In this document: positions 1 to 39,871 of the stretch, one piece after another
How the letters are laid out: each line of letters begins with the position of its first letter
Position numbering within the stretch: position 1 is the stretch's first letter
From: Chloroflexota bacterium
GTDB lineage: Bacteria > Chloroflexota > Dormibacteria > DASZGP01
Direction: 5' to 3'
Length of the DNA: 39,871 nt
Assembly (NCBI GenBank): GCA_034666445.1
Contig: JAXDLV010000224.1
Location: forward strand, 1-39,871
Made by a program: the position numbers and the translations under genes
Notes under the pieces: generated by a model
Databases searched by the model: none
Told to the model about the DNA's origin: nothing
Seen by the model: the letters and a program-made list of their open reading frames with translations, nothing else

Positions 1-1256
1 CTTTCGATCGTGGCGCGCCCCTTGACGGCACGGCGGGGGGAGACCTCGGCGTACACGCGCTCCAGGTTGGCGTCCTGCTGGTCGATGGTGGTAACGGCGA
101 CGCCGCGTGGCGCCCCGGCGCGCAGGCGCCGGCGCAGCTCGGCGTCGCCCGACCAGCGCTGCAGGGCCGCCGCCCACGCCGCGGCGCTGCCGGACTCCAC
201 TACCAGGCCGTTGTCGCCGTCGCGCACGACCTCCTCGGGCCCTCCTGAGTCGGAGCAGATCACCGGCACCCCCCGGGCCAGCGCCTCGCGGGTCACCAGC
301 GAGAAGGACTCGCGCATGACCGAGGGCACGGCGAGGGCATCGAGCGTCGTGAAGACGGCATCGGCCTCGCTCGGCGCGAAAGCCGGGCGCACCTCGACCC
401 CGGCGGGCGGCCGCCGCGCGGCGGGGGACTCACCCGCGCCCCAGGCTGTGATCCGCAGCGGCAGCGGCTCGTCGGGCAGCTGACGGCGCGCGTCCAGCAG
501 CAGCGGGAAGCCCTTCAGCTCGTGGCCCCCGCCGACAAAGCCCAGGACGGGCACCGCCCCAGGGTTGGCCTGCTCGGCGACCGCCCCGCCGCCAGGGCGG
601 GAGCGCGTCTCCGCCCGTCCGCCCGAGTCCACTCCGTTGGCGTCGACCTCCACCCGGTCGAGGTCGAAGCCGTTGGCGCCCAGCGACTGGCGCATGAACT
701 CCGAGGGGGTGAGCACCCTGGCCACGTGCGCCAGCCGCTCCCGGAGCCACGCGCGGCGGGCATGGTTGAACTCCGCCCCGCCCGCGCAGGCGCAGCCCTC
801 GACGTCGACCAGGGGCGCGTCGATGGTCATGTCCTCACGGACCAGGAATTGGCGGGCGCACGTCCACCACCAGTCGTGCATCGTCACCACCACCGGCGCG
901 CGTCGCGACGCCTCGTCGATCCAGGTCGCCCCCAGCCCCTGGAGCGAGTGCGCGTGGACGACGTCGGGCCTGGCCTCGGCGAGCCACGCCTGGATGGCGG
1001 CCGCGGCCTCGGGGTTGTCGTAGCCGCGGGGGTCCGTAAACGCGAGGTAGTCCTCTGTGTTGAGCGAGGTGATGCTGATCCCGTCGGCCTCGTCCGCGGT
1101 CAGGCTGAGGCTGCGCTCGGCCGGCCGCCGGGCGCCGCTCAGCACCCGTACGTCGTGGCCCCGCGCCGTGAGCGCCCGCGCCACCCGGTGGACCTGCAGG
1201 CTGGCCCCGCCGGTGAAGGCGGGCCACGCCAGGGCGGTGACCATCGCCACCCTCAT
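1..1256 (-). CDS. GT4-family (GT-B) glycosyltransferase, 3' end runs off the window
   Basis: Read manually because it is absent from the ORF track (no stop inside the window). ATG at 1256 gives MRVAMVTALAWPAFTGGASLQVHRVARALTARGHDVRVL. The same frame contains VPSVMRESFSLVTREALARGVPVICSDSGGPEEVVRDGDNG, the GT4 E-x7-E motif. The frame is still open at position 1. Confidence 0.9.
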   Translation of the reverse strand, partial: MRVAMVTALAWPAFTGGASLQVHRVARALTARGHDVRVLSGARRPAERSLSLTADEADGISITSLNTEDYLAFTDPRGYDNPEAAAAIQAWLAEARPDVVHAHSLQGLGATWIDEASRRAPVVVTMHDWWWTCARQFLVREDMTIDAPLVDVEGCACAGGAEFNHARRAWLRERLAHVARVLTPSEFMRQSLGANGFDLDRVEVDANGVDSGGRAETRSRPGGGAVAEQANPGAVPVLGFVGGGHELKGFPLLLDARRQLPDEPLPLRITAWGAGESPAARRPPAGVEVRPAFAPSEADAVFTTLDALAVPSVMRESFSLVTREALARGVPVICSDSGGPEEVVRDGDNGLVVESGSAAAWAAALQRWSGDAELRRRLRAGAPRGVAVTTIDQQDANLERVYAEVSPRRAVKGRATIE

Positions 1257-1283
1257 CGCCGCTGCCTCAGCCCGGCGCCCGGG

Positions 1284-2798
1284 TCAGCGCGGTGCGTGCT
1301 CCGGCGAACGCTCGAGCGCCGCCTCGACGGCCTCCAACCGCGCCGAGAGCTCGCGCAGCCGGGCGTCGATGTCTGCGAGCGCCCGGGACGTTCCCGCGGC
1401 CTCGCGCTGGCGCTTGGCGTCGACCTCCCGCAGCGCCTCCAGCAGCGCCGTGCCCACGTCGCGCTGGTAGACCCACTGGTTGCGGAGCACCCGCTTGAGC
1501 ACGCGTCGGAAGCTGCGCGCCGCCACCGAGTAGGGTCCCCCGCGCTCGGTCGGAAGCTCCACCTCGGGCCCCCGCGAAAGCATGAGCGACGCCCTCTGCA
1601 TGGCCCCCGCGAAGGCCCAGCGGTCGCCGTTCTGGGCGGCCGCCGCCAGGAGCCCGCTGCCGCGGATCGTGTCGTAGCGCTCCCGGATGAAGTCGGCCTG
1701 GCGCGCGGGCGCGTGCGACCGCAGGATGTCCTCCTGGGCCCGGCGGCCGCGTGCGGCCGCCTCCTCGGGGTGCTCCTGGGCGTGGCGCATCAGGCGGGCG
1801 GCGTCCTCGATGTCGGGCTCCGCCCACCGACCGGAGGCGGGGTAATTCCAGACGTCCTCGCCGACCAGGGCTGGCCGCCACTTGACCAGGTAGCTGTTGT
1901 CATCGTTCATGAAGTCGAGGTTGCCGGAGTAGCCGGTGGCGATGACCGGCCGGCCCAGCGCCATCGCCTCGGCCAGGGTCAGGCCGAAGCCCTCGGAGCG
2001 GTGCAGCGACACGTAGCAGTCGCACAGCCCGATCAGGCTGTTCTTCTCCTCCGCGGTCATGTAGCGGTCGAAGAAGATGATGTCGTCGCGGCCCTCGGCG
2101 GCGGCGTGGAGGGCGGCCGAGTCTTCCGGGCGCTTGTCCGCGTTCAGGGTCTTGATCACCAGGACCGGCCCGTCGCCGGGCTGGAAGGCGCGCTTGAACG
2201 CCTCGATCAGCCCGGTCGGGTTCTTGCGCTTGGCGACGCTGTAGAAGTCGAAGCAGAAGAGGAACATGTAGCTGTCGGGCAGGCCCAACCCGGCGCGGCT
2301 GATCCCCTGCGCGACCGGGGGCCTGACGATCGGGTGACCGAAGGTGAAGACCGGCTTGGTGGTGACCTTGCGGATCGCGTCGCTGGAGTAGTCGCTCGGC
2401 ATCCAGACCTCGTCGACGAAGTCCAGGGAGCCGAGCAGCACGGGCGGGAACTCCTCGGTCTCCCAGGCCCAGGTGCCGATGGTGTAGCGCTTCATGAAGA
2501 CGCCGGGCCCGGCGTCCCGTGCGAATGTCGGGACCATGTCGGCGTTGACGCAGAGGAGGTTGACGTCGTGGCGCGGGACGCCGACCTCGGCGTGCTCCTC
2601 GAAGTCGCTGCCCTCCCTGCTGGGGCTGGCCTTGTAGTCCATCGTCTGGAAGGGGATGCCGGTCATCTCGATGGCCGGCAGCATCAGGCGGGTGGCCTCG
2701 CCCAGGCCGTTGACGGCGCGCAGGTACCCGATCACGTTGAGGCCCGGCTCCAGGTCCTCGCCGAACCTCTGGGGCGCGACGTCGGTGCTCCTGTCCAT
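1284..2798 (-). CDS. GT4-family glycosyltransferase with C-terminal coiled coil
   Basis: Motifs GLGEATR, WAWET, RKNPTGLIEAF and SLHRSEGFGLTLAEAMALGRPVIATGYSGNLDF. C-terminus is heptad-rich (LADIDARLRELSARLEAVEAAL). I chose ATG 2798 over the ORF-track start 2975, which overlaps the upstream gene. Confidence 0.88.
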   Translation of the reverse strand: MDRSTDVAPQRFGEDLEPGLNVIGYLRAVNGLGEATRLMLPAIEMTGIPFQTMDYKASPSREGSDFEEHAEVGVPRHDVNLLCVNADMVPTFARDAGPGVFMKRYTIGTWAWETEEFPPVLLGSLDFVDEVWMPSDYSSDAIRKVTTKPVFTFGHPIVRPPVAQGISRAGLGLPDSYMFLFCFDFYSVAKRKNPTGLIEAFKRAFQPGDGPVLVIKTLNADKRPEDSAALHAAAEGRDDIIFFDRYMTAEEKNSLIGLCDCYVSLHRSEGFGLTLAEAMALGRPVIATGYSGNLDFMNDDNSYLVKWRPALVGEDVWNYPASGRWAEPDIEDAARLMRHAQEHPEEAAARGRRAQEDILRSHAPARQADFIRERYDTIRGSGLLAAAAQNGDRWAFAGAMQRASLMLSRGPEVELPTERGGPYSVAARSFRRVLKRVLRNQWVYQRDVGTALLEALREVDAKRQREAAGTSRALADIDARLRELSARLEAVEAALERSPEHAPR

Positions 2799-2808
2799 CT
2801 GCGTGCTC

Positions 2809-2814
2809 AGTTTA
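2809..2814 (-). promoter_or_regulatory. Candidate -10 box (TAAACT) 10 nt upstream of the GT4 start
   Basis: Minus strand reads ttgTAAACTgagcacgcagATG, an AT-rich hexamer in a very GC-rich context, with no clear SD. Confidence 0.45.
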
Positions 2815-2838
2815 CAAACGGCCTGTGACGGGCCGGCT

Positions 2839-5679
2839 CTAGCTGCTGCTGCCCACTCCGCGGGCGATGTCCCAGCCCGGCCAGTAGGCGCTGGAATTGA
2901 CGGCGGGTGGCGTCGCGGTCGCCGCGAAGGGGTGAAGCCCGCCGTAGCCATCAAGGGTGTAGCCGCCGCTGCCACCCGTGAGGATGGTCACGCCACGGGC
3001 GATGTCCCAGCCCGTCCAGTAAGCGTGGGCGCTGTTCGCCACCGCCGGCGGCGGGGCGTTGCCGAATGGGTGGAGCCCGCCATAGCCGTCGAGGGTGTAG
3101 CCACCAACCAGGCCGCTCGCGCAGCGGGTCAGGACCAGCCCACGGGCGATGTTCCAGCCGGCCCAGTACTCGTGGCTGCCGTCGGCGACAGCGGGCACGC
3201 CGGGCCCCCACTGGTGGACACCGCCGTAGCCGTCGAGGGTGTAGCCGCTGCCGGGCACGTCAGGACACCCCGCGATCGACTCCGCGATGTCCCAGCCCGA
3301 CCAGTACCCGCTGATCGACGGGTCTGGCGGGTTGCCGGATGAGCCAAAGCCATGGACCCCGCCCCAGCCGTCCAGCGTGTACCCCCTCACCGACGGCAGG
3401 CAGCTGGTCAGCACCATGCCGCGGGCAATGTCCCAGCCATTCCAGTAGGCGTGCGCCCCGTCACCAATGTTGGGGGGCGCCGGGTCGCCAAACGGGTGGA
3501 CGCCGCCGTAGCCGTCCAGGGTGTACCCGCGGCGGTTGTCATCGGGGCACACCGCCACGGCGCGGGCGATGTCCCAGCCCCAGTAGGCGTGGCTGTTGTT
3601 CGCCACCGCCGGGCTGGTCCCGTAGCTGTGCACGCCGCCGTAGCCATCCAGGGTGTAGCCGCTGGGAACGTAGTTGAACGCTGCCGCGCGGGAGGCGCTG
3701 CCGCCTCCCTGGTTGGTCACCGACACGGTCACCTTGCCGTACGCGTGGCGTGGCACGACGACCTGGAGCTGGGTCGCCGAGAGGAAGGTGACCGCGGGCG
3801 AGGGTGTGCCGCCGAAGCTGACCGCCGGGGGGGCGCCCCCGGGGTTGGTGAACCCGCAGCCGTTGACCAGCACGGGGTCGCCGACCTGGCCGGCGCCCAG
3901 GCTGACGGAGTTGACCTGGAGGCTAGGGGTGACCGACCCCGACAGGATCATGGCCAGGTCGCCACCCCGGGGCGACCCCAGGCCGGTGGTGAAGTCCCAG
4001 CCGGCGGTCGCCTGGTACGCGAGGTTGCTGCCGCTGACGACGTCGTGGTACGGGGCGAGGTTGGCGGTGCACGCGGCGGCCCTGTACAGCCCTGGGTGGG
4101 GCCATCCCAGCCGGGGCCTGGCCTGCGCAATGGCGTACTGGTTGTACACGGCGCTGAGGCCGGCCCAGCCCGGCGACCCGGCGCTCGTGCCGGCCACCAC
4201 GGTCCAGGCACCTGCGGCGCAGCCGCTGGGGCCCTGGCAGGTGAAGACCGAGATGCCCGTGCGGGGGTCGGCGTCGAAGGCCACGTCGGGGACCTGCCGC
4301 CTGCCGTTGCTGTGGGGGTTGATCACCCCCGTGCCCGTTTGGTAGCTGGGGCGATTGAAGAACAGCGACAGGCCACCACCGGTCGCGATATCCGGGTTTG
4401 GGGCCGTGTTGGACCACGCGGTCTCTCCCCCGTACGCCGTCCCGTTGACGGTCAGGGCGGTGCCTCCCACGCCCACGACATAGGGGTCACTGGCGGGGCT
4501 GTCGACCACCAGGTGGTCGTTGAACGGGCGGCAGCCGTAGGCGCCGTGGTCACCGCTGGCAGCGTAGAAGCTGACGCCCTGCGCCGCTGCCTGCTGGAAG
4601 ATCTGGTCGAGGGTCAGCGACTCGGAGAGCGTCTGCAGCTCCTCGCAGAGGCCCCAGCTGGTGGAGCCGATGTCGAGGCTGCCGTCAGAGGCCATCGCCG
4701 AGTAGGCGTGGTTGACGCCCGGGTCGGTGTTGGGCGCCTCGTAAACGCGAATGACGACGTCACGGGCGACTCCCTGGAGGACCTCGATGTCCAGCTCGGC
4801 CTCGACCTGCCCGGGACCGGGGCTGGCCTGGTACCCGGGGGCGGCACCGTCGACGCTGATGATCGTGGGCGCCGGGAGGGGGGCGGCGTAGTAGTGGGCG
4901 TCGAAGGTGTTGACATCGCCCTGGTCGAAGCCGTCGAGCTCCAGCAGGCCCACCACCTGCCCCGCGCCGTTGCTGCCGGTCAGCGGCGCGCCGGCGACGT
5001 TGTACGCCCCCTTGACCTCGTTGGGCGTGTAGCCGCCGGCGGGTCCCGCCCCGGGTGCCCGCGGCTCTGCCGCCGAGGCGGCCGGCACGACGCGCGCGGC
5101 GTGGTGGCGGGTAACACGGTCCTGCAGTCCGTGCACGCCAAGGACCACGCCGGCCAGCGCGGCCGGCAGCGCAGGCACGAGGTCGTTGGCGTAGAACTCG
5201 CGACCCCCGTCCGGGTCACGGTAGCGGCCCAGCCTCGTGTGCAGGGCGCGGGCGATGGTGGACGCCGTCCCGCGGGCGTCGACCAGGGTGCGCGTGGTGT
5301 TGACGCCGGTCACCTCCAGCCCCGCGGCCGTGAGGAAGGTGCGGGCGGCCGCCACCTGCGCCGGCGTCGGCCCGAAGCGCGCGGTGAACTCGGCGGTCGT
5401 GAGGTAGCGCCCGTAGTCCGGGGAGCCCGGCGTCGACACCGCCTCCACCAGCGCGTCGAGCCCCGCCTGGTCGCGGAGCCGGAGCGCCAGCTGGATGTCC
5501 AGCACGCGTCCAGAGTCCACGTCGCCAAGCCGCTGCGCCGCCGCCAGCGCGGGTTGCAGCTCGCCGCGGGGGACCAGGTCGTCGGCGGCGGCGGGCGTGT
5601 ACCCGCCCAGCCCCCCGATGGCGGCGACCGCCGCCAGGACGGGCGCGAGCCGCCGCGTCACGCGCCGTCGGTACGGCAC
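2839..5679 (-). CDS. Secreted S53 (sedolisin/kumamolisin) peptidase with pro-domain, IPT/TIG domain and six C-terminal GYTLDGYGG repeats
   Basis: Signal peptide, then Pro-kumamolisin-like region (PGSPDYGRYLTTAEFTARFGPT). Catalytic E-x3-D (EAELD), oxyanion SGD and GTS nucleophile (AGTSAGSP) are present, as is the Ca-site-like GWDFTTGLGSP. An IPT-like segment (VLVNGCGF..VSFGG..QLQVVVP..VSVTN..FNY) follows. Confidence 0.9.
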   Translation of the reverse strand: MPYRRRVTRRLAPVLAAVAAIGGLGGYTPAAADDLVPRGELQPALAAAQRLGDVDSGRVLDIQLALRLRDQAGLDALVEAVSTPGSPDYGRYLTTAEFTARFGPTPAQVAAARTFLTAAGLEVTGVNTTRTLVDARGTASTIARALHTRLGRYRDPDGGREFYANDLVPALPAALAGVVLGVHGLQDRVTRHHAARVVPAASAAEPRAPGAGPAGGYTPNEVKGAYNVAGAPLTGSNGAGQVVGLLELDGFDQGDVNTFDAHYYAAPLPAPTIISVDGAAPGYQASPGPGQVEAELDIEVLQGVARDVVIRVYEAPNTDPGVNHAYSAMASDGSLDIGSTSWGLCEELQTLSESLTLDQIFQQAAAQGVSFYAASGDHGAYGCRPFNDHLVVDSPASDPYVVGVGGTALTVNGTAYGGETAWSNTAPNPDIATGGGLSLFFNRPSYQTGTGVINPHSNGRRQVPDVAFDADPRTGISVFTCQGPSGCAAGAWTVVAGTSAGSPGWAGLSAVYNQYAIAQARPRLGWPHPGLYRAAACTANLAPYHDVVSGSNLAYQATAGWDFTTGLGSPRGGDLAMILSGSVTPSLQVNSVSLGAGQVGDPVLVNGCGFTNPGGAPPAVSFGGTPSPAVTFLSATQLQVVVPRHAYGKVTVSVTNQGGGSASRAAAFNYVPSGYTLDGYGGVHSYGTSPAVANNSHAYWGWDIARAVAVCPDDNRRGYTLDGYGGVHPFGDPAPPNIGDGAHAYWNGWDIARGMVLTSCLPSVRGYTLDGWGGVHGFGSSGNPPDPSISGYWSGWDIAESIAGCPDVPGSGYTLDGYGGVHQWGPGVPAVADGSHEYWAGWNIARGLVLTRCASGLVGGYTLDGYGGLHPFGNAPPPAVANSAHAYWTGWDIARGVTILTGGSGGYTLDGYGGLHPFAATATPPAVNSSAYWPGWDIARGVGSSS
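2842..3660 (-). repeat. Six tandem ~45-aa protein repeats, GYTLDG(Y/W)GG(V/L)H...YWxGW(D/N)IA(R/E)
   Basis: Six copies counted in the translation. At DNA level, plus-strand 'gggtgtagcc' and 'gatgtcccagcc' recur. Confidence 0.9.
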
Positions 5680-5680
5680 G

Positions 5681-6895
5681 TCAGTCGCGCTCGCGCTCCC
5701 AGGCCGGGCCCAGCATCACCGCCATGAAGAAGGAGGCGAAGACCAGCTGGATGCCGACGACCGTCAGCGTGAGCGCCAGCACCGTCAGACGGATCTCGTA
5801 GAACGCGTCGAAGTTGGCCTTGAGCCTCTGCACCACCAGGAACAGGTCAGCCACAACGCCGACGACGGTGATGCCGATGCCCAGCAGCGCACCCATCTCG
5901 AGGCTGGCGTTGCGATTGAGCCAGGCGATCGCCCCGTGGCTGCTGCCCAGCCGGTGGGACGCCGAGTAGGCCTCGGCGAAGAGTCCCAGGCTGATGACCT
6001 GGAGGCCGACGACCACCGCGCCGCTGCACGCGATCATCGTGTGCAGGTCGAGCACCAGCCCGCCGGCGCGCAGCGGCCCCGGGGTCAGCAGCAGCATCAG
6101 GACCAGCCCCGGGATGAAGAGCGCGAGCCCCGGCACGAGGAAGAGGGCGGTCGGGCTGTAGAGCAGGATCAGGCGCAGGTGGCGCCAGCCGTCGCGGACG
6201 CGGTGCAGCTTGGTGTCGCCGGTCCGCGGGTAGTAGCGGATGGGCACCTCGGTGCGCCTCAGCTCGGCCCGGGCGGCGTGGATCACCATCTCCGACGCGA
6301 ACTCCATGCCGGTGGTGGTCACCTTCATCCGCTCGTAGGCGTCGCGCGTGAAGGCCCGCATGCCGCAGTGCACGTCGCGGATACCGGTGCGAAAGAGCAG
6401 GTTGAGCAGCCCCGACAGGACCGGGTTGCCGATGTAGCGGTTGCTCCACGGCATCGCCCCGGGCATGATCTCGCCGCCAAAACGGTCGCCGTTGACGTAC
6501 TCGTAGCCCTCGTCGAGGGCCGCCACGAAGCGGTCGAGGGCGTCGAAGTCGTACGTGTCGTCGGCGTCGACCAGGACGATGTATTCGCCCTGGGCGGCGG
6601 CGATGCCGCTGAGGTAGGCGCTGCCGTAGCCGCGGCGCCGCTCGGTGGTCACCCGCGCCCCGAGGGAGGCGGCGATCTCGGCCGACCGGTCGGTGGAACC
6701 GTTGTCGGCGACCACGACCTCGCCGTCGAGGCCGTACCTGTCCAGCGCCGCGCGCGCCTTGGTGATGCAGCTGGCGATCGCCCGTTCCTCGTTGAGGCAG
6801 GGCATCACGATCGAAACCCGGGGGACACGGAGAGGGTCGACCACGGCGGCCGTCCCCAGGGCGCCGGTTTTGGGCCCCACGTCGGCCGCGGTCAT
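5681..6895 (-). CDS. GT2 polyprenol-phosphate glycosyltransferase-like (DPM/DPG-synthase-like) with C-terminal TM helices
   Basis: Motifs SIVMPCLNEE, VADNGSTD, GYGSA, DAD (VDADDTYD), DVHCGMRAF, GMEFASEM and DGWRHL. About four hydrophobic segments at the C-terminus. Confidence 0.9.
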   Translation of the reverse strand: MTAADVGPKTGALGTAAVVDPLRVPRVSIVMPCLNEERAIASCITKARAALDRYGLDGEVVVADNGSTDRSAEIAASLGARVTTERRRGYGSAYLSGIAAAQGEYIVLVDADDTYDFDALDRFVAALDEGYEYVNGDRFGGEIMPGAMPWSNRYIGNPVLSGLLNLLFRTGIRDVHCGMRAFTRDAYERMKVTTTGMEFASEMVIHAARAELRRTEVPIRYYPRTGDTKLHRVRDGWRHLRLILLYSPTALFLVPGLALFIPGLVLMLLLTPGPLRAGGLVLDLHTMIACSGAVVVGLQVISLGLFAEAYSASHRLGSSHGAIAWLNRNASLEMGALLGIGITVVGVVADLFLVVQRLKANFDAFYEIRLTVLALTLTVVGIQLVFASFFMAVMLGPAWERERD

Positions 6896-6905
6896 CCTGG
6901 CGCTG

Positions 6906-6940
6906 AGTTTAGGGGAGGGGGCCGGGGGCGTTCGTATAAT
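6906..6940. promoter_or_regulatory. Divergent -10 boxes: TATAAT (6935-6940, +) for ugd and TAAACT (6911-6906, -) for the GT2 gene
   Basis: TATAAT is 8 nt before GTG 6949 with no SD, so probably leaderless. TAAACT is 10 nt before ATG 6895. Confidence 0.6.
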
Positions 6941-6948
6941 CCGCCCCT

Positions 6949-8250
6949 GTGAGCCGAATTGGCGTGGTCGGCCTGGGGTACGTCGGGCTCACATCCGCCG
7001 CCTGCCTGGCCGACCTGGGACACGACGTGGTCGGCTACGACGTCGACCGCCCCCGGGTGGCGGCGCTGGCGAAGGGCAGGATCCCCATCTACGAGCCCGG
7101 CCTGGAGGAGCTCACCGAGCGGGCCCTCAAGGCCGGCCGCCTGTCGTTCACCACCGACCTCGACGTCGCCCTCCAGGAGGTCGAGTTCCTCTTCCTGGCG
7201 GTGGGGACGCCACCCTCGGCGCGGGGCGCGGCCGACCTCAGCGCGGTGCGGGCCGCGGCCGAGGCGATCGGCGCCCGGCTCGACCACGACGTGGTGGTGG
7301 TCAACAAGAGCACGGTGCCAATCGGCACCGGCGACGTCGTGAGCGAGATCGTCAGCGCCGCGATCAGGGTGCCGGGGGTTGGTGTCGAGGTGGTGAGCAA
7401 CCCCGAGTTCCTGCGCGAGGGCAGCGCGGTGAACGACTTCATGAACCCCGACCGCATCGTGCTGGGGGGCCACAGCGCCAACGCCGTCGCCCGGGTGGCA
7501 GAGCTCTACCGCGCCCTTGAGGCGACGATCCTGGTGACCGACCTCTACACCGCGGAGATGATCAAGTACGCCAGCAACGCCTTCCTGGCCACCAAGATCT
7601 CGTTCATGAACGAGATCGCGATCATCTGCGAGAAGCTCGACGCCGACGTCTCGACGGTGGCGGAGGGGATGGGCCTCGACGTGCGCATCGGCCGCGCTTT
7701 CCTCGACGCCGGGATCGGCTTCGGCGGGTCGTGCTTCCCCAAGGACGTCAAGGCGCTGGCCCGCATGGCCCAGGACCTGGGTTACCACCCCGAGCTGTTG
7801 CGCACGGTGATGGACATCAACAAGGACATGCGCAAGCTGGTTGTCGACCGCCTCGCGGAGATGCTGGGCGGTCTCCGCGGGCAGCGCATCGGCATCCTGG
7901 GGCTGTCCTACAAGCCCAACACCGATGACCTCCGCGAGGCCCCCTCGCTGGACATCATCGAGGGCCTGCTGCGCCGCGGCGCGCATGTCACCGTCTACGA
8001 CCCGGTGGCGATGCCGCGGGCCAAGCAGGTGCTCAATGCGGGCGTGGTCTGCGCCCGCGACGCCTACGGGGCCGCGCGCCAGGCCGACGCGATCGCCGTG
8101 GTGACGGAGTGGAACGAGTTCCGCAGCCTCGACTTTCGCCGCCTCAAGGCGCGCATGCGGCGCCCCGTGGTCGTCGACGGACGCAACATCTGGGACCCCG
8201 CCCAGATGCGGGCGCTGGGCTTCGTCTACCGCGGCATCGGCCGGCGCTGA
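6949..8250 (+). CDS. ugd: UDP-glucose 6-dehydrogenase
   Basis: Motifs GLGYVG, PIYEPGL, AVGTP, NKSTVP, SNPEFLREG, KYASNAFLATKISFMNE, GFGGSCFPKD (catalytic Cys) and YKPNTDDLRE. Confidence 0.96.
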   Translation: MSRIGVVGLGYVGLTSAACLADLGHDVVGYDVDRPRVAALAKGRIPIYEPGLEELTERALKAGRLSFTTDLDVALQEVEFLFLAVGTPPSARGAADLSAVRAAAEAIGARLDHDVVVVNKSTVPIGTGDVVSEIVSAAIRVPGVGVEVVSNPEFLREGSAVNDFMNPDRIVLGGHSANAVARVAELYRALEATILVTDLYTAEMIKYASNAFLATKISFMNEIAIICEKLDADVSTVAEGMGLDVRIGRAFLDAGIGFGGSCFPKDVKALARMAQDLGYHPELLRTVMDINKDMRKLVVDRLAEMLGGLRGQRIGILGLSYKPNTDDLREAPSLDIIEGLLRRGAHVTVYDPVAMPRAKQVLNAGVVCARDAYGAARQADAIAVVTEWNEFRSLDFRRLKARMRRPVVVDGRNIWDPAQMRALGFVYRGIGRR

Positions 8251-8262
8251 CCCGCTGACACC

Positions 8263-9222
8263 ATGGCGCTGACGTCTGAGGGCCTGGCGCCGGGCCGCGC
8301 CCTGGTCAGCGGCGGCTCGGGCTTCCTCGGCTCCCACCTCTGCCGTCGCCTGCTCGACCTGGGCTGCCAGGTCGTCTGTGTCGACAACCTGGTCACCGGC
8401 TCGCGGGACCTCACGGCGCCGCTGCTGGACCGCCCGGGCTTCGAGTTCGTCGAAGCCGATATCAGCGTCGCCCGCGAGTATGGCGCTGACTTCGCCTACG
8501 TCCTCCACTTCGCCTCGCCGGCGTCGCCGCCGGGGTACCTCCGCCACCCGGTGCTGACCCTCGACGCCGGCGCCGCGGGGACGCGCAACATGCTCGACCT
8601 GGCCCTCGCCGCCGGGGCCCGGTTCCTGGTGGCGTCGACCTCGGAGGTCTACGGCGACCCGCTGGTCCACCCCCAGCCCGAGTCGTACTGGGGCAACGTC
8701 AACTCCGTCGGGCCGCGCAGCGTCTACGACGAGGCCAAGCGCGTGGCGGAGGCCTACACCATGGCCTACCACCGCAGCCACGGCGTCGACACGCGGATCG
8801 TGCGCATCTTCAACACCTACGGGCCCGGGATGCAGGTCGACGACGGCCGGGCGATCCCCAACTTCGTCTGCCAGGCGCTTCGCGGCGAGCCCATCACGGT
8901 CTACGGGGACGGCTCCCAGACCCGCAGCCTCTGCTACGTCGACGACCTCATCGAGGGCATCCTCCGGCTGCTGGCGTCCGACGAGGTGATGCCCGTGAAC
9001 ATCGGCAACCAGGAGGAGGTGACGATGCTCCACCTCGCCGAGGAGGTGCGCGCCGCGGTGGGCTCCAGCAGCCCGATCGAGCACCTGCCGCTCCCCGAGG
9101 ACGACCCCCGGCAGCGCCGCCCCGACACCACCCGCGCCCGTGAGCTGCTGGGGTGGGAGCCGCGGACGCCGTTCGCCGAGGGCCTGCCGCCGACGATCGA
9201 GTGGTTCCGGGGCCGGATTTGA
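8263..9222 (+). CDS. UDP-glucuronate decarboxylase (UDP-xylose synthase) family extended SDR
   Basis: Motifs [64 protein letters not shown] and DDPRQRRPD. Directly downstream of ugd. Confidence 0.92.
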
Positions 9223-10145
9223 CGCCGGCGCCGATCCTGGTCGTCGGCTCGGTGGCACTGGACAGCATCGAGACGCCTTTTGCCCGCCGCGACGACGTCC
9301 TCGGCGGCGCCGCGGTGCATTTCTCGATCGCGGCCTCGCTGTTCGCGCCGGTCAGGTTGGTCGGCGTGGTTGGGCGGGACTTCCCGATGGCCGAGCTCGA
9401 CATCCTCCGCCGTCGCGACGTCGACCTCGCCGGCCTCGAGGTGGGCGAGGGCCCGAGCTTCCGCTGGCGGGGGCGTTACCACCTCGACATGGACCATCGC
9501 GACACCCTCGACCTGCAGCTGGGCGTGTTCAGCGATTTCCACCCGACCCTCCCCGGCGGCTTCCTGGACAGCGAGGTCGTGTTCCTGGCCAACACCGACC
9601 CCGGGCTGCAGCTGCGCGTGCTGGACCAGGTGGCGGGCGCCAGGCTCACCGCCTGCGACACCATCGACCACTGGATCGCGGAGAAGCGCGAGGCCGTCGA
9701 CAGCCTCTTCGGCCGCGTCGACCTGGTGTTCCTCAACGAGGACGAGGCCCGCCTGTACGCCGACACCCCCAACCTCCAGCGCGCGGCGCGCACGATCCTC
9801 GAGCGCGGCTGCCGGGCGGTCCTGATCAAGAAAGGGGAGAACGGCGCGCTGGTGCTGCGGCGCGCCGCCGACGGGGTGGAGACCTTCGCCTGCGCTGCCT
9901 ACCCCCTGGAGGAGGTGGTCGACCCCACCGGCGCGGGCGACGCGTTTGCCGGCGGGGTGATGGGGGTGCTGGCCGCCGCCCACGACCACGAGCTGGCCGG
10001 CCTCCGCCGGGCCGCCGCGATCGGCTCCGTCGTCGCCTCCTTCAATGTCGAGGGCTTCGGCGCCGAGGGCATCGAGCCCGTCGCGACTGAAGACGTCCTG
10101 GCGCGCTACGCGGAGATCAGGAAGCTGGTCGCCCTGCCCGAGTAG
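9219..10145 (+). CDS. PfkB-family carbohydrate/nucleoside kinase
   Basis: Motifs [32 protein letters not shown] and the PfkB signature [15 protein letters not shown] 9219 overlaps the upstream TGA (TTGA coupling). Confidence 0.9.
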
Positions 10146-11241
10146 CCAGCCGCCGCAGGCGCTCCGCCCAGCGCCACGCCCGCGTCCGCGCCATCGCCGC
10201 GGCGCGGGCATCCGCGCGCCGCACGTCGTCCTCGAGCCGCTCGACGTCCTCCTGCAGGCGGCGTACGTCCGCCTGGGCGGCGGCCAGGTCCGGTTCCAGC
10301 TCGCCGAAGACCGATTCGCGCTGCCGCGCCCGCGACAGGGGCACCACGAGGTCGCGGTCGGCGGGGTCGAACGACACCGCAACCAGGCCGTCGCCGGTGA
10401 AGGACTCGCCGACGCTGTGCTCGGCGATGACGTGCGCCCCCAGCTCGCGCAGCGTCGCCAGCACCGACTGGTGGGTCAGCGCGTCGCCGCTGATGCTGTG
10501 GTGATGGGTAGAAACTGTCAGGAAGCGAACCCGGCCTGAGCGCAGCGGCGCTTCGGCCTGCTCCAGGAGGGCGGTCTCGGCGCCCTGGATGTCGGCCAGC
10601 ACAAGGCTCACCTGCTCCACCTCGGCCAGCTCCAACAGGGACTCGAGGCTGTGCTGGGGCACGTCGCGGATGATGCCGTCGCTCTCGCAGCGGAACGGCA
10701 GGCTCGGTCCAGTCGCGGTGCCGATCACCCCCTGCACGAACGTTCCCGGCATGTCGTTGAGCTCAAAGTTGCGGCGTCCCACCTCCAGGTAGGCGGGGTC
10801 GGGCTCCATCGCCACCACGGTCGCGTCGGGGAAGCGGCGCTTGAACCAGAGGCTGTAGTACGCCCACCAGCTGCCCAGCTCGATCATCGACCGCGGCGCG
10901 GCGGCCGCGTCGAGGCGCTCCAGGATTCGGGCGAAGACCAGCTCCTCCTGGGGCTCGTGGTGGCCGCGTAGGCACCTGATCAGCTCCGTCATCCAGGGCC
11001 CCTGGTAGGCGTCCCTCTGCACCAGGGTGCCGTCGTGCATGACCTGCACCTCGACGCCCCCAACCGCCCGCGTCGTCCCGGCGCCGGCGACCTTGGGGAG
11101 GGTGGCTACGTCGTCGCAGGAGAGGGCCAGCTCGACGCGCCGCCGCAGCGCCGGCTCGAGGCCGTCCAGCCTCGGCGCGAGGTCGCGCGGTCCGTCCGCC
11201 GAGCGCGGCAGCGCGCGCTTCGCGGGCTCCTGGCTGGACAC
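10117..11241 (-). CDS. FkbM-family SAM-dependent methyltransferase with C-terminal coiled coil
   Basis: Motifs [25 protein letters not shown] and ADIQGAE (FkbM-type DxxGxE). Heptad tail [25 protein letters not shown] is followed by the basic/aromatic [12 protein letters not shown]. Confidence 0.85.
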
Positions 11242-11247
11242 GCGGGC

Positions 11248-11311
11248 ATGCTACACCCTGCCGCGGCGCTGCCCGGGAGGCGGCGGACGGGCCCGGGTTG
11301 TTGGATAGACT
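11248..11311. promoter_or_regulatory. Divergent -10 boxes: TAGCAT (11253-11248, -) for the FkbM gene and TAGACT (11306-11311, +) for ahcY
   Basis: TANNNT hexamers lie 6 and 7 nt before the respective GTG starts (11241 and 11319). No SD in either case. Confidence 0.55.
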
Positions 11312-11318
11312 TGCCGCC

Positions 11319-12593
11319 GTGAATGTGAAGACCGCCGTCCGGCACGACGTCACCGACCTTGGCCTCGCCGCCGAGGGCAAGCGCCTCATCGACTGGTCCG
11401 CCCGCGAGATGCCGGTGCTGCGGCAGATCCGGGAGCGCTTCGCGGCGGAGAAGCCGCTGCAGGGCATCCGCATGTCGGGCTGTCTTCACATCACCACCGA
11501 GACGGCCAACCTGGCGATCACCCTGCAGGCCGCCGGCGCCGACCTGACCCTCTGCGCCAGCAACCCGCTCTCCACCCAGGACCCGGTCGCCGCGGCGCTG
11601 GTCGCCGAGCACGGAATCGCCACCTTCGCGCGCAAGGGCGAGGACAACGACACCTACTACCAGCACATCAAGGCCGCGCTGGAGTCGATGCCCCAGATGA
11701 CGATGGACGATGGCTGCGACCTGGTGTCGGAGCTGCACCAGCGGCCCGAGTCGGCGACGGCCGAGGTGTTCGGTGGCCTTGAGGAGACGACCACAGGCGT
11801 CATCCGTCTCCGCGCGATGGAGAAGGCAGGGGTGCTGCGCTTCCCCATCGTCGCCGTCAACGAGGCGCTGACGAAGCACATGTTCGACAACCGCTACGGC
11901 ACCGGCCAGTCCACCCTCGACGGCATCATCCGCGCGACCAACACCCTGCTGGCGGGCAAGACGTTTGTCGTCTGCGGCTACGGGTGGTGCGGCCGCGGGC
12001 TGGCCAGCCGCGCGTCGGGCATGGGCGCCCACGTGGTGGTCACCGAGGTCGACCCGCTGCGTGCCCTGGAGGCCGTGATGGACGGCTACCGGGTCGCCCG
12101 CCTGGAGGACATCGCCCCTGAGGCCGACTTCGTGGTCACCGTCACCGGCGACCTCAACGTGATCGACCGGCGCCACATCGAGAAGCTCAAGGACGGCGCC
12201 ATCGTGGCCAACTCGGGCCACTTCAACGACGAGATCAACATCACGGCGATGGACGAGATGAGCACCGAGGTCAAGCGGGTGCGCACCTTCGTCGACGAGT
12301 ACCGCCTGCAGGATGGGCGCTCCGTCTTCCTGCTCGGTGAGGGCCGCCTGATCAACCTGGCGGCGGCCGAGGGTCACCCCGCCGCGGTGATGGACATGAG
12401 CTTTGCCAACCAGGCGCTGTCGGCCGAGTACATGGCGAAGAACCACGCCAGCCTGGACAAGAAGGTCTACGACGTCCCCGAGGAGATCGACAAGGAGGTC
12501 GCCAAGCTCAAGCTCGCGGCGATGGAGGTCGACATCGACGTCCTGACCCCCGAGCAGGAGAAGTACCTGGCCTCCTGGGAGTCGGGAACCTAA
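11319..12593 (+). CDS. ahcY: Adenosylhomocysteinase (SAH hydrolase)
   Basis: Motifs [76 protein letters not shown] and MDMSFANQ. Start taken as GTG 11319. Confidence 0.97.
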
Positions 12594-12606
12594 GTCGTTC
12601 GGCTCA

Positions 12607-13219
12607 CGAGATCTGCCGACAGCAGCGGCTGATCTGTAGTCACCAGGCCGGCCGACGCCGCACATCCTGGGGGTTCATCCGGCCGGCGCCGCGACCAGGC
12701 CTTTCAAATCGCACCGCGCCGGCCTGCCTGCGCGGGCGGCCGCGCTGGCATCAGCCGTGGGTCTCTGCTTTCCGCCCGCTCCGGAAATCACCCCCAGGAT
12801 GCGCGACGCCGTCCGCCCTGGACTGCGCACCACGGCGCCGCTGCTCTGATCCGCGATGTCCTCATCGGAGGTGGGGGCAGCCGTTGACCACTTGTCGACA
12901 GCGGCAGGGCAAGCGCCGCGCCGTTGAGCTGCCGAAGGTAACCGCGGGCAGAGAACACCTCTAACAAGTCATCGCGGATAGAGGGACGGCTACCCCCGCG
13001 CGCAGTCCCGAGTGCCGGGTGCTGCAGACCCGGGGGCGATTTACGGAGCGGGCGGGATACGCACCTGGCAGGAGATGACCGGATCACGGCCGCACGCGCA
13101 GTAGGCCGGCGCAGTGGCATTGGAATCGCTGAACGCAGCGCCGGCCGCATGAGCCCTCGGGTCTGCGGCTCCCGGCGCCAGGGCCACCCGATACCCGCGG
13201 CAGCTGCCGCGATATCTCG
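12607..13219. repeat. ~613-bp nested imperfect palindrome (non-coding, possible structured RNA or ssDNA element)
   Basis: Exact inverted blocks in near-constant register about a centre at ~12913: 12607-12612/13214-13219, 12680-12689/13138-13147, 12716-12725/13103-13112, 12772-12783/13044-13055, 12820-12828/13000-13008, 12849-12858/12970-12979 and 12868-12873/12956-12961. Each arm is also self-complementary. Confidence 0.9.
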
Positions 13220-13221
13220 GG

Positions 13222-16200
13222 TCAGGCGGCGAGCTCACCCGTCAGGAGGGTGGGGGAGAACTGGCCCGAGATCGGCCCCGCACCGGCGTGGATCGTCACC
13301 CCGGGCGCGTTCCGGTTGGTCTTCCACTTCAGCTTGAAGACGTAATCGTGGCCTGTCGTCATCGCGAACTTCGTCTGCACGAACGCGGCGTTGGGAGAGA
13401 ACGTGCCGGCGAAGCCGCCGCTCTCCTTCCAGGCGAGCAGGGTGTCGCCGCCGCCGTTGTCGCTGACGAAGATGCCGATGTCCTGGTTGTAGCCGGCGAC
13501 CTCGGTCCAGAGGTCGATGTTGCCGCCCAGGAGCATCGAGCCGGAAACCGCCGGGGTGAACGCGAAGGTCGTCGCGCTGCTGAGCGTCTGCCATGTCAGG
13601 CCGTTCGAGCCGTTGAGGCTGAACTGCCCGGTGGAACGGCCGCTCAGGGGGTTGACGTCGTGGGGGATGACCTGGGCAGAGAGGCTCGTCGGCGAGAACG
13701 CGCCGTTGAACGGACCGGCGCCGGCGTGGATCGTCACCCCGGACGCGGGCCTGTTCGCCTTCCACTTCAGCTTGAAGGTGTAACTGTGCCCCGCCACCAT
13801 CGTGTGCGTCGCTTTGACGAATGCGGCGTTGGGCGAGAACGTCCCGGCAAAACCGCCGGACTCCTTCCAGGCGACCAGCTGGTCACCGCCGCTGTTGTCG
13901 CTGACGAAGATCGCGAGGTCCTGGTTGTAGCCGGCGGTATCGGTCCACAGGTCGGCACTGCCACCCAGCACGGCCGTCGAGTCGCCAGTCGGGTTGAGGG
14001 TGGCGCTGGCGCCCAGCAGCTGCCAGGTGACACCGTTGGAGTTCGCCAGGGATTGCTGGAAAGTGGTCACCCCGAAGCTGGGCACCACGCCGACGGGGAA
14101 GGACTGCACGGTCAGGGACGTGGGCGAGAAGAGCCCGCCGAGCGGCCCGGCCCCGGCGTGGATGGTGTTAGCCGGGGCGGGCTTGTTGGGTTTCCACTTC
14201 AGCTTGAAGGTGTACGAGTCGCCTCCGGTCATGCTGTAGGCCACCTGGACGAAGGCTGCGTTGGGCGAGAAGGTCCCGGCAAAGCCCCCGGACTCCTTCC
14301 AGGCCAGCAGCTCGTCAGCGCCGCTGTTGTGGGACACGAAGATGCCAAGGTCCTGGTTGTAACCCTCGCTCGAGGTCCAGAGGTCGGCGTTGGCGGTCAC
14401 CAGCGCGGTGCGGTTGTTGCCCCCGGGTGAGTTGATCAGCAGGTTGGCCGGGTCCAGCTCAACCCAGGTCGCCCCATTGTTGGCGCTCGCCAGGGTGTAC
14501 TGCGCTGTTCGCGACACGGTATTGACAAAGGGCAGCGCCGGGGCCGGCTGGACGTCGACGAAGCCGGTCACCGTCACCGCCTGGCCGTCCGGGTTGGTGA
14601 TGGTGAGGTCCTGCGGCCCGACGCTCGCGGCGCTCGTGTCGAGGCTGAGGCTGACGTGCGTGGGGTCGATGTAGCTGACGCTGTTGACCACCACCCCCCC
14701 GGTGATGGCGGCCTGGAGGTGGTTGGGGATGTTGGCGGCGGGGTCGAAGAAGCCGCTGCCGCTGACGGACGTGCCGGTGACCGAGAGCGTGGTGGCGGTG
14801 CGGTTGGTGAAGACCGGGCCGCTGCTGGACGTCGGCGTCGCCGGCGGCGGCGCGAGCAGCCTGACCGCCTCGACGCCCCACGAGTCGTTGGCGTTGGTGA
14901 ACTCCTGGATGGTCCACATGGTCATGTCATCGCTGGGGTCGAGGCTGGTGTAGGAGTAGTCGCCCCAGCGGTGCGGGTTGGCGCTGTCCGCGACGTTGTA
15001 GGTGAAGGCGCTCGCCTGGTAGATCACCGGGGTTTGCATCGTGCCGGGGCTGTCGCCCACCAGCCGCCCCATCGTGGCCGCCTCGGCGTGCTCGAGGTTG
15101 CCGGCGACGCTGCTTCCCATCGCAACGTGGCCCTGGCCCGACACCATCAGCGAAGGGATGAAGTAGAAGCGCGGGTTGGTGGCCGCCGGGTCGAACACCG
15201 TGCCGGACTGGTTGAGCGATGGCGCGGCCGCGAGGTTGCCGATGTCATACCAGCGAATCGCGTCGCGATCAGCCGTGCAGTTGCCGCCGGAGACCGTCGC
15301 CACCCCGCCGCTGTTGACGCAGATGTTGTGAGCGGTCCACAGGTGCCCGGCCCGAAGGTGCGCGGCCATCAGGCGGTCGTCCGTGGCGTCGAGGTTCACC
15401 GTGCTGCCGAGCGCGGGCACGCCGAGCGGGGACGACGTCAGCGGGACTGACAGCGCCAGGAGGGTGGCGCTGGGGCTGGTGCCAGGGTTGCTGACCCGGG
15501 CGATGTCGAGGCGCCCGAACACGCAGACCGAGATGCCGATGAAGAAGCCCTGGGTCGCACCCGGCGAGAGGTTGTCCACCCCCTGCGGCGAGTAGGGGCC
15601 GTCACCTCCGGAGCCGCAGGTTGTGCCGTTGGGGGACAGGATGAAATGGGTCGGGGACGGGGTGTTGGCGAGCAGCCCGGCTTTGGGGATTACCAGCCCG
15701 TCCGAGCCGGCGAAGGTCGTCACGTTGTTGCAGAAGACGTTGCCGCCGATATAGAGGGCACTGGCGTCTATCCCCAGGGTGTCGTAGTCCCACGCGCAGC
15801 TGGGGCGGAAGTTGGTGACGGGGAAGAACCCGCCCTGGAACAGGGTGGAGTTGGTGACCACGCCGCCGTTGGTGTAGCCCACCAGGATCTTGTTGCTGGG
15901 GGACTCGGCGGTGATCATCGTGAAGAACCACCGGTCGGTGAGGCGGTCGTAGCGGATGCGGGGATCCGACGTGCCGGCCTGGCCCCAGAACGCGTTGGTG
16001 GTCATGTCCAGCACCCCATCCGCCACGCCGGTGGCCTTGTTGAAGCTGCGGATGCGGCCGTTGATCATCACGATGTACTGGGTCGGGCCGACGGCGCCCA
16101 TGCTGTCCGGGGGCACCGCGCCGGAGTCACTCAGCTGGGCGCCGAGGAACTGCGTTCCCGGGGTCTGGGGCAGCAGCGGGCCGCGTACCGGGGCGCGCGC

Positions 16201-16488
16201 CGGCGAGGAGGTCGCCGGGTCGGCGGTGGCGTGCAGCTGGGCCGAGCCGGGGTCGACGCCGCGCTCCCCGCGCAGCGCCGGTCGCGGCGCCCGGGCGGTG
16301 GGCGGGCCAGGCACCGGGGCCATGGCGCGCAGCTGCGCCACGCTCCGCGCCGGGAGCATCGTCATCTGCACCTGGGTGCCCTTCACCACGCGACCGGCGT
16401 CGGTGGTCGCGGCGAGCGCGCCGTGTGGGAACATCGCCGCGGCCGCCACCACGGTGATGGCGGCAAGGTCGCGTAGCGTCCGCCCCAT
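13222..16488 (-). CDS. Large secreted protein: putative beta-propeller domain, Ig/IPT-like domain and three C-terminal WKESGG repeats
   Basis: Signal peptide ending ..HGALA and a Pro-rich segment. Motifs PPDSMGAVGP, SDPRIRYD and RWGDYS. Ig-like stretch VVNSVSYIDPTHVSL..QDLTITNPDGQ. Three ~140-aa terminal repeats. Confidence 0.8.
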   Translation of the reverse strand: MGRTLRDLAAITVVAAAAMFPHGALAATTDAGRVVKGTQVQMTMLPARSVAQLRAMAPVPGPPTARAPRPALRGERGVDPGSAQLHATADPATSSPARAPVRGPLLPQTPGTQFLGAQLSDSGAVPPDSMGAVGPTQYIVMINGRIRSFNKATGVADGVLDMTTNAFWGQAGTSDPRIRYDRLTDRWFFTMITAESPSNKILVGYTNGGVVTNSTLFQGGFFPVTNFRPSCAWDYDTLGIDASALYIGGNVFCNNVTTFAGSDGLVIPKAGLLANTPSPTHFILSPNGTTCGSGGDGPYSPQGVDNLSPGATQGFFIGISVCVFGRLDIARVSNPGTSPSATLLALSVPLTSSPLGVPALGSTVNLDATDDRLMAAHLRAGHLWTAHNICVNSGGVATVSGGNCTADRDAIRWYDIGNLAAAPSLNQSGTVFDPAATNPRFYFIPSLMVSGQGHVAMGSSVAGNLEHAEAATMGRLVGDSPGTMQTPVIYQASAFTYNVADSANPHRWGDYSYTSLDPSDDMTMWTIQEFTNANDSWGVEAVRLLAPPPATPTSSSGPVFTNRTATTLSVTGTSVSGSGFFDPAANIPNHLQAAITGGVVVNSVSYIDPTHVSLSLDTSAASVGPQDLTITNPDGQAVTVTGFVDVQPAPALPFVNTVSRTAQYTLASANNGATWVELDPANLLINSPGGNNRTALVTANADLWTSSEGYNQDLGIFVSHNSGADELLAWKESGGFAGTFSPNAAFVQVAYSMTGGDSYTFKLKWKPNKPAPANTIHAGAGPLGGLFSPTSLTVQSFPVGVVPSFGVTTFQQSLANSNGVTWQLLGASATLNPTGDSTAVLGGSADLWTDTAGYNQDLAIFVSDNSGGDQLVAWKESGGFAGTFSPNAAFVKATHTMVAGHSYTFKLKWKANRPASGVTIHAGAGPFNGAFSPTSLSAQVIPHDVNPLSGRSTGQFSLNGSNGLTWQTLSSATTFAFTPAVSGSMLLGGNIDLWTEVAGYNQDIGIFVSDNGGGDTLLAWKESGGFAGTFSPNAAFVQTKFAMTTGHDYVFKLKWKTNRNAPGVTIHAGAGPISGQFSPTLLTGELAA
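13225..14520 (-). repeat. Three ~140-aa repeats (ADLWT..GYNQDxxIFVS..AWKESGGFAGTFSPNAAFV..YxFKLKWK..AGAGP..FSPT)
   Basis: Three copies visible in the translation of 13222-16488. Confidence 0.9.
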
Positions 16489-16552
16489 CAGAGGAGCTCA
16501 GTGTACGCACGCGGTTCCGGACGGATACGAGGCGGTACGGCGGCGCGGAAGT

Positions 16553-16581
16553 TTGACGGGCCCGGTACCCGGGCGTAGAGT
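16553..16581 (+). promoter_or_regulatory. Sigma70-type promoter for the Ig-repeat gene, with a dyad in the spacer
   Basis: TTGACG (16553-16558), 17-nt spacer, TAGAGT (16576-16581). The spacer holds GCCCGG-tac-CCGGGC (16560-16574). Confidence 0.6.
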
Positions 16582-16660
16582 CCCCGGTACACCACGGGGC
16601 GGATGGCGGTCCCCTTGAGCGTGGTATCGCCGGGGATTTTCGTATTCGAGGACTGAGCTG

Positions 16661-19600
16661 ATGAACACGATCACTGGACGTAGCCGCCATGCCGTCGCGC
16701 CCCGCCACGGGGCGACCCGGCGCGTGAAGCTGCTTGCCGTAACCGTGGTCCTCGCTGTCGCGGGGCTGGCCAATGGTGGCGTGGTGCCCGTGGTCTTTGC
16801 CGCGTGCAACAGCGAAGCCACCTGCAGCACCGTCACCGCCTCACCCAACCAGGTCCCGGCGAACAACACGACCACCTCCACGATCACCGTCTCGCTCAAG
16901 AACAACCTCGGCGTCCCGATCGTCGGCAACACCGTCACCCTGGCCAAGATCGCCGGCGTCGGGTCGCCCACCATCAGCCCTGCCTCCGGTCCTTCGAATG
17001 TCCTTGGTGTTGTGACCTTCACCGTCAAATCGGCCACCAATGGGACAGACACGTTCCAGGCCACCGACACGACGTCGGGGACGGTCATCGCACAGACCGC
17101 GGAGGTGACCTTCGGGCCGGTCAGTGACACCCACAGCACCGTGACGGCCAGCCCGAACCAGGTCCCGGCCGACGGCGCGACCGCATCGACGATCACCGTG
17201 ACCCTGAAGGACCAGAACGGGGTCGGCGTGGCGGGCAAGAGCGTGACCCTGGCGGCGATCTCCGGCTCGCCGACGCCGAGCATCAGCGGCCCGGCGACCA
17301 CCAATGGCAGCGGCGTCGCCACGTTCTTCGTGACCTGCACCGCCCCCGGGACCAGCACGTTCCAGGCCACTGACACCACCGACAGCCTGGTTGTCGTGCA
17401 GACGGCGCAGGTCACCTTTGGCCCCGTGAGTCAGACCCAGAGCACGGTCACGGCCAGCCCCGGGTCCGTAACCGCCGACGGCTCCACCGTTTCGACGATC
17501 ACCGTGACGCTGCGCGACCAGTCCGGTAACCCGGTGAGCGGCAAGACGGTCTCGCTGGCCAAGACCGCCGGCCCGGGATCTCCGACGATCAGCGCGGCCT
17601 CCGGGCCATCCGATGGAGGCGGCGTTGTGACGTTCACCGTCAAGTCCACCACCGTCGGCACAGACACGTTCCAGGCCACCGACACCGCCGACACGGTGAC
17701 CATCGACCAGACCGCCGACGTCAACTTCACCACCGGCCCGGTTAGTGCCGCTGACAGCACCGTGACGGCCAGTCCGACCAACGTCCCTGCCGACGGGACC
17801 ACGATCTCCACGATCACAGTCACGCTGCTTGACTCCCAGGGTCACCGGATCAGCGGTCGCACGGTCTCGGTCTCCAAGACCTCGGGGCCGGGCGCCCCGG
17901 TGATCAGCCCACCCTCGGCCGTGTCCGACGCCAACGGGGTGGCCACCTTCACGGTGAAATCCACGACCGTTGGGACGGACGTCTTCACCGCCACCGACAG
18001 CTCTGACGCCATCACGATTACCCAGACGGCCTCCGTCACGTTCGACACCGGTGCCGTCGACGCGGCGCACAGCACGGTCACCGCCAGCCCCAACCAGGTG
18101 GCCGCCGACAACACCGCGACCTCCACGATCACCGTCACTCTCAAGGACTCGCTGGACCATGCCGTCCCCGGCAAGACCGTCACCCTGGCCCAGGTCGCCG
18201 GGGTCGGCGCGCCCACGATCAGCGCCGCCTCCGGTCCCTCGGACGCGAACGGTGTCGTCACCTTCACAGTGAAGTCGGCGACCACCGGGACGGACACCTT
18301 CCAGGCGACCGACACCAGCGACGCCGTCACCATCACCCAGACGGCGGAGGTGACGTTCGGGCCGGTCAGCGACACCCACAGCACGCTGTCCGCCACCCCG
18401 GGCACGGTGCCCGCGGACGGCGCCACACCGTCCACCGTGACGGTAACCTTGAAGGACGCCAACGGCGCTGGGGTTGCGAGTAAGACCGTTTCGCTGGCGA
18501 AGACCGCCGGCCCCGGGACGCCGAACATCAGCGCCCCCTGCGTCACCAATGGCAGCGGTCAGTGCACCTTCAGCGTCACCTCCTTCAACGCCGGTACGGA
18601 CACATTCACCGCCACCGATACCACTGACAACCTGGTGGTGACCCAGACGGCCAACGTCACGTTCACAGCGGGTGGCGTCAATGCGGCTCACAGCGACGTG
18701 TCGGCCAGCCCGACATCGGTACCCGCTGACGGCTCAACCACGTCCACCATCACGGTCACTCTCAAGGACGTTCACGACAACCCGGTCAGCGGGAAGACGG
18801 TCACCCTCTCCAAGACCGCGGGCCCGGGGAGCCCGACGATAAGCGCCGCGTCGGGCCCATCCGACTCGAACGGGCAGGTGACCTTCACGGTCAAGTCCAC
18901 CACCCTGGGCAACGACACATTCCAGGCCACCGACACGACCGACAGCGTGATCGTCACCGACACGGCCGACGTGACATTCACCGCCGGTCCGGCTGACGCA
19001 GGCATGAGCACCGTTTCGGCCAGCCCGACGTCCGTGGTGGCCGACGGGACCACCACCTCCACGATCACCGTGACCCTCAAGGACGCCAACGGGAACCTGG
19101 TGAGCGGCAAGACGGTGACCCTGGCGAAGAGCGCTGGTCCCGGCACGCCAACCATCAGCTCGGCCTCCGGGCCGTCTGACGTCAACGGCGTGGTCACGTT
19201 CACTGTGAAATCGACGACCGCCGGCATCGACACGTTCCAGGCCACAGACACCACGGACAGCGTGACCATCACCCAGACGGCCAACGTCACCTTCACCGCC
19301 GGCGCGGTGAACGCGGCCAACAGCACGGTCAGCGCCAGCCCGACCAGCGTCCCGGCGGACGGGACCACCACCTCGACGATCACCGTCACGCTGAAGGACG
19401 CCAACAGCAACCCCGTCAGCGGGAAGGCGGTGACCCTCGCCAAGACCTCCGGCCCGGGCTCGCCGACCATCACGGGGCCGAGCCCGACGCTGACTGACGC
19501 CAACGGCCAGGTCACCTTCCTGGTACGGTCGTCGACCCCGGGAATGGACACCTTCCAGGCCACCGACACCACCGACAGCGTCGTGGTCACCCAGACCGCC

Positions 19601-20947
19601 CAGGTGACCTTCACCGTCTTCAGCCCGCCCCTGCCGAACTCGGCCGGCTCGCGCTCGACGCAGCAGTACCAGCTGCCGAATAGTGATGGAGCGACCTGGC
19701 AGGAGATCGACCAGGCCCTCCGCGTGGTCCGCGCCCCCGCCCAGGCCCGCGCCGTGCTCCTGACGGCCAACGCCGACCTCTGGACGGCGACGGCTGGGTA
19801 CAACCAGGACCTGGGCATCTTCGTTTCCGACAACGGTGGCGGCGACTCGCTGCTCGCGTGGAAGGAGAGCGGCGGTTTCGCGGGCACTTTCTCGCCGAAC
19901 GCCGCGTACGCGCAGGTGCTCTACAACATGGCCGCCGGCCACACGTACACCTTCAAGCTGAAGTGGAAGACGAACAAGCCGGCCAGTGGGGCGGTCATCT
20001 ACGCCGGAGCGGGTCCCATCAGCGGGCAGTACTCGCCGACCTCGCTGATCGCCAAGGTCTACCAGCCGGGCGCCGCGCCTGTGTTCAGGTCGCGGACGCA
20101 GCAGTTCTCCCTGTCGGATTCCAACGGCACCACCTGGCAGACGATCGACGGGACCAACCTGGCCACCACCGTGTCGCCTGCCTTCACCTCCGTCGCTGTC
20201 GTTGGCGGTAATGCCGACCTCTGGACCTCCAGCACCGGGGTCAACCAGGACCTCGCGATCCTGGTCAAGGTAGACGGTGGTGCGGACCAGCTGCTTGCCT
20301 GGAAGGAGAGCGGGGGGTTTGGCGGGACGTTCTCGCCCAACGCCGCCTTCGTCAAGGCGAGGCTGCCGATGACCGCGGGTCACAGCTACGCCTTCCGGCT
20401 GGCCTGGAAGTCGAATAACAACACCTCGGGCACCGGCAAGACCATCTTCGCCGGCGCCGGACCCATCTCGGGTCAGTACTCGCCCACCAGCCTGCTGGTG
20501 GAGACCCAGGCAGCCTCGGAGGCCGCGGCGTCCGCGCTCTCCAACAGCCAGTACCAGCTGACCGGTTCCAACGGGTCAACCTGGCAGCTGATGGACCCGG
20601 CGCTGAACGTGACGCTCTCGCCGGCTGACAGCGGCCAGGCGATCCTGGGTGCAAACGCCGACCTCTGGACGACGGTGTCGGGCTACAACCAGGACATCGC
20701 GATCTTCGTCTCCGACAACAGTGGCGCCGACCAGCTGCTTGCCTGGAAGGAGAGTGGCGGGTCGGCGGGCACGTTCTCGCCCAACGCCGCCTACGTCCAG
20801 GACCTGTTCACCGTCACCGCGGGGCACACGTACGTCTTCAAGCTGAAATGGAAGACGAACCGCAATGCGCCCGGGGTGACCATCGTCGCCGGCGCGGGCT
20901 CCGCGCCCTTCTCCCCGACGAGGCTAATCGCCGAGACCACCCTGTAG
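16661..20947 (+). CDS. Large secreted adhesin-like protein: nine invasin/Big_1-type Ig repeats and three C-terminal WKESGG repeats
   Basis: N-terminal hydrophobic signal. Nine ~103-aa units STVxASP.xVPADG..xSTITVTLKD..GN.VSGKTVTL..D.NG.VTFTV.S...G.DTFQATDT..QTA.VTF, matching the Big_1 pattern. Three terminal repeats are shared with the divergent neighbour. Confidence 0.88.
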   Translation: MNTITGRSRHAVAPRHGATRRVKLLAVTVVLAVAGLANGGVVPVVFAACNSEATCSTVTASPNQVPANNTTTSTITVSLKNNLGVPIVGNTVTLAKIAGVGSPTISPASGPSNVLGVVTFTVKSATNGTDTFQATDTTSGTVIAQTAEVTFGPVSDTHSTVTASPNQVPADGATASTITVTLKDQNGVGVAGKSVTLAAISGSPTPSISGPATTNGSGVATFFVTCTAPGTSTFQATDTTDSLVVVQTAQVTFGPVSQTQSTVTASPGSVTADGSTVSTITVTLRDQSGNPVSGKTVSLAKTAGPGSPTISAASGPSDGGGVVTFTVKSTTVGTDTFQATDTADTVTIDQTADVNFTTGPVSAADSTVTASPTNVPADGTTISTITVTLLDSQGHRISGRTVSVSKTSGPGAPVISPPSAVSDANGVATFTVKSTTVGTDVFTATDSSDAITITQTASVTFDTGAVDAAHSTVTASPNQVAADNTATSTITVTLKDSLDHAVPGKTVTLAQVAGVGAPTISAASGPSDANGVVTFTVKSATTGTDTFQATDTSDAVTITQTAEVTFGPVSDTHSTLSATPGTVPADGATPSTVTVTLKDANGAGVASKTVSLAKTAGPGTPNISAPCVTNGSGQCTFSVTSFNAGTDTFTATDTTDNLVVTQTANVTFTAGGVNAAHSDVSASPTSVPADGSTTSTITVTLKDVHDNPVSGKTVTLSKTAGPGSPTISAASGPSDSNGQVTFTVKSTTLGNDTFQATDTTDSVIVTDTADVTFTAGPADAGMSTVSASPTSVVADGTTTSTITVTLKDANGNLVSGKTVTLAKSAGPGTPTISSASGPSDVNGVVTFTVKSTTAGIDTFQATDTTDSVTITQTANVTFTAGAVNAANSTVSASPTSVPADGTTTSTITVTLKDANSNPVSGKAVTLAKTSGPGSPTITGPSPTLTDANGQVTFLVRSSTPGMDTFQATDTTDSVVVTQTAQVTFTVFSPPLPNSAGSRSTQQYQLPNSDGATWQEIDQALRVVRAPAQARAVLLTANADLWTATAGYNQDLGIFVSDNGGGDSLLAWKESGGFAGTFSPNAAYAQVLYNMAAGHTYTFKLKWKTNKPASGAVIYAGAGPISGQYSPTSLIAKVYQPGAAPVFRSRTQQFSLSDSNGTTWQTIDGTNLATTVSPAFTSVAVVGGNADLWTSSTGVNQDLAILVKVDGGADQLLAWKESGGFGGTFSPNAAFVKARLPMTAGHSYAFRLAWKSNNNTSGTGKTIFAGAGPISGQYSPTSLLVETQAASEAAASALSNSQYQLTGSNGSTWQLMDPALNVTLSPADSGQAILGANADLWTTVSGYNQDIAIFVSDNSGADQLLAWKESGGSAGTFSPNAAYVQDLFTVTAGHTYVFKLKWKTNRNAPGVTIVAGAGSAPFSPTRLIAETTL
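16820..19620 (+). repeat. Nine tandem Big_1-like Ig domains (~310-bp period)
   Basis: Nine STV(T/S)ASP-type unit starts counted. DNA repeats such as 'ttccaggccaccgacac' and 'acgatcaccgt' recur. Confidence 0.88.
19650..20944 (+). repeat. Three ~140-aa WKESGG repeats
   Basis: AWKESGG(F/S)(A/G)GTFSPNAA occurs three times, each with flanking NADLWT, NQD and (K/A)WK motifs. Confidence 0.9.
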
Positions 20948-20952
20948 CCGTC

Positions 20953-20978
20953 GGGCCCGGCCCTAACCGGCCGGGCCC
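20953..20978 (+). terminator. Perfect 10-bp GC hairpin after the Ig-repeat gene
   Basis: GGGCCCGGCC-ctaacc-GGCCGGGCCC starts 5 nt after the stop. No U-tract follows. Confidence 0.55.
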
Positions 20979-20979
20979 C

Positions 20980-21068
20980 TATAATCGGCCCAACATTTAG
21001 CCCCGGGCAGGAGCGAGCGGACAGCACAACGGCTGCGCCGTGGTCGCCGGCGGGGAGGAGGAAACCGC
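20980..21068 (+). promoter_or_regulatory. metK promoter (-10 TATAAT) and structured ~75-nt leader with strong SD
   Basis: TATAAT at 20980-20985. The leader can pair CCCCG (21001-21005) with CGGGG (21051-21055), next to AGGAGG, enclosing a multi-segment hairpin. Confidence 0.55.
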
Positions 21069-22268
21069 ATGACGCACGCGCGTCTCTTCACGTCGGAGTC
21101 CGTCACCGAGGGGCATCCCGACAAGCTCGCCGACCAGATCTCGGACGCAATCCTCGACGACATCCTGTCCAAGGATCCCCTCGGTCGGGTCGCCTGCGAG
21201 ACGGTGCTCAGTACCGGTCTCGCGGTGGTCGTCGGGGAGATCACCACCGACACCTACGTCGACATGGCCAAGGTGGCCCGCAACACGATCCGCGAGGCGG
21301 GCTACACCCGCGCCAAGTACGGCATCGACTGGGAGACCTGCGGCGTCCTCGTCAGCGTCGACGAGCAGTCGCCCGACATCGCCCAGGGTGTCAACACCGG
21401 CGGCGCCGGCGACCAGGGGATGATGTTCGGCTTCGCATGCGACGAGACCCCGGAGCTGATGCCTGCGCCGATCCAGTACGCCCACAACCTCACACGGCGG
21501 CTGGCCGCGGCGCGCAAGGACCACACCCTCAAGTGGCTCCGCCCCGACGGCAAGAGCCAGGTGACGGTGGAGTACGAGGGCAACAGGGTCAAGCGCATCC
21601 ACACCGTGGTCGTCAGCTGTCAGCACTCCGAGGAGGTGGACAGCAAGCAGGTGGCCGACGACGTCCGCGAGGTCATCGTCGAGGAGGCGATCCCGGGGAA
21701 GCTGATCGACAAGGACACGATCTTCCACATCAACCCGACCGGCCGCTTCGTCCTCGGCGGGCCCCAGGCGGACGCCGGCCTGACCGGGCGCAAGATCATC
21801 GTCGACACGTACGGCGGGTACGCCCGTCACGGCGGTGGTGCGTTCAGCGGCAAGGACCCGAGCAAGGTTGACCGCTCCGCGGCGTACGCCGCGCGCTGGG
21901 TGGCCAAGAACATCGTGGCCGCGGGGCTGGCGCACCGCTGCGAGGTCCAGCTGGCCTACGCCATCGGCGTGGTCAAGCCGGTTTCCGTGCGGATCGACAC
22001 GTACGGCACCGAGACGGTCGACGTGGAGAAGATCCACGACCTGGTCGATCACCACTTCGACCTCTCGCCGTTCGGGATCATGAAGGACCTCGACCTGCGC
22101 CGCCCGATCTTCAAGCAGACGGCCGCCTACGGCCACTTCGGCCGCAGCGACCTCGACCTTCCCTGGGAGCGCACCGACCGCGCCGAGGCGCTGGCCGCCG
22201 ACGCGGGTGTGAAGGTCCCGGAGCGGCAGCTCCAGCCGGCGGGCGCCGACGGGGCCGGCGCTGGCTGA
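21069..22268 (+). CDS. metK: S-adenosylmethionine synthetase
   Basis: Motifs [71 protein letters not shown] and TAAYGHFGR. Confidence 0.98.
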
Positions 22269-22290
22269 CACCTCACCGCCGCGGGCGGCG

Positions 22291-23340
22291 GTGATCCTCG
22301 CGGGAGGAGCGGGAACGCGGCTGTGGCCGCTGTCCCGGTCTGCCACGCCCAAGCACCTGCTGCGGCTGCTGGGCGACCGCACCCTGCTGCGCGCCACCTA
22401 CGAGCGTGCCCGCGAGGTTGCCGACCGCGTGCTGGTGGTCACCGAGGCATCCCAGCTGGAGGCCGCCCGCGCCGACCTGCCCGAGCTGGCCGGTGACGAC
22501 TGGATTGTCGAGCCCGGCCGCCGCGGCACCGCGGCCTGCCTGGCGCTGGCCGCCGCGGCGCTGCCGCCTGAGGGCGTGATGGCCTCGCTCCATGCCGACC
22601 ACCTCATCCCCGACGCGGCGGCGTTCCAGGAGACGCTGGACGCCGCGATGACCTGGGCGGCCGAGACCGGCTCCCTGGTGACGCTGGGGATCACGCCGCG
22701 CTCCCCGTCCACCGGCTTCGGCTACATCCACGTGGGCGAGACGCTGAGCGCGCCGGGGCGCGCCGATGCCCGGCGTGCCCTCGGCTTTGTCGAGAAGCCG
22801 CCGCGCGAGGAGGCCGAGCGGATGGTCGCCGGCGGGGACCACCTCTGGAACAGCGGCATCTTCAGCTGGCGCAACAGCGTCTTCCTGGCTGAGATGGCCC
22901 GCCACGCCCCGGAGATCGCCGAAGGCGCCGGTGCGGCCGCCCGGGCGCGCGACGGCGGCGACGACGAGGCCTACGCGCGTTCCTACCTGGCCCTACCCGA
23001 GATGGCGGTCGACCACGCGGTGATGGAGCACACCACCGACCTGCTCGCGGTGCCCGCGGACTTCGCGTGGAGCGACGTTGGCAGCTGGGCCGACCTCAGT
23101 GACGTAATGGAGGCCGACGCCGACGGCAACGCCGTTCGAGGCGACTCGCTCCTGCTGGACAGCCGCGACAACATCGTCTACTCGTCGGCGGCCGGCCGGC
23201 TGATCGCCATGGCGGGGGTGGACGGCATGGTCGTGGTGGATACCCCCGACGCGCTCCTCATCCTCCCCCGTGAGCGGGCGCAGGACGTGAAGCGCCTGGT
23301 CGCGGAGCTTCGCGACCAGGGCCGCGAGGACCTGCTCTAG
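22291..23340 (+). CDS. manC: Mannose-1-phosphate guanylyltransferase (no fused C-terminal PMI cupin)
   Basis: Motifs ILAGGAGTRLWPLSR..PK, EPGRRGTA, ADH, TGFGYI, FVEKP, WNSGIF and WSDVGSW. The start could lie a few codons upstream. Confidence 0.9.
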   Translation: MILAGGAGTRLWPLSRSATPKHLLRLLGDRTLLRATYERAREVADRVLVVTEASQLEAARADLPELAGDDWIVEPGRRGTAACLALAAAALPPEGVMASLHADHLIPDAAAFQETLDAAMTWAAETGSLVTLGITPRSPSTGFGYIHVGETLSAPGRADARRALGFVEKPPREEAERMVAGGDHLWNSGIFSWRNSVFLAEMARHAPEIAEGAGAAARARDGGDDEAYARSYLALPEMAVDHAVMEHTTDLLAVPADFAWSDVGSWADLSDVMEADADGNAVRGDSLLLDSRDNIVYSSAAGRLIAMAGVDGMVVVDTPDALLILPRERAQDVKRLVAELRDQGREDLL

Positions 23341-25151
23341 GGCCTTCGCGCTCCCCGGCGACGCGGTCGCGTCGCCAGCAGCCCGCCCCCGACAGCGCAC
23401 GCGAGCGCGAGCGCCAGCAGCCCGGGGGCGCGGCCGTCACCGGTGGCGGTGTTGGGGATCTGGACCGGCGCCGCGGAGGCCGACGGCGATGGGCTCGGCG
23501 AGGGCGCGGCCACGGTCGCATTGCCCAGCACCGCTACCCATGTGCGCTGGTGCAGGTGGGTCAGGCACGCGGGCGTGGCCACCTCGCAGCTGCCGCCGTT
23601 GCCGACGTACACGTCGTCTCCGCTGCTGTAGACCAGCCCGGGGTCCTCGCCGGGGACGAGCGGGTGCGACTGGTCGCGGGTGATGTAGACCAGCGGGCCG
23701 CTGACGGCTATCTGGCTGTAGTCGCCCTGGAACAGCCCGTTGCGGCTGAAGGCGCCGTAGTAGAAGTCGTTGAGCGTCGTGTTCACCTTGAGCGGGGCGG
23801 TGAACGACTGGCCGCCGTCGGTCGACTGCTGGTAGTAGGTGTCGATGTAGCGGCTGAAGGTGGAGCCGTCGCCGGCCTGGTTGGCGTCCTCCACGTGGGC
23901 TATCTCCAGCGCCAGGAGGACGCCGTCGGCCGCCGCCACCATGGCGTTGTAGCGGTCGACGTAGTCGTCGGTGGGGGCCTCCGAGTTGACCCGCACAACC
24001 GGCCCCCAGGTCAGGCCGTCGGTGGTCGAGCTGGTCACCACGATGTCGTTGATGCTGGATGCGTCACCCGTGCGGAAGCGGAAGTCGTCCCAGGCGATGT
24101 AGACGATGCCGGTGGAGGAGTCGACGGTGGCGGCCAGCAGTCCCCCCGAGGAGCGCTGGTAGCGCTGGCCGTTGGCCTGGCTGGAGGCCACCGTGATGGC
24201 GGTCTGGGTGAAGGTCAGCGGCGCGGGCCACACCACCGCGCCCGCGGCGGGCGCCAGCGCCCAGAGCACCCCGCCACCGAGCGCGATGTCCGGCTGGTCG
24301 CCCGGCACGGCAACCGGGGCGGCTCCGCTGCTGTCATACGCCACGCCGAGGCTGCCGTCGTTCAGCACCACCGGGTAGGAGCCGATCCCGGTCAGGCCGA
24401 AGATGGGCAGGAAGTTGGGTAGCCAGTTGGCCTTCACGTCGCAGTCGGCATCGCAGTAGTTGTAGACGACGGGCACGACCAGGTCCCACACGGCGTACAC
24501 GCGGCCCTTGTGGTGGCCGGTGCCCTCTCCCATGTCGACGACGATCCAGTTCTTGTCATTGAGGCCGTCGAGGAAGTCGTCCTGGAAGAACACCGGGGGC
24601 CCCCAGGTGGCGCCGCCGTCCTTTGAGACGTTCATGACGATGCTGCTGCGCGTGGTGTCGGTCTCGTCGTCGAAGGTAAGGGAGTTGGCATAGACGAGGT
24701 TGCCCGGCCCGAACGCAACCACCGCGTCCGAGGCGCGGTCGCAGGGGTTGCCGCCGCAGCCGGTGGTCCCGCCCGTGGTGTAGGTCAGCCCGGGCAGCTC
24801 TCCGTACTGCCACGTGTCGCCGCCGTCGAACGTGGTGGCGTAGCCGTTGGTCATGTCACCACCGCCCGACACCCTGCCCTCCTGGTAGACCGTCACGGCG
24901 TTGAGCGGGTTCTCGGGGTTCACCGCGATCGACGGCTCGATCTGGGTGTCGGGCTGGATCACCTCGGGATGGGCCTGGTCCGGCTCGGGTGGGGTCAGCG
25001 CGAAATGGCCAGTCTCGCGGTCGCGCAGGACCGATGGCCCGCCCGGGGCGTAGGCCGCCCGCCCGGTCATCGAGTACTGGGCGAGCAGCACCGCCGTCGC
25101 CACCAGGACCACAGCCCCCAACCTCGACAGACGCACCATCCGCACGATCAT
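23337..25151 (-). CDS. Secreted Asp-box (BNR/sialidase-like) beta-propeller protein with LPxTG-like C-terminal sorting signal
   Basis: SD-like GGGGAGAG before ATG 25151 and a signal peptide. EPSIAVNP, Asp-boxes TFDGGDTW, SKDGGATW, TTDGLTW and STDGGQSF, and GDYS. Ends in a Ser/Pro linker, IPNTA, a hydrophobic stretch and RPRRRGARRP. Confidence 0.8.
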   Translation of the reverse strand: MIVRMVRLSRLGAVVLVATAVLLAQYSMTGRAAYAPGGPSVLRDRETGHFALTPPEPDQAHPEVIQPDTQIEPSIAVNPENPLNAVTVYQEGRVSGGGDMTNGYATTFDGGDTWQYGELPGLTYTTGGTTGCGGNPCDRASDAVVAFGPGNLVYANSLTFDDETDTTRSSIVMNVSKDGGATWGPPVFFQDDFLDGLNDKNWIVVDMGEGTGHHKGRVYAVWDLVVPVVYNYCDADCDVKANWLPNFLPIFGLTGIGSYPVVLNDGSLGVAYDSSGAAPVAVPGDQPDIALGGGVLWALAPAAGAVVWPAPLTFTQTAITVASSQANGQRYQRSSGGLLAATVDSSTGIVYIAWDDFRFRTGDASSINDIVVTSSTTDGLTWGPVVRVNSEAPTDDYVDRYNAMVAAADGVLLALEIAHVEDANQAGDGSTFSRYIDTYYQQSTDGGQSFTAPLKVNTTLNDFYYGAFSRNGLFQGDYSQIAVSGPLVYITRDQSHPLVPGEDPGLVYSSGDDVYVGNGGSCEVATPACLTHLHQRTWVAVLGNATVAAPSPSPSPSASAAPVQIPNTATGDGRAPGLLALALACAVGGGLLATRPRRRGARRP

Positions 25152-25258
25152 CACGCTCTCCCCTAGGGCTGCCGCCCTCACCATTATCCGTCGTTGGCTA
25201 CAATCAGCCCGCAACGCAAAGTCGGGCCGGGCGCGGCGCCCGCCTCAGGAGGGGTACC

Positions 25259-26107
25259 TTGAAGCTCAGAACAGCATTGGCCCTCGCGGCGTCCGTCTTC
25301 CTGGCGGCGTGCGGCAGCAGCAGCGGCACCAGCGGGCCTCCGCCCGCCGCCACCGTGAGCCCGCCCCCGGACAGCGAGCTCGTGACTCCAGGGACACTAA
25401 CGATGGGCTCGGACATGTCCTACGCGCCCCAGGAGTTCTTCGATCCGCCAGGGTCGCAGACCGCGGCTGGTTTCGATATCGACGTGGCGAAGGCCATGGC
25501 TGACAAGATGGGGCTCAAGTTCACCGCGGTGAACCAGGGCTTCGATGGCCTGATCCCTGCGCTCGACACCAAGAAATTCGACATCATCATGTCCGCCCTC
25601 ACGGTGAAGCCCGATCGACAGGCCAAAATCGACATGGTTCCCTACTTCGTCGGGGGGCAATCCTTCGTCGTCAAGAAGGCAGGAAGCTTCAAGCCCGCCA
25701 AGCTCGAGGACCTGTGCGGGCACAAGGTCGCCGTGCAGAACGGCACGACCGAGCTGGACACCGTGAACGACGACCTCAATGCGGCCGGCAAGCCGTGTGC
25801 CTCGAACAAGGTCGACATCCAAAGCTTCCCCACCGATACCGAGGCGCTGGCCCAGCTCAAGAAGGACGCGGTTGAGGTCCACTACACGGACTCCCCAGTC
25901 GCCTCGTATGAGGCGAGTAAGGACAGCAGCGTTGTCGTCAGCACCAGCGCGCCCTTCGCGGTAGCCCCCGAGGGTATAGGACTGCGCAAGAGCAGCCCGA
26001 TCCTCGACCCGATCAAGAAGGCCTTTCAGGCAATCCGCGACGACGGTACCTACAAGAAGCTGCTGGACAAGTGGAGCCTGGCAGACGGAGACATCAGCAA
26101 GGCGTAA
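25259..26107 (+). CDS. Polar amino-acid ABC transporter substrate-binding lipoprotein
   Basis: AGGAGG before TTG 25259 and lipobox FLAAC. Motifs YAPQEF, GFDIDVA, FDGLIPAL..KKFDII and DGTYKKLLDKW. TACAAT at 25199-25204 is a candidate -10. Confidence 0.9.
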   Translation: MKLRTALALAASVFLAACGSSSGTSGPPPAATVSPPPDSELVTPGTLTMGSDMSYAPQEFFDPPGSQTAAGFDIDVAKAMADKMGLKFTAVNQGFDGLIPALDTKKFDIIMSALTVKPDRQAKIDMVPYFVGGQSFVVKKAGSFKPAKLEDLCGHKVAVQNGTTELDTVNDDLNAAGKPCASNKVDIQSFPTDTEALAQLKKDAVEVHYTDSPVASYEASKDSSVVVSTSAPFAVAPEGIGLRKSSPILDPIKKAFQAIRDDGTYKKLLDKWSLADGDISKA

Positions 26108-26132
26108 TCGACCATGAGAGCCTGACGGGCCG

Positions 26133-26932
26133 GTGCCGCCAATTGTGATTGGCGCCGGCCTGTTCGGCGGCTCCTGTGGTGGCGATGTCACTGGTTTCGA
26201 CGTGTCCTGCTTCAGGTTCATCCTGGGCAGCGACGTTTGGTTTGAGCCCTTTCTCCTCGTGCTGGTCATCACCGTCGTTGCCCAGACCGCCGGCGTCATC
26301 CTGGGGTTCCCGCTGGCCCTCGCACGGGTGTCGCCGAGCCGGCTTGTCCGCGCCCCCGCCAACTTCTACCTCTGGCTCTTCCGCGGCACCCCGCTGCTGC
26401 TCCAGATCCTGTTCGTGTACGACGGCACCGCCGAGCTGACGAACAACTCACCGCTCCTGTTCCCGATCACACGCAACGCGGTGATCGCAGGCATCGTCAC
26501 GCTGACCCTCAACGAGGCGGCCTACATGGCTGAGATCATCCGCTCAGGTCTGCAGGCGGTAGATGCCGGACAGGTGGACGCGGCCAAAGCCCTGGGGATG
26601 ACGCGCTGGACGGTCACGCGTCGCATCGTGGTTCCCCAGGCGCTGCGCATCGTGGTGCCCCCGACGACCAACGAGTACATCAACATGAGTAAGAACACGT
26701 CGCTGCTGGTCATCATCTCCGTTCACGAGCTGCTCCAGCAGGCATCCGCGTTCTACTCGGCCAACTTCCGATATTTCGAAGCCCTCGCCGTGGCGGCGAT
26801 CTACTACCTCGTCATCACCTCGCTGCTGACATTCGTGCAGCGCCGGATCGAGGACCGCTTCGGCGAGCGGCTCGACCGCGAGGGCCTGGCCCAGCCTGGC
26901 TTCTTCCGTCGGGCGCTCATGGGGACCCAGCG

Positions 26933-26936
<4 letters not shown>
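26133..26936 (+). CDS. Polar amino-acid ABC transporter permease
   Basis: Motifs FRGTPLLLQ, LNEAAYMAEIIRSG, GQVDAAKALGM (EAA loop), PQALR and KNTSL. Confidence 0.93.
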
Positions 26937-27700
<764 letters not shown>

Positions 27701-27726
27701 GCGCGGTCGGCCACCACGCGTGGCGC

Positions 27727-27735
27727 TGATAAAGT
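27727..27735 (+). promoter_or_regulatory. Extended -10 (TGaTAAAGT) 7 nt before the phosphomutase ATG
   Basis: TG-n-TAAAGT, then agccgcc, then ATG 27743. No SD, consistent with a leaderless mRNA. Confidence 0.6.
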
Positions 27736-27742
27736 AGCCGCC

Positions 27743-29203
27743 ATGCCTCCGCAGGTCGCCTCCGCGACCCGTCCTCAGATCAAATTTGGCACGGACGGGT
27801 GGCGCGGGATCATCGCCGATGACTTCACGTTTGAGAACGTCCGCTATGCCGCCCAGGGCATCGCGGCGTACATCCGCAAGCGCCCCGACCCCAGCGTGGT
27901 GATCGGTTTCGACTGCCGCTTCGGCGCCGACCGGTTCGCCGCCGAGGTGGCGCGGATCACGGCCGCCGCGGGCATCAAGACCTACCTCACCGACGCGCCG
28001 TCGCCCACCCAGGTCAGCTCCTGGACGATCCTCGAGCTGAAGGCCGACGGCGCGATCGTAATGACCGCCAGCCACAACCCCGCCCCCTACCTCGGCATCA
28101 AGTACAAGCCGGAGTACGCCGGCTCCGCGTCGCCCGAGGTGGTCGCCGCGCTGGAGGAGGAGATCGCCGCCGCCATCGCGGCCGACAGCGTGCAGCTCGC
28201 GGACCTGGACGAGGTCAAGGCGTCCGGCGTCGTCGAGGTGATCGACCCCCGCCCGGCGTACCAGCGGCAGGTGGCCAGGATGGTCGACCTGGACGCCCTC
28301 CGGGGTGCCGGGTTGAAGGTCCTGCACGACCCTATGTACGGCGCCGGGGCGGGCTACATCACCGATCTCCTCGCCGGTGGCAGCACGCAGGCCGAGGAGG
28401 TGCGGGCCGAGCGCAACCCGGGCTTCGGGGGGATCCATCCGGAGCCGATCCCCAAGAACCTCGCCTCCACCCTGGAGCTGATGAAGAACGGGGACCACGA
28501 CCTCTGCATCGCCACCGACGGCGACGCCGACCGGGTGGGCATCATCGACGAGACCGGCCGGTTCATCAACCAGCTCGAGGTCTACGCGCTGCTGATGGAC
28601 TACCTGATCGGCGTGCGCGGCCTGCGGGGGCCCGTCGTCCGGACGCTGACCAGCACTTCGATGGCGGACAAGCTGGCGGAGATCCATGGCGTCGAGTGCC
28701 ACGAGGTCCCCGTCGGCTTCAAGTACGTCGGCCCGCTGATGATCGAGACCGATGCGGTCCTCGGCGGCGAGGAGTCCGGCGGCTTCGGCTTTCGCGGCCA
28801 CATCCCGGAGCGCGACGGCATCCTCGCCGGGCTCTACTTCGCCGACATGATCAAGACCGCGGGCAAGCCCCTCAGTGCGATCCTCGCCGGGCTGTACGAG
28901 AAGGTCGGACCCCACGCCTACGACCGCCGCGACATCCAGGTCGACCGCGACGGCTACGCCGCCCTCAAGGAGGGCGTGTACCACAAGTTCCAGGACCATC
29001 CCCCGGACGAGTTCCTGGGCCGCAAGGTGGCCCGCAGCCGCAGCGACGACGGCTTCAAGTTCTACTTCGACGACGGCAGCTGGGTGCTCGTCCGTTTCAG
29101 CGGCACGGAGCCGCTGATCCGCGTCTACAGCGAGGCGCCCGACCAGGCCCAGGTGGATGCCCTGATAGGGGCGATGATCGAACGCATAGGAGTGCAGGCA
29201 TGA
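27743..29203 (+). CDS. Phosphoglucomutase/phosphomannomutase family protein
   Basis: Motifs FGTDGWRG, phosphoserine loop TASHNP, metal loop DGDADR, VGFKY, GGEESGG and RFSGTEPLIRVYSE. Confidence 0.95.
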   Translation: MPPQVASATRPQIKFGTDGWRGIIADDFTFENVRYAAQGIAAYIRKRPDPSVVIGFDCRFGADRFAAEVARITAAAGIKTYLTDAPSPTQVSSWTILELKADGAIVMTASHNPAPYLGIKYKPEYAGSASPEVVAALEEEIAAAIAADSVQLADLDEVKASGVVEVIDPRPAYQRQVARMVDLDALRGAGLKVLHDPMYGAGAGYITDLLAGGSTQAEEVRAERNPGFGGIHPEPIPKNLASTLELMKNGDHDLCIATDGDADRVGIIDETGRFINQLEVYALLMDYLIGVRGLRGPVVRTLTSTSMADKLAEIHGVECHEVPVGFKYVGPLMIETDAVLGGEESGGFGFRGHIPERDGILAGLYFADMIKTAGKPLSAILAGLYEKVGPHAYDRRDIQVDRDGYAALKEGVYHKFQDHPPDEFLGRKVARSRSDDGFKFYFDDGSWVLVRFSGTEPLIRVYSEAPDQAQVDALIGAMIERIGVQA

Positions 29204-29598
29204 GTGACGAAGCCGTACCCGGGACGCTGCGCGGCGTCCACGACGTCAAGGTTGACAAGCCGTGGGGCTTCGAGCTTCGCTTTGCCATCACCGAGCGCTA
29301 CCTGGGCAAGGTCATCCACGTGAACCAGGGCGAGGCGCTCTCGCTGCAGTACCACGAGGCCAAGGACGAGACGCTGCTTGTGACCGAGGGGGTGATGGAC
29401 CTCGAGCTGGAGAACGAGGCGGGGGAGATGCAGGTGCACCGGATGTCCGCCGGCGACTGCATCAGGATCATCCCCGGCCGGCGGCACCGGATGACGGCGG
29501 TGGAGGACTGCGAGTTCTTCGAGGTCTCGTCGCCGGAGATCAACGACGTCGTCCGGCTCGAGGATCGCTATGGCAGGGAAGGCACCAGTCACGCCTGA
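29200..29598 (+). CDS. Stand-alone cupin, mannose-6-phosphate isomerase type II-like
   Basis: ATG 29200 overlaps the upstream TGA. Motifs VDKPWG, LSLQYHEAKDET, PGRRHRM, EVSSPE and DVVRLEDRYGR resemble the C-terminal cupin of bifunctional ManC/PMI. Confidence 0.82.
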   Translation: MSDEAVPGTLRGVHDVKVDKPWGFELRFAITERYLGKVIHVNQGEALSLQYHEAKDETLLVTEGVMDLELENEAGEMQVHRMSAGDCIRIIPGRRHRMTAVEDCEFFEVSSPEINDVVRLEDRYGREGTSHA

Positions 29599-30508
29599 CG
29601 CCGAGAGCTGGGCGCCCTACCCGGACGCCGGCCTCGACAGCGACGCGGCTGTGGATGACCCCCCGGCCCCGGCAGAAGACGAAGACAGGCTCGAACCCCG
29701 CGCCGGCCGGGAGGCTGTCGTGGGGCGCAGCGACGCCGGCCTGGGCCCCCGCTACCTGCGCTTCCTGGTGGGCGCGGTCCTGCTGGTGGGCCTCTTCGAG
29801 CGCTCCGAGCTGCTCAGTCAGTCGGGCCTCTACATCCTGGTCGCCGCCCTGGTGGTGCTGACCGCGGTGGGCCTGGCGATCGGGTTTGCCAACGCGGGCG
29901 CGGACGCGGGGCCCGAGGCGGGCAGCCCGTGGGCGGCCAACCACTACCTCGTACCCGTCATGGCGGTGGCGGTGGGTGGCGCCGTCTCGGTGCTGGTGGC
30001 GGACTGGCGGATGCACCTCGGCGGCCAGCTGCTCATGACGGCGGCGATCTTCTCGGCGGGCTACGTGACCCTGGAGCGCTTCCGCGCCGAGCGCCGGCCG
30101 GGCCACGACTTCCTCCAGGACGCCGCCCTCATCCTTGTGCTGCTGGGCGCGTACGCCGCCATCCTGGCCGGCATCACCAGCCTCCCTCTGCGCCTGCTGC
30201 TGCTGTTCGTCGCCACCTGCATCGCCGCCTACGAGAACCTCTCCCGGGCCACCCCGGTCGCCGGCCGCGCGCTGGTGGGAGGGGTGATCGTCGGCCAGGT
30301 GGTCACTGCCATCGCCTTCGGCCTGATCTCCTATCAGTTCCTCGACGTGACCCGGCTGGCGACCATCCTGCTGGTCGCCTGGTACGTCAACCGCGGCATG
30401 GGCTACCACATGCTCGAGGGGTCGATGTCCCGCGGCATCTTCTTCGAGTACGTCCTGGGCGCGCTGGTCTGCGTGTCCCTGGTGGCCACCGCGCTCCTCA
30501 CCCATTGA
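29570..30508 (+). CDS. Multi-pass membrane protein of unknown function
   Basis: Acidic disordered N-terminus followed by about 8-9 hydrophobic segments. GC3-rich codon use. Overlaps both neighbours in an operon-like way. Confidence 0.78.
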   Translation: MAGKAPVTPDAESWAPYPDAGLDSDAAVDDPPAPAEDEDRLEPRAGREAVVGRSDAGLGPRYLRFLVGAVLLVGLFERSELLSQSGLYILVAALVVLTAVGLAIGFANAGADAGPEAGSPWAANHYLVPVMAVAVGGAVSVLVADWRMHLGGQLLMTAAIFSAGYVTLERFRAERRPGHDFLQDAALILVLLGAYAAILAGITSLPLRLLLLFVATCIAAYENLSRATPVAGRALVGGVIVGQVVTAIAFGLISYQFLDVTRLATILLVAWYVNRGMGYHMLEGSMSRGIFFEYVLGALVCVSLVATALLTH

Positions 30509-31395
30509 GGCTGCCCCGGCTCGCCATCGGCCTCGCCGCGGTGCTGGTGATCGTGGCCTGCCGGCCGTCGACCACGGAGGCGCCCCAGCTTCCCGGCGCC
30601 ATCGACCAGCCGCCGATGGCCGCCAGCCCGCTGCCCGCCCCGACCGGCCTGGTGACAGCGGGGCAGCTGACCGTCGCCATCGTGCCCACCCTCCCGGTCC
30701 AGCAGTACCTCGACAAGGCGGGCAAACCGGCGGGCTTCGACATCGACCTCGCGGGCGCGATCGCCAGCCAGCTGGGCCTGAAGGTCGCGTTCCAGCAGGT
30801 GGAGCGGGAGGACGACATCGTCCCGGGCTTCGCCGACAAGGACCGCAAGTACGACTTCGGGCTTGCCGACCAGGTGGACAGCCCTGCGCTGGACGCCGGC
30901 GCCAAGACCCTGCCGTACTTCACCACGGGCCAGGCGCTGCTCGTGCCCGCCTCCGACACCTCCACCCAGAGCCCGGCCGACCTCTGCGGCCAGAGCATCG
31001 GCGCGCTGCGGAACAGCGCGGGTGAGCTGGTGGTGCTGCGCCGCAACGACGTGCGCTGCAAGGACAACAAGCTGCAGTACCAGCCCTACGACGACGGCGC
31101 CAAGGCCCTGCCCGACCTGCGCGCCGGCAGCCTCAAGGCCTACATCGACGAGTACGCGACGGTGGTCTTCTTCGCCCGCGTCCAGTCCGGCCTGCGGGTG
31201 GTGCCCCACCCGCTGGGGCAGGCCAAGGAGGTGATGGTCTTCTCGATCAGCGACAGCGCCCTCCACGACGCCGTGGCCGGCGCCCTCGATCGCCTCAAGG
31301 CCGACGGGACCTACGCCGCGCTGCTGAAGAAGTGGGGCCTGGATGAGGGCGCCGTGGACGCCCCCGTGGCCTCGCCGGTGCCGTCCCCGAGCTAA
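30505..31395 (+). CDS. Second polar amino-acid ABC substrate-binding lipoprotein (orphan)
   Basis: TTG 30505 overlaps the upstream TGA. Lipobox IVAC, GFDIDLA, ADLCG and DGTYAALLKKWGL. Confidence 0.85.
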   Translation: MRLPRLAIGLAAVLVIVACRPSTTEAPQLPGAIDQPPMAASPLPAPTGLVTAGQLTVAIVPTLPVQQYLDKAGKPAGFDIDLAGAIASQLGLKVAFQQVEREDDIVPGFADKDRKYDFGLADQVDSPALDAGAKTLPYFTTGQALLVPASDTSTQSPADLCGQSIGALRNSAGELVVLRRNDVRCKDNKLQYQPYDDGAKALPDLRAGSLKAYIDEYATVVFFARVQSGLRVVPHPLGQAKEVMVFSISDSALHDAVAGALDRLKADGTYAALLKKWGLDEGAVDAPVASPVPSPS

Positions 31396-32111
31396 ATGCC
31401 GAGGTAGGCCTTCTGCACCTCGGACGAGTCCAGCAGCTCCTTGGCGGAACCCTGGTGGACGATGTTGCCGGTCTCCATGACGTAACCGCGGTTGGCCAGC
31501 TTGAGGGCACGAAGCGCGTTCTGCTCGATCAGCAGGATGGTGGTGCCCTGCTGGTTGATCTCCTCCAGGACCTCGAAGATCCGGTCGGTGAGCACCGGGG
31601 CCAGGCCCAGGGAGGGCTCGTCGAGGAGAAGGAGCCGGGGCTGGGCCATCAGGGCCCGACCGATGGCCAGCATCTGCTGCTCGCCCCCGGAGAGCGTGCC
31701 GCCGGTCTGGGTCCGGCGCTCGGCGAGGCGGGGGAACAGTTGGAAGACACGCTCCATGTCCTGCCGGATGCCATCCCGGTCCTTGCGGACGTAAGCTCCC
31801 ATCAGCAGGTTCTCGTGCACCGACATGCGGGAGAACACCAGGCGGCCTTCGGGTGAGAGGGCGATGCCGCCCCGCACGATCTGCTCCGGGCTGAGCTTGG
31901 CCAGGTCACGACCGTCGAACGTGATAGCGCCGGCGGTGGGCTTGAGCAGCCCGGCGATCGTGCGCACGGTTGTCGACTTGCCCGCGCCGTTGGCGCCGAT
32001 CAGGGTAACGATCTCTCCCTCCTCGACCTTGAGGCTGATGCCCCTCAGGGCCTGGATCGCGCCGTAGCTGACCTGGATGTCATTGACCTCGAGGAAAGCC
32101 CTCTCGCTCAC
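31392..32111 (-). CDS. livF: Branched-chain amino-acid ABC transporter ATP-binding protein
   Basis: Motifs GANGAGKS, PEGR, LFPRLAER, LSGGEQQMLAIGRALM, DEPSLGLAP, IEQN and AYLG. Confidence 0.94.
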   Translation of the reverse strand: MSERAFLEVNDIQVSYGAIQALRGISLKVEEGEIVTLIGANGAGKSTTVRTIAGLLKPTAGAITFDGRDLAKLSPEQIVRGGIALSPEGRLVFSRMSVHENLLMGAYVRKDRDGIRQDMERVFQLFPRLAERRTQTGGTLSGGEQQMLAIGRALMAQPRLLLLDEPSLGLAPVLTDRIFEVLEEINQQGTTILLIEQNALRALKLANRGYVMETGNIVHQGSAKELLDSSEVQKAYLGI

Positions 32112-32869
32112 GCGTCGGCTCCCAGGTAGGCCTTGATCACGGCGGCGTCCTGTCGAACGTCGGCCGGCAGCCCCTCGGAGATCTTGGTCCCGTAGTCCAG
32201 CACGGCGACGTGGTCGGAGATCCCCATCACGACCTTCATATCGTGTTCGATCAGGAAGATCGTGGTGCCGCGATCGCGGATCTCTCGGATGACCTGTGAC
32301 AGCTCAACCTTCTCCTGCGGGTTGGTGCCGGCTGCCGGCTCGTCAAGTAGCAGCAGCTTGGGCTCACTGGCGAGCGCCCGGGCGATCTCCAGGCGCCGCT
32401 GCAACCCGTAGGGCAGGTTGCGGGCAAGCTCGTACTGTCGTTTCAGCAGCCCCAACGTATCGAGATGGTGGCGGGCGGCCTCCACCGAAGCTTTCTCCTC
32501 CCGCCGCTCGGACCGGGTGCGGAACACAGAGCCCCAGTACGTCGCGCGCATGCGGCAATGCCGGCCGACCAGCACGTTGTCCAGTGCGCTCATGTTCCCG
32601 AAGAGCCGGATATTCTGGAAGGTGCGGGCGATGCCGCGGGCGGTCACGCTGTGCGGCTTCAGACCGCTGGTGGGCACGCCCTCGAGAATGACGTCCCCCG
32701 AAGTGGGCGCGTAGAAGGCGGTGATCATGTTGAACACCGTGGTCTTGCCGGCGCCATTGGGGCCGATGAGGCTGGTGATGCTCCCCGCCTCGACCTCCAG
32801 GTCGAGGTCGTTGACGGCCACCAGGCCGCCGAACGTCTTGGTCAAGTGGCTGAGCTGGAGCAACGCCAT
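32108..32869 (-). CDS. livG: Branched-chain amino-acid ABC transporter ATP-binding protein
   Basis: Start MALLQL at 32869. Motifs FGGLVAV, GPNGAGKTT, ARTFQNIRLF, LPYG, DEPAAG and IEHDM. Confidence 0.94.
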   Translation of the reverse strand: MALLQLSHLTKTFGGLVAVNDLDLEVEAGSITSLIGPNGAGKTTVFNMITAFYAPTSGDVILEGVPTSGLKPHSVTARGIARTFQNIRLFGNMSALDNVLVGRHCRMRATYWGSVFRTRSERREEKASVEAARHHLDTLGLLKRQYELARNLPYGLQRRLEIARALASEPKLLLLDEPAAGTNPQEKVELSQVIREIRDRGTTIFLIEHDMKVVMGISDHVAVLDYGTKISEGLPADVRQDAAVIKAYLGADA

Positions 32870-32871
32870 CG

Positions 32872-34176
32872 CTACAGCTGCCGCAGATCGGCTGCGGCTT
32901 CTACGTGGGGCAGGCCGGTGCCGTCGTCCACCGTCTCGGCCAGCTCGGCCTGCCGCTGCTGGCTGGGCAGCAGTCCCTGTGGCCTGAAGGTGATCATGAG
33001 CACCAGGATCACGCCGAAGATCAGCACACGGAGAGACGCCAGCTGGCTGGACAGGAAGTACGGGAGGCCGATCGCAACCGCACCCACGGCGGCGCCCTGG
33101 ATGCTGCCCATCCCGCCGACGACAACCATGCACAGGACCAGGACTGACAGAAAGAGCTGGAACGATTCTGGCGCGATGACGTGGGAGCCGGCGGCGAAGA
33201 CCGCTCCCGCCATGCCGCCGAAGAACCCACCCGACGCATAGGCCAGGAGTTTGAGATTGCGGGTGTGGATACCAGCCACCTCGGCCGCAACCTCGTCTTC
33301 GCGGATGGCGGTCCAGGCTCGGCCCACACGCGACGTCGCCAGCCGGGCGACGAAGAACACGGTGATCACGATCAGCAGCAGGACCAGGTAGTAGTAATTC
33401 AGGAAGGGCGGTATGGAGATCGGCCCTATGTGGTTGGCGATGTCGCCGAAGCTGTATCCGCCGATGAACATGTCATCGATCCGCACCACCCCGTTGGGGC
33501 CATTGGTGATGTTGACCGGGGTATCCAGGTTCTGCGCAAAGATGCGTGTGATCTCGCCGAACCCCAGCGTGACGATCGCCAGGTAGTCGCCGCGCAGGCG
33601 AAGCGTCGGAATGCCGATCAAGACGCCGAAGCCGGCAGCCGCCAGGCCGGCGATGGGAAGCATGACCAGCATCGAGATGTGGACCCCGGAGCCCACGGTT
33701 GCCGGGACCAGGAAATGGAAGGTGGCGTGCAGCGTTTCGCCCAGCTGGGGCGAGGCGAATATGCCGTATACGTAGGCGCCGACGGCGAAGAATGCAACAT
33801 ACCCCAGGTCGAGTAGCCCGGTGTAGCCAACGACGATATTGAGGCCGATCGCCAGCAGGACATACAGCTCCACGTTGTATGTGACTGTCAGGTAGTAGCC
33901 CCCGGTGAGCATTTCGACCAGGGGCAGAATCAATGCGATGGCAAGCAGGACCCGCACGTCCCTCAAGGGCCGGCGCCCGGCGAGTCCAGGCAACCTCACG
34001 TGCGGAATCGAGACCCGTAAGCCCCTCTTGGCCAGGATCCGGATGGCCAGGTAAAGGCCGCCAAAGACGGCCACCTGCCAGCAGAGGACGAGCAGGGAGC
34101 CGAAATTGAGCCCGCCCACGGGGTAGTCGCCGAAGGGGCCGTGCAGCAGAAACTCGAGTGCCTTCAGCACGTTCAT
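32872..34176 (-). CDS. livM: Branched-chain amino-acid ABC transporter permease
   Basis: Motifs GLNIVVGYTGLLDLGYVAFFAVGAY, PTLRLRGDYLAIVTLGFGE, GRAWTAIREDE and RPQGL. Confidence 0.94.
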   Translation of the reverse strand: MNVLKALEFLLHGPFGDYPVGGLNFGSLLVLCWQVAVFGGLYLAIRILAKRGLRVSIPHVRLPGLAGRRPLRDVRVLLAIALILPLVEMLTGGYYLTVTYNVELYVLLAIGLNIVVGYTGLLDLGYVAFFAVGAYVYGIFASPQLGETLHATFHFLVPATVGSGVHISMLVMLPIAGLAAAGFGVLIGIPTLRLRGDYLAIVTLGFGEITRIFAQNLDTPVNITNGPNGVVRIDDMFIGGYSFGDIANHIGPISIPPFLNYYYLVLLLIVITVFFVARLATSRVGRAWTAIREDEVAAEVAGIHTRNLKLLAYASGGFFGGMAGAVFAAGSHVIAPESFQLFLSVLVLCMVVVGGMGSIQGAAVGAVAIGLPYFLSSQLASLRVLIFGVILVLMITFRPQGLLPSQQRQAELAETVDDGTGLPHVEAAADLRQL

Positions 34177-35144
34177 GCTCGCTCACTCACCCGCTCCCTG
34201 AGGATGCCGGACGGGCGGAAGACCAGGATCAGGATCAGGAGTGCGAATGCGAACACGCTCTGATACGAGGACGAGAAGAAGCCGCAGCTTATGTTGCTGA
34301 TGTAGGCCGCGCCCAGCGCCTCGGCGAGTCCCAGGAAGAAGCCTCCCAGCATCGCCCCCGGGATGTTCCCGATCCCGCCGATGACTGCCGCGGTGAACGC
34401 CTTGAGGCCGAGCAGGAAGCCGATCGAGTTGCTGGTCGAGTAGTTGAGCACCCAGAGCAGGCCGGCGGCGCCCGCCAGCGCCGAGCCGATAACAAAAGTG
34501 AAGGAGATCACGCTGTCAAGATTCACGCCCATCAATGCCGCCGCCTCGCGGTTCTGGGCCACCGCGCGCATGCCGCGCCCCAGCCGGGTGCGCCGCACCA
34601 GGAACTGAAGGCCCACCATCATCAGGATTGACGAAATGACCATCAAAACCTGCACGTTGGTGACGCTGACATAGCCATAGATCGGCCACTCGCCGCGGAT
34701 GAGCGTCGGCAGCGCGTGGTTGCGGTCGCTGACATATGTCGTCACCCAGGCCTCGAGGACGAAGCTCACGCCGATGGCGCTGATCAGCGGCGCCAGCCGG
34801 GGTGCGTTTCGCAGCGGGCGGTAGGCGATCTTCTCGATCGCGAACCCCAGCGCCGCACACGCCACCATGGCCAGTACCGTCCCCAGGAGCAGGACCGCCA
34901 GCAGGAGTGGGAAGGTCATCTCAGGGCCGGCGTGGGTGGCCTGGACGACGCCGAAGATGATGAACGTGCCGATCATGAACACGTCGCCGTGCGCGAAGTT
35001 GATCAGCTCCAGCACGCCATAGACCATGCTGTAGCCGAGGGCGATGAGAGCGTAGATGCTGCCCAGGGCGATGCCGTTAATGAGTTGCTGCAGCACCCCC
35101 TCGGGGGTGATGCCCGACGTCAGTAGATCGAAGCAGTGCTCCAT
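34173..35144 (-). CDS. livH: Branched-chain amino-acid ABC transporter permease
   Basis: Motifs GSIYALIALGYSMVYG..INFAHG, AYRPLR, GRGMRAVAQN, KAFTAAVIGGIG and RPSG. Confidence 0.94.
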   Translation of the reverse strand: MEHCFDLLTSGITPEGVLQQLINGIALGSIYALIALGYSMVYGVLELINFAHGDVFMIGTFIIFGVVQATHAGPEMTFPLLLAVLLLGTVLAMVACAALGFAIEKIAYRPLRNAPRLAPLISAIGVSFVLEAWVTTYVSDRNHALPTLIRGEWPIYGYVSVTNVQVLMVISSILMMVGLQFLVRRTRLGRGMRAVAQNREAAALMGVNLDSVISFTFVIGSALAGAAGLLWVLNYSTSNSIGFLLGLKAFTAAVIGGIGNIPGAMLGGFFLGLAEALGAAYISNISCGFFSSSYQSVFAFALLILILVFRPSGILRERVSERA

Positions 35145-35160
35145 TCACCACCCAACTAAG

Positions 35161-35192
35161 GAGATGGACAGGCCGCGCGGCCTGCCCATCTC
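35161..35192 (-). terminator. Intercistronic stem-loop between the SBP gene and livH
   Basis: Minus strand GAGATGGGCAGGCC-gcgc-GGCCTGTCCATCTC forms a 14-bp stem whose single non-Watson-Crick pair is G-U on the transcribed strand. Confidence 0.65.
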
Positions 35193-35211
35193 ATGATTCT
35201 GCCCGGTCTGT

Positions 35212-36486
35212 CTAGCTTGTGGGGTTGTGCGTGGTCACCGGCTTGAACGGCTTCCAGTCGCCGCCAGTGAACTTCCAAATCGTGAAAACGGTGTCGATGA
35301 CGTCGCCCTTGCTGTTGAAGGAGATCGTTCCGCTGATGCCCTTGTAGTCCTTGGTGGCGCCGATGTCAGCGATGATCTTGGCCTTGTCGGGGCCGTCCTT
35401 CTTGAGCGCGGCGATGATGATGTTCGTGGCGTCGTAGGCCTGGGGCGCGTACTGGAACACGTCCTGGTTGAACTTCGCCTTGTACTTGGCCTGGAAGTCG
35501 GTGAGCGAGCTGACAGCAGGGCCTCCGTTGGAGGCGAAGGCTCCGTCACCGGATGCCCCTGCCAGGTCCTTGAAATCGGAGTTCTGCCAGCCGTCGCCGC
35601 CCGCGATCGGGATGTTCAGGCCAAGGTCCTTGGCCTGCTTCGCGAATGGGCCGGCCTCCTGCGAGTACCCGCCGTAGTAGATGGCGTCCGGGTTCTTGCC
35701 CTTGATCGTCGTCAGCTGCGACTTGAAGTCACCGCCCGGGCCGGCGGTGACGTGCTCGGTGGCCACCACCGTGCCACCGTCCACAGGGATCTGAGTGGCC
35801 GCGGCAGCCGCAAGACCCGCACCGTACGTGCTCTTGTCGTCGACCACCGCTATGTTCTTGCAGCCCAGCGTCTTGACGAGAAGGTCGGCTCCGATCGGAC
35901 CCTGCTGGTCGTCACGTCCGATGACGCGGAATGAGGAGATCGGCGTGGGCTGCTGGTCCGTGTACTTGGGGTTGGTGGCTGAAGGCGAGATCTGGGCGAT
36001 GCCGTTGTCGTGGTAGATCTTCTGAGCCGCGATGCTCGCGGTGGAGAAGATGCCGCCGACGACGGCCACGACCTTGTCGTCCGCCAGCTTCTGTGCGGCG
36101 GTCTGTGCACCAGCCGCGGTGGCATCAACGTCGTCCTGGGCGTCGACCTCCAGGGTGTATGGCGTGCCATTGAAGGTGAAGCCCCCGCCCGCGTCGTCGA
36201 TAGCCATCTGCACGCCGTTCTTGGCGTCAATCCCGTAGTTCTTCGAGCTTCCGGCGAGCATGCCCTGGAAACCGATCTTGACGACCGCCCCGCCCACGGT
36301 TGCGGGAGCCGCCACCATGTCGGCGGCGTTCGCCAGGCTGGGAGCGCCAACTGAGCCCCCGAGCGCTGTCGCATTCAGATTGGTGCAGCCTGTCGTGCCA
36401 GCACTGCTGGACGACCCGCAGGCCGCCAGGCCGACAACCGCGCCGGCCGCAAGAGCCAGCCCTTTTCGTAGATGCATAAACCTCAT
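35212..36486 (-). CDS. Branched-chain amino-acid ABC substrate-binding lipoprotein (LivK/LivJ family)
   Basis: Lipobox LAACG, VKIG, VVGGIFS, ISPSATNP, FRVIGRDDQQG, DFKSQLT.IK..NPDAI, AYDA and GTISFNSKGD. First gene of the liv operon. Confidence 0.92.
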   Translation of the reverse strand: MRFMHLRKGLALAAGAVVGLAACGSSSSAGTTGCTNLNATALGGSVGAPSLANAADMVAAPATVGGAVVKIGFQGMLAGSSKNYGIDAKNGVQMAIDDAGGGFTFNGTPYTLEVDAQDDVDATAAGAQTAAQKLADDKVVAVVGGIFSTASIAAQKIYHDNGIAQISPSATNPKYTDQQPTPISSFRVIGRDDQQGPIGADLLVKTLGCKNIAVVDDKSTYGAGLAAAAATQIPVDGGTVVATEHVTAGPGGDFKSQLTTIKGKNPDAIYYGGYSQEAGPFAKQAKDLGLNIPIAGGDGWQNSDFKDLAGASGDGAFASNGGPAVSSLTDFQAKYKAKFNQDVFQYAPQAYDATNIIIAALKKDGPDKAKIIADIGATKDYKGISGTISFNSKGDVIDTVFTIWKFTGGDWKPFKPVTTHNPTS

Positions 36487-36642
36487 CCTCCGTGGCTATC
36501 ACCCCGAACAGGCGATCAGCAGCCCCTTTTGTATCACGGCTGCAAGATGTCGGGCCAGCGGAGGGCTGCGAGTCCCCCGAGTTCGACGCCATATTGGCGG
36601 GGCAACCGCTGGGGGGGTACACGGGGGGTCTACCCCCGTGCG

Positions 36643-36648
36643 TATACT
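36643..36648 (+). promoter_or_regulatory. Candidate -10 (TATACT) for the TPR gene
   Basis: TATACT lies ~60 nt upstream of TTG 36710, which has GGAGGGAG just before it. Confidence 0.5.
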
Positions 36649-36709
36649 TGCTGTCGCTCTGGCGCGGACTGGCGGCGCCCGCGCGCCATCAATCAGTGGA
36701 GGGAGCCCC

Positions 36710-37540
36710 TTGGCCGAGATCCCCGAGAGGGTGAAAACCCGCACCCAGCTGGTCGAGGAGGCCATCAACGCCGCCCTCGAGCGGGAGTGGCCAAAGGCCC
36801 TGGAGCTCAACGAGGAGATCGTTGAACGCTTCGGTGTCGACGAGGAGACCCACAACCGCCTGGGCAAGGTCCACACCGAGATGGGCAAGATGGACGACGC
36901 GCTGACCTCGTACAAGGCCACCCTCGAGCTGAACCCCCTCAACGGGATCGCGATCAAGAACGTGAACCGCCTGGAGTCCCTGATCGAGGAGAAGGCCGAC
37001 CTGCCCAAGGCGCAGTCGGCCGTCGACGTCGGGCTGTTCGTCGAGGAGATGGGCAAGACGACCCTCGCGGCGGTGGTCCTTGACAAGGGCTTCGACGCCG
37101 ACATCCTGGCGGCGGGCGACGTGGTCAAGCTGGTCGCCGCGGGCGAGACGCTGAAGGTGGCCACCGCCTCCGGTGCCGCGATCGGGCACGTGGAGGCCAA
37201 GCTGGCGCGGCGGGTGCTCAAGTTCATCGAGGGTGGCAACGAGTACACCGCCGCGGTGGCCACCAGCGACAGCAAGAGCGTGCGGATCATCATCCGCGAG
37301 ACCAAGCAGGCGCCGGAGTTCGCCGGCGTGCCCTCCTTCCCTGTCCGCAAGGGCCAGGACTTCCGCGCCTACGCCAAGGACTCGCTCCTGCGCGACGCCG
37401 ACGGCGACAGCCTGGATGACGGCGACGACGCGGACGGCGACGACGCGGAAGAGCTCGACGGCCTCCACCCGGTGATCCCGGGGCTGGAGGACGCCAGCGA
37501 TGAGAGCGACGACGACTCCGACAGCGACGACAACTACTAG
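36710..37540 (+). CDS. TPR protein with a central beta-rich domain and a strongly acidic C-terminal tail
   Basis: TPR-like WPKALELNEEI..NRLGKVHTEMGKMDDALTSYKATLELNPLNGIA, then FVEEMGKT, IGHVEAKLARRV and VRIIIRE, then a D/E-rich tail. Confidence 0.82.
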   Translation: MAEIPERVKTRTQLVEEAINAALEREWPKALELNEEIVERFGVDEETHNRLGKVHTEMGKMDDALTSYKATLELNPLNGIAIKNVNRLESLIEEKADLPKAQSAVDVGLFVEEMGKTTLAAVVLDKGFDADILAAGDVVKLVAAGETLKVATASGAAIGHVEAKLARRVLKFIEGGNEYTAAVATSDSKSVRIIIRETKQAPEFAGVPSFPVRKGQDFRAYAKDSLLRDADGDSLDDGDDADGDDAEELDGLHPVIPGLEDASDESDDDSDSDDNY

Positions 37541-37555
37541 GCCTTCGAGGGGCTG

Positions 37556-38416
37556 ATGCAGGGGCGGGGGGCGGTTGTCATCACCGGCGCCTCCACGGGC
37601 ATCGGCGAGGCCAGCGCAACCAGGCTGGCGGCGGCCGGGCACCTGGTTTTCGCGGGGGTGCGCAAGCAGGCGGACGCCGACCGCCTGGCCAGCGCCAGCC
37701 TGCCCAACCTGCGGCCACTGATGATCGACGTGGCCGACAGCGCCTCGATCAAGGCTGCCGCCGCCGATGTCGAGGCAGCCGTCGGCGACGCCGGGATCGC
37801 CGGCCTGGTCAACAACGCGGGACTGTCGCTGGGCGCGCCGCTGGAGTTCCAGGACATGGACGAGGTCCGCTCGATGATCAACGTCAACGTGGTCGGCCTG
37901 ATCGAGACCACGCAGGCGTTCATGCCGCTGATCCGCCGCGGGGGCGGCCGGGTGGTGTGCATCAGCTCGATCGGCGGCCGGGTGGCGACGCCGTTCGTGG
38001 CGGTGTACTCGGCCAGCAAGTCGGCGGTCACCGCGCTCTGCCATTCGCTCCGCCTGGAGCTGCGGCCGTGGGGCATCAAGGTCATCTGCATCGAGCCCGG
38101 CTCGATCGCCACCCCGATCTGGGACAAGGGCCTGGAGGAGTTCCAGGCGGCGATGGCAAAGATGCCCCCGGAGGCGCTGGAGTACTACGGGCCGTTCACC
38201 GGCCGGATGCAGGAGATCACGAAGGAGATCGCCCGCCGCGGCATCCCCGCCTCGCGCGTCGCCGAGGTGGTCCAGGAGGCGCTCAGCGCGCCCCGGCCCC
38301 GCGCGCGGTACCTGGTCGGCGCCGACGCGAAGGCCCAGTCGGTCGTCGGCCGGCTGCCGGACCGGGCGCGGGACGAGCTCCTCGCTCGCTACATCGGGAT
38401 CCCCACCAAGAGCTAA
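37556..38416 (+). CDS. Classical short-chain dehydrogenase/reductase
   Basis: Motifs TGASTGIG, LVNNAG, ISS, YSASK (YxxxK) and IEPG. Confidence 0.93.
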   Translation: MQGRGAVVITGASTGIGEASATRLAAAGHLVFAGVRKQADADRLASASLPNLRPLMIDVADSASIKAAAADVEAAVGDAGIAGLVNNAGLSLGAPLEFQDMDEVRSMINVNVVGLIETTQAFMPLIRRGGGRVVCISSIGGRVATPFVAVYSASKSAVTALCHSLRLELRPWGIKVICIEPGSIATPIWDKGLEEFQAAMAKMPPEALEYYGPFTGRMQEITKEIARRGIPASRVAEVVQEALSAPRPRARYLVGADAKAQSVVGRLPDRARDELLARYIGIPTKS

Positions 38417-39871
38417 CCCCCGGGCCGCGCGTCCCAGAGGCGGACGACGTTGCAGTCGCTGACACGACGCTCCCAGACGAGGCCGTAGCCCGCCCCGCGG
38501 AGGCTCGACTCGAGTGCGTCGTTATCGACGTTGACGTGGTACGGGTAGCACGACGTCCCCGTGATGACGGCAGCGGGCCTGCTGTCGAGCGAGGTCAGCC
38601 GGACGTTGACCGCGTACGTTGGCACGTTCACCGTCGCCGACCGGTGGCGCACGGCCAGCTCATGGTTCACCCCGTTGGCGTTGACCAGCGGGTCGTCGCG
38701 GAACACCACCACCGAGTTGCCCTGCATCGCATCGACCAGCGCCGCGAGCAGGGCGCTCGAGCGATCCTGCGGTAGCGGGACGCCGCGGGCCGCCAGCGTG
38801 GCGTCGTTCTCGTACGGCGGGACCCCGACGAAGGTGGCCAGCTGCGCCGGGCGTACGCCCGCCGGCAACGCCATCGCCAGGACGCTCGCGGCGATCAGAA
38901 GCCCGCCGCCGACCGCCACCACCCGCCGTCCACCCGCCGCCCGGGCCGCCGCCAGGATGAGGACCAGCATTGCGGGGACCAGGACCGGCAGGTCAAAGGC
39001 GGTGCCGTGCGACGCCACCGCGCCGAGGACCACTAACACCGCCGCGAACGAGATCACGACGACCCCGCCAAGCTCCCCCCACCCGGCCGCTCCCGGGCCT
39101 GGCCGGCCTGGTCGCCGCCGGACCCCTCCAACGGCCCAGGTCCCGACCACGACGGCGAGGAACAGGACCGTCGCCGGTCCCGCCTCCTTCAGCGACCACG
39201 CCAGCCGGTCCATCCCGGGGATGCCCTTGCGGGCGACGGGCCCCACGCCGAACTCCTTGACCGTCGACAGCCATTGCCAGGCGGCCGGGCCGCTGACCAC
39301 CCACCACGGCCCGGCCACCAGCAGCGCGGCGGCGGCGGCGATCGCCATGTTGCGGGCGCGGCGGCGGGTGAGCCGGGGTCCCCGGCTCGTGAGGCTGACC
39401 ACCACGACGCCGGCCGCCAGCCCGGCCACGTACACCGGCGCCATCGAGCGGCTCAGCGCCAGCATCCCGGCACAGACCCCGACCAGGGCGCTCACGCCCG
39501 TCCGCTCGAACCACCCCGACTGCAGCAGCAGCAGCACAAAGGCCATCGCGGCCAGCGTGGCCAGCAGCGCCATGTGCACCATCAGCGACCAGGCCAGGAC
39601 TGGCGGCGCAAGGCAGACGACAGCGGCCGCGCCGGCCGCCACCCCGGGGCTGGCAAACCTTCGTGCCAGCAGGTAGGTCACCAGGCACAGCGCCAGCAGG
39701 ATGGGCAGCTGCACCAGCACGGCAACGTCCGGCCCAAAGCCGGACAGGGGCGCCGCCAGCGTGGGGAGGACCGGGGCGTCCTGCCCCGTCGCCAGGAACG
39801 CGCGCACGAAGGCGCCCGGGTGTCCCCCCGCCAGCGGCTGCCAGAGTGAGCGGGCGAGGGAGGTGTAGAGG
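38413..39871 (-). CDS. Multi-pass membrane protein, probable GT-C (ArnT/PMT-like) glycosyltransferase; 5' end outside the window
   Basis: The frame stays open upstream of the ORF-track start to the window edge (LYTSLARSLWQP...). Many TM segments, with TYLLARRF, LALSR and VAGPWW patterns typical of GT83/PMT_2-like proteins, and a soluble C-terminal domain. Confidence 0.65.
   Translation of the reverse strand, partial: LYTSLARSLWQPLAGGHPGAFVRAFLATGQDAPVLPTLAAPLSGFGPDVAVLVQLPILLALCLVTYLLARRFASPGVAAGAAAVVCLAPPVLAWSLMVHMALLATLAAMAFVLLLLQSGWFERTGVSALVGVCAGMLALSRSMAPVYVAGLAAGVVVVSLTSRGPRLTRRRARNMAIAAAAALLVAGPWWVVSGPAAWQWLSTVKEFGVGPVARKGIPGMDRLAWSLKEAGPATVLFLAVVVGTWAVGGVRRRPGRPGPGAAGWGELGGVVVISFAAVLVVLGAVASHGTAFDLPVLVPAMLVLILAAARAAGGRRVVAVGGGLLIAASVLAMALPAGVRPAQLATFVGVPPYENDATLAARGVPLPQDRSSALLAALVDAMQGNSVVVFRDDPLVNANGVNHELAVRHRSATVNVPTYAVNVRLTSLDSRPAAVITGTSCYPYHVNVDNDALESSLRGAGYGLVWERRVSDCNVVRLWDARPGG

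Follow-up and report, generated by a model that had tools for sequence, protein, structure and literature searches.

A lineage-restricted, foldback MITE-like repeat between convergent genes of a soil bacterium, with a conserved hairpin nested in each arm

Pneumococcal RUP and neisserial Correia elements are TA-duplicating MITEs with IS630/Tc1-mariner-type behaviour, and in eukaryotic foldback or long-inverted-repeat MITEs the arms make up nearly the whole element and a whole-length hairpin is the dominant fold. A 1991 report by Tenzen and Ohtsubo is said, from its title, to describe a CTAG preference of IS630, and we know of no IS200/IS605-type or REP element with terminal inverted repeats or TA flanks. 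Prokaryotic MITEs are 50-800 bp long, and most of them are specific to one species (PMC11602168); MITE transcripts form stable stem-loops (PMC10969869). Duplication of TA by IS630-family elements is also described (PMC2170065), as are duplication of NCTAGN, 6 bp in length, by IS481-family elements and, for ISLxc2, stop codons supplied by the insertion site (PMC2516522). A keyword search of the literature, which is not proof of absence, returned no bacterial MITE whose arms each carry a conserved nested hairpin and no insertion between overlapping convergent stop codons.

The stretch of DNA analysed here (the window, 39,871 nt) comes from a soil bacterium whose genome is a 93%-complete MAG of 2.62 Mb in 242 contigs. 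At 12593..13221 (no strand assigned), it contains a non-coding element of ~629 nt, delimited by repeat, composition and fold. We found that the genome carries this element at three loci, namely in the window, at C199:10287-10932 and at C68:12459-13104, and that these are, as in MITEs, multiple similar copies at unrelated sites, with a copy-to-copy identity of 91-93% over ~635 nt and dissimilar flanks. An nhmmer profile, searched against the 2.62-Mb genome, recovered exactly these 3 copies. Three is a low copy number for a MITE. The left terminal inverted repeat core, GGCTCACGAGAT (12601..12612, + strand), is unchanged in 3/3 copies; on C199 and C68 its pairing partner at the right end of the element is ATCTCGTGAGC. 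In these two complete copies a perfect 11-12-bp core lies inside an imperfect repeat of ~34 nt, within the length of at least about 10-15 bp expected of a MITE, and the termini are paired in the predicted folds. The three-copy alignment reveals that the window copy stops ~12-13 nt short at the right terminus relative to the 641-642-nt copies on C199 and C68; it retains a remnant of the right terminal inverted repeat, ATCTCG (13214..13219, + strand), and the remainder is absent. The final 3-4 nt of the right end are unlike between the C199 and C68 copies. As in MITEs, the element carries no transposase and has no coding capacity: its GC is even over codon positions (0.68-0.72), and no open frame is conserved among the three copies. 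A conserved small ORF was considered and ruled out, since the open stretches differ from copy to copy and the substitutions number 21/14/14 by codon position. This three-copy insertion with terminal inverted repeats, absent from the preliminary description of the locus as a nested palindrome, changes what the element is. We consider it probable that it is a non-autonomous, transposon-like repeat of ~640 bp, that is, a long foldback MITE residing in CTAG-type sites.

The same MAG contains six other long palindromes (217-350 nt, 78-94% self-complementary; on C120, C150, C234, C42, C202 and C216), a point in favour of regarding the element as a chimera folded back on itself during assembly or in the library. 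Those six, however, all touch contig ends, cross coding sequence and look like artefacts, and for this reason they are not a family of the element, which is internal in contigs of 39.9, 41.7 and 11.5 kb. Furthermore, its three occurrences are not 100% identical to one another, its arms are only 72-74% alike, and other sequencing runs yielded contigs over both junctions and over the centre, those at the centre (12833-13022) and at the right junction (13093-13243) each showing 0 differences. A chimera of this sort is, in our estimate, barely credible.

Each of the three copies fills exactly the space that separates the stop codons of two convergent ORFs, and GC3 is 0.89-0.95 in 6/6 of the flanking ORFs, in contrast to the flat composition of the element. 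The left flanking gene of the window copy (11298..12593, + strand) encodes an S-adenosyl-L-homocysteine hydrolase (Pfam AdoHcyase, 1e-60; AdoHcyase_NAD, 6e-55), with a GC by codon position of 0.66/0.42/0.95 and a TAA stop at 12591-12593. On the right, the ORF list gives a 1088-aa ORF (13222..16488, - strand; stop at 13222-13224, TCA on the + strand), which matched no Pfam family and whose GC by codon position of 0.59/0.54/0.93 indicates that it is coding. The left TA of the presumed target (12591..12592, no strand assigned) makes the TAA stop together with the first A of the element, and in the empty allele of a near relative (sequencing run X2) the hydrolase stop lies within CTAG. The C199 and C68 copies have the same TA/stop arrangement at the left, and excision of the element and one TA in silico yields AAC-TA-GGT at C199 and GCC-TA-GGG at C68. 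Because these excisions and the empty allele all give CTAG, this sequence can be reconstructed at 3/3 sites, which agrees with the TA duplication, preferentially in CTAG, that characterises IS630/Tc1-mariner elements. A LON-domain gene ends in ..AAC TAG in the three nearest relatives that carry it (G002, G003 and G004). Target-site duplications of MITEs measure 2-10 bp; here TA flanks both sides in 2/2 complete copies, the window copy having no right junction, and longer flanking direct repeats are imperfect, with 6-mers matching at 5/6 positions in each of the complete copies and at 4/6 between the window and the empty allele. The genome contains 28,835 TA dinucleotides and 921 occurrences of CTAG; the latter is at 0.13 of expectation, and overlapping stop codons would therefore constitute a target niche.

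The X2 allele is a contig from a soil run (363 nt, depth 3.4) that matches 13224-13554 with 5 differences and runs leftward through a 16-nt spacer and a TAG stop into the end of the hydrolase gene, the element being absent. It is a single low-depth contig, with 32 letters overhanging. The left flank of the window copy is identical to it through the TA at 12591-12592 and different beyond. Filled and empty alleles at one site, as expected of a MITE, are thus seen in one low-depth comparison that is not that of a clean insertion, the right terminus and the 16-nt spacer both being gone. Among the family relatives, synteny 3′ of the hydrolase gene is lost; the other two convergent pairs, those of the C199 and C68 loci, are kept at 58-86% protein identity, with stops near each other or overlapping (5 nt apart or overlap).

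A long foldback MITE at such sites might be mobilised in trans by a CTAG-preferring DDE transposase, either IS630-like or IS481-like. The DDE_3-type transposase (PF13358) that goes with IS630/Tc1-mariner elements, HTH_Tnp_IS630 (PF01710), DDE_Tnp_1 and Y1_Tnp (PF01797) each had 0 matches in the 93%-complete MAG. One rve/IS481-family transposase is encoded on C13; the element to which it belongs was rejected as the parent, as its termini are no closer than shuffles (156-359/500 score as high). A parent insertion sequence with matching ends, which normally accompanies a MITE, was not found in this incomplete MAG. MAG assemblies often miss insertion sequences.

The whole intergenic stretch (12593-13221) is predicted to fold as one long rod centred near 12915, with an energy of -367.3 kcal/mol on the + strand and -387.4 kcal/mol on the - strand (z about -7.5 to -10.7). 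An old inverted duplication gave the element its two arms, hence the full-length rod. The preliminary description had held that each arm is itself a hairpin, and the pairings that it listed are present: in the left arm, 12621-12629 with 12837-12845 (9 bp, perfect), 12663-12673 with 12791-12801 (11 bp, perfect) and 12721-12724 with 12738-12741 (4 bp); in the right arm, 13021-13037 with 13153-13169 (17 bp with two G-T/G-U pairs) and 12971-12977 with 13207-13213 (7 bp). The left local stem, 12643-12674/12790-12821, is 32 nt long and 84% complementary, and the right one, 13007-13037/13153-13183, is 31 nt long and 81% complementary, each with 115 nt between its halves. In the six-arm consensus fold, the left stem extends over 12643..12680 (5′ half, including the core of quarter Q1; alignment columns 36-73) and 12783..12821 (3′ half, including core Q2; columns 178-216). 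The halves of the right stem, 13007..13037 (core Q3) and 13153..13183 (core Q4), were delimited as an inverted repeat and from the duplex energy, which is -65.8 kcal/mol for Q3/Q4 on the + strand and -55.1 kcal/mol on the - strand; none of these halves is assigned a strand. Folded alone, the left arm of the window copy is more stable than all of its dinucleotide shuffles (0/100 as stable; z -4.9 on the + strand, -5.7 on the - strand), and the right arm is weak (z -2.6, 1/100 shuffles; z -1.2, 10/100). In the other two copies both arms are significant (left, z -5.0 to -7.6; right, -2.8 to -4.3). The central stretch (12846-12970) shows no significant excess of stability (z -1.4 and -0.2). That the two folds are mutually exclusive was borne out computationally: with both local core stems enforced, the best energies are -341.5 (+) and -365.3 (-) kcal/mol, above those of the rod and still well below the shuffle means of about -304/-315 kcal/mol.

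The predicted equilibrium favours the rod, and the local form is negligible there, the pair probability of the local cores being about 1e-20. When prefixes of growing length were folded, as a rough stand-in for co-transcriptional folding, the local core stem of the first arm was in the minimum-energy fold of prefixes from ~230 to 450 nt on the + strand (11/11 pairs) and from ~230 to 400 nt on the - strand (15/17 pairs), and beyond those lengths the rod replaces it. During synthesis the local hairpins would precede the rod, as the preliminary description had expected; of the switch between rod and local form that it proposed, the early lead of the local stem on both strands stands, and a switch at equilibrium does not. 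A complete local hairpin met first from either transcription direction, together with the very strong structure on both strands and the location of 3/3 copies between convergent genes, could also point to a sequence kept for the host, either a structured non-coding RNA gene present in several copies or a 3′ UTR element acting in cis. Such a sequence might, for example, terminate transcription from both sides, insulate the convergent genes from each other or stabilise their RNA, and its mobility would be incidental or long past. However, no promoter-like site and no GC-rich hairpin with a T/U run, as in an intrinsic terminator, was found inside 12593-13221, and Rfam 15 gave 0 matches at gathering score in the whole window (the best nearby was narK, 25 bits against a threshold of 43.2). 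The wobble bias between strands is also weak (9 vs 19, 12 vs 13 and 17 vs 22), with little sign of selection at the RNA level.

A unit of ~125 nt had been described as occurring four times in alternating orientation. We found a core common to all four quarters, but it covers only ~35-40 nt (12641-12676, 12788-12823, 13005-13039 and 13151-13185), and beyond it each quarter resembles its rod partner alone. Three quarter alignments are above chance (Q1~Q2rc, z 8.7; Q1~Q4rc, z 9.9; Q2rc~Q3, z 6.3; 0/300 shuffles each), Q3~Q4rc reaches only z 1.5 (28/300 shuffles as good), and Q1~Q3 and Q2rc~Q4rc are no better than shuffles. The pairs Q1/Q2rc and Q3/Q4rc are united by 6 substitutions and 1 indel inside the core, where 0 sites unite rod partners, and by one more substitution in the outer, poorly aligned region. 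Outside the core, by contrast, 15 sites and 11 gap columns group the rod partners, and that single outer site alone groups the arm partners. Since the core groups arm partners and the remainder groups rod partners, neutral decay after two successive inverted duplications, the origin first suggested, is inadequate to yield the mosaic, which needs compensatory evolution or hairpin-templated correction within each arm. The arms differ in the core by 6 compensatory pair changes and one matched indel, which preserve the local hairpins and weaken the rod at the core. This agrees with a covariation analysis of six arms (3 left arms and 3 reverse-complemented right arms, with slid partners as controls), in which the nested stem is conserved between arms: 98.6% of the cells pair, compared with 42-45% in the slid controls, 9 pairs are altered on both sides (6 in the long stem), compared with 0-3, and the covariation score is 0.276, compared with at most 0.067. 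Each arm has its own 23-26-bp GC-rich stem, kept paired in both arms by compensatory changes. The six compensatory pair changes that maintain the hairpin of each arm would also suit an RNA or 3′ UTR function.

The core at four places in alternating orientation, and compensated stems that would fit folded single-stranded DNA as a substrate, also recall a REPIN/BIME-like array whose hairpin units are multiplied and moved by a REP-associated tyrosine or other single-strand (HUH) transposase recognising local hairpins. The likeness to REPINs that had been drawn earlier does not hold. REPs are short (20-40 nt), high-copy hairpin units occurring as singlets or doublets, typically in hundreds (PMC2817692), and here there are 3 copies and no separate unit population: a quarter-unit nhmmer profile, run over the 2.62-Mb genome for the monomer and dimer forms that had been anticipated, recovered only the 12 quarters of the 3 copies (next best, E 2.4). 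Nor was the associated RAYT (Y1 transposase) gene found, the PF01797 search of the genome having been empty, and the element is bounded by terminal inverted repeats and TA. The element is not a REPIN or BIME, and movement as such an array is very improbable.

Differences among the three copies are unevenly distributed. Of 71 variable sites, 48 fall in 151 of ~620 nt, in three zones to which no strand is assigned: zone 1 (12739..12771, 9/71) lies opposite its rod partner, zone 3 (13059..13087, 11/71), in a poorly paired internal stretch of the rod, and zone 2 (12876..12964, 28/71) is the rod tip. The well-paired blocks are near-invariant, and an internal block of 104 nt (12772-12875) has 1 change. 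Such clustering, which would also suit an RNA or 3′ UTR function, is unlike the neutral decay of inert copies and hints at additional constraint. Among the 226 rod pairs of the + strand, 22 are broken, 10 have one-sided changes and 1 has a compensatory change. This comparison gives the rod no support, as changes in rod pairs mostly break them, and it speaks against a host-kept RNA. Covariation among the three copies alone is too sparse to be informative.

The element seems to be restricted to this lineage. BLAST against 10 other family/order genomes gave only GC-rich matches of 25-49 nt, and the element is missing from 10/10 family relatives, even those keeping the same convergent gene pairs. 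No relative was found in 373 other genomes of the class (short matches of 29-35 nt in 2), in 400 other genomes of the phylum (0 matches), or by distant blastn among plasmids and phages. An exact 20-mer present in both arms of all copies was used as a contig probe, in scans that may leave out records of the window's own genome; it hit 24 loci in genome contigs and 24 in metagenome contigs, all single matches, and 0 in viral contigs, and the nhmmer element profile recognised no relative at these loci (best E 0.02-0.035 over <=66 nt). The absence from the relatives and from the class and phylum samples, and the near relative that lacks the element at the window locus, argue against an RNA or 3′ UTR element kept by the host, which we regard as unlikely.

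If the element is a long foldback MITE, at least three insertions would have taken place, all of them at CTAG-type sites made by the stop codons of two convergent genes, with the target TA, possibly a longer CTAG-containing stretch, present on both sides. With a purine as its first base and a pyrimidine as its last, the element leaves both flanking genes a stop codon at the junction. When a convergent gene is transcribed into the element, the hairpin of the first arm may fold before the second arm exists, and each gene would therefore acquire a stable 3′ hairpin; the full-length rod would form only if synthesis continues through and the structure rearranges. We give little probability to the bolder proposal that the element is a self-spreading two-sided 3′-end cassette, or that its hairpins are recognition sites of an undescribed single-stranded-DNA transposition system. 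Such a cassette would land in the CTAG common to two convergent stops, rebuild both from its own end bases and give each gene its own compensation-maintained hairpin, with a slower switch to the 300-bp rod only upon transcription or replication right through.

The locus offers a clean natural case in which two folds compete within one long sequence; its compensatory changes show that the locally formed fold, and not the most stable fold alone, mattered in evolution. It also indicates that a mobile element can fit into the tightest space, between two abutting stop codons, with both genes undamaged. Should the hairpins act at the 3′ end of each transcript, GC-rich bacteria would have in such elements a supply of terminators or insulators that work in both directions. 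For annotation, the case suggests caution, in that a 630-nt “intergenic palindrome” may be an insertion and not a host regulatory structure.

Compared with TA-duplicating MITEs, the element is likewise non-coding, intergenic and species-restricted, ends in terminal inverted repeats, lies between two TAs in its complete copies, is predicted to give a stable stem-loop transcript and falls within the 50-800 bp cited above. Unlike them, it is far longer than typical (<500 bp), has only 3 copies, is ~70% GC instead of AT-rich, is palindromic throughout with a second conserved hairpin inside each arm, and resides in a genome in which no IS630-type transposase was found. With the IS481 family it shares targets that contain CTAG (3/3), flanking 6-mers that match at 5/6 in both complete copies, stops supplied by the insertion site, as described for ISLxc2 (PMC2516522), and an IS481-family transposase gene resident in the same genome; however, its ends show no significant similarity to the ends of that resident IS481-family element, the left 6-mer of the window matches the empty allele at 4/6, and the TA boundary is exact. 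With REP, REPIN and BIME sequences, which often lie 3′ of genes, it has in common an extragenic location and repeats that form hairpins and alternate in orientation, but it is 15-30 times the size of a REP, has terminal inverted repeats and lacks both a unit population and a RAYT gene in its genome. It differs from eukaryotic foldback elements in its bacterial host, in its old, diverged arms (72-74%) and in having no tandem subrepeats in the arms, and it resembles them in that the arms fill nearly the entire length and the whole-length hairpin dominates the fold. In summary, it is a MITE-like foldback element of unusual length that is restricted to its lineage and whose arms each contain a conserved nested hairpin.

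The element fills a gap of 628 nt that separates two genes in convergent orientation. The left one, an S-adenosyl-L-homocysteine hydrolase gene on the + strand, identified by Pfam, ends with the stop codon TAA at 12591-12593; the right one, a 1088-aa ORF on the - strand (13222-16488, stop at 13222-13224), recognized from its coding composition, matches no Pfam family at E 0.001. Both flanking genes are truly coding, with a third-position GC of 0.95 in the hydrolase gene and 0.93 in the ORF, versus a flat 0.68-0.72 inside the gap. The genome carrying the element (2.62 Mb in 242 contigs, 93% complete, 70.4% GC) contains bacterial RNase P and tmRNA and is therefore that of a bacterium; aragorn also reported a tRNA-Sec gene and the tmRNA tag AKNTQSLALAA. 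It holds three copies, in the window and on two other contigs (C199:10287-10932 and C68:12459-13104), which are mutually 91-93% identical and lie in flanks without any similarity; a three-copy profile search of the 2.62 Mb found nothing beyond them. The C199 and C68 copies each span stop codon to stop codon of a convergent pair, a LON substrate-binding-domain gene facing an unnamed ORF for the former, a CYTH-domain gene facing an isocitrate/isopropylmalate dehydrogenase gene for the latter. The termini GGCTCACGAGAT and ATCTCGTGAGC pair with each other in the folds of both complete copies, and in the window copy 12-13 nt are missing from the right terminus. The element begins with A in two copies and G in the third and ends with C or T; therefore, TA followed by this first base, or preceded by this last one, yields stop codons for both genes.

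TA borders both complete copies, and removing the element with one TA restores CTAG in each. In addition, a contig from another soil sequencing run matches 13224-13554, to the right of the element at the window locus, with 5 differences and continues leftward without the element, through a 16-nt spacer and a TAG stop within CTAG into the 3' end of the hydrolase gene. This contig is an empty allele of the window locus, and its flank identity with the window ends exactly after TA. At the window locus the insertion is not clean, since neither the right end of the element nor the 16-nt spacer of the empty allele is present. The convergent pairs of the complete copies recur in family relatives without the element: AAC TAG closes the LON-domain gene in three of them (G002, G003 and G004), and 5 nt separate the dehydrogenase stop from the CYTH stop in G002, with the genes overlapping by 11 nt in G004. 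In six family relatives (loci L083, L084, L086, L088, L089 and L091) these stops are ~340-400 nt apart, and in the five of these loci whose intervening stretch was inspected (L083, L084, L086, L089 and L091) it resembles a conserved small gene. As candidate duplications, TA fits without mismatch, and NCTAGN-type six-mers fit at 5/6 and 5/6 positions, and at 4/6 against the empty allele. CTAG occurs 921 times in the genome, 0.13 of expectation, and 3% of the 28,835 TA dinucleotides lie within it; CTAG, TTAA, CTAA and TTAG all stand at 0.13-0.17 of the base-composition expectation, and GATC is 2.35 times over-represented.

An IS630-type element reportedly prefers CTAG, to go by the title of Tenzen and Ohtsubo 1991. 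Target duplications are described as TA for the IS630 family (PMC2170065) and NCTAGN for the IS481 family (PMC2516522). No DDE_3, HTH_Tnp_IS630, DDE_Tnp_1 or Y1_Tnp domain was found in this 93%-complete MAG, which has one IS481-family transposase (395 aa; rve, rve_3, HTH_32 and LZ_Tnp_IS481) at the end of a contig (C13:6508-8845; locus L105, 1075-2262, + strand). The ends of this IS481-family element match those of our element no better than shuffles, and no partner transposase was identified in this MAG. The IS481-family gene directly follows a putative tRNA gene, judged as such by visual inspection, and the IS481-family element, with repeated CTTCGG..TTGACA-like subterminal motifs, extends to the contig end.

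The pairings that the preliminary description had listed within each arm were all found at the coordinates it gave when read directly from the sequence. A repeat search delimits a left local stem (12643-12674/12790-12821; 32 nt, 84% complementarity) and a right local stem (13007-13037/13153-13183; 31 nt, 81%), each with 115 nt between its halves. The competing fold, a full-length rod that pairs the left arm with the right, was found for all three copies; for the whole gap it reaches -367.3 kcal/mol (+) and -387.4 (-), with z of -9.8 and -10.7 against 20 shuffles and -7.5 and -10.7 in a separate set of 30. Folded alone, the left arm of the window copy has z of -4.9 and -5.7 (0/100 shuffles equally stable) and the right arm -2.6 and -1.2, while both arms are significant in the other two copies (left -5.0 to -7.6, right -2.8 to -4.3); the central piece of the window copy alone is not significantly stable against shuffles. 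Enforcing both local core stems gave -341.5 (+) and -365.3 (-) kcal/mol; therefore, the three-hairpin form, with both local stems and the centre, lies 22-26 kcal/mol above the rod. DNA parameters keep this ranking (rod -195/-200, arms about -62 to -82 each). The proposal of two alternative folds thus stands in that both are far below the shuffled-sequence means of about -304 and -315 kcal/mol, but at equilibrium the three-hairpin form is negligible, with a probability of ~1e-20. The expectation that local hairpins are favoured during synthesis agrees with growing-prefix folds, a crude proxy for co-transcriptional folding, where the local stem of the first arm is the minimum-energy state from ~230 to 400-450 nt in either synthesis direction.

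We then compared the quarters of the arms (Q1 and Q2, left; Q3 and Q4, right). Q1 aligns with the reverse complements of Q2 (z 8.7) and Q4 (z 9.9), and Q3 with that of Q2 (z 6.3); Q3 and the reverse complement of Q4 reach only z 1.5, with 28/300 shuffles as good, and the two direct comparisons gave no alignment signal. The suggested ~125-nt unit, present four times, therefore shrinks to a core of ~35-40 nt common to all quarters in the four-way alignment, beyond which each quarter resembles its rod partner only. Within the core, quarters of the same arm are united by 6 substitutions and 1 indel, and rod partners by 0 sites; outside it, rod partners are united by 15 sites and 11 gap columns, and arm partners by 1 substitution, which lies in a poorly aligned outer section. 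Direct quarter pairing is favoured by no site pattern in this alignment. Accordingly, the core duplexes are stabler in the local arrangement (-51.1 and -65.8 (+); -66.5 and -55.1 (-)) than in the rod (-44.4 and -34.3 (+); -37.6 and -43.0 (-)).

The three left arms and three reverse-complemented right arms were further compared as variants of a single hairpin. For these, RNAalifold returned a long-range stem with 23-26 pairs; in six pairs both partners differ between left and right arms, and one cell is broken. The six arms represent, in effect, two lineages (left and right), and these co-changes fall on one branch. Against controls with slid partners, paired cells amount to 98.6% versus 42-45%, two-sided changes to nine versus 0-3, and the covariation score, for a structure derived from the same six sequences, to 0.276 versus at most 0.067. 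Two successive inverted duplications had been proposed as the origin of the element; a purely neutral course of this kind should have left the reverse of the core pattern observed, and the local hairpins have therefore been either selected or repaired against themselves by hairpin-templated correction. In either case, the sequence pattern indicates that they have physically formed.

The three copies differ at 71 sites, 48 of them inside 12739-12771, 12876-12964 and 13059-13087, which correspond to the regions of weak pairing in the rod (its tip and an internal stretch on either side), and 12772-12875 has one change. This uneven conservation exceeds the prediction of simple neutral decay and could reflect parts needed by the mobilising machinery or a host-level role. 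Among 226 rod-helix pairs on the + strand, 22 are broken, 10 changed on one side and 1 compensated; thus, the copies give no positive evidence for selection on the rod. Transversions account for most mismatches between the arms, and the two strands show a weak G-U bias.

No relative of the element was found in the 10 other family genomes, which represent the whole order in the collection, in 373 other genomes of the class (2 short chance-like matches), in 400 other genomes of the phylum, or in plasmids, phages and viral contigs. An exact 20-mer scan of genome and metagenome collections yielded 24 + 24 single matches, all rejected by the profile. Contigs from four soil runs, one of which may be the source sample, carry element parts and also flanks of the C199 copy; therefore, the repeat exists in related populations. 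It is unlikely that the element is an assembly artefact, even though the same MAG does hold artefact-like palindromes at contig ends. These six (C120:1-350, C150:15038-15344, C234:1-281, C42:4184-4461, C202:4418-4660 and C216:9789-10005) are 217-350 nt long and 78-94% self-complementary, all lie at contig ends and cross apparent coding sequence, and are most likely fold-back assembly artefacts. Elsewhere in the window, 2853-3663 contains internal repeats 66-76% related to stretches on contigs C17, C71, C73 and C60, the first of which also matches C180; these stretches resemble a gene family for repeat-domain proteins.

As for its identity, the element matches no Rfam family. A sub-threshold hit to the narK RNA motif at the rod tip (12853-12922, - strand; 25 bits versus a gathering score of 43.2, E 0.045) is probably due to chance. 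A classical intrinsic terminator was tested and rejected. The analogy drawn with REPIN/BIME repeats fails as well, since a quarter-unit profile search of the genome finds only the 12 quarters of the three copies and no Y1_Tnp domain was found in the MAG. The interest of the element lies chiefly in the evidence for preservation of its kinetically accessible fold and in the insertion between abutting stop codons. MITEs are described as 50-800 bp long and mostly species-restricted (PMC11602168), with transcripts that form stable stem-loops (PMC10969869, section 2.1). Most of the features that define a MITE are present here: the element has inverted termini, lacks coding capacity, occupies several unrelated sites in similar copies, and shares with MITEs filled/empty polymorphism, size, species restriction and a predicted stable stem-loop transcript. 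In contrast to a typical MITE, it is long, GC-rich and present in few copies, it is palindromic along its whole length, and each of its arms holds a second, compensation-maintained hairpin.

Follow-up and report, generated by a model that had tools for sequence, protein, structure and literature searches.

A ~640-nt foldback repeat at convergent stop codons of a soil Chloroflexota genome is probably a non-autonomous MITE-like DNA transposon

In a soil Chloroflexota genome, an imperfect palindrome fills the gap between ahcY, which encodes S-adenosyl-L-homocysteine hydrolase, and a convergent open reading frame. We found that this palindrome is one of three dispersed copies of a repeat of about 640 nt. 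The copies possess terminal repeats and TA-containing junctions and are non-coding, and the spacer is absent from related genera. We consider it probable (about 0.68) that the element is a non-autonomous, foldback, MITE-like DNA transposon, which would be moved by a DDE transposase encoded outside the assembly. The DNA analysed, called the window below, is a stretch of 39,871 nt on contig C224 of the source genome (G000), a soil MAG of 2.62 Mb in 242 contigs, with a completeness of 93.5% and a G+C content of 70.4%.

Results

The gap downstream of ahcY is a long and much decayed palindrome

The convergent stops of ahcY and of a 1088-aa open reading frame delimit the element in the window (12593-13221); all features are listed in Table 1. 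The TAA stop codon of ahcY (12591-12593) is itself the left junction, C-TA-A, of the window element. Its position is the same in six of the seven family relatives with a matching gene; the contig of the seventh does not reach the stop. A Pfam search with the 1088-aa frame matched no family. The N-terminus of this frame is hydrophobic and its C-terminal half contains three tandem repeats of ~146 aa; in the DNA, the repeat is 281 nt long, with 438-nt spacing and 79% identity.

The original prediction described the gap as an inverted repeat with long arms that keep nearly one register. Both points were borne out. The region 12593-13221 is an imperfect palindrome over its full length, centred near 12913/12914, and an inverted-repeat search recovered four arm-to-arm blocks with coordinate sums of 25827-25829. 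In global alignment with its own reverse complement, the window copy shows 64.7% identity, and the other two copies, on contigs C199 and C68, show 68.0% and 67.3%, respectively, with 66-110 gap columns across the three copies. The palindrome is thus real and long, but it is much decayed, with many small indels, and is not a tight one.

Folding was compared with dinucleotide shuffles on both strands. The RNA fold of the window element had a minimum free energy (MFE) of -367.3 kcal/mol on the plus strand (z -9.8) and -387.4 kcal/mol on the minus strand (z -10.7), and the complete C199 copy folded as DNA gave -204.4 kcal/mol (z -9.5); in each case, none of 20 shuffles was as good. A single strand of the element is therefore predicted by the folding model to form a long rod that the two termini close. 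Variation among the three copies is greatest at the palindrome apex, where the MFE structure has small branched hairpins: 27 of the 75 substitution columns fall within alignment columns 300-399. The two examples of G-U-compatible mismatches given in the original prediction (12666-12678 on the plus strand and 12772-12798 on the minus strand) are correct on reading the sequence. Its further point, that neither strand is favoured, extends to the whole element: 7-15 mismatches are of the G-U type on the plus strand versus 12-17 on the minus strand, and 43-49 more mismatches between the arms are of the transversion type.

Table 1. Coordinates of the features discussed in the text (window numbering) and genes flanking the three copies
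Feature	Position	Strand	Basis or remark
ahcY (S-adenosyl-L-homocysteine hydrolase)	11298-12593	+	translation; Pfam AdoHcyase 1e-60, AdoHcyase_NAD 6e-55
Convergent 1088-aa ORF	13222-16488	-	ORF list, translation; stop TGA 13222-13224 adjoins truncated right element end
Window copy of the ~640-nt foldback repeat	12593-13221	none	91-93% identity to two copies; fold z; self-reverse-complement alignment
Left terminal inverted repeat, window copy	12593-12612	+	three-copy alignment; core GCTCACGAGAT
Right terminal inverted repeat remnant, window copy	13211-13219	-	12-column gap in three-copy alignment
Arm-to-arm block	12666-12707/13120-13161		74% complementary; inverted-repeat search
Arm-to-arm block	12703-12725/13103-13125		83% complementary; inverted-repeat search
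Arm-to-arm block	12728-12742/13087-13101		93% complementary; inverted-repeat search
Arm-to-arm block	12772-12798/13029-13055		89% complementary; inverted-repeat search
Apex of palindrome	12880-12950	none	most variable part among three copies; small branched hairpins in MFE
Internal motif copy a	12643-12674	+	inverted pair with a', 84%
Internal motif copy a'	12790-12821	-	inverted pair with a, 84%
Internal motif copy b	13007-13037	+	inverted pair with b', 81%
Internal motif copy b'	13153-13183	-	inverted pair with b, 81%
Flanking genes, C224 (window) copy		left +, right -	left, ahcY; right, repeat-rich 1088-aa ORF
Flanking genes, C68 copy		left +, right -	left, CYTH-domain gene; right, Iso_dh gene
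Flanking genes, C199 copy		left +, right -	left, LON_substr_bdg (LonN-type) gene; right, unnamed ORF

The element is present in three copies in one genome

Besides the window copy, the source genome contains the element at C199:10287-10933 and C68:12459-13104. The pairwise identities of the three copies are 92.9%, 91.4% and 92.5% over 638-642 nt, and their flanks are unalignable. An nhmmer profile built from the three copies matched only these copies and their reverse-strand self-matches in the source genome. Three copies are a low number for a MITE, and the fragmented MAG may hide further ones. The suggestion of a non-autonomous, repeated element is supported by these dispersed, non-coding copies; the opposite case, a single-copy inverted duplication in neutral decay, is excluded by them.

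Outside the source genome, we found no homologue of the element in the ~830 other genomes searched. There was no match in ten genomes of the family; in 60 relatives there were just three matches, of 29-44 nt (E 1.6e-4 to 7.5e-4); 373 further genomes of the class gave one match of 35 nt only, and 400 further genomes of the phylum gave none. A blastn search of plasmid and phage collections found no match to the element. Public contig collections were also scanned with exact patterns. A 27-nt pattern of the terminal repeat was found in 0 stretches of the genome contigs and 0 of the metagenome contigs. A 21-nt internal pattern was found in 8 and 11 stretches, respectively, and none of these 19 fitted the element profile (best match, 30 nt, E 0.032). 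Its copies form a small family of non-coding mobile DNA that is restricted to the lineage of this uncultured, high-G+C soil bacterium.

Terminal repeats, internal motifs and coding content

The two complete copies, C199 and C68, are 639-642 nt long. Both carry a 20-nt terminal inverted repeat: by manual count, the left end agrees with the reverse complement of the right end at 15 of 20 positions, including an exact 11-nt core, GCTCACGAGAT. Of its two terminal repeats, the window copy has kept the left one alone: similarity to the other copies ends at 13219-13221, the right terminus is missing its outer 12-14 nt, and the nhmmer match stops at model position 636 of 649. The last four right-end positions all differ between C199 and C68, which is odd for copies that are 92% alike.

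Each arm contains one internal inverted pair, and the element therefore carries a ~32-nt motif four times in alternating orientation. The motifs lie ~50 and 197 nt from each end, and their four-way alignment has a mean column identity of 72%.

The original prediction saw no credible ORF, and we agree: the three copies have no open frame in common. In the element body, 67 substitution columns were counted, which split 27/18/22 by position modulo 3, with no 3-periodicity, and a Pfam search with seven element frames found no family below E 0.05. Promoter-like or terminator-like sites were not found inside the element. An Rfam scan of the entire window gave 0 matches at the gathering score. A permissive scan of 12000-14000 gave two sub-threshold matches, to narK RNA (25 bits versus 43.2) and Cgb105 (22.4 versus 163). 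The narK RNA match, which lies at the palindrome apex (12853-12922, minus strand, E 0.045), was taken as chance.

All copies lie between convergent stop codons

In every copy, the element fills the gap between two convergent open frames, running from the stop codon of one to that of the other. The neighbouring genes are of single-copy, housekeeping types; orthologues of the Iso_dh gene, the LonN-type gene and ahcY were found in 10, 10 and 7 of the ten family relatives, respectively. The left junction is C-TA-R in all three copies, and the right junction is Y-TA-G in both complete copies. In these two copies, TA is identical on both sides, although this amounts to two junction pairs and 2 nt only. 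Longer candidate duplications are imperfect in both complete copies: YTAR matches at 3/4 positions in each and NCTAGN at 5/6 in each, and every mismatch in these candidates is a transition that preserves a stop codon. AACTA is present on both sides of C199; in C68, only 3/5 positions agree.

Alignment with the relatives placed the stop codons of ahcY and of the LonN-type gene at their native positions, and the Iso_dh stop, to the right of the C68 copy, is native too. In one relative (G006), 5 nt separate the directly convergent CYTH and Iso_dh genes, and in another (G001) their ends overlap. In six other relatives, the two genes are ~350-400 nt apart, and the remaining two of the ten have no CYTH match at the locus. 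The ~350-400-nt stretch beside the Iso_dh stop was seen in L027, L028, L031, L033, L034 and L036; L030, a seventh relative, without a CYTH match, has a comparable conserved stretch next to its Iso_dh stop, and the stretch is absent from G000, G006 and G001. Among the ten relatives, eight show the convergent partner of the LonN-type gene, and in all eight the two genes abut or overlap. In four of the ten (G005, G006, G002 and G001), the LonN-type stop lies within CTAG. In two relatives, G007 (L017) and G004 (L020), the TAG stop of ahcY overlaps the stop of a convergent ~435-aa ORF in one CTAG, at about position 2778-2781 after orientation; this neighbour differs from the neighbour of ahcY in the window.

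Empty sites had been proposed as a check at the 3′ end of ahcY. Element-free orthologous sites exist for the CYTH/Iso_dh and LonN pairs, but none is comparable at ahcY, because the synteny downstream of ahcY is not conserved in the family. These comparisons are with other genera, at family distance, and not with a sister strain. The 14 sequencing runs listed included no RNA run. Within the species, the contigs of four soil runs were searched for an empty site, and none joined across the element; such contigs cannot reveal rare variants.

CTAG is rare in the source genome: 921 occurrences were observed, against 7125 expected from base composition, a nearly eight-fold under-representation. Open frames of at least 120 codons end in 592 of the 921 on one or both strands, and in 136 on both strands; the latter is an upper estimate, because at 70% G+C long open frames often arise spuriously. 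It thus seems common in this genome for convergent genes to share a CTAG stop.

Search for a partner transposase

With up to 2-3 mismatches, the terminal repeat was found at no other site in the source genome. In the same 93.5%-complete assembly, PF13358 (DDE_3), PF01609 (DDE_Tnp_1) and PF13359 (DDE_Tnp_4) gave no match. PF01797 (Y1_Tnp), the family to which a RAYT or IS200-TnpA enzyme would be assigned, also gave no match, although control genomes do match. MAGs tend to lose insertion sequences, and a transposase missing from a MAG of this completeness does not show absence.

A single IS481-family transposase gene is present in the genome (C13:7432-8769; L067; HTH_32, LZ_Tnp_IS481, rve and rve_3). 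It lies directly after a tRNA-like sequence and is accompanied by repeated subterminal motifs, and the contig ends 76 nt past the gene. The last 127 nt of this contig are identical to the starts of C230 and C136, and the IS is therefore probably present in at least two genomic contexts. As a partner of the repeat it was rejected, since the local end-alignment scores were 12-17, inside the shuffled range.

Discussion

A model for insertion at shared CTAG stops

We infer that the element spread by transposition, and likewise its TA/CTAG target and the class of transposase. The body of the element may be an old, decayed inverted duplication with 20-nt terminal inverted repeats at its ends, encoding nothing. 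A DDE-type transposase supplied in trans would have inserted it by cut-and-paste, with the TA of the CTAG tetranucleotide as the probable target. CTAG, rare in this genome of 70% G+C, lies mostly at stop codons and often at the common stop of convergent genes. The duplicated TA, together with the terminal purine of the element, would rebuild TAA or TAG on each side. Since both genes would retain an intact TAR stop, the insertion would be tolerated and survive; insertions into intragenic CTAG would be lost. The predicted outcome is an element that lies exactly from stop to stop between convergent genes. The window copy later lost the end of its right terminus and should now be immobile. The arms are ~33% apart and the copies ~8%, a difference of about four times, and therefore the element appears to have spread as an already decayed palindrome. 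As a secondary role, it may provide the flanking genes with a hairpin-forming 3′ end or a bidirectional terminator.

Among the hallmarks of MITEs, terminal repeats, lack of coding capacity, dispersed copies and, at family distance, element-free orthologous sites were all found. The target-site duplication is ambiguous: TA agrees on both sides of both complete copies, the longer candidates in part. Two other features are at odds with a MITE. Bacterial MITEs are usually well under 600 bp, and the length of 639-642 nt reaches or exceeds their normal limit; together with the 300-nt arms, it is unusual for a bacterial MITE. Further, an autonomous partner with matching termini was found neither in the source genome nor in the contig scans with the 27-nt pattern.

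A stronger form of the MITE-like reading can be drawn up, which we regard as speculative and on balance unlikely. Here, the element would be a foldback transposon of a previously undescribed kind, homing specifically to a CTAG stop that two overlapping convergent genes share; its own terminal purine would re-create a stop codon on either side; the four ~32-nt motifs would be binding sites of a dedicated transposase; and the host would retain the hairpin because it uncouples and terminates converging transcripts, so that the palindrome would be selected and not decaying.

Alternative explanations

A much less likely explanation is that the element is primarily under selection for structure at gene 3′ ends, as a long RNA or DNA hairpin acting as bidirectional terminator or mRNA stabiliser between convergent genes, whose mobile origin is secondary or which was copied by recombination. 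The very stable fold on both strands and the location of the three copies exactly at the 3′ ends of convergent gene pairs would suit such a role. The variation among the copies also bears on it. Copy-to-copy differences amount to 6.0-6.3% at arm-complementary positions versus 10.6-15.0% elsewhere (Fisher p for lower divergence at complementary sites 0.0008, 0.006 and 0.07, by structure-defining copy), and variation clusters at the apex and in one pair of segments with poor pairing. The lower divergence at paired sites is compatible with weak pairing constraint, but it fits equally well if fast sites are both mismatched and variable; therefore, we give it no weight in favour of a functional RNA. 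The consensus rod of the three copies comprises 225-227 pairs, of which 191-196 are invariant; 10-12 pairs vary on one side yet stay paired, and 17-25 hold a broken or gapped cell. Against these, compensatory, both-sided changes number 0-1, although three copies alone are uninformative for covariation. The G-U-type mismatches without strand bias, the lack of an Rfam family and of an internal terminator- or promoter-like site, and the relatives that do without such a spacer at the same gene pairs also speak against structure selection. The rod-like ncRNA of the original prediction is likewise not supported, given no Rfam match at the gathering score, no strand preference in folding energy or G-U-type mismatches, and 0-1 compensatory pairs.

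We also think it improbable that the element is a composite of two diverged smaller inverted-repeat units (12643-12821 and 13007-13183), each bounded on both sides by the ~32-nt motif, arranged head to head and moving by the outer termini. The alternating orientation of the four motif copies would agree with such an origin, as would the better match of the within-arm pairs (84% and 81%) than of the whole arms (~66%). However, the nhmmer profile found no solo smaller unit in the source genome, and the sequence between and outside the units is also palindromic, for which one inverted duplication of a whole arm is a better fit.

The first proposal made for this DNA, an ssDNA hairpin element mobilised by an HUH/Y1 nuclease of RAYT or IS200/IS605-like type whose gene lies elsewhere, now appears very unlikely. 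A single DNA strand would fold into the rod, and an incomplete MAG might miss the enzyme gene. On the other side, there is no Y1_Tnp gene in the assembly, and the element ends in inverted repeats with symmetric TA/CTAG junctions. IS200/IS605 and REP elements are not known to have terminal inverted repeats or symmetric junctions. Their insertion is one-sided, 3′ of a tetra- or pentanucleotide, and their hairpins are tens of nt long, not 300. Thus, terminal inverted repeats and TA/CTAG-type flanks indicate DDE cut-and-paste rather than an IS200/IS605 or REP mode of movement.

In a MAG of 242 contigs, one might suspect an artefact of assembly or binning, with a chimeric join or with one locus represented three times by co-assembled strains, but this can practically be dismissed: the flanks are unrelated and contain different single-copy genes with orthologues in the family, a contig of soil run X3 spans the right boundary (13093-13243) with 0 differences, and a second X3 contig covers 12590-12689 with 4 differences, starting 3 nt left of the element.

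Implications

What appeared to be a one-off giant palindrome becomes a three-copy mobile repeat, exceptional for a bacterial MITE in its length and in being palindromic over its full length. Because CTAG is depleted nearly eight-fold, an element seeking TA/CTAG would be funnelled to stop codons, where it could part overlapping convergent genes and harm neither. If a partner transposase is found, it would offer a natural system of insertion close to stop codons; if no partner exists, the mode of spread remains a question. For annotation, the case cautions that, in MAGs, a long and structured intergenic region at gene 3′ ends may be an assembly-breaking repeat.

Comparison with known systems

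Hairpin-forming sequences of several kinds share features with the MITE-like element proposed here. REP/BIME, ERIC and integron attC sequences are, like it, intergenic and hairpin-forming and often lie at the 3′ ends of genes; they measure tens to ~130 nt, and REPs require RAYT (Y1) enzymes, of which the source genome assembly showed none. Stowaway-like MITEs and foldback elements of eukaryotes also target TA and could fold into a hairpin along almost their whole length. They belong to a different domain of life, and a sequence relation is not expected.

Among systems with a CTAG-type target, the actinobacterial IS481-family element ISLxc2 duplicates NCTAGN, according to PMC2516522. Our element resembles ISLxc2, as portrayed there, in its CTAG-centred target and in stop codons supplied from the insertion site (PMC2516522). 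Unlike the NCTAGN duplication given in that account, its 6-nt duplications would match at 5/6 positions per copy. An IS481-family transposase is present in the source genome, but the ends of that IS are unlike the element termini. MITEPsy1 of Pseudomonas syringae, which is IS5-like, duplicates CTAG or YTAA in the description of PMC3189936, and our junctions, CTAA/CTAG and CTAG/TTAG, are similar. In that description, MITEPsy1 is 100 nt long and its 18-nt repeats match the resident ISPsy2; by comparison, our element is accompanied by no DDE_Tnp_1 gene in the assembly, and each of its 4-nt duplications would bear one mismatch.

Further parallels are found around IS630/Tc1-mariner. IS630 prefers TA in CTAG, by the title of a work cited in PMC2170065, and PMC2170065 reports that ISY100 duplicated TA in 34 of 39 insertions. 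The TA/CTAG context is present in our element, but a DDE_3 (PF13358) gene with matching ends was not found in the source genome. According to PMC2229807, RUP of Streptococcus pneumoniae is tied to IS630-Spn1, has TA targets and is 107 bp long, and the Correia elements of Neisseria are 107-155 bp. Compared with RUP and Correia elements as described there (~100-155 bp, in dozens to hundreds of copies), our element is 640 bp long in three copies, and its whole body, beyond the ends, appears to be an old palindrome with four internal motifs. In common with these MITEs, as the same source presents them, it is non-coding and intergenic, has terminal inverted repeats that can pair its ends, and carries TA at the insertion site.

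Follow-up and report, generated by a model that had tools for sequence, protein, structure and literature searches.

Two divergent genes that end in the same triple module

Two head-to-head genes raise the question of why two large, apparently exported proteins with unrelated N-terminal parts end in the same triplicated module and what this module does for them. They lie in a window of 39,871 nucleotides, by which we mean the whole stretch of DNA from an uncultured Chloroflexota soil bacterium that was analysed, and both open reading frames, already recognised in a preliminary description of this DNA, were confirmed at the same coordinates. The P0001 gene (13222..16488, minus strand; open reading frame list and translation) encodes 1088 aa comprising a signal peptide, a conserved but unannotated N-terminal domain, a spacer and three predicted TNF-like modules, and the P0002 gene (16661..20947, plus strand) encodes 1428 aa comprising a signal- or lipobox-like N-terminus, nine Big_1 repeats and three such modules. 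The genes diverge from a gap of 172 bp (16489..16660) in which a consensus scan alone found one sigma-70-like site (16553-16581, plus strand), upstream of P0002, where 0.4 were expected.

It was found that each protein terminates in three tandem copies of a module of about 142 aa, in agreement with the three repeats of about 140 aa described before. In P0001, on the minus strand, module 1 (14095..14526) covers aa 655-798 (241.2 bits), module 2 (13663..14082) aa 803-942 (240.9 bits) and module 3 (13225..13650), from which the AF2 model was made, aa 947-1088, the protein end (252 bits). In P0002, on the plus strand, module 1 (19640..20065) covers aa 994-1135 (257.6 bits), module 2 (20078..20512) aa 1140-1284 (235.8 bits) and module 3 (20525..20944) aa 1289-1428, again the protein end (241.2 bits). 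The six copies are 54-65% identical in the 15 pairwise comparisons, and their alignment has 50 invariant columns, including DLWT, NQD, AWKESGG, GTFSPNAA, WK.N, AGAG and SPT. Most of the motifs listed earlier are thus invariant, with the exception of KWK.N, which reads AWKSN in repeat 2 of P0002 so that only W-K-x-N is retained. At the DNA level the modules are visible as the direct repeat families D4/D5 and the inverted pairs I1-I11 (71-85%). A chance origin of the repeats is excluded because, at E<=1e-3, a profile of the six copies picks up 444 representatives in a set of 1.84 billion proteins. The repeats are not covered by any sequence match in Pfam, NCBIfam or the PDB and can be called unrecognised as far as Pfam and NCBIfam go, and the earlier judgement that they are neither SLH nor CWB2 also stood, as no Pfam match to either was found on the proteins and no SLH in the genome.

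The signal peptide of P0001 (16411..16488, minus strand, aa 1-26), as read from the sequence, has a hydrophobic core (hydrophobicity 2.39 over 12 aa) and ends at ALA|AT. The cargo domain (14809..16191, minus strand, aa 100-560), previously called propeller-like, gave no Pfam match and no PDB sequence match; with 2232 homologues at about 50% identity it is, by sequence, a member of a large unannotated secreted family across many phyla, and in other phyla it bears other C-terminal tails, including the T9SS sorting domain Por_Secre_tail. The spacer (14527..14808, minus strand, aa 561-654) has no Pfam match of its own but is probably Ig/TIG-like, since TIG is found in 87% of the members of its nearest ESM-Atlas cluster and relatives have TIG or fn3 at this position. 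In P0002 the N-terminus (16661..16807, plus strand, aa 1-49) is a hydrophobic segment with a lipobox-like FAAC end (Cys49), as judged by a crude regular expression and hydrophobicity, and the protein may be lipid-anchored there. The stalk (16808..19639, plus strand) consists of nine Big_1/Invasin_D3 Ig-like repeats, seen as 9 Pfam stretches (E 2e-104 to 5e-117) and as the DNA repeat family D3 (9 copies, spacing 306-318 nt), exactly the number of Ig repeats counted before. LPxTG is absent from P0001 and P0002 and from the last 60 aa of all 245 three-module relatives (0/245); of the earlier statement that neither protein has a TM anchor or an LPxTG tail, the second part holds for both and the first needs the caveat of the FAAC in P0002.

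Distribution and architecture of the module family

The unit is present on more than 1000 different proteins. All named relatives are MAGs from soil or peat, classed as Dormibacteria, 'Chloroflexi' or the like, and the module turned up in 5 of the 41 genomes from the class and in 5 of 301 genomes of the phylum sample, a narrow range that fits the lineage specificity proposed before. So patchy a range would be unusual in a core wall anchor; repeat-rich module genes may have dropped out during MAG assembly, as many of the matches are on contigs of 1-5 kb. Three modules were present in 151 of the 152 best representatives, and of 100 longer proteins 94 had three, 2 had six and 3 had five, two of the last group having a module cut at a protein end. 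The spacer between modules has a median of 4 aa, and modules are more alike within one protein (60.6% identity) than at the same position across proteins (53.6%), which means that the count of three has been kept despite homogenisation of the repeats.

A signal-like hydrophobic region was seen in 115 of 154 assessable N-termini and a further TM-like stretch in only 3 of them. The cargo is diverse, as expected from the description of a triplicated module on varied cargo, and its Pfam families include Peptidase_M23 with fn3, Cellulase with TIG, Phosphoesterase, Pro-kuma_activ, GH18, PQQ and Big_1, with GH5, sedolisin and RCC1 propellers also listed. Two proteins appear to consist of a signal peptide and the triple unit with no cargo, as their first modules begin at residue 59 of 491 (P0011) and 44 of 474 (P0086) and no Pfam cargo domain above the cut-off was found in either. 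This is, in short, an unannotated module that one soil lineage has attached to many different exported proteins.

The tail behind the unit is at most 10 aa long in 143 of the 152 best representatives. This, together with Por_Secre_tail on the same cargo in other phyla, would agree with a C-terminal secretion or sorting signal for a dedicated export or processing machine, comparable to the T9SS CTD or PEP-CTERM. Such a role is very improbable, because 9 of the 152 (two of which, P0109 and P0112, are cut at the N-terminus) continue for more than 50 aa beyond the unit and TIG, Laminin_G_3, Big_1 or He_PIG stands behind it in 5 of the 7 Pfam-scanned proteins of those nine; the unit can also be internal or doubled. 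Moreover, at 430 aa it is confidently predicted to fold, members already carry Sec signals, conserved neighbouring machinery is absent, and the genome, at 93.5% completeness, showed no Omp85, in agreement with a single membrane.

Genes around the module genes

It had also been suggested that the ligand of the module might be the glycan produced by the glycosylation genes next to it, and here synteny, co-occurrence and background frequency all oppose the suggestion. The nucleotide-sugar genes around the module genes are conserved in relatives that have no module genes, and in genome G007 ahcY directly adjoins metK and the module genes are absent. The FkbM methyltransferase of the window was found in 1 of 41 relatives and its GT4 in 2 of 5 module-positive compared to 6 of 36 module-negative genomes, and no co-occurrence of the module with the GT or methyltransferase genes of the window was found. 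GT1 or GT2 genes are at most 6 kb away at 6 of 31 related loci, the background estimate from genome G000 being about 17%. There was no conserved partner or ligand-synthesis neighbour, the most widespread neighbour family occurring in 3 of 37 sources.

Predicted fold of one module and of the three-module unit

The AF2 model of a single module (pLDDT 85.7) matched PLTL best (Z 13.7, rmsd 2.3 Å, 120 aa), followed by the BC2L-C N-terminal domain (Z 13.6) and the C-terminal domain of Pgp3 (Z 13.5), the next matches being BclA, ExsF, C1q and TNF at Z 10-11. Each module is thus a predicted TNF/C1q-type jelly roll, and the preliminary description was right to point to C1q, TNF and BclA for comparison. 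For the three-module model (pLDDT 91.5, pTM 0.92) the five best PDB matches were 5hzf (Z 31.9; rmsd 2.7 Å over 341 aa), 5hkj (Z 31.4), 4dou (Z 31.0), 4zch (Z 29.3) and 5kca (Z 28.8). By their entry titles these are single-chain trimers, and they span model residues 1-434, whereas the matches that follow are single-domain ones with Z about 14. Superposition of the whole model on engineered single-chain trimers leads to the prediction that the three-module unit is a natural one-chain pseudo-trimer, in agreement with the beta-sandwich pseudo-trimer proposed earlier. A single-module paralogue from the same genome, modelled as three copies, was also predicted to form a trimer (ipSAE 0.81 compared to 0.00 for the best control), with at least 88% of contacts common to the runs and a pLDDT of at least 83. 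In the calibration of the ipSAE tool, which was based on two copies and on alignments of its own, the mark was reached by 20 out of 30 solved pairs and by 1 out of 23 single chains. A pass may come from resemblance to TNF trimers of known structure, and the high score of the trimer model may stem in part from what the models learned from solved TNF and C1q structures.

Across 663 modules, 36 of 138 columns are at least 90% conserved, and the two longest invariant runs, WKESGG and SPNA, map to the predicted protomer interface, so the conservation of these runs may stem from assembly and not from a shared ligand. A passive cap, that is, a very stable one-chain trimer that shields its cargo from soil proteases or helps it fold and has no specific ligand, would account for these interface runs, for the compact and confidently predicted fold and for the fact that no clue to a ligand was found. 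We consider this explanation improbable, however, as a 430-aa appendage on so many proteins is costly, the solved relatives of the fold all bind something, and a cap would not be expected to be internal or doubled at times.

Comparison with known systems and proposed role

The module family is a variant of two known kinds, the TNF-like lectin trimer and the triple-repeat anchor like SLH or CWB2. The engineered single-chain trimers (5hzf and 5hkj, C1q globular head; 4dou, adiponectin; 4zch, APRIL-BAFF-BAFF; 5kca, Cbln1) have, like the predicted unit, three jelly-roll protomers per polypeptide in canonical trimer packing (rmsd 2.7-3.7 Å over 329-360 residues for the Z range of 28.8-31.9). These are, however, laboratory constructs of animal proteins by their entry titles, whereas the module family is natural and bacterial (identity 8-9%), has native spacers of about 4 aa and is fused to enzymes and stalks. 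The best single-domain matches, the TNF-like lectins BC2L-C N-terminal domain (2wq4) and PLTL (9ib6, 9ib7), are described in PMC12914763 as trimeric with sugar sites between protomers, which in PLTL means adjacent protomers. Separate chains of about 130 aa assemble in them into a homotrimer (in PLTL a hexamer), as opposed to one chain here, and with 10-13% identity and no Pfam match at E<=1 the likeness is one of predicted fold. In SLH and CWB2 anchors, according to PMC4973711, three tandem repeats act together, SLH forming a pseudo-trimer and CWB2 being proposed by the authors to do likewise, and serve as a terminal unit on many surface proteins, wall hydrolases and proteases among them. The module family likewise keeps to three copies and carries equally varied cargo, but its fold and sequence are unrelated, its modules are 142 aa compared to about 55 and about 100, it has no linked polymer locus, and its repeats are homogenised within one protein whereas those of CWB2 are non-interchangeable. 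Three tandem gC1q domains in one natural chain also occur in mussel HcC1qDC6, an immune lectin whose domains bind bacteria, peptidoglycan and LPS (PMC5519582); the likeness is in the tandem domains. Viral one-chain C1q-like predictions (BFVD A0A6J5RA88 and A0A6J5LW36 from phages; proteins of Mimivirus, Terrestrivirus and Hyperionvirus) cover the whole three-module unit with TMq 0.54-0.69 between predicted models. Neither these nor HcC1qDC6 have a detectable sequence relation to the module, and none recurs as an enzyme tag.

The explanation that we favour, with a probability of roughly 0.55, is that the unit is a lectin-like one-chain trimer that holds or targets exported cargo on a surface, most plausibly that of the producer's own envelope. 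The three jelly rolls would pack around a pseudo-threefold axis into a compact bell-shaped body, one chain replacing the three of a TNF ligand, a C1q head or a bacterial TNF-like lectin. A Dormibacteria-type soil lineage would employ this body as a portable module, fused mostly C-terminally after an Ig-like spacer to unrelated Sec-exported proteins (wall hydrolases, glycosidases, proteases, phosphatases, propellers, Ig-repeat stalks), and the three inter-protomer grooves could grip a repeating glycan and thereby keep or direct the cargo on the surface as three SLH or CWB2 repeats do. We infer each of three steps, that the unit binds, that its ligand is a glycan and that this ligand is on the producer's own surface; anchoring to the wall or S-layer is suggested by architecture and analogy. 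The three-module units are mildly acidic (median pI 5.0; 201 of 221 below 6), which gives no hint that they bind anionic wall polymers. The genome already encodes 7 sortases, an observation that fits other readings.

A distal targeting head of the CBM or adhesin type, which would grip an external target (plant, fungal or microbial polysaccharide, soil particles, other cells) and not the producer's wall, and so concentrate enzymes on substrate or form a stalk tip, is a possible but distinctly less probable explanation. The nearest solved relatives are all distal binding heads (PLTL, BC2L-C-Nt, Pgp3, BclA, phage and Bdellovibrio fibre tips) and are equally compatible with it. The layout of P0002 is that of an invasin-type adhesin, in which a lipid anchor may hold the N-terminus, nine Big_1 repeats follow and a head is terminal, and the anchor, if real, would put the unit at the far tip; the apparently cargo-less P0011 and P0086, the patchy, expanded and accessory distribution and the lack of linked ligand-synthesis genes also fit. 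The cargo (M23 wall hydrolase, sedolisin, phosphoesterase, RCC1 and PQQ propellers), however, shares no evident substrate outside the cell, the column conservation is easier to reconcile with a single common ligand than with diversified targets, and most members have a cleavable signal peptide and no other retention device.

Besides the own-surface lectin and the distal head, the unit might plug into a protein scaffold, an S-layer or a spore-coat-like lattice, by analogy with BclA and ExsF of the Bacillus exosporium or the dockerin-cohesin pair, which we regard as unlikely. Bacterial TNF/C1q-like jelly rolls shown as trimeric heads, namely the C-terminal domains of Chlamydia Pgp3 and Bacillus BclA and ExsFA/BxpB, are indeed among the structural matches (BclA, F-BclA and BxpB at Z 10.3-11.3), but they are homotrimers on coiled-coil or collagen-like stalks, with a single copy per chain, and are not promiscuous fusion modules. 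Proteins are common ligands of TNF and C1q heads; against docking, lectins and not protein-binding members match best, a conserved partner gene nearby is absent and no co-varying family was identified. Candidate partners would be two divergent single-module paralogues of the same genome. Both are predicted to be secreted or membrane-bound, one having a TM-like N-terminus and the other an RRRLL Tat-like motif.

Two divergent genes with a triple C-terminal module

The two secreted proteins of the window, P0001 and P0002, are encoded by divergent ORFs at 13222-16488 on the minus strand (1088 aa) and 16661-20947 on the plus strand (1428 aa), with 172 bp between them, in DNA whose G+C is about 64-75%. 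Both end in three tandem modules, which occupy aa 655-798, 803-942 and 947-1088 of P0001 and aa 994-1135, 1140-1284 and 1289-1428 of P0002. The six copies are 54-65% identical across the 15 pairs and have 50 invariant columns, including those of DLWT, NQD, AWKESGG, GTFSPNAA, WK.N, AGAG and SPT, and the repeats are also detectable at the DNA level. P0001 starts with a typical signal peptide and has no Pfam family at E ≤ 1. The start of P0002 is a hydrophobic segment ending in FAAC, which is lipobox-like by a crude pattern match, and the protein is a possible lipoprotein. Pfam finds nine Big_1/Invasin_D3 repeats in P0002, and the DNA repeat family D3 has nine copies. In this Big_1 stalk P0002 is like the inverse autotransporter adhesins (invasin and intimin) but unlike them it is without a beta-barrel anchor: their N-terminal outer-membrane beta-barrel is absent from its Pfam matches, and the NCBIfam model IatC gives 19 bits against a cut-off of 2400 in a match confined to the Ig repeats.

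The pair is flanked by ahcY (11298-12593) and metK (21069-22268), and beyond these are nucleotide-sugar and glycosyltransferase genes, ABC transporters and a gene for a sedolisin-TIG protein. The latter, at 2839-5679 on the minus strand, encodes a 946-aa secreted Pro-kumamolisin (sedolisin) plus TIG protein without the triple unit, that is, without three modules in one chain, while the relatives' sedolisins P0042 and P0332 carry it. The plus-strand ORFs at 522-2828 and 3352-5727, which have no Pfam matches, are probably shadows of minus-strand genes.

The N-terminal domain of P0001 (aa 100-560; 14809-16191, minus strand) is about 460 aa long, is without a Pfam model and has 2232 homologues at about 50% identity, hosted by Actinomycetota, Nitrospirota-type, Myxococcota, Acidobacteriota-type and Chloroflexota MAGs. 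The triple unit is present on 12 of the 120 homologues listed, and others end in Por_Secre_tail (a T9SS sorting domain), TIG/Qn_am_d_aIII, He_PIG or DUF11; therefore, the triple unit fills the slot that sorting or display domains have in other lineages. The domain belongs to a large conserved secreted family without annotation whose C-terminal tails are interchangeable. A phmmer search of the PDB gave no match to it, and the ESM Atlas returned only a TIG-bearing cluster at 0.94, without a structure; the propeller-like fold given to it in the preliminary description is a putative one.

The module is a new sequence family with a rule of three

There is no model for the module in Pfam (2025 copy) or NCBIfam (June 2026), and no Pfam family, C1q, TNF and Bc2l-C_N included, matched the module region of P0001 or P0002 at E ≤ 1. 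Among the Pfam matches listed for 50 evenly sampled relatives none fell on the module, and a profile made from the six copies found nothing significant among PDB sequences, the best match (E 0.18) being an unrelated phage tube protein. In literature searched by keyword on the cell envelope and surface proteins of Dormibacterota the module was not found described. It is thus a new sequence family, and the preliminary description was right to call it unrecognised.

When the six-copy profile was run against 1.84 billion representative proteins, there were 444 matches at E ≤ 1e-3, of which 300 were at E ≤ 1e-30. The best 150 of the 444 were taken together with P0001 and P0002 (n = 152), and in this set, whose order by summed score favours multi-copy proteins, 151 have three modules and the other one, which is cut at the protein end, has two. 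No more than 10 aa follow the last module in 143 of the 152. A 90%-cluster database gave 1358 matches among 7999 scored candidates of 255-2000 aa, and 100 newly listed longer proteins had three modules in 94 cases, six in 2, five in 3 (in two of these a protein end cuts through a module) and a broken arrangement in 1. Exactly three repeats, as had been noted for the two window proteins, are therefore kept by nearly all of the relatives examined, six being the other recurrent number. The spacer beyond the profile, in 245 three-module proteins, has a median of 4 aa (IQR 3-4). One-module proteins as a common form were rejected, because most of the 530 short matches, 77-254 aa in length, are fragments from contigs of about 1 kb; among the best 120 of these, 84 span parts of two or three modules and a single one has the look of a complete one-module protein. 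Genuine proteins with one module do nevertheless occur, two divergent ones being in the window's own genome.

The mean identity between modules, calculated for 221 proteins (663 modules), was 60.6% within a protein, 53.6% for the same position in different proteins and 52.5% for different positions in different proteins, and for 534 of the 663 the nearest module in another protein was at the same position. An ancient fixed asymmetry of modules 1, 2 and 3 was rejected, since the mean identities show homogenisation within proteins. The repeats are homogenised within genes and yet three are kept, which is what the closure of a trimer would demand.

Proteins P0373 and P0183, for each of which the longest contig has 295,013 bases, represent the closest relative of P0001 among the matches listed, whose N-terminal domain is 70% identical. 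This relative is broken: its module 2 runs into an out-of-frame tail, and the third module is found as a separate 147-aa ORF (81% identity). The break stems either from a frameshift or from misassembly.

Predicted fold and one-chain trimer

An AF2 model of a single module from a six-row alignment is an all-beta sandwich of 11 strands with a pLDDT of 85.7. The top Foldseek matches were the C-terminal domain of Pgp3 from Chlamydia, the N-terminal lectin domain of BC2L-C, Bd2734-CTD, a cyanophage fibre domain and birnavirus VP2. With VIA the best matches of the single module were PLTL, a TNF-like lectin (9ib6 and 9ib7; Z 13.7, rmsd 2.3 Å over 120-121 aa), BC2L-C-Nt (Z 13.6) and Pgp3 (Z 13.5), followed at Z 10-11 by F-BclA, BxpB, EDA, the Caprin-2 C1q domain, TRAIL, RANKL and BclA. 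Viral capsid proteins excepted, all the named VIA matches listed are trimer-forming jelly rolls of the TNF/C1q type, and the alignments to TNF, C1q, BclA and TNF-like lectins, at Z 10-13.7, span module residues 1-142. The C1q, TNF and BclA-CTD folds, with which a comparison had been proposed, are thus all three matched by the model, at Z 10-11. As modelled, the module would belong at the level of fold to the TNF/C1q-like jelly-roll superfamily, which is taken here as a ten-strand jelly-roll beta-sandwich of about 130-150 aa.

For the whole unit the C-terminal 434 aa of P0001 were folded with an alignment of 56 proteins, namely the P0001 and P0002 units and 54 of 250 relatives that have an M start, at most 800 aa and three terminal modules. 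The model had a pLDDT of 91.5 and a pTM of 0.92. The top six PDB matches by Foldseek (TMq 0.50-0.62) were chains whose titles give them as trimers of C1q, APRIL-BAFF, Cbln1 and adiponectin in single-chain or fused form, and below these six the TM was 0.25 or less. By VIA-align the matches were 5hzf (Z 31.9, rmsd 2.7 Å over 341 aa), 5hkj (Z 31.4), 4dou (Z 31.0), 4zch (Z 29.3) and 5kca (Z 28.8), all five of which cover residues 1-434 of the model. Below them come matches to one domain, at Z of about 14. Since the whole unit superposes on single-chain trimers, the predicted arrangement is the canonical TNF/C1q trimer in one chain. The beta-sandwich pseudo-trimer that the preliminary description had suspected is therefore what the modelling predicts, with Z 29-32 against single-chain C1q, adiponectin and BAFF trimers. 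Both the prediction and the rule of three give good support to the reading of the three modules as a natural TNF/C1q-like pseudo-trimer in one chain, although the trimer predictions for the unit, and for the paralogue described below, may lean on solved trimers. The module would then be a natural, uncharacterised case of a design that among the PDB matches is seen only as engineered constructs, and no natural bacterial one-chain TNF-like trimer was found in keyword-searched literature on pseudo-trimeric TNF-like and C1q-like proteins. A mussel protein has three gC1q domains in one natural chain, according to the part of PMC5519582 drawn on here. As the natural counterpart of the engineered single-chain TNF/C1q trimer, the unit would be a case in which a homotrimeric lectin head has become a portable monomeric fusion module.

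Single-module paralogues and the predicted interface

The two single-module paralogues in the window's genome are divergent and have profile scores of 167 and 151 bits. The first, at 1036-1926 of locus L007 on the plus strand, has 296 aa, in which a charged N-terminal stretch precedes an RRRLL Tat-like motif; the second, at 1216-1935 of locus L008 on the plus strand, has 239 aa, with a TM-like segment at the N-terminus and a linker that contains Cys. The layout of the L008 paralogue resembles that of eukaryotic type II membrane TNF ligands. Three copies of aa 89-239 of the L008 ORF, with an eight-row alignment (A3), were predicted to form a trimer with an ipSAE of 0.81 against 0.00 for the best of three controls, a pass that can stem from likeness to solved TNF trimers; the runs had at least 88% of contacts in common and a pLDDT of at least 83. 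In the calibration of ipSAE, which used two copies and alignments of its own, solved pairs reached the mark in 20 of 30 cases and single chains in 1 of 23.

The confident interface of the paralogue trimer includes the invariant NQD, WKESGG, SPNA, AGAG and SPT residues, and assembly would therefore explain part of the conservation. It holds 18 of the 41 invariant positions of A3 whereas about 15 are expected from its share of residues, and thus the invariant positions overall are not enriched in it. The invariant ESGG...SPNA loop of the module is presumably the D-E loop of the jelly roll, and the D-E loop acts in TNF receptor binding. The placement of WKESGG and SPNA in the predicted interface is compatible with a lectin-type pocket between two adjacent protomers but not specific for it. 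In the trimeric lectins that are nearest to the module among solved structures (PLTL and BC2L-C-Nt) the sugar sites are between protomers, according to the part of PMC12914763 drawn on here.

Distribution and cargo

The source names of the relatives are MAGs of 'Candidatus Dormibacteraeota/Dormiibacterota' or 'Chloroflexi/Chloroflexota bacterium', with the exception of one 'uncultured Actinomycetes' set and one 'Gemmatimonadetes' contig, and the window DNA occurs in soil metagenome runs, no RNA run being listed for it. Ca. Dormibacteria are found only in soil and have a median genome of 2.87 Mb and 66.9% GC, as stated in the part of PMC10608941 drawn on here, and the window's genome (2.62 Mb in 242 contigs, 93.5% complete) fits that description. 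Module matches were present in 5 of 41 genomes of a class sample (8, 3, 12, 47 and 24 matches) and in 5 of 301 genomes of a phylum sample, in which at most 13 candidates were scored per genome and the only positives outside the class were 2 of the 12 genomes of family f18. The genome tallies include one module-negative genome flagged as unpublished (G032). Absence from a MAG is weak evidence, as assembly may lose repeat-rich module genes. The 47 matches in one genome (G026) amount to about 16 proteins, many of them in tandem clusters (contigs C3, C4, C5, C35 and others), and one of its frames, of 1475 aa, has six modules; this genome is a case of strong lineage-specific expansion of the module.

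Export could be assessed for 154 of 234 three-module proteins, the other 80 being without an M start or an N-terminal part. A signal-like hydrophobic region was found in 115 of the 154 and was missing in 39, several printed examples of which look N-terminally truncated; a further TM-like stretch was seen in 3 of the 154. The cargo was sampled by taking every third of 150 representatives (n = 50), and 34 of these had Pfam matches, including Peptidase_M23 with fn3 (2), Cellulase with TIG, Phosphoesterase, Pro-kuma_activ, PQQ, FG-GAP, DUF11, PKD, Tachylectin and Big_1 arrays. The domain directly ahead of the unit is typically fn3, TIG or Big_1. The 90%-cluster set adds GH18 and the source names RCC1-repeat protein, streptogramin lyase, endoglucanase, acid phosphatase, YkwD and YvpB. 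The varied cargo seen earlier in two genes thus extends to enzymes, propellers and Ig arrays. More than 50 aa follow the unit in 9 of 152 representatives, and TIG, Laminin_G_3, Big_1 or He_PIG stand behind it in five of those scanned with Pfam (P0092, P0136, P0134, P0113 and P0080). A C-terminal sorting domain of the T9SS CTD type was rejected because, as these 9 show, the extreme C-terminal position is not obligatory.

The use of the module as a tag on more than 1000 exported proteins is lineage-specific. Over 1,300 distinct secreted proteins are marked by this unannotated module, in a soil lineage that is uncultured and common worldwide, and a model of the module would label a large share of the surface proteome and exoproteome of that lineage.

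Neighbouring glycosylation genes

In the window's genome the interval between ahcY and metK (12594-21068) holds two module genes. In one family member (G007) the order is sedolisin-UGDH-epimerase-PfkB-ahcY-metK-manC, with ahcY adjoining metK and no module gene; in another (G009) about 0.9 kb separates ahcY from metK; in a third (G010), whose loci L018 and L050 share one match table and were counted once, one module gene lies beside metK and the interval holds an FkbM-type gene and two GT4 genes. The contigs of G001 and G003 break off 1.5-2.1 kb upstream of metK. As the content of the interval differs among family members, the module genes are variable inserts, and the housekeeping neighbourhood around them is conserved. 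In family f4 each of the ten genomes sampled has two metK matches, and in-frame TGA or TAG codons occur in several of these matches (for example 2 TGA and 1 TAG in G022, 2 TGA each in G028 and G034), which may reflect flanks read through, pseudogenes or something else.

It had been suggested that the module binds the glycan made by the neighbouring genes. Among 41 genomes the window's FkbM methyltransferase was found in one, its own, and GT4b in 8, made up of 2 of the 5 module-positive and 6 of the 36 module-negative genomes. Of 132 neighbour ORFs with 200 aa or more, the 100 longest (at least 279 aa, 31 loci) were scanned, and a GT1- or GT2-family gene lay within 6 kb at 6 of the 31 loci, and any glycan-assembly gene, adding Wzy_C, Bac_transf, flippase and NDP-sugar enzymes, at 10 of the 31. 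The window's genome has 22 GT1 and 24 GT2 matches in about 29 places, so that by a rough estimate about 17% of random positions have a glycosyltransferase within 6 kb, and against this background there is no enrichment near module loci. An all-against-all comparison of ORFs from 36 related loci and the window found no neighbour family in more than 3 of the 37 sources; two or more module genes were present in 13 of the 36 sources that hold one. A link between module and glycosylation genes as a general rule was thus rejected on synteny, co-occurrence and frequency near related loci, and the suggestion that the ligand is the neighbours' glycan is not supported.

Probable function of the unit

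No SLH domain (PF00395) was found on P0001 or P0002, and there were 0 matches in the window's genome while 4 of 14 reference genomes were positive in a control search; CWB2 (PF04122) was also not found on either protein at E ≤ 1. The statement that the module resembles neither is borne out to that extent. No Omp85 was found in this 93.5%-complete genome either, and the lack of both Omp85 and SLH is consistent with a single-membrane envelope, though absence from a MAG of this completeness is not proof. That P0001 and P0002 have no LPxTG tail had been noticed before, and it is found in 0 of 245 three-module relatives; a sortase substrate was rejected on this ground despite 7 sortase matches in the genome. 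The units are mildly acidic (median pI 5.0), and their charge gives no support for the binding of anionic polymers.

A portable and conserved surface-exposed unit on unrelated exported cargo, with trimeric lectins nearest to it among solved structures, is most simply read as a common binding module. Two analogies would favour its retention on the producer's own envelope. The first is that exactly three repeats on diverse exported proteins, as found here, are the mark of the triple-repeat surface anchors, SLH x3 and CWB2 x3 being three-repeat units on equally varied cargo (PMC4973711, in the part drawn on here); the second is that M23 wall hydrolases are among the cargo. A rather unlikely alternative to this retention is that the unit is a distal targeting head and not an anchor to the cell's own wall, and this would suit the patchy distribution of the module, the acidic pI, the failure to find a linked ligand locus in the 37 sources compared, and the head-at-tip geometry throughout the TNF/C1q superfamily. 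A bolder reading, less likely than not at a probability of roughly 0.4, is that the unit is an independent third triple-repeat surface anchor after SLH and CWB2, in which a single-chain TNF/C1q-like lectin trimer would bind an envelope glycan and act as a common address tag for a large part of the Dormibacteria-type exoproteome (up to about 16 proteins per genome). If the unit is an anchor, its ligand would reveal a new envelope polymer of Dormibacteria, and if it is a lectin, the stable one-chain trimer would lend itself to use as a probe or scaffold. If the third-anchor reading is true, prokaryotes and their viruses would make wide use of one-chain TNF-like trimers as a natural design. BFVD has five uncharacterised proteins of phages and giant viruses, of about 370-840 aa (A0A6J5RA88, A0A6J5LW36, A0A1X9VNK7, A0A3G4ZPZ6 and A0A3G5A5X5), whose predicted structures superpose on the whole unit with TMq 0.54-0.69, and therefore one-chain C1q/TNF-like trimers seem to be present in viruses too.
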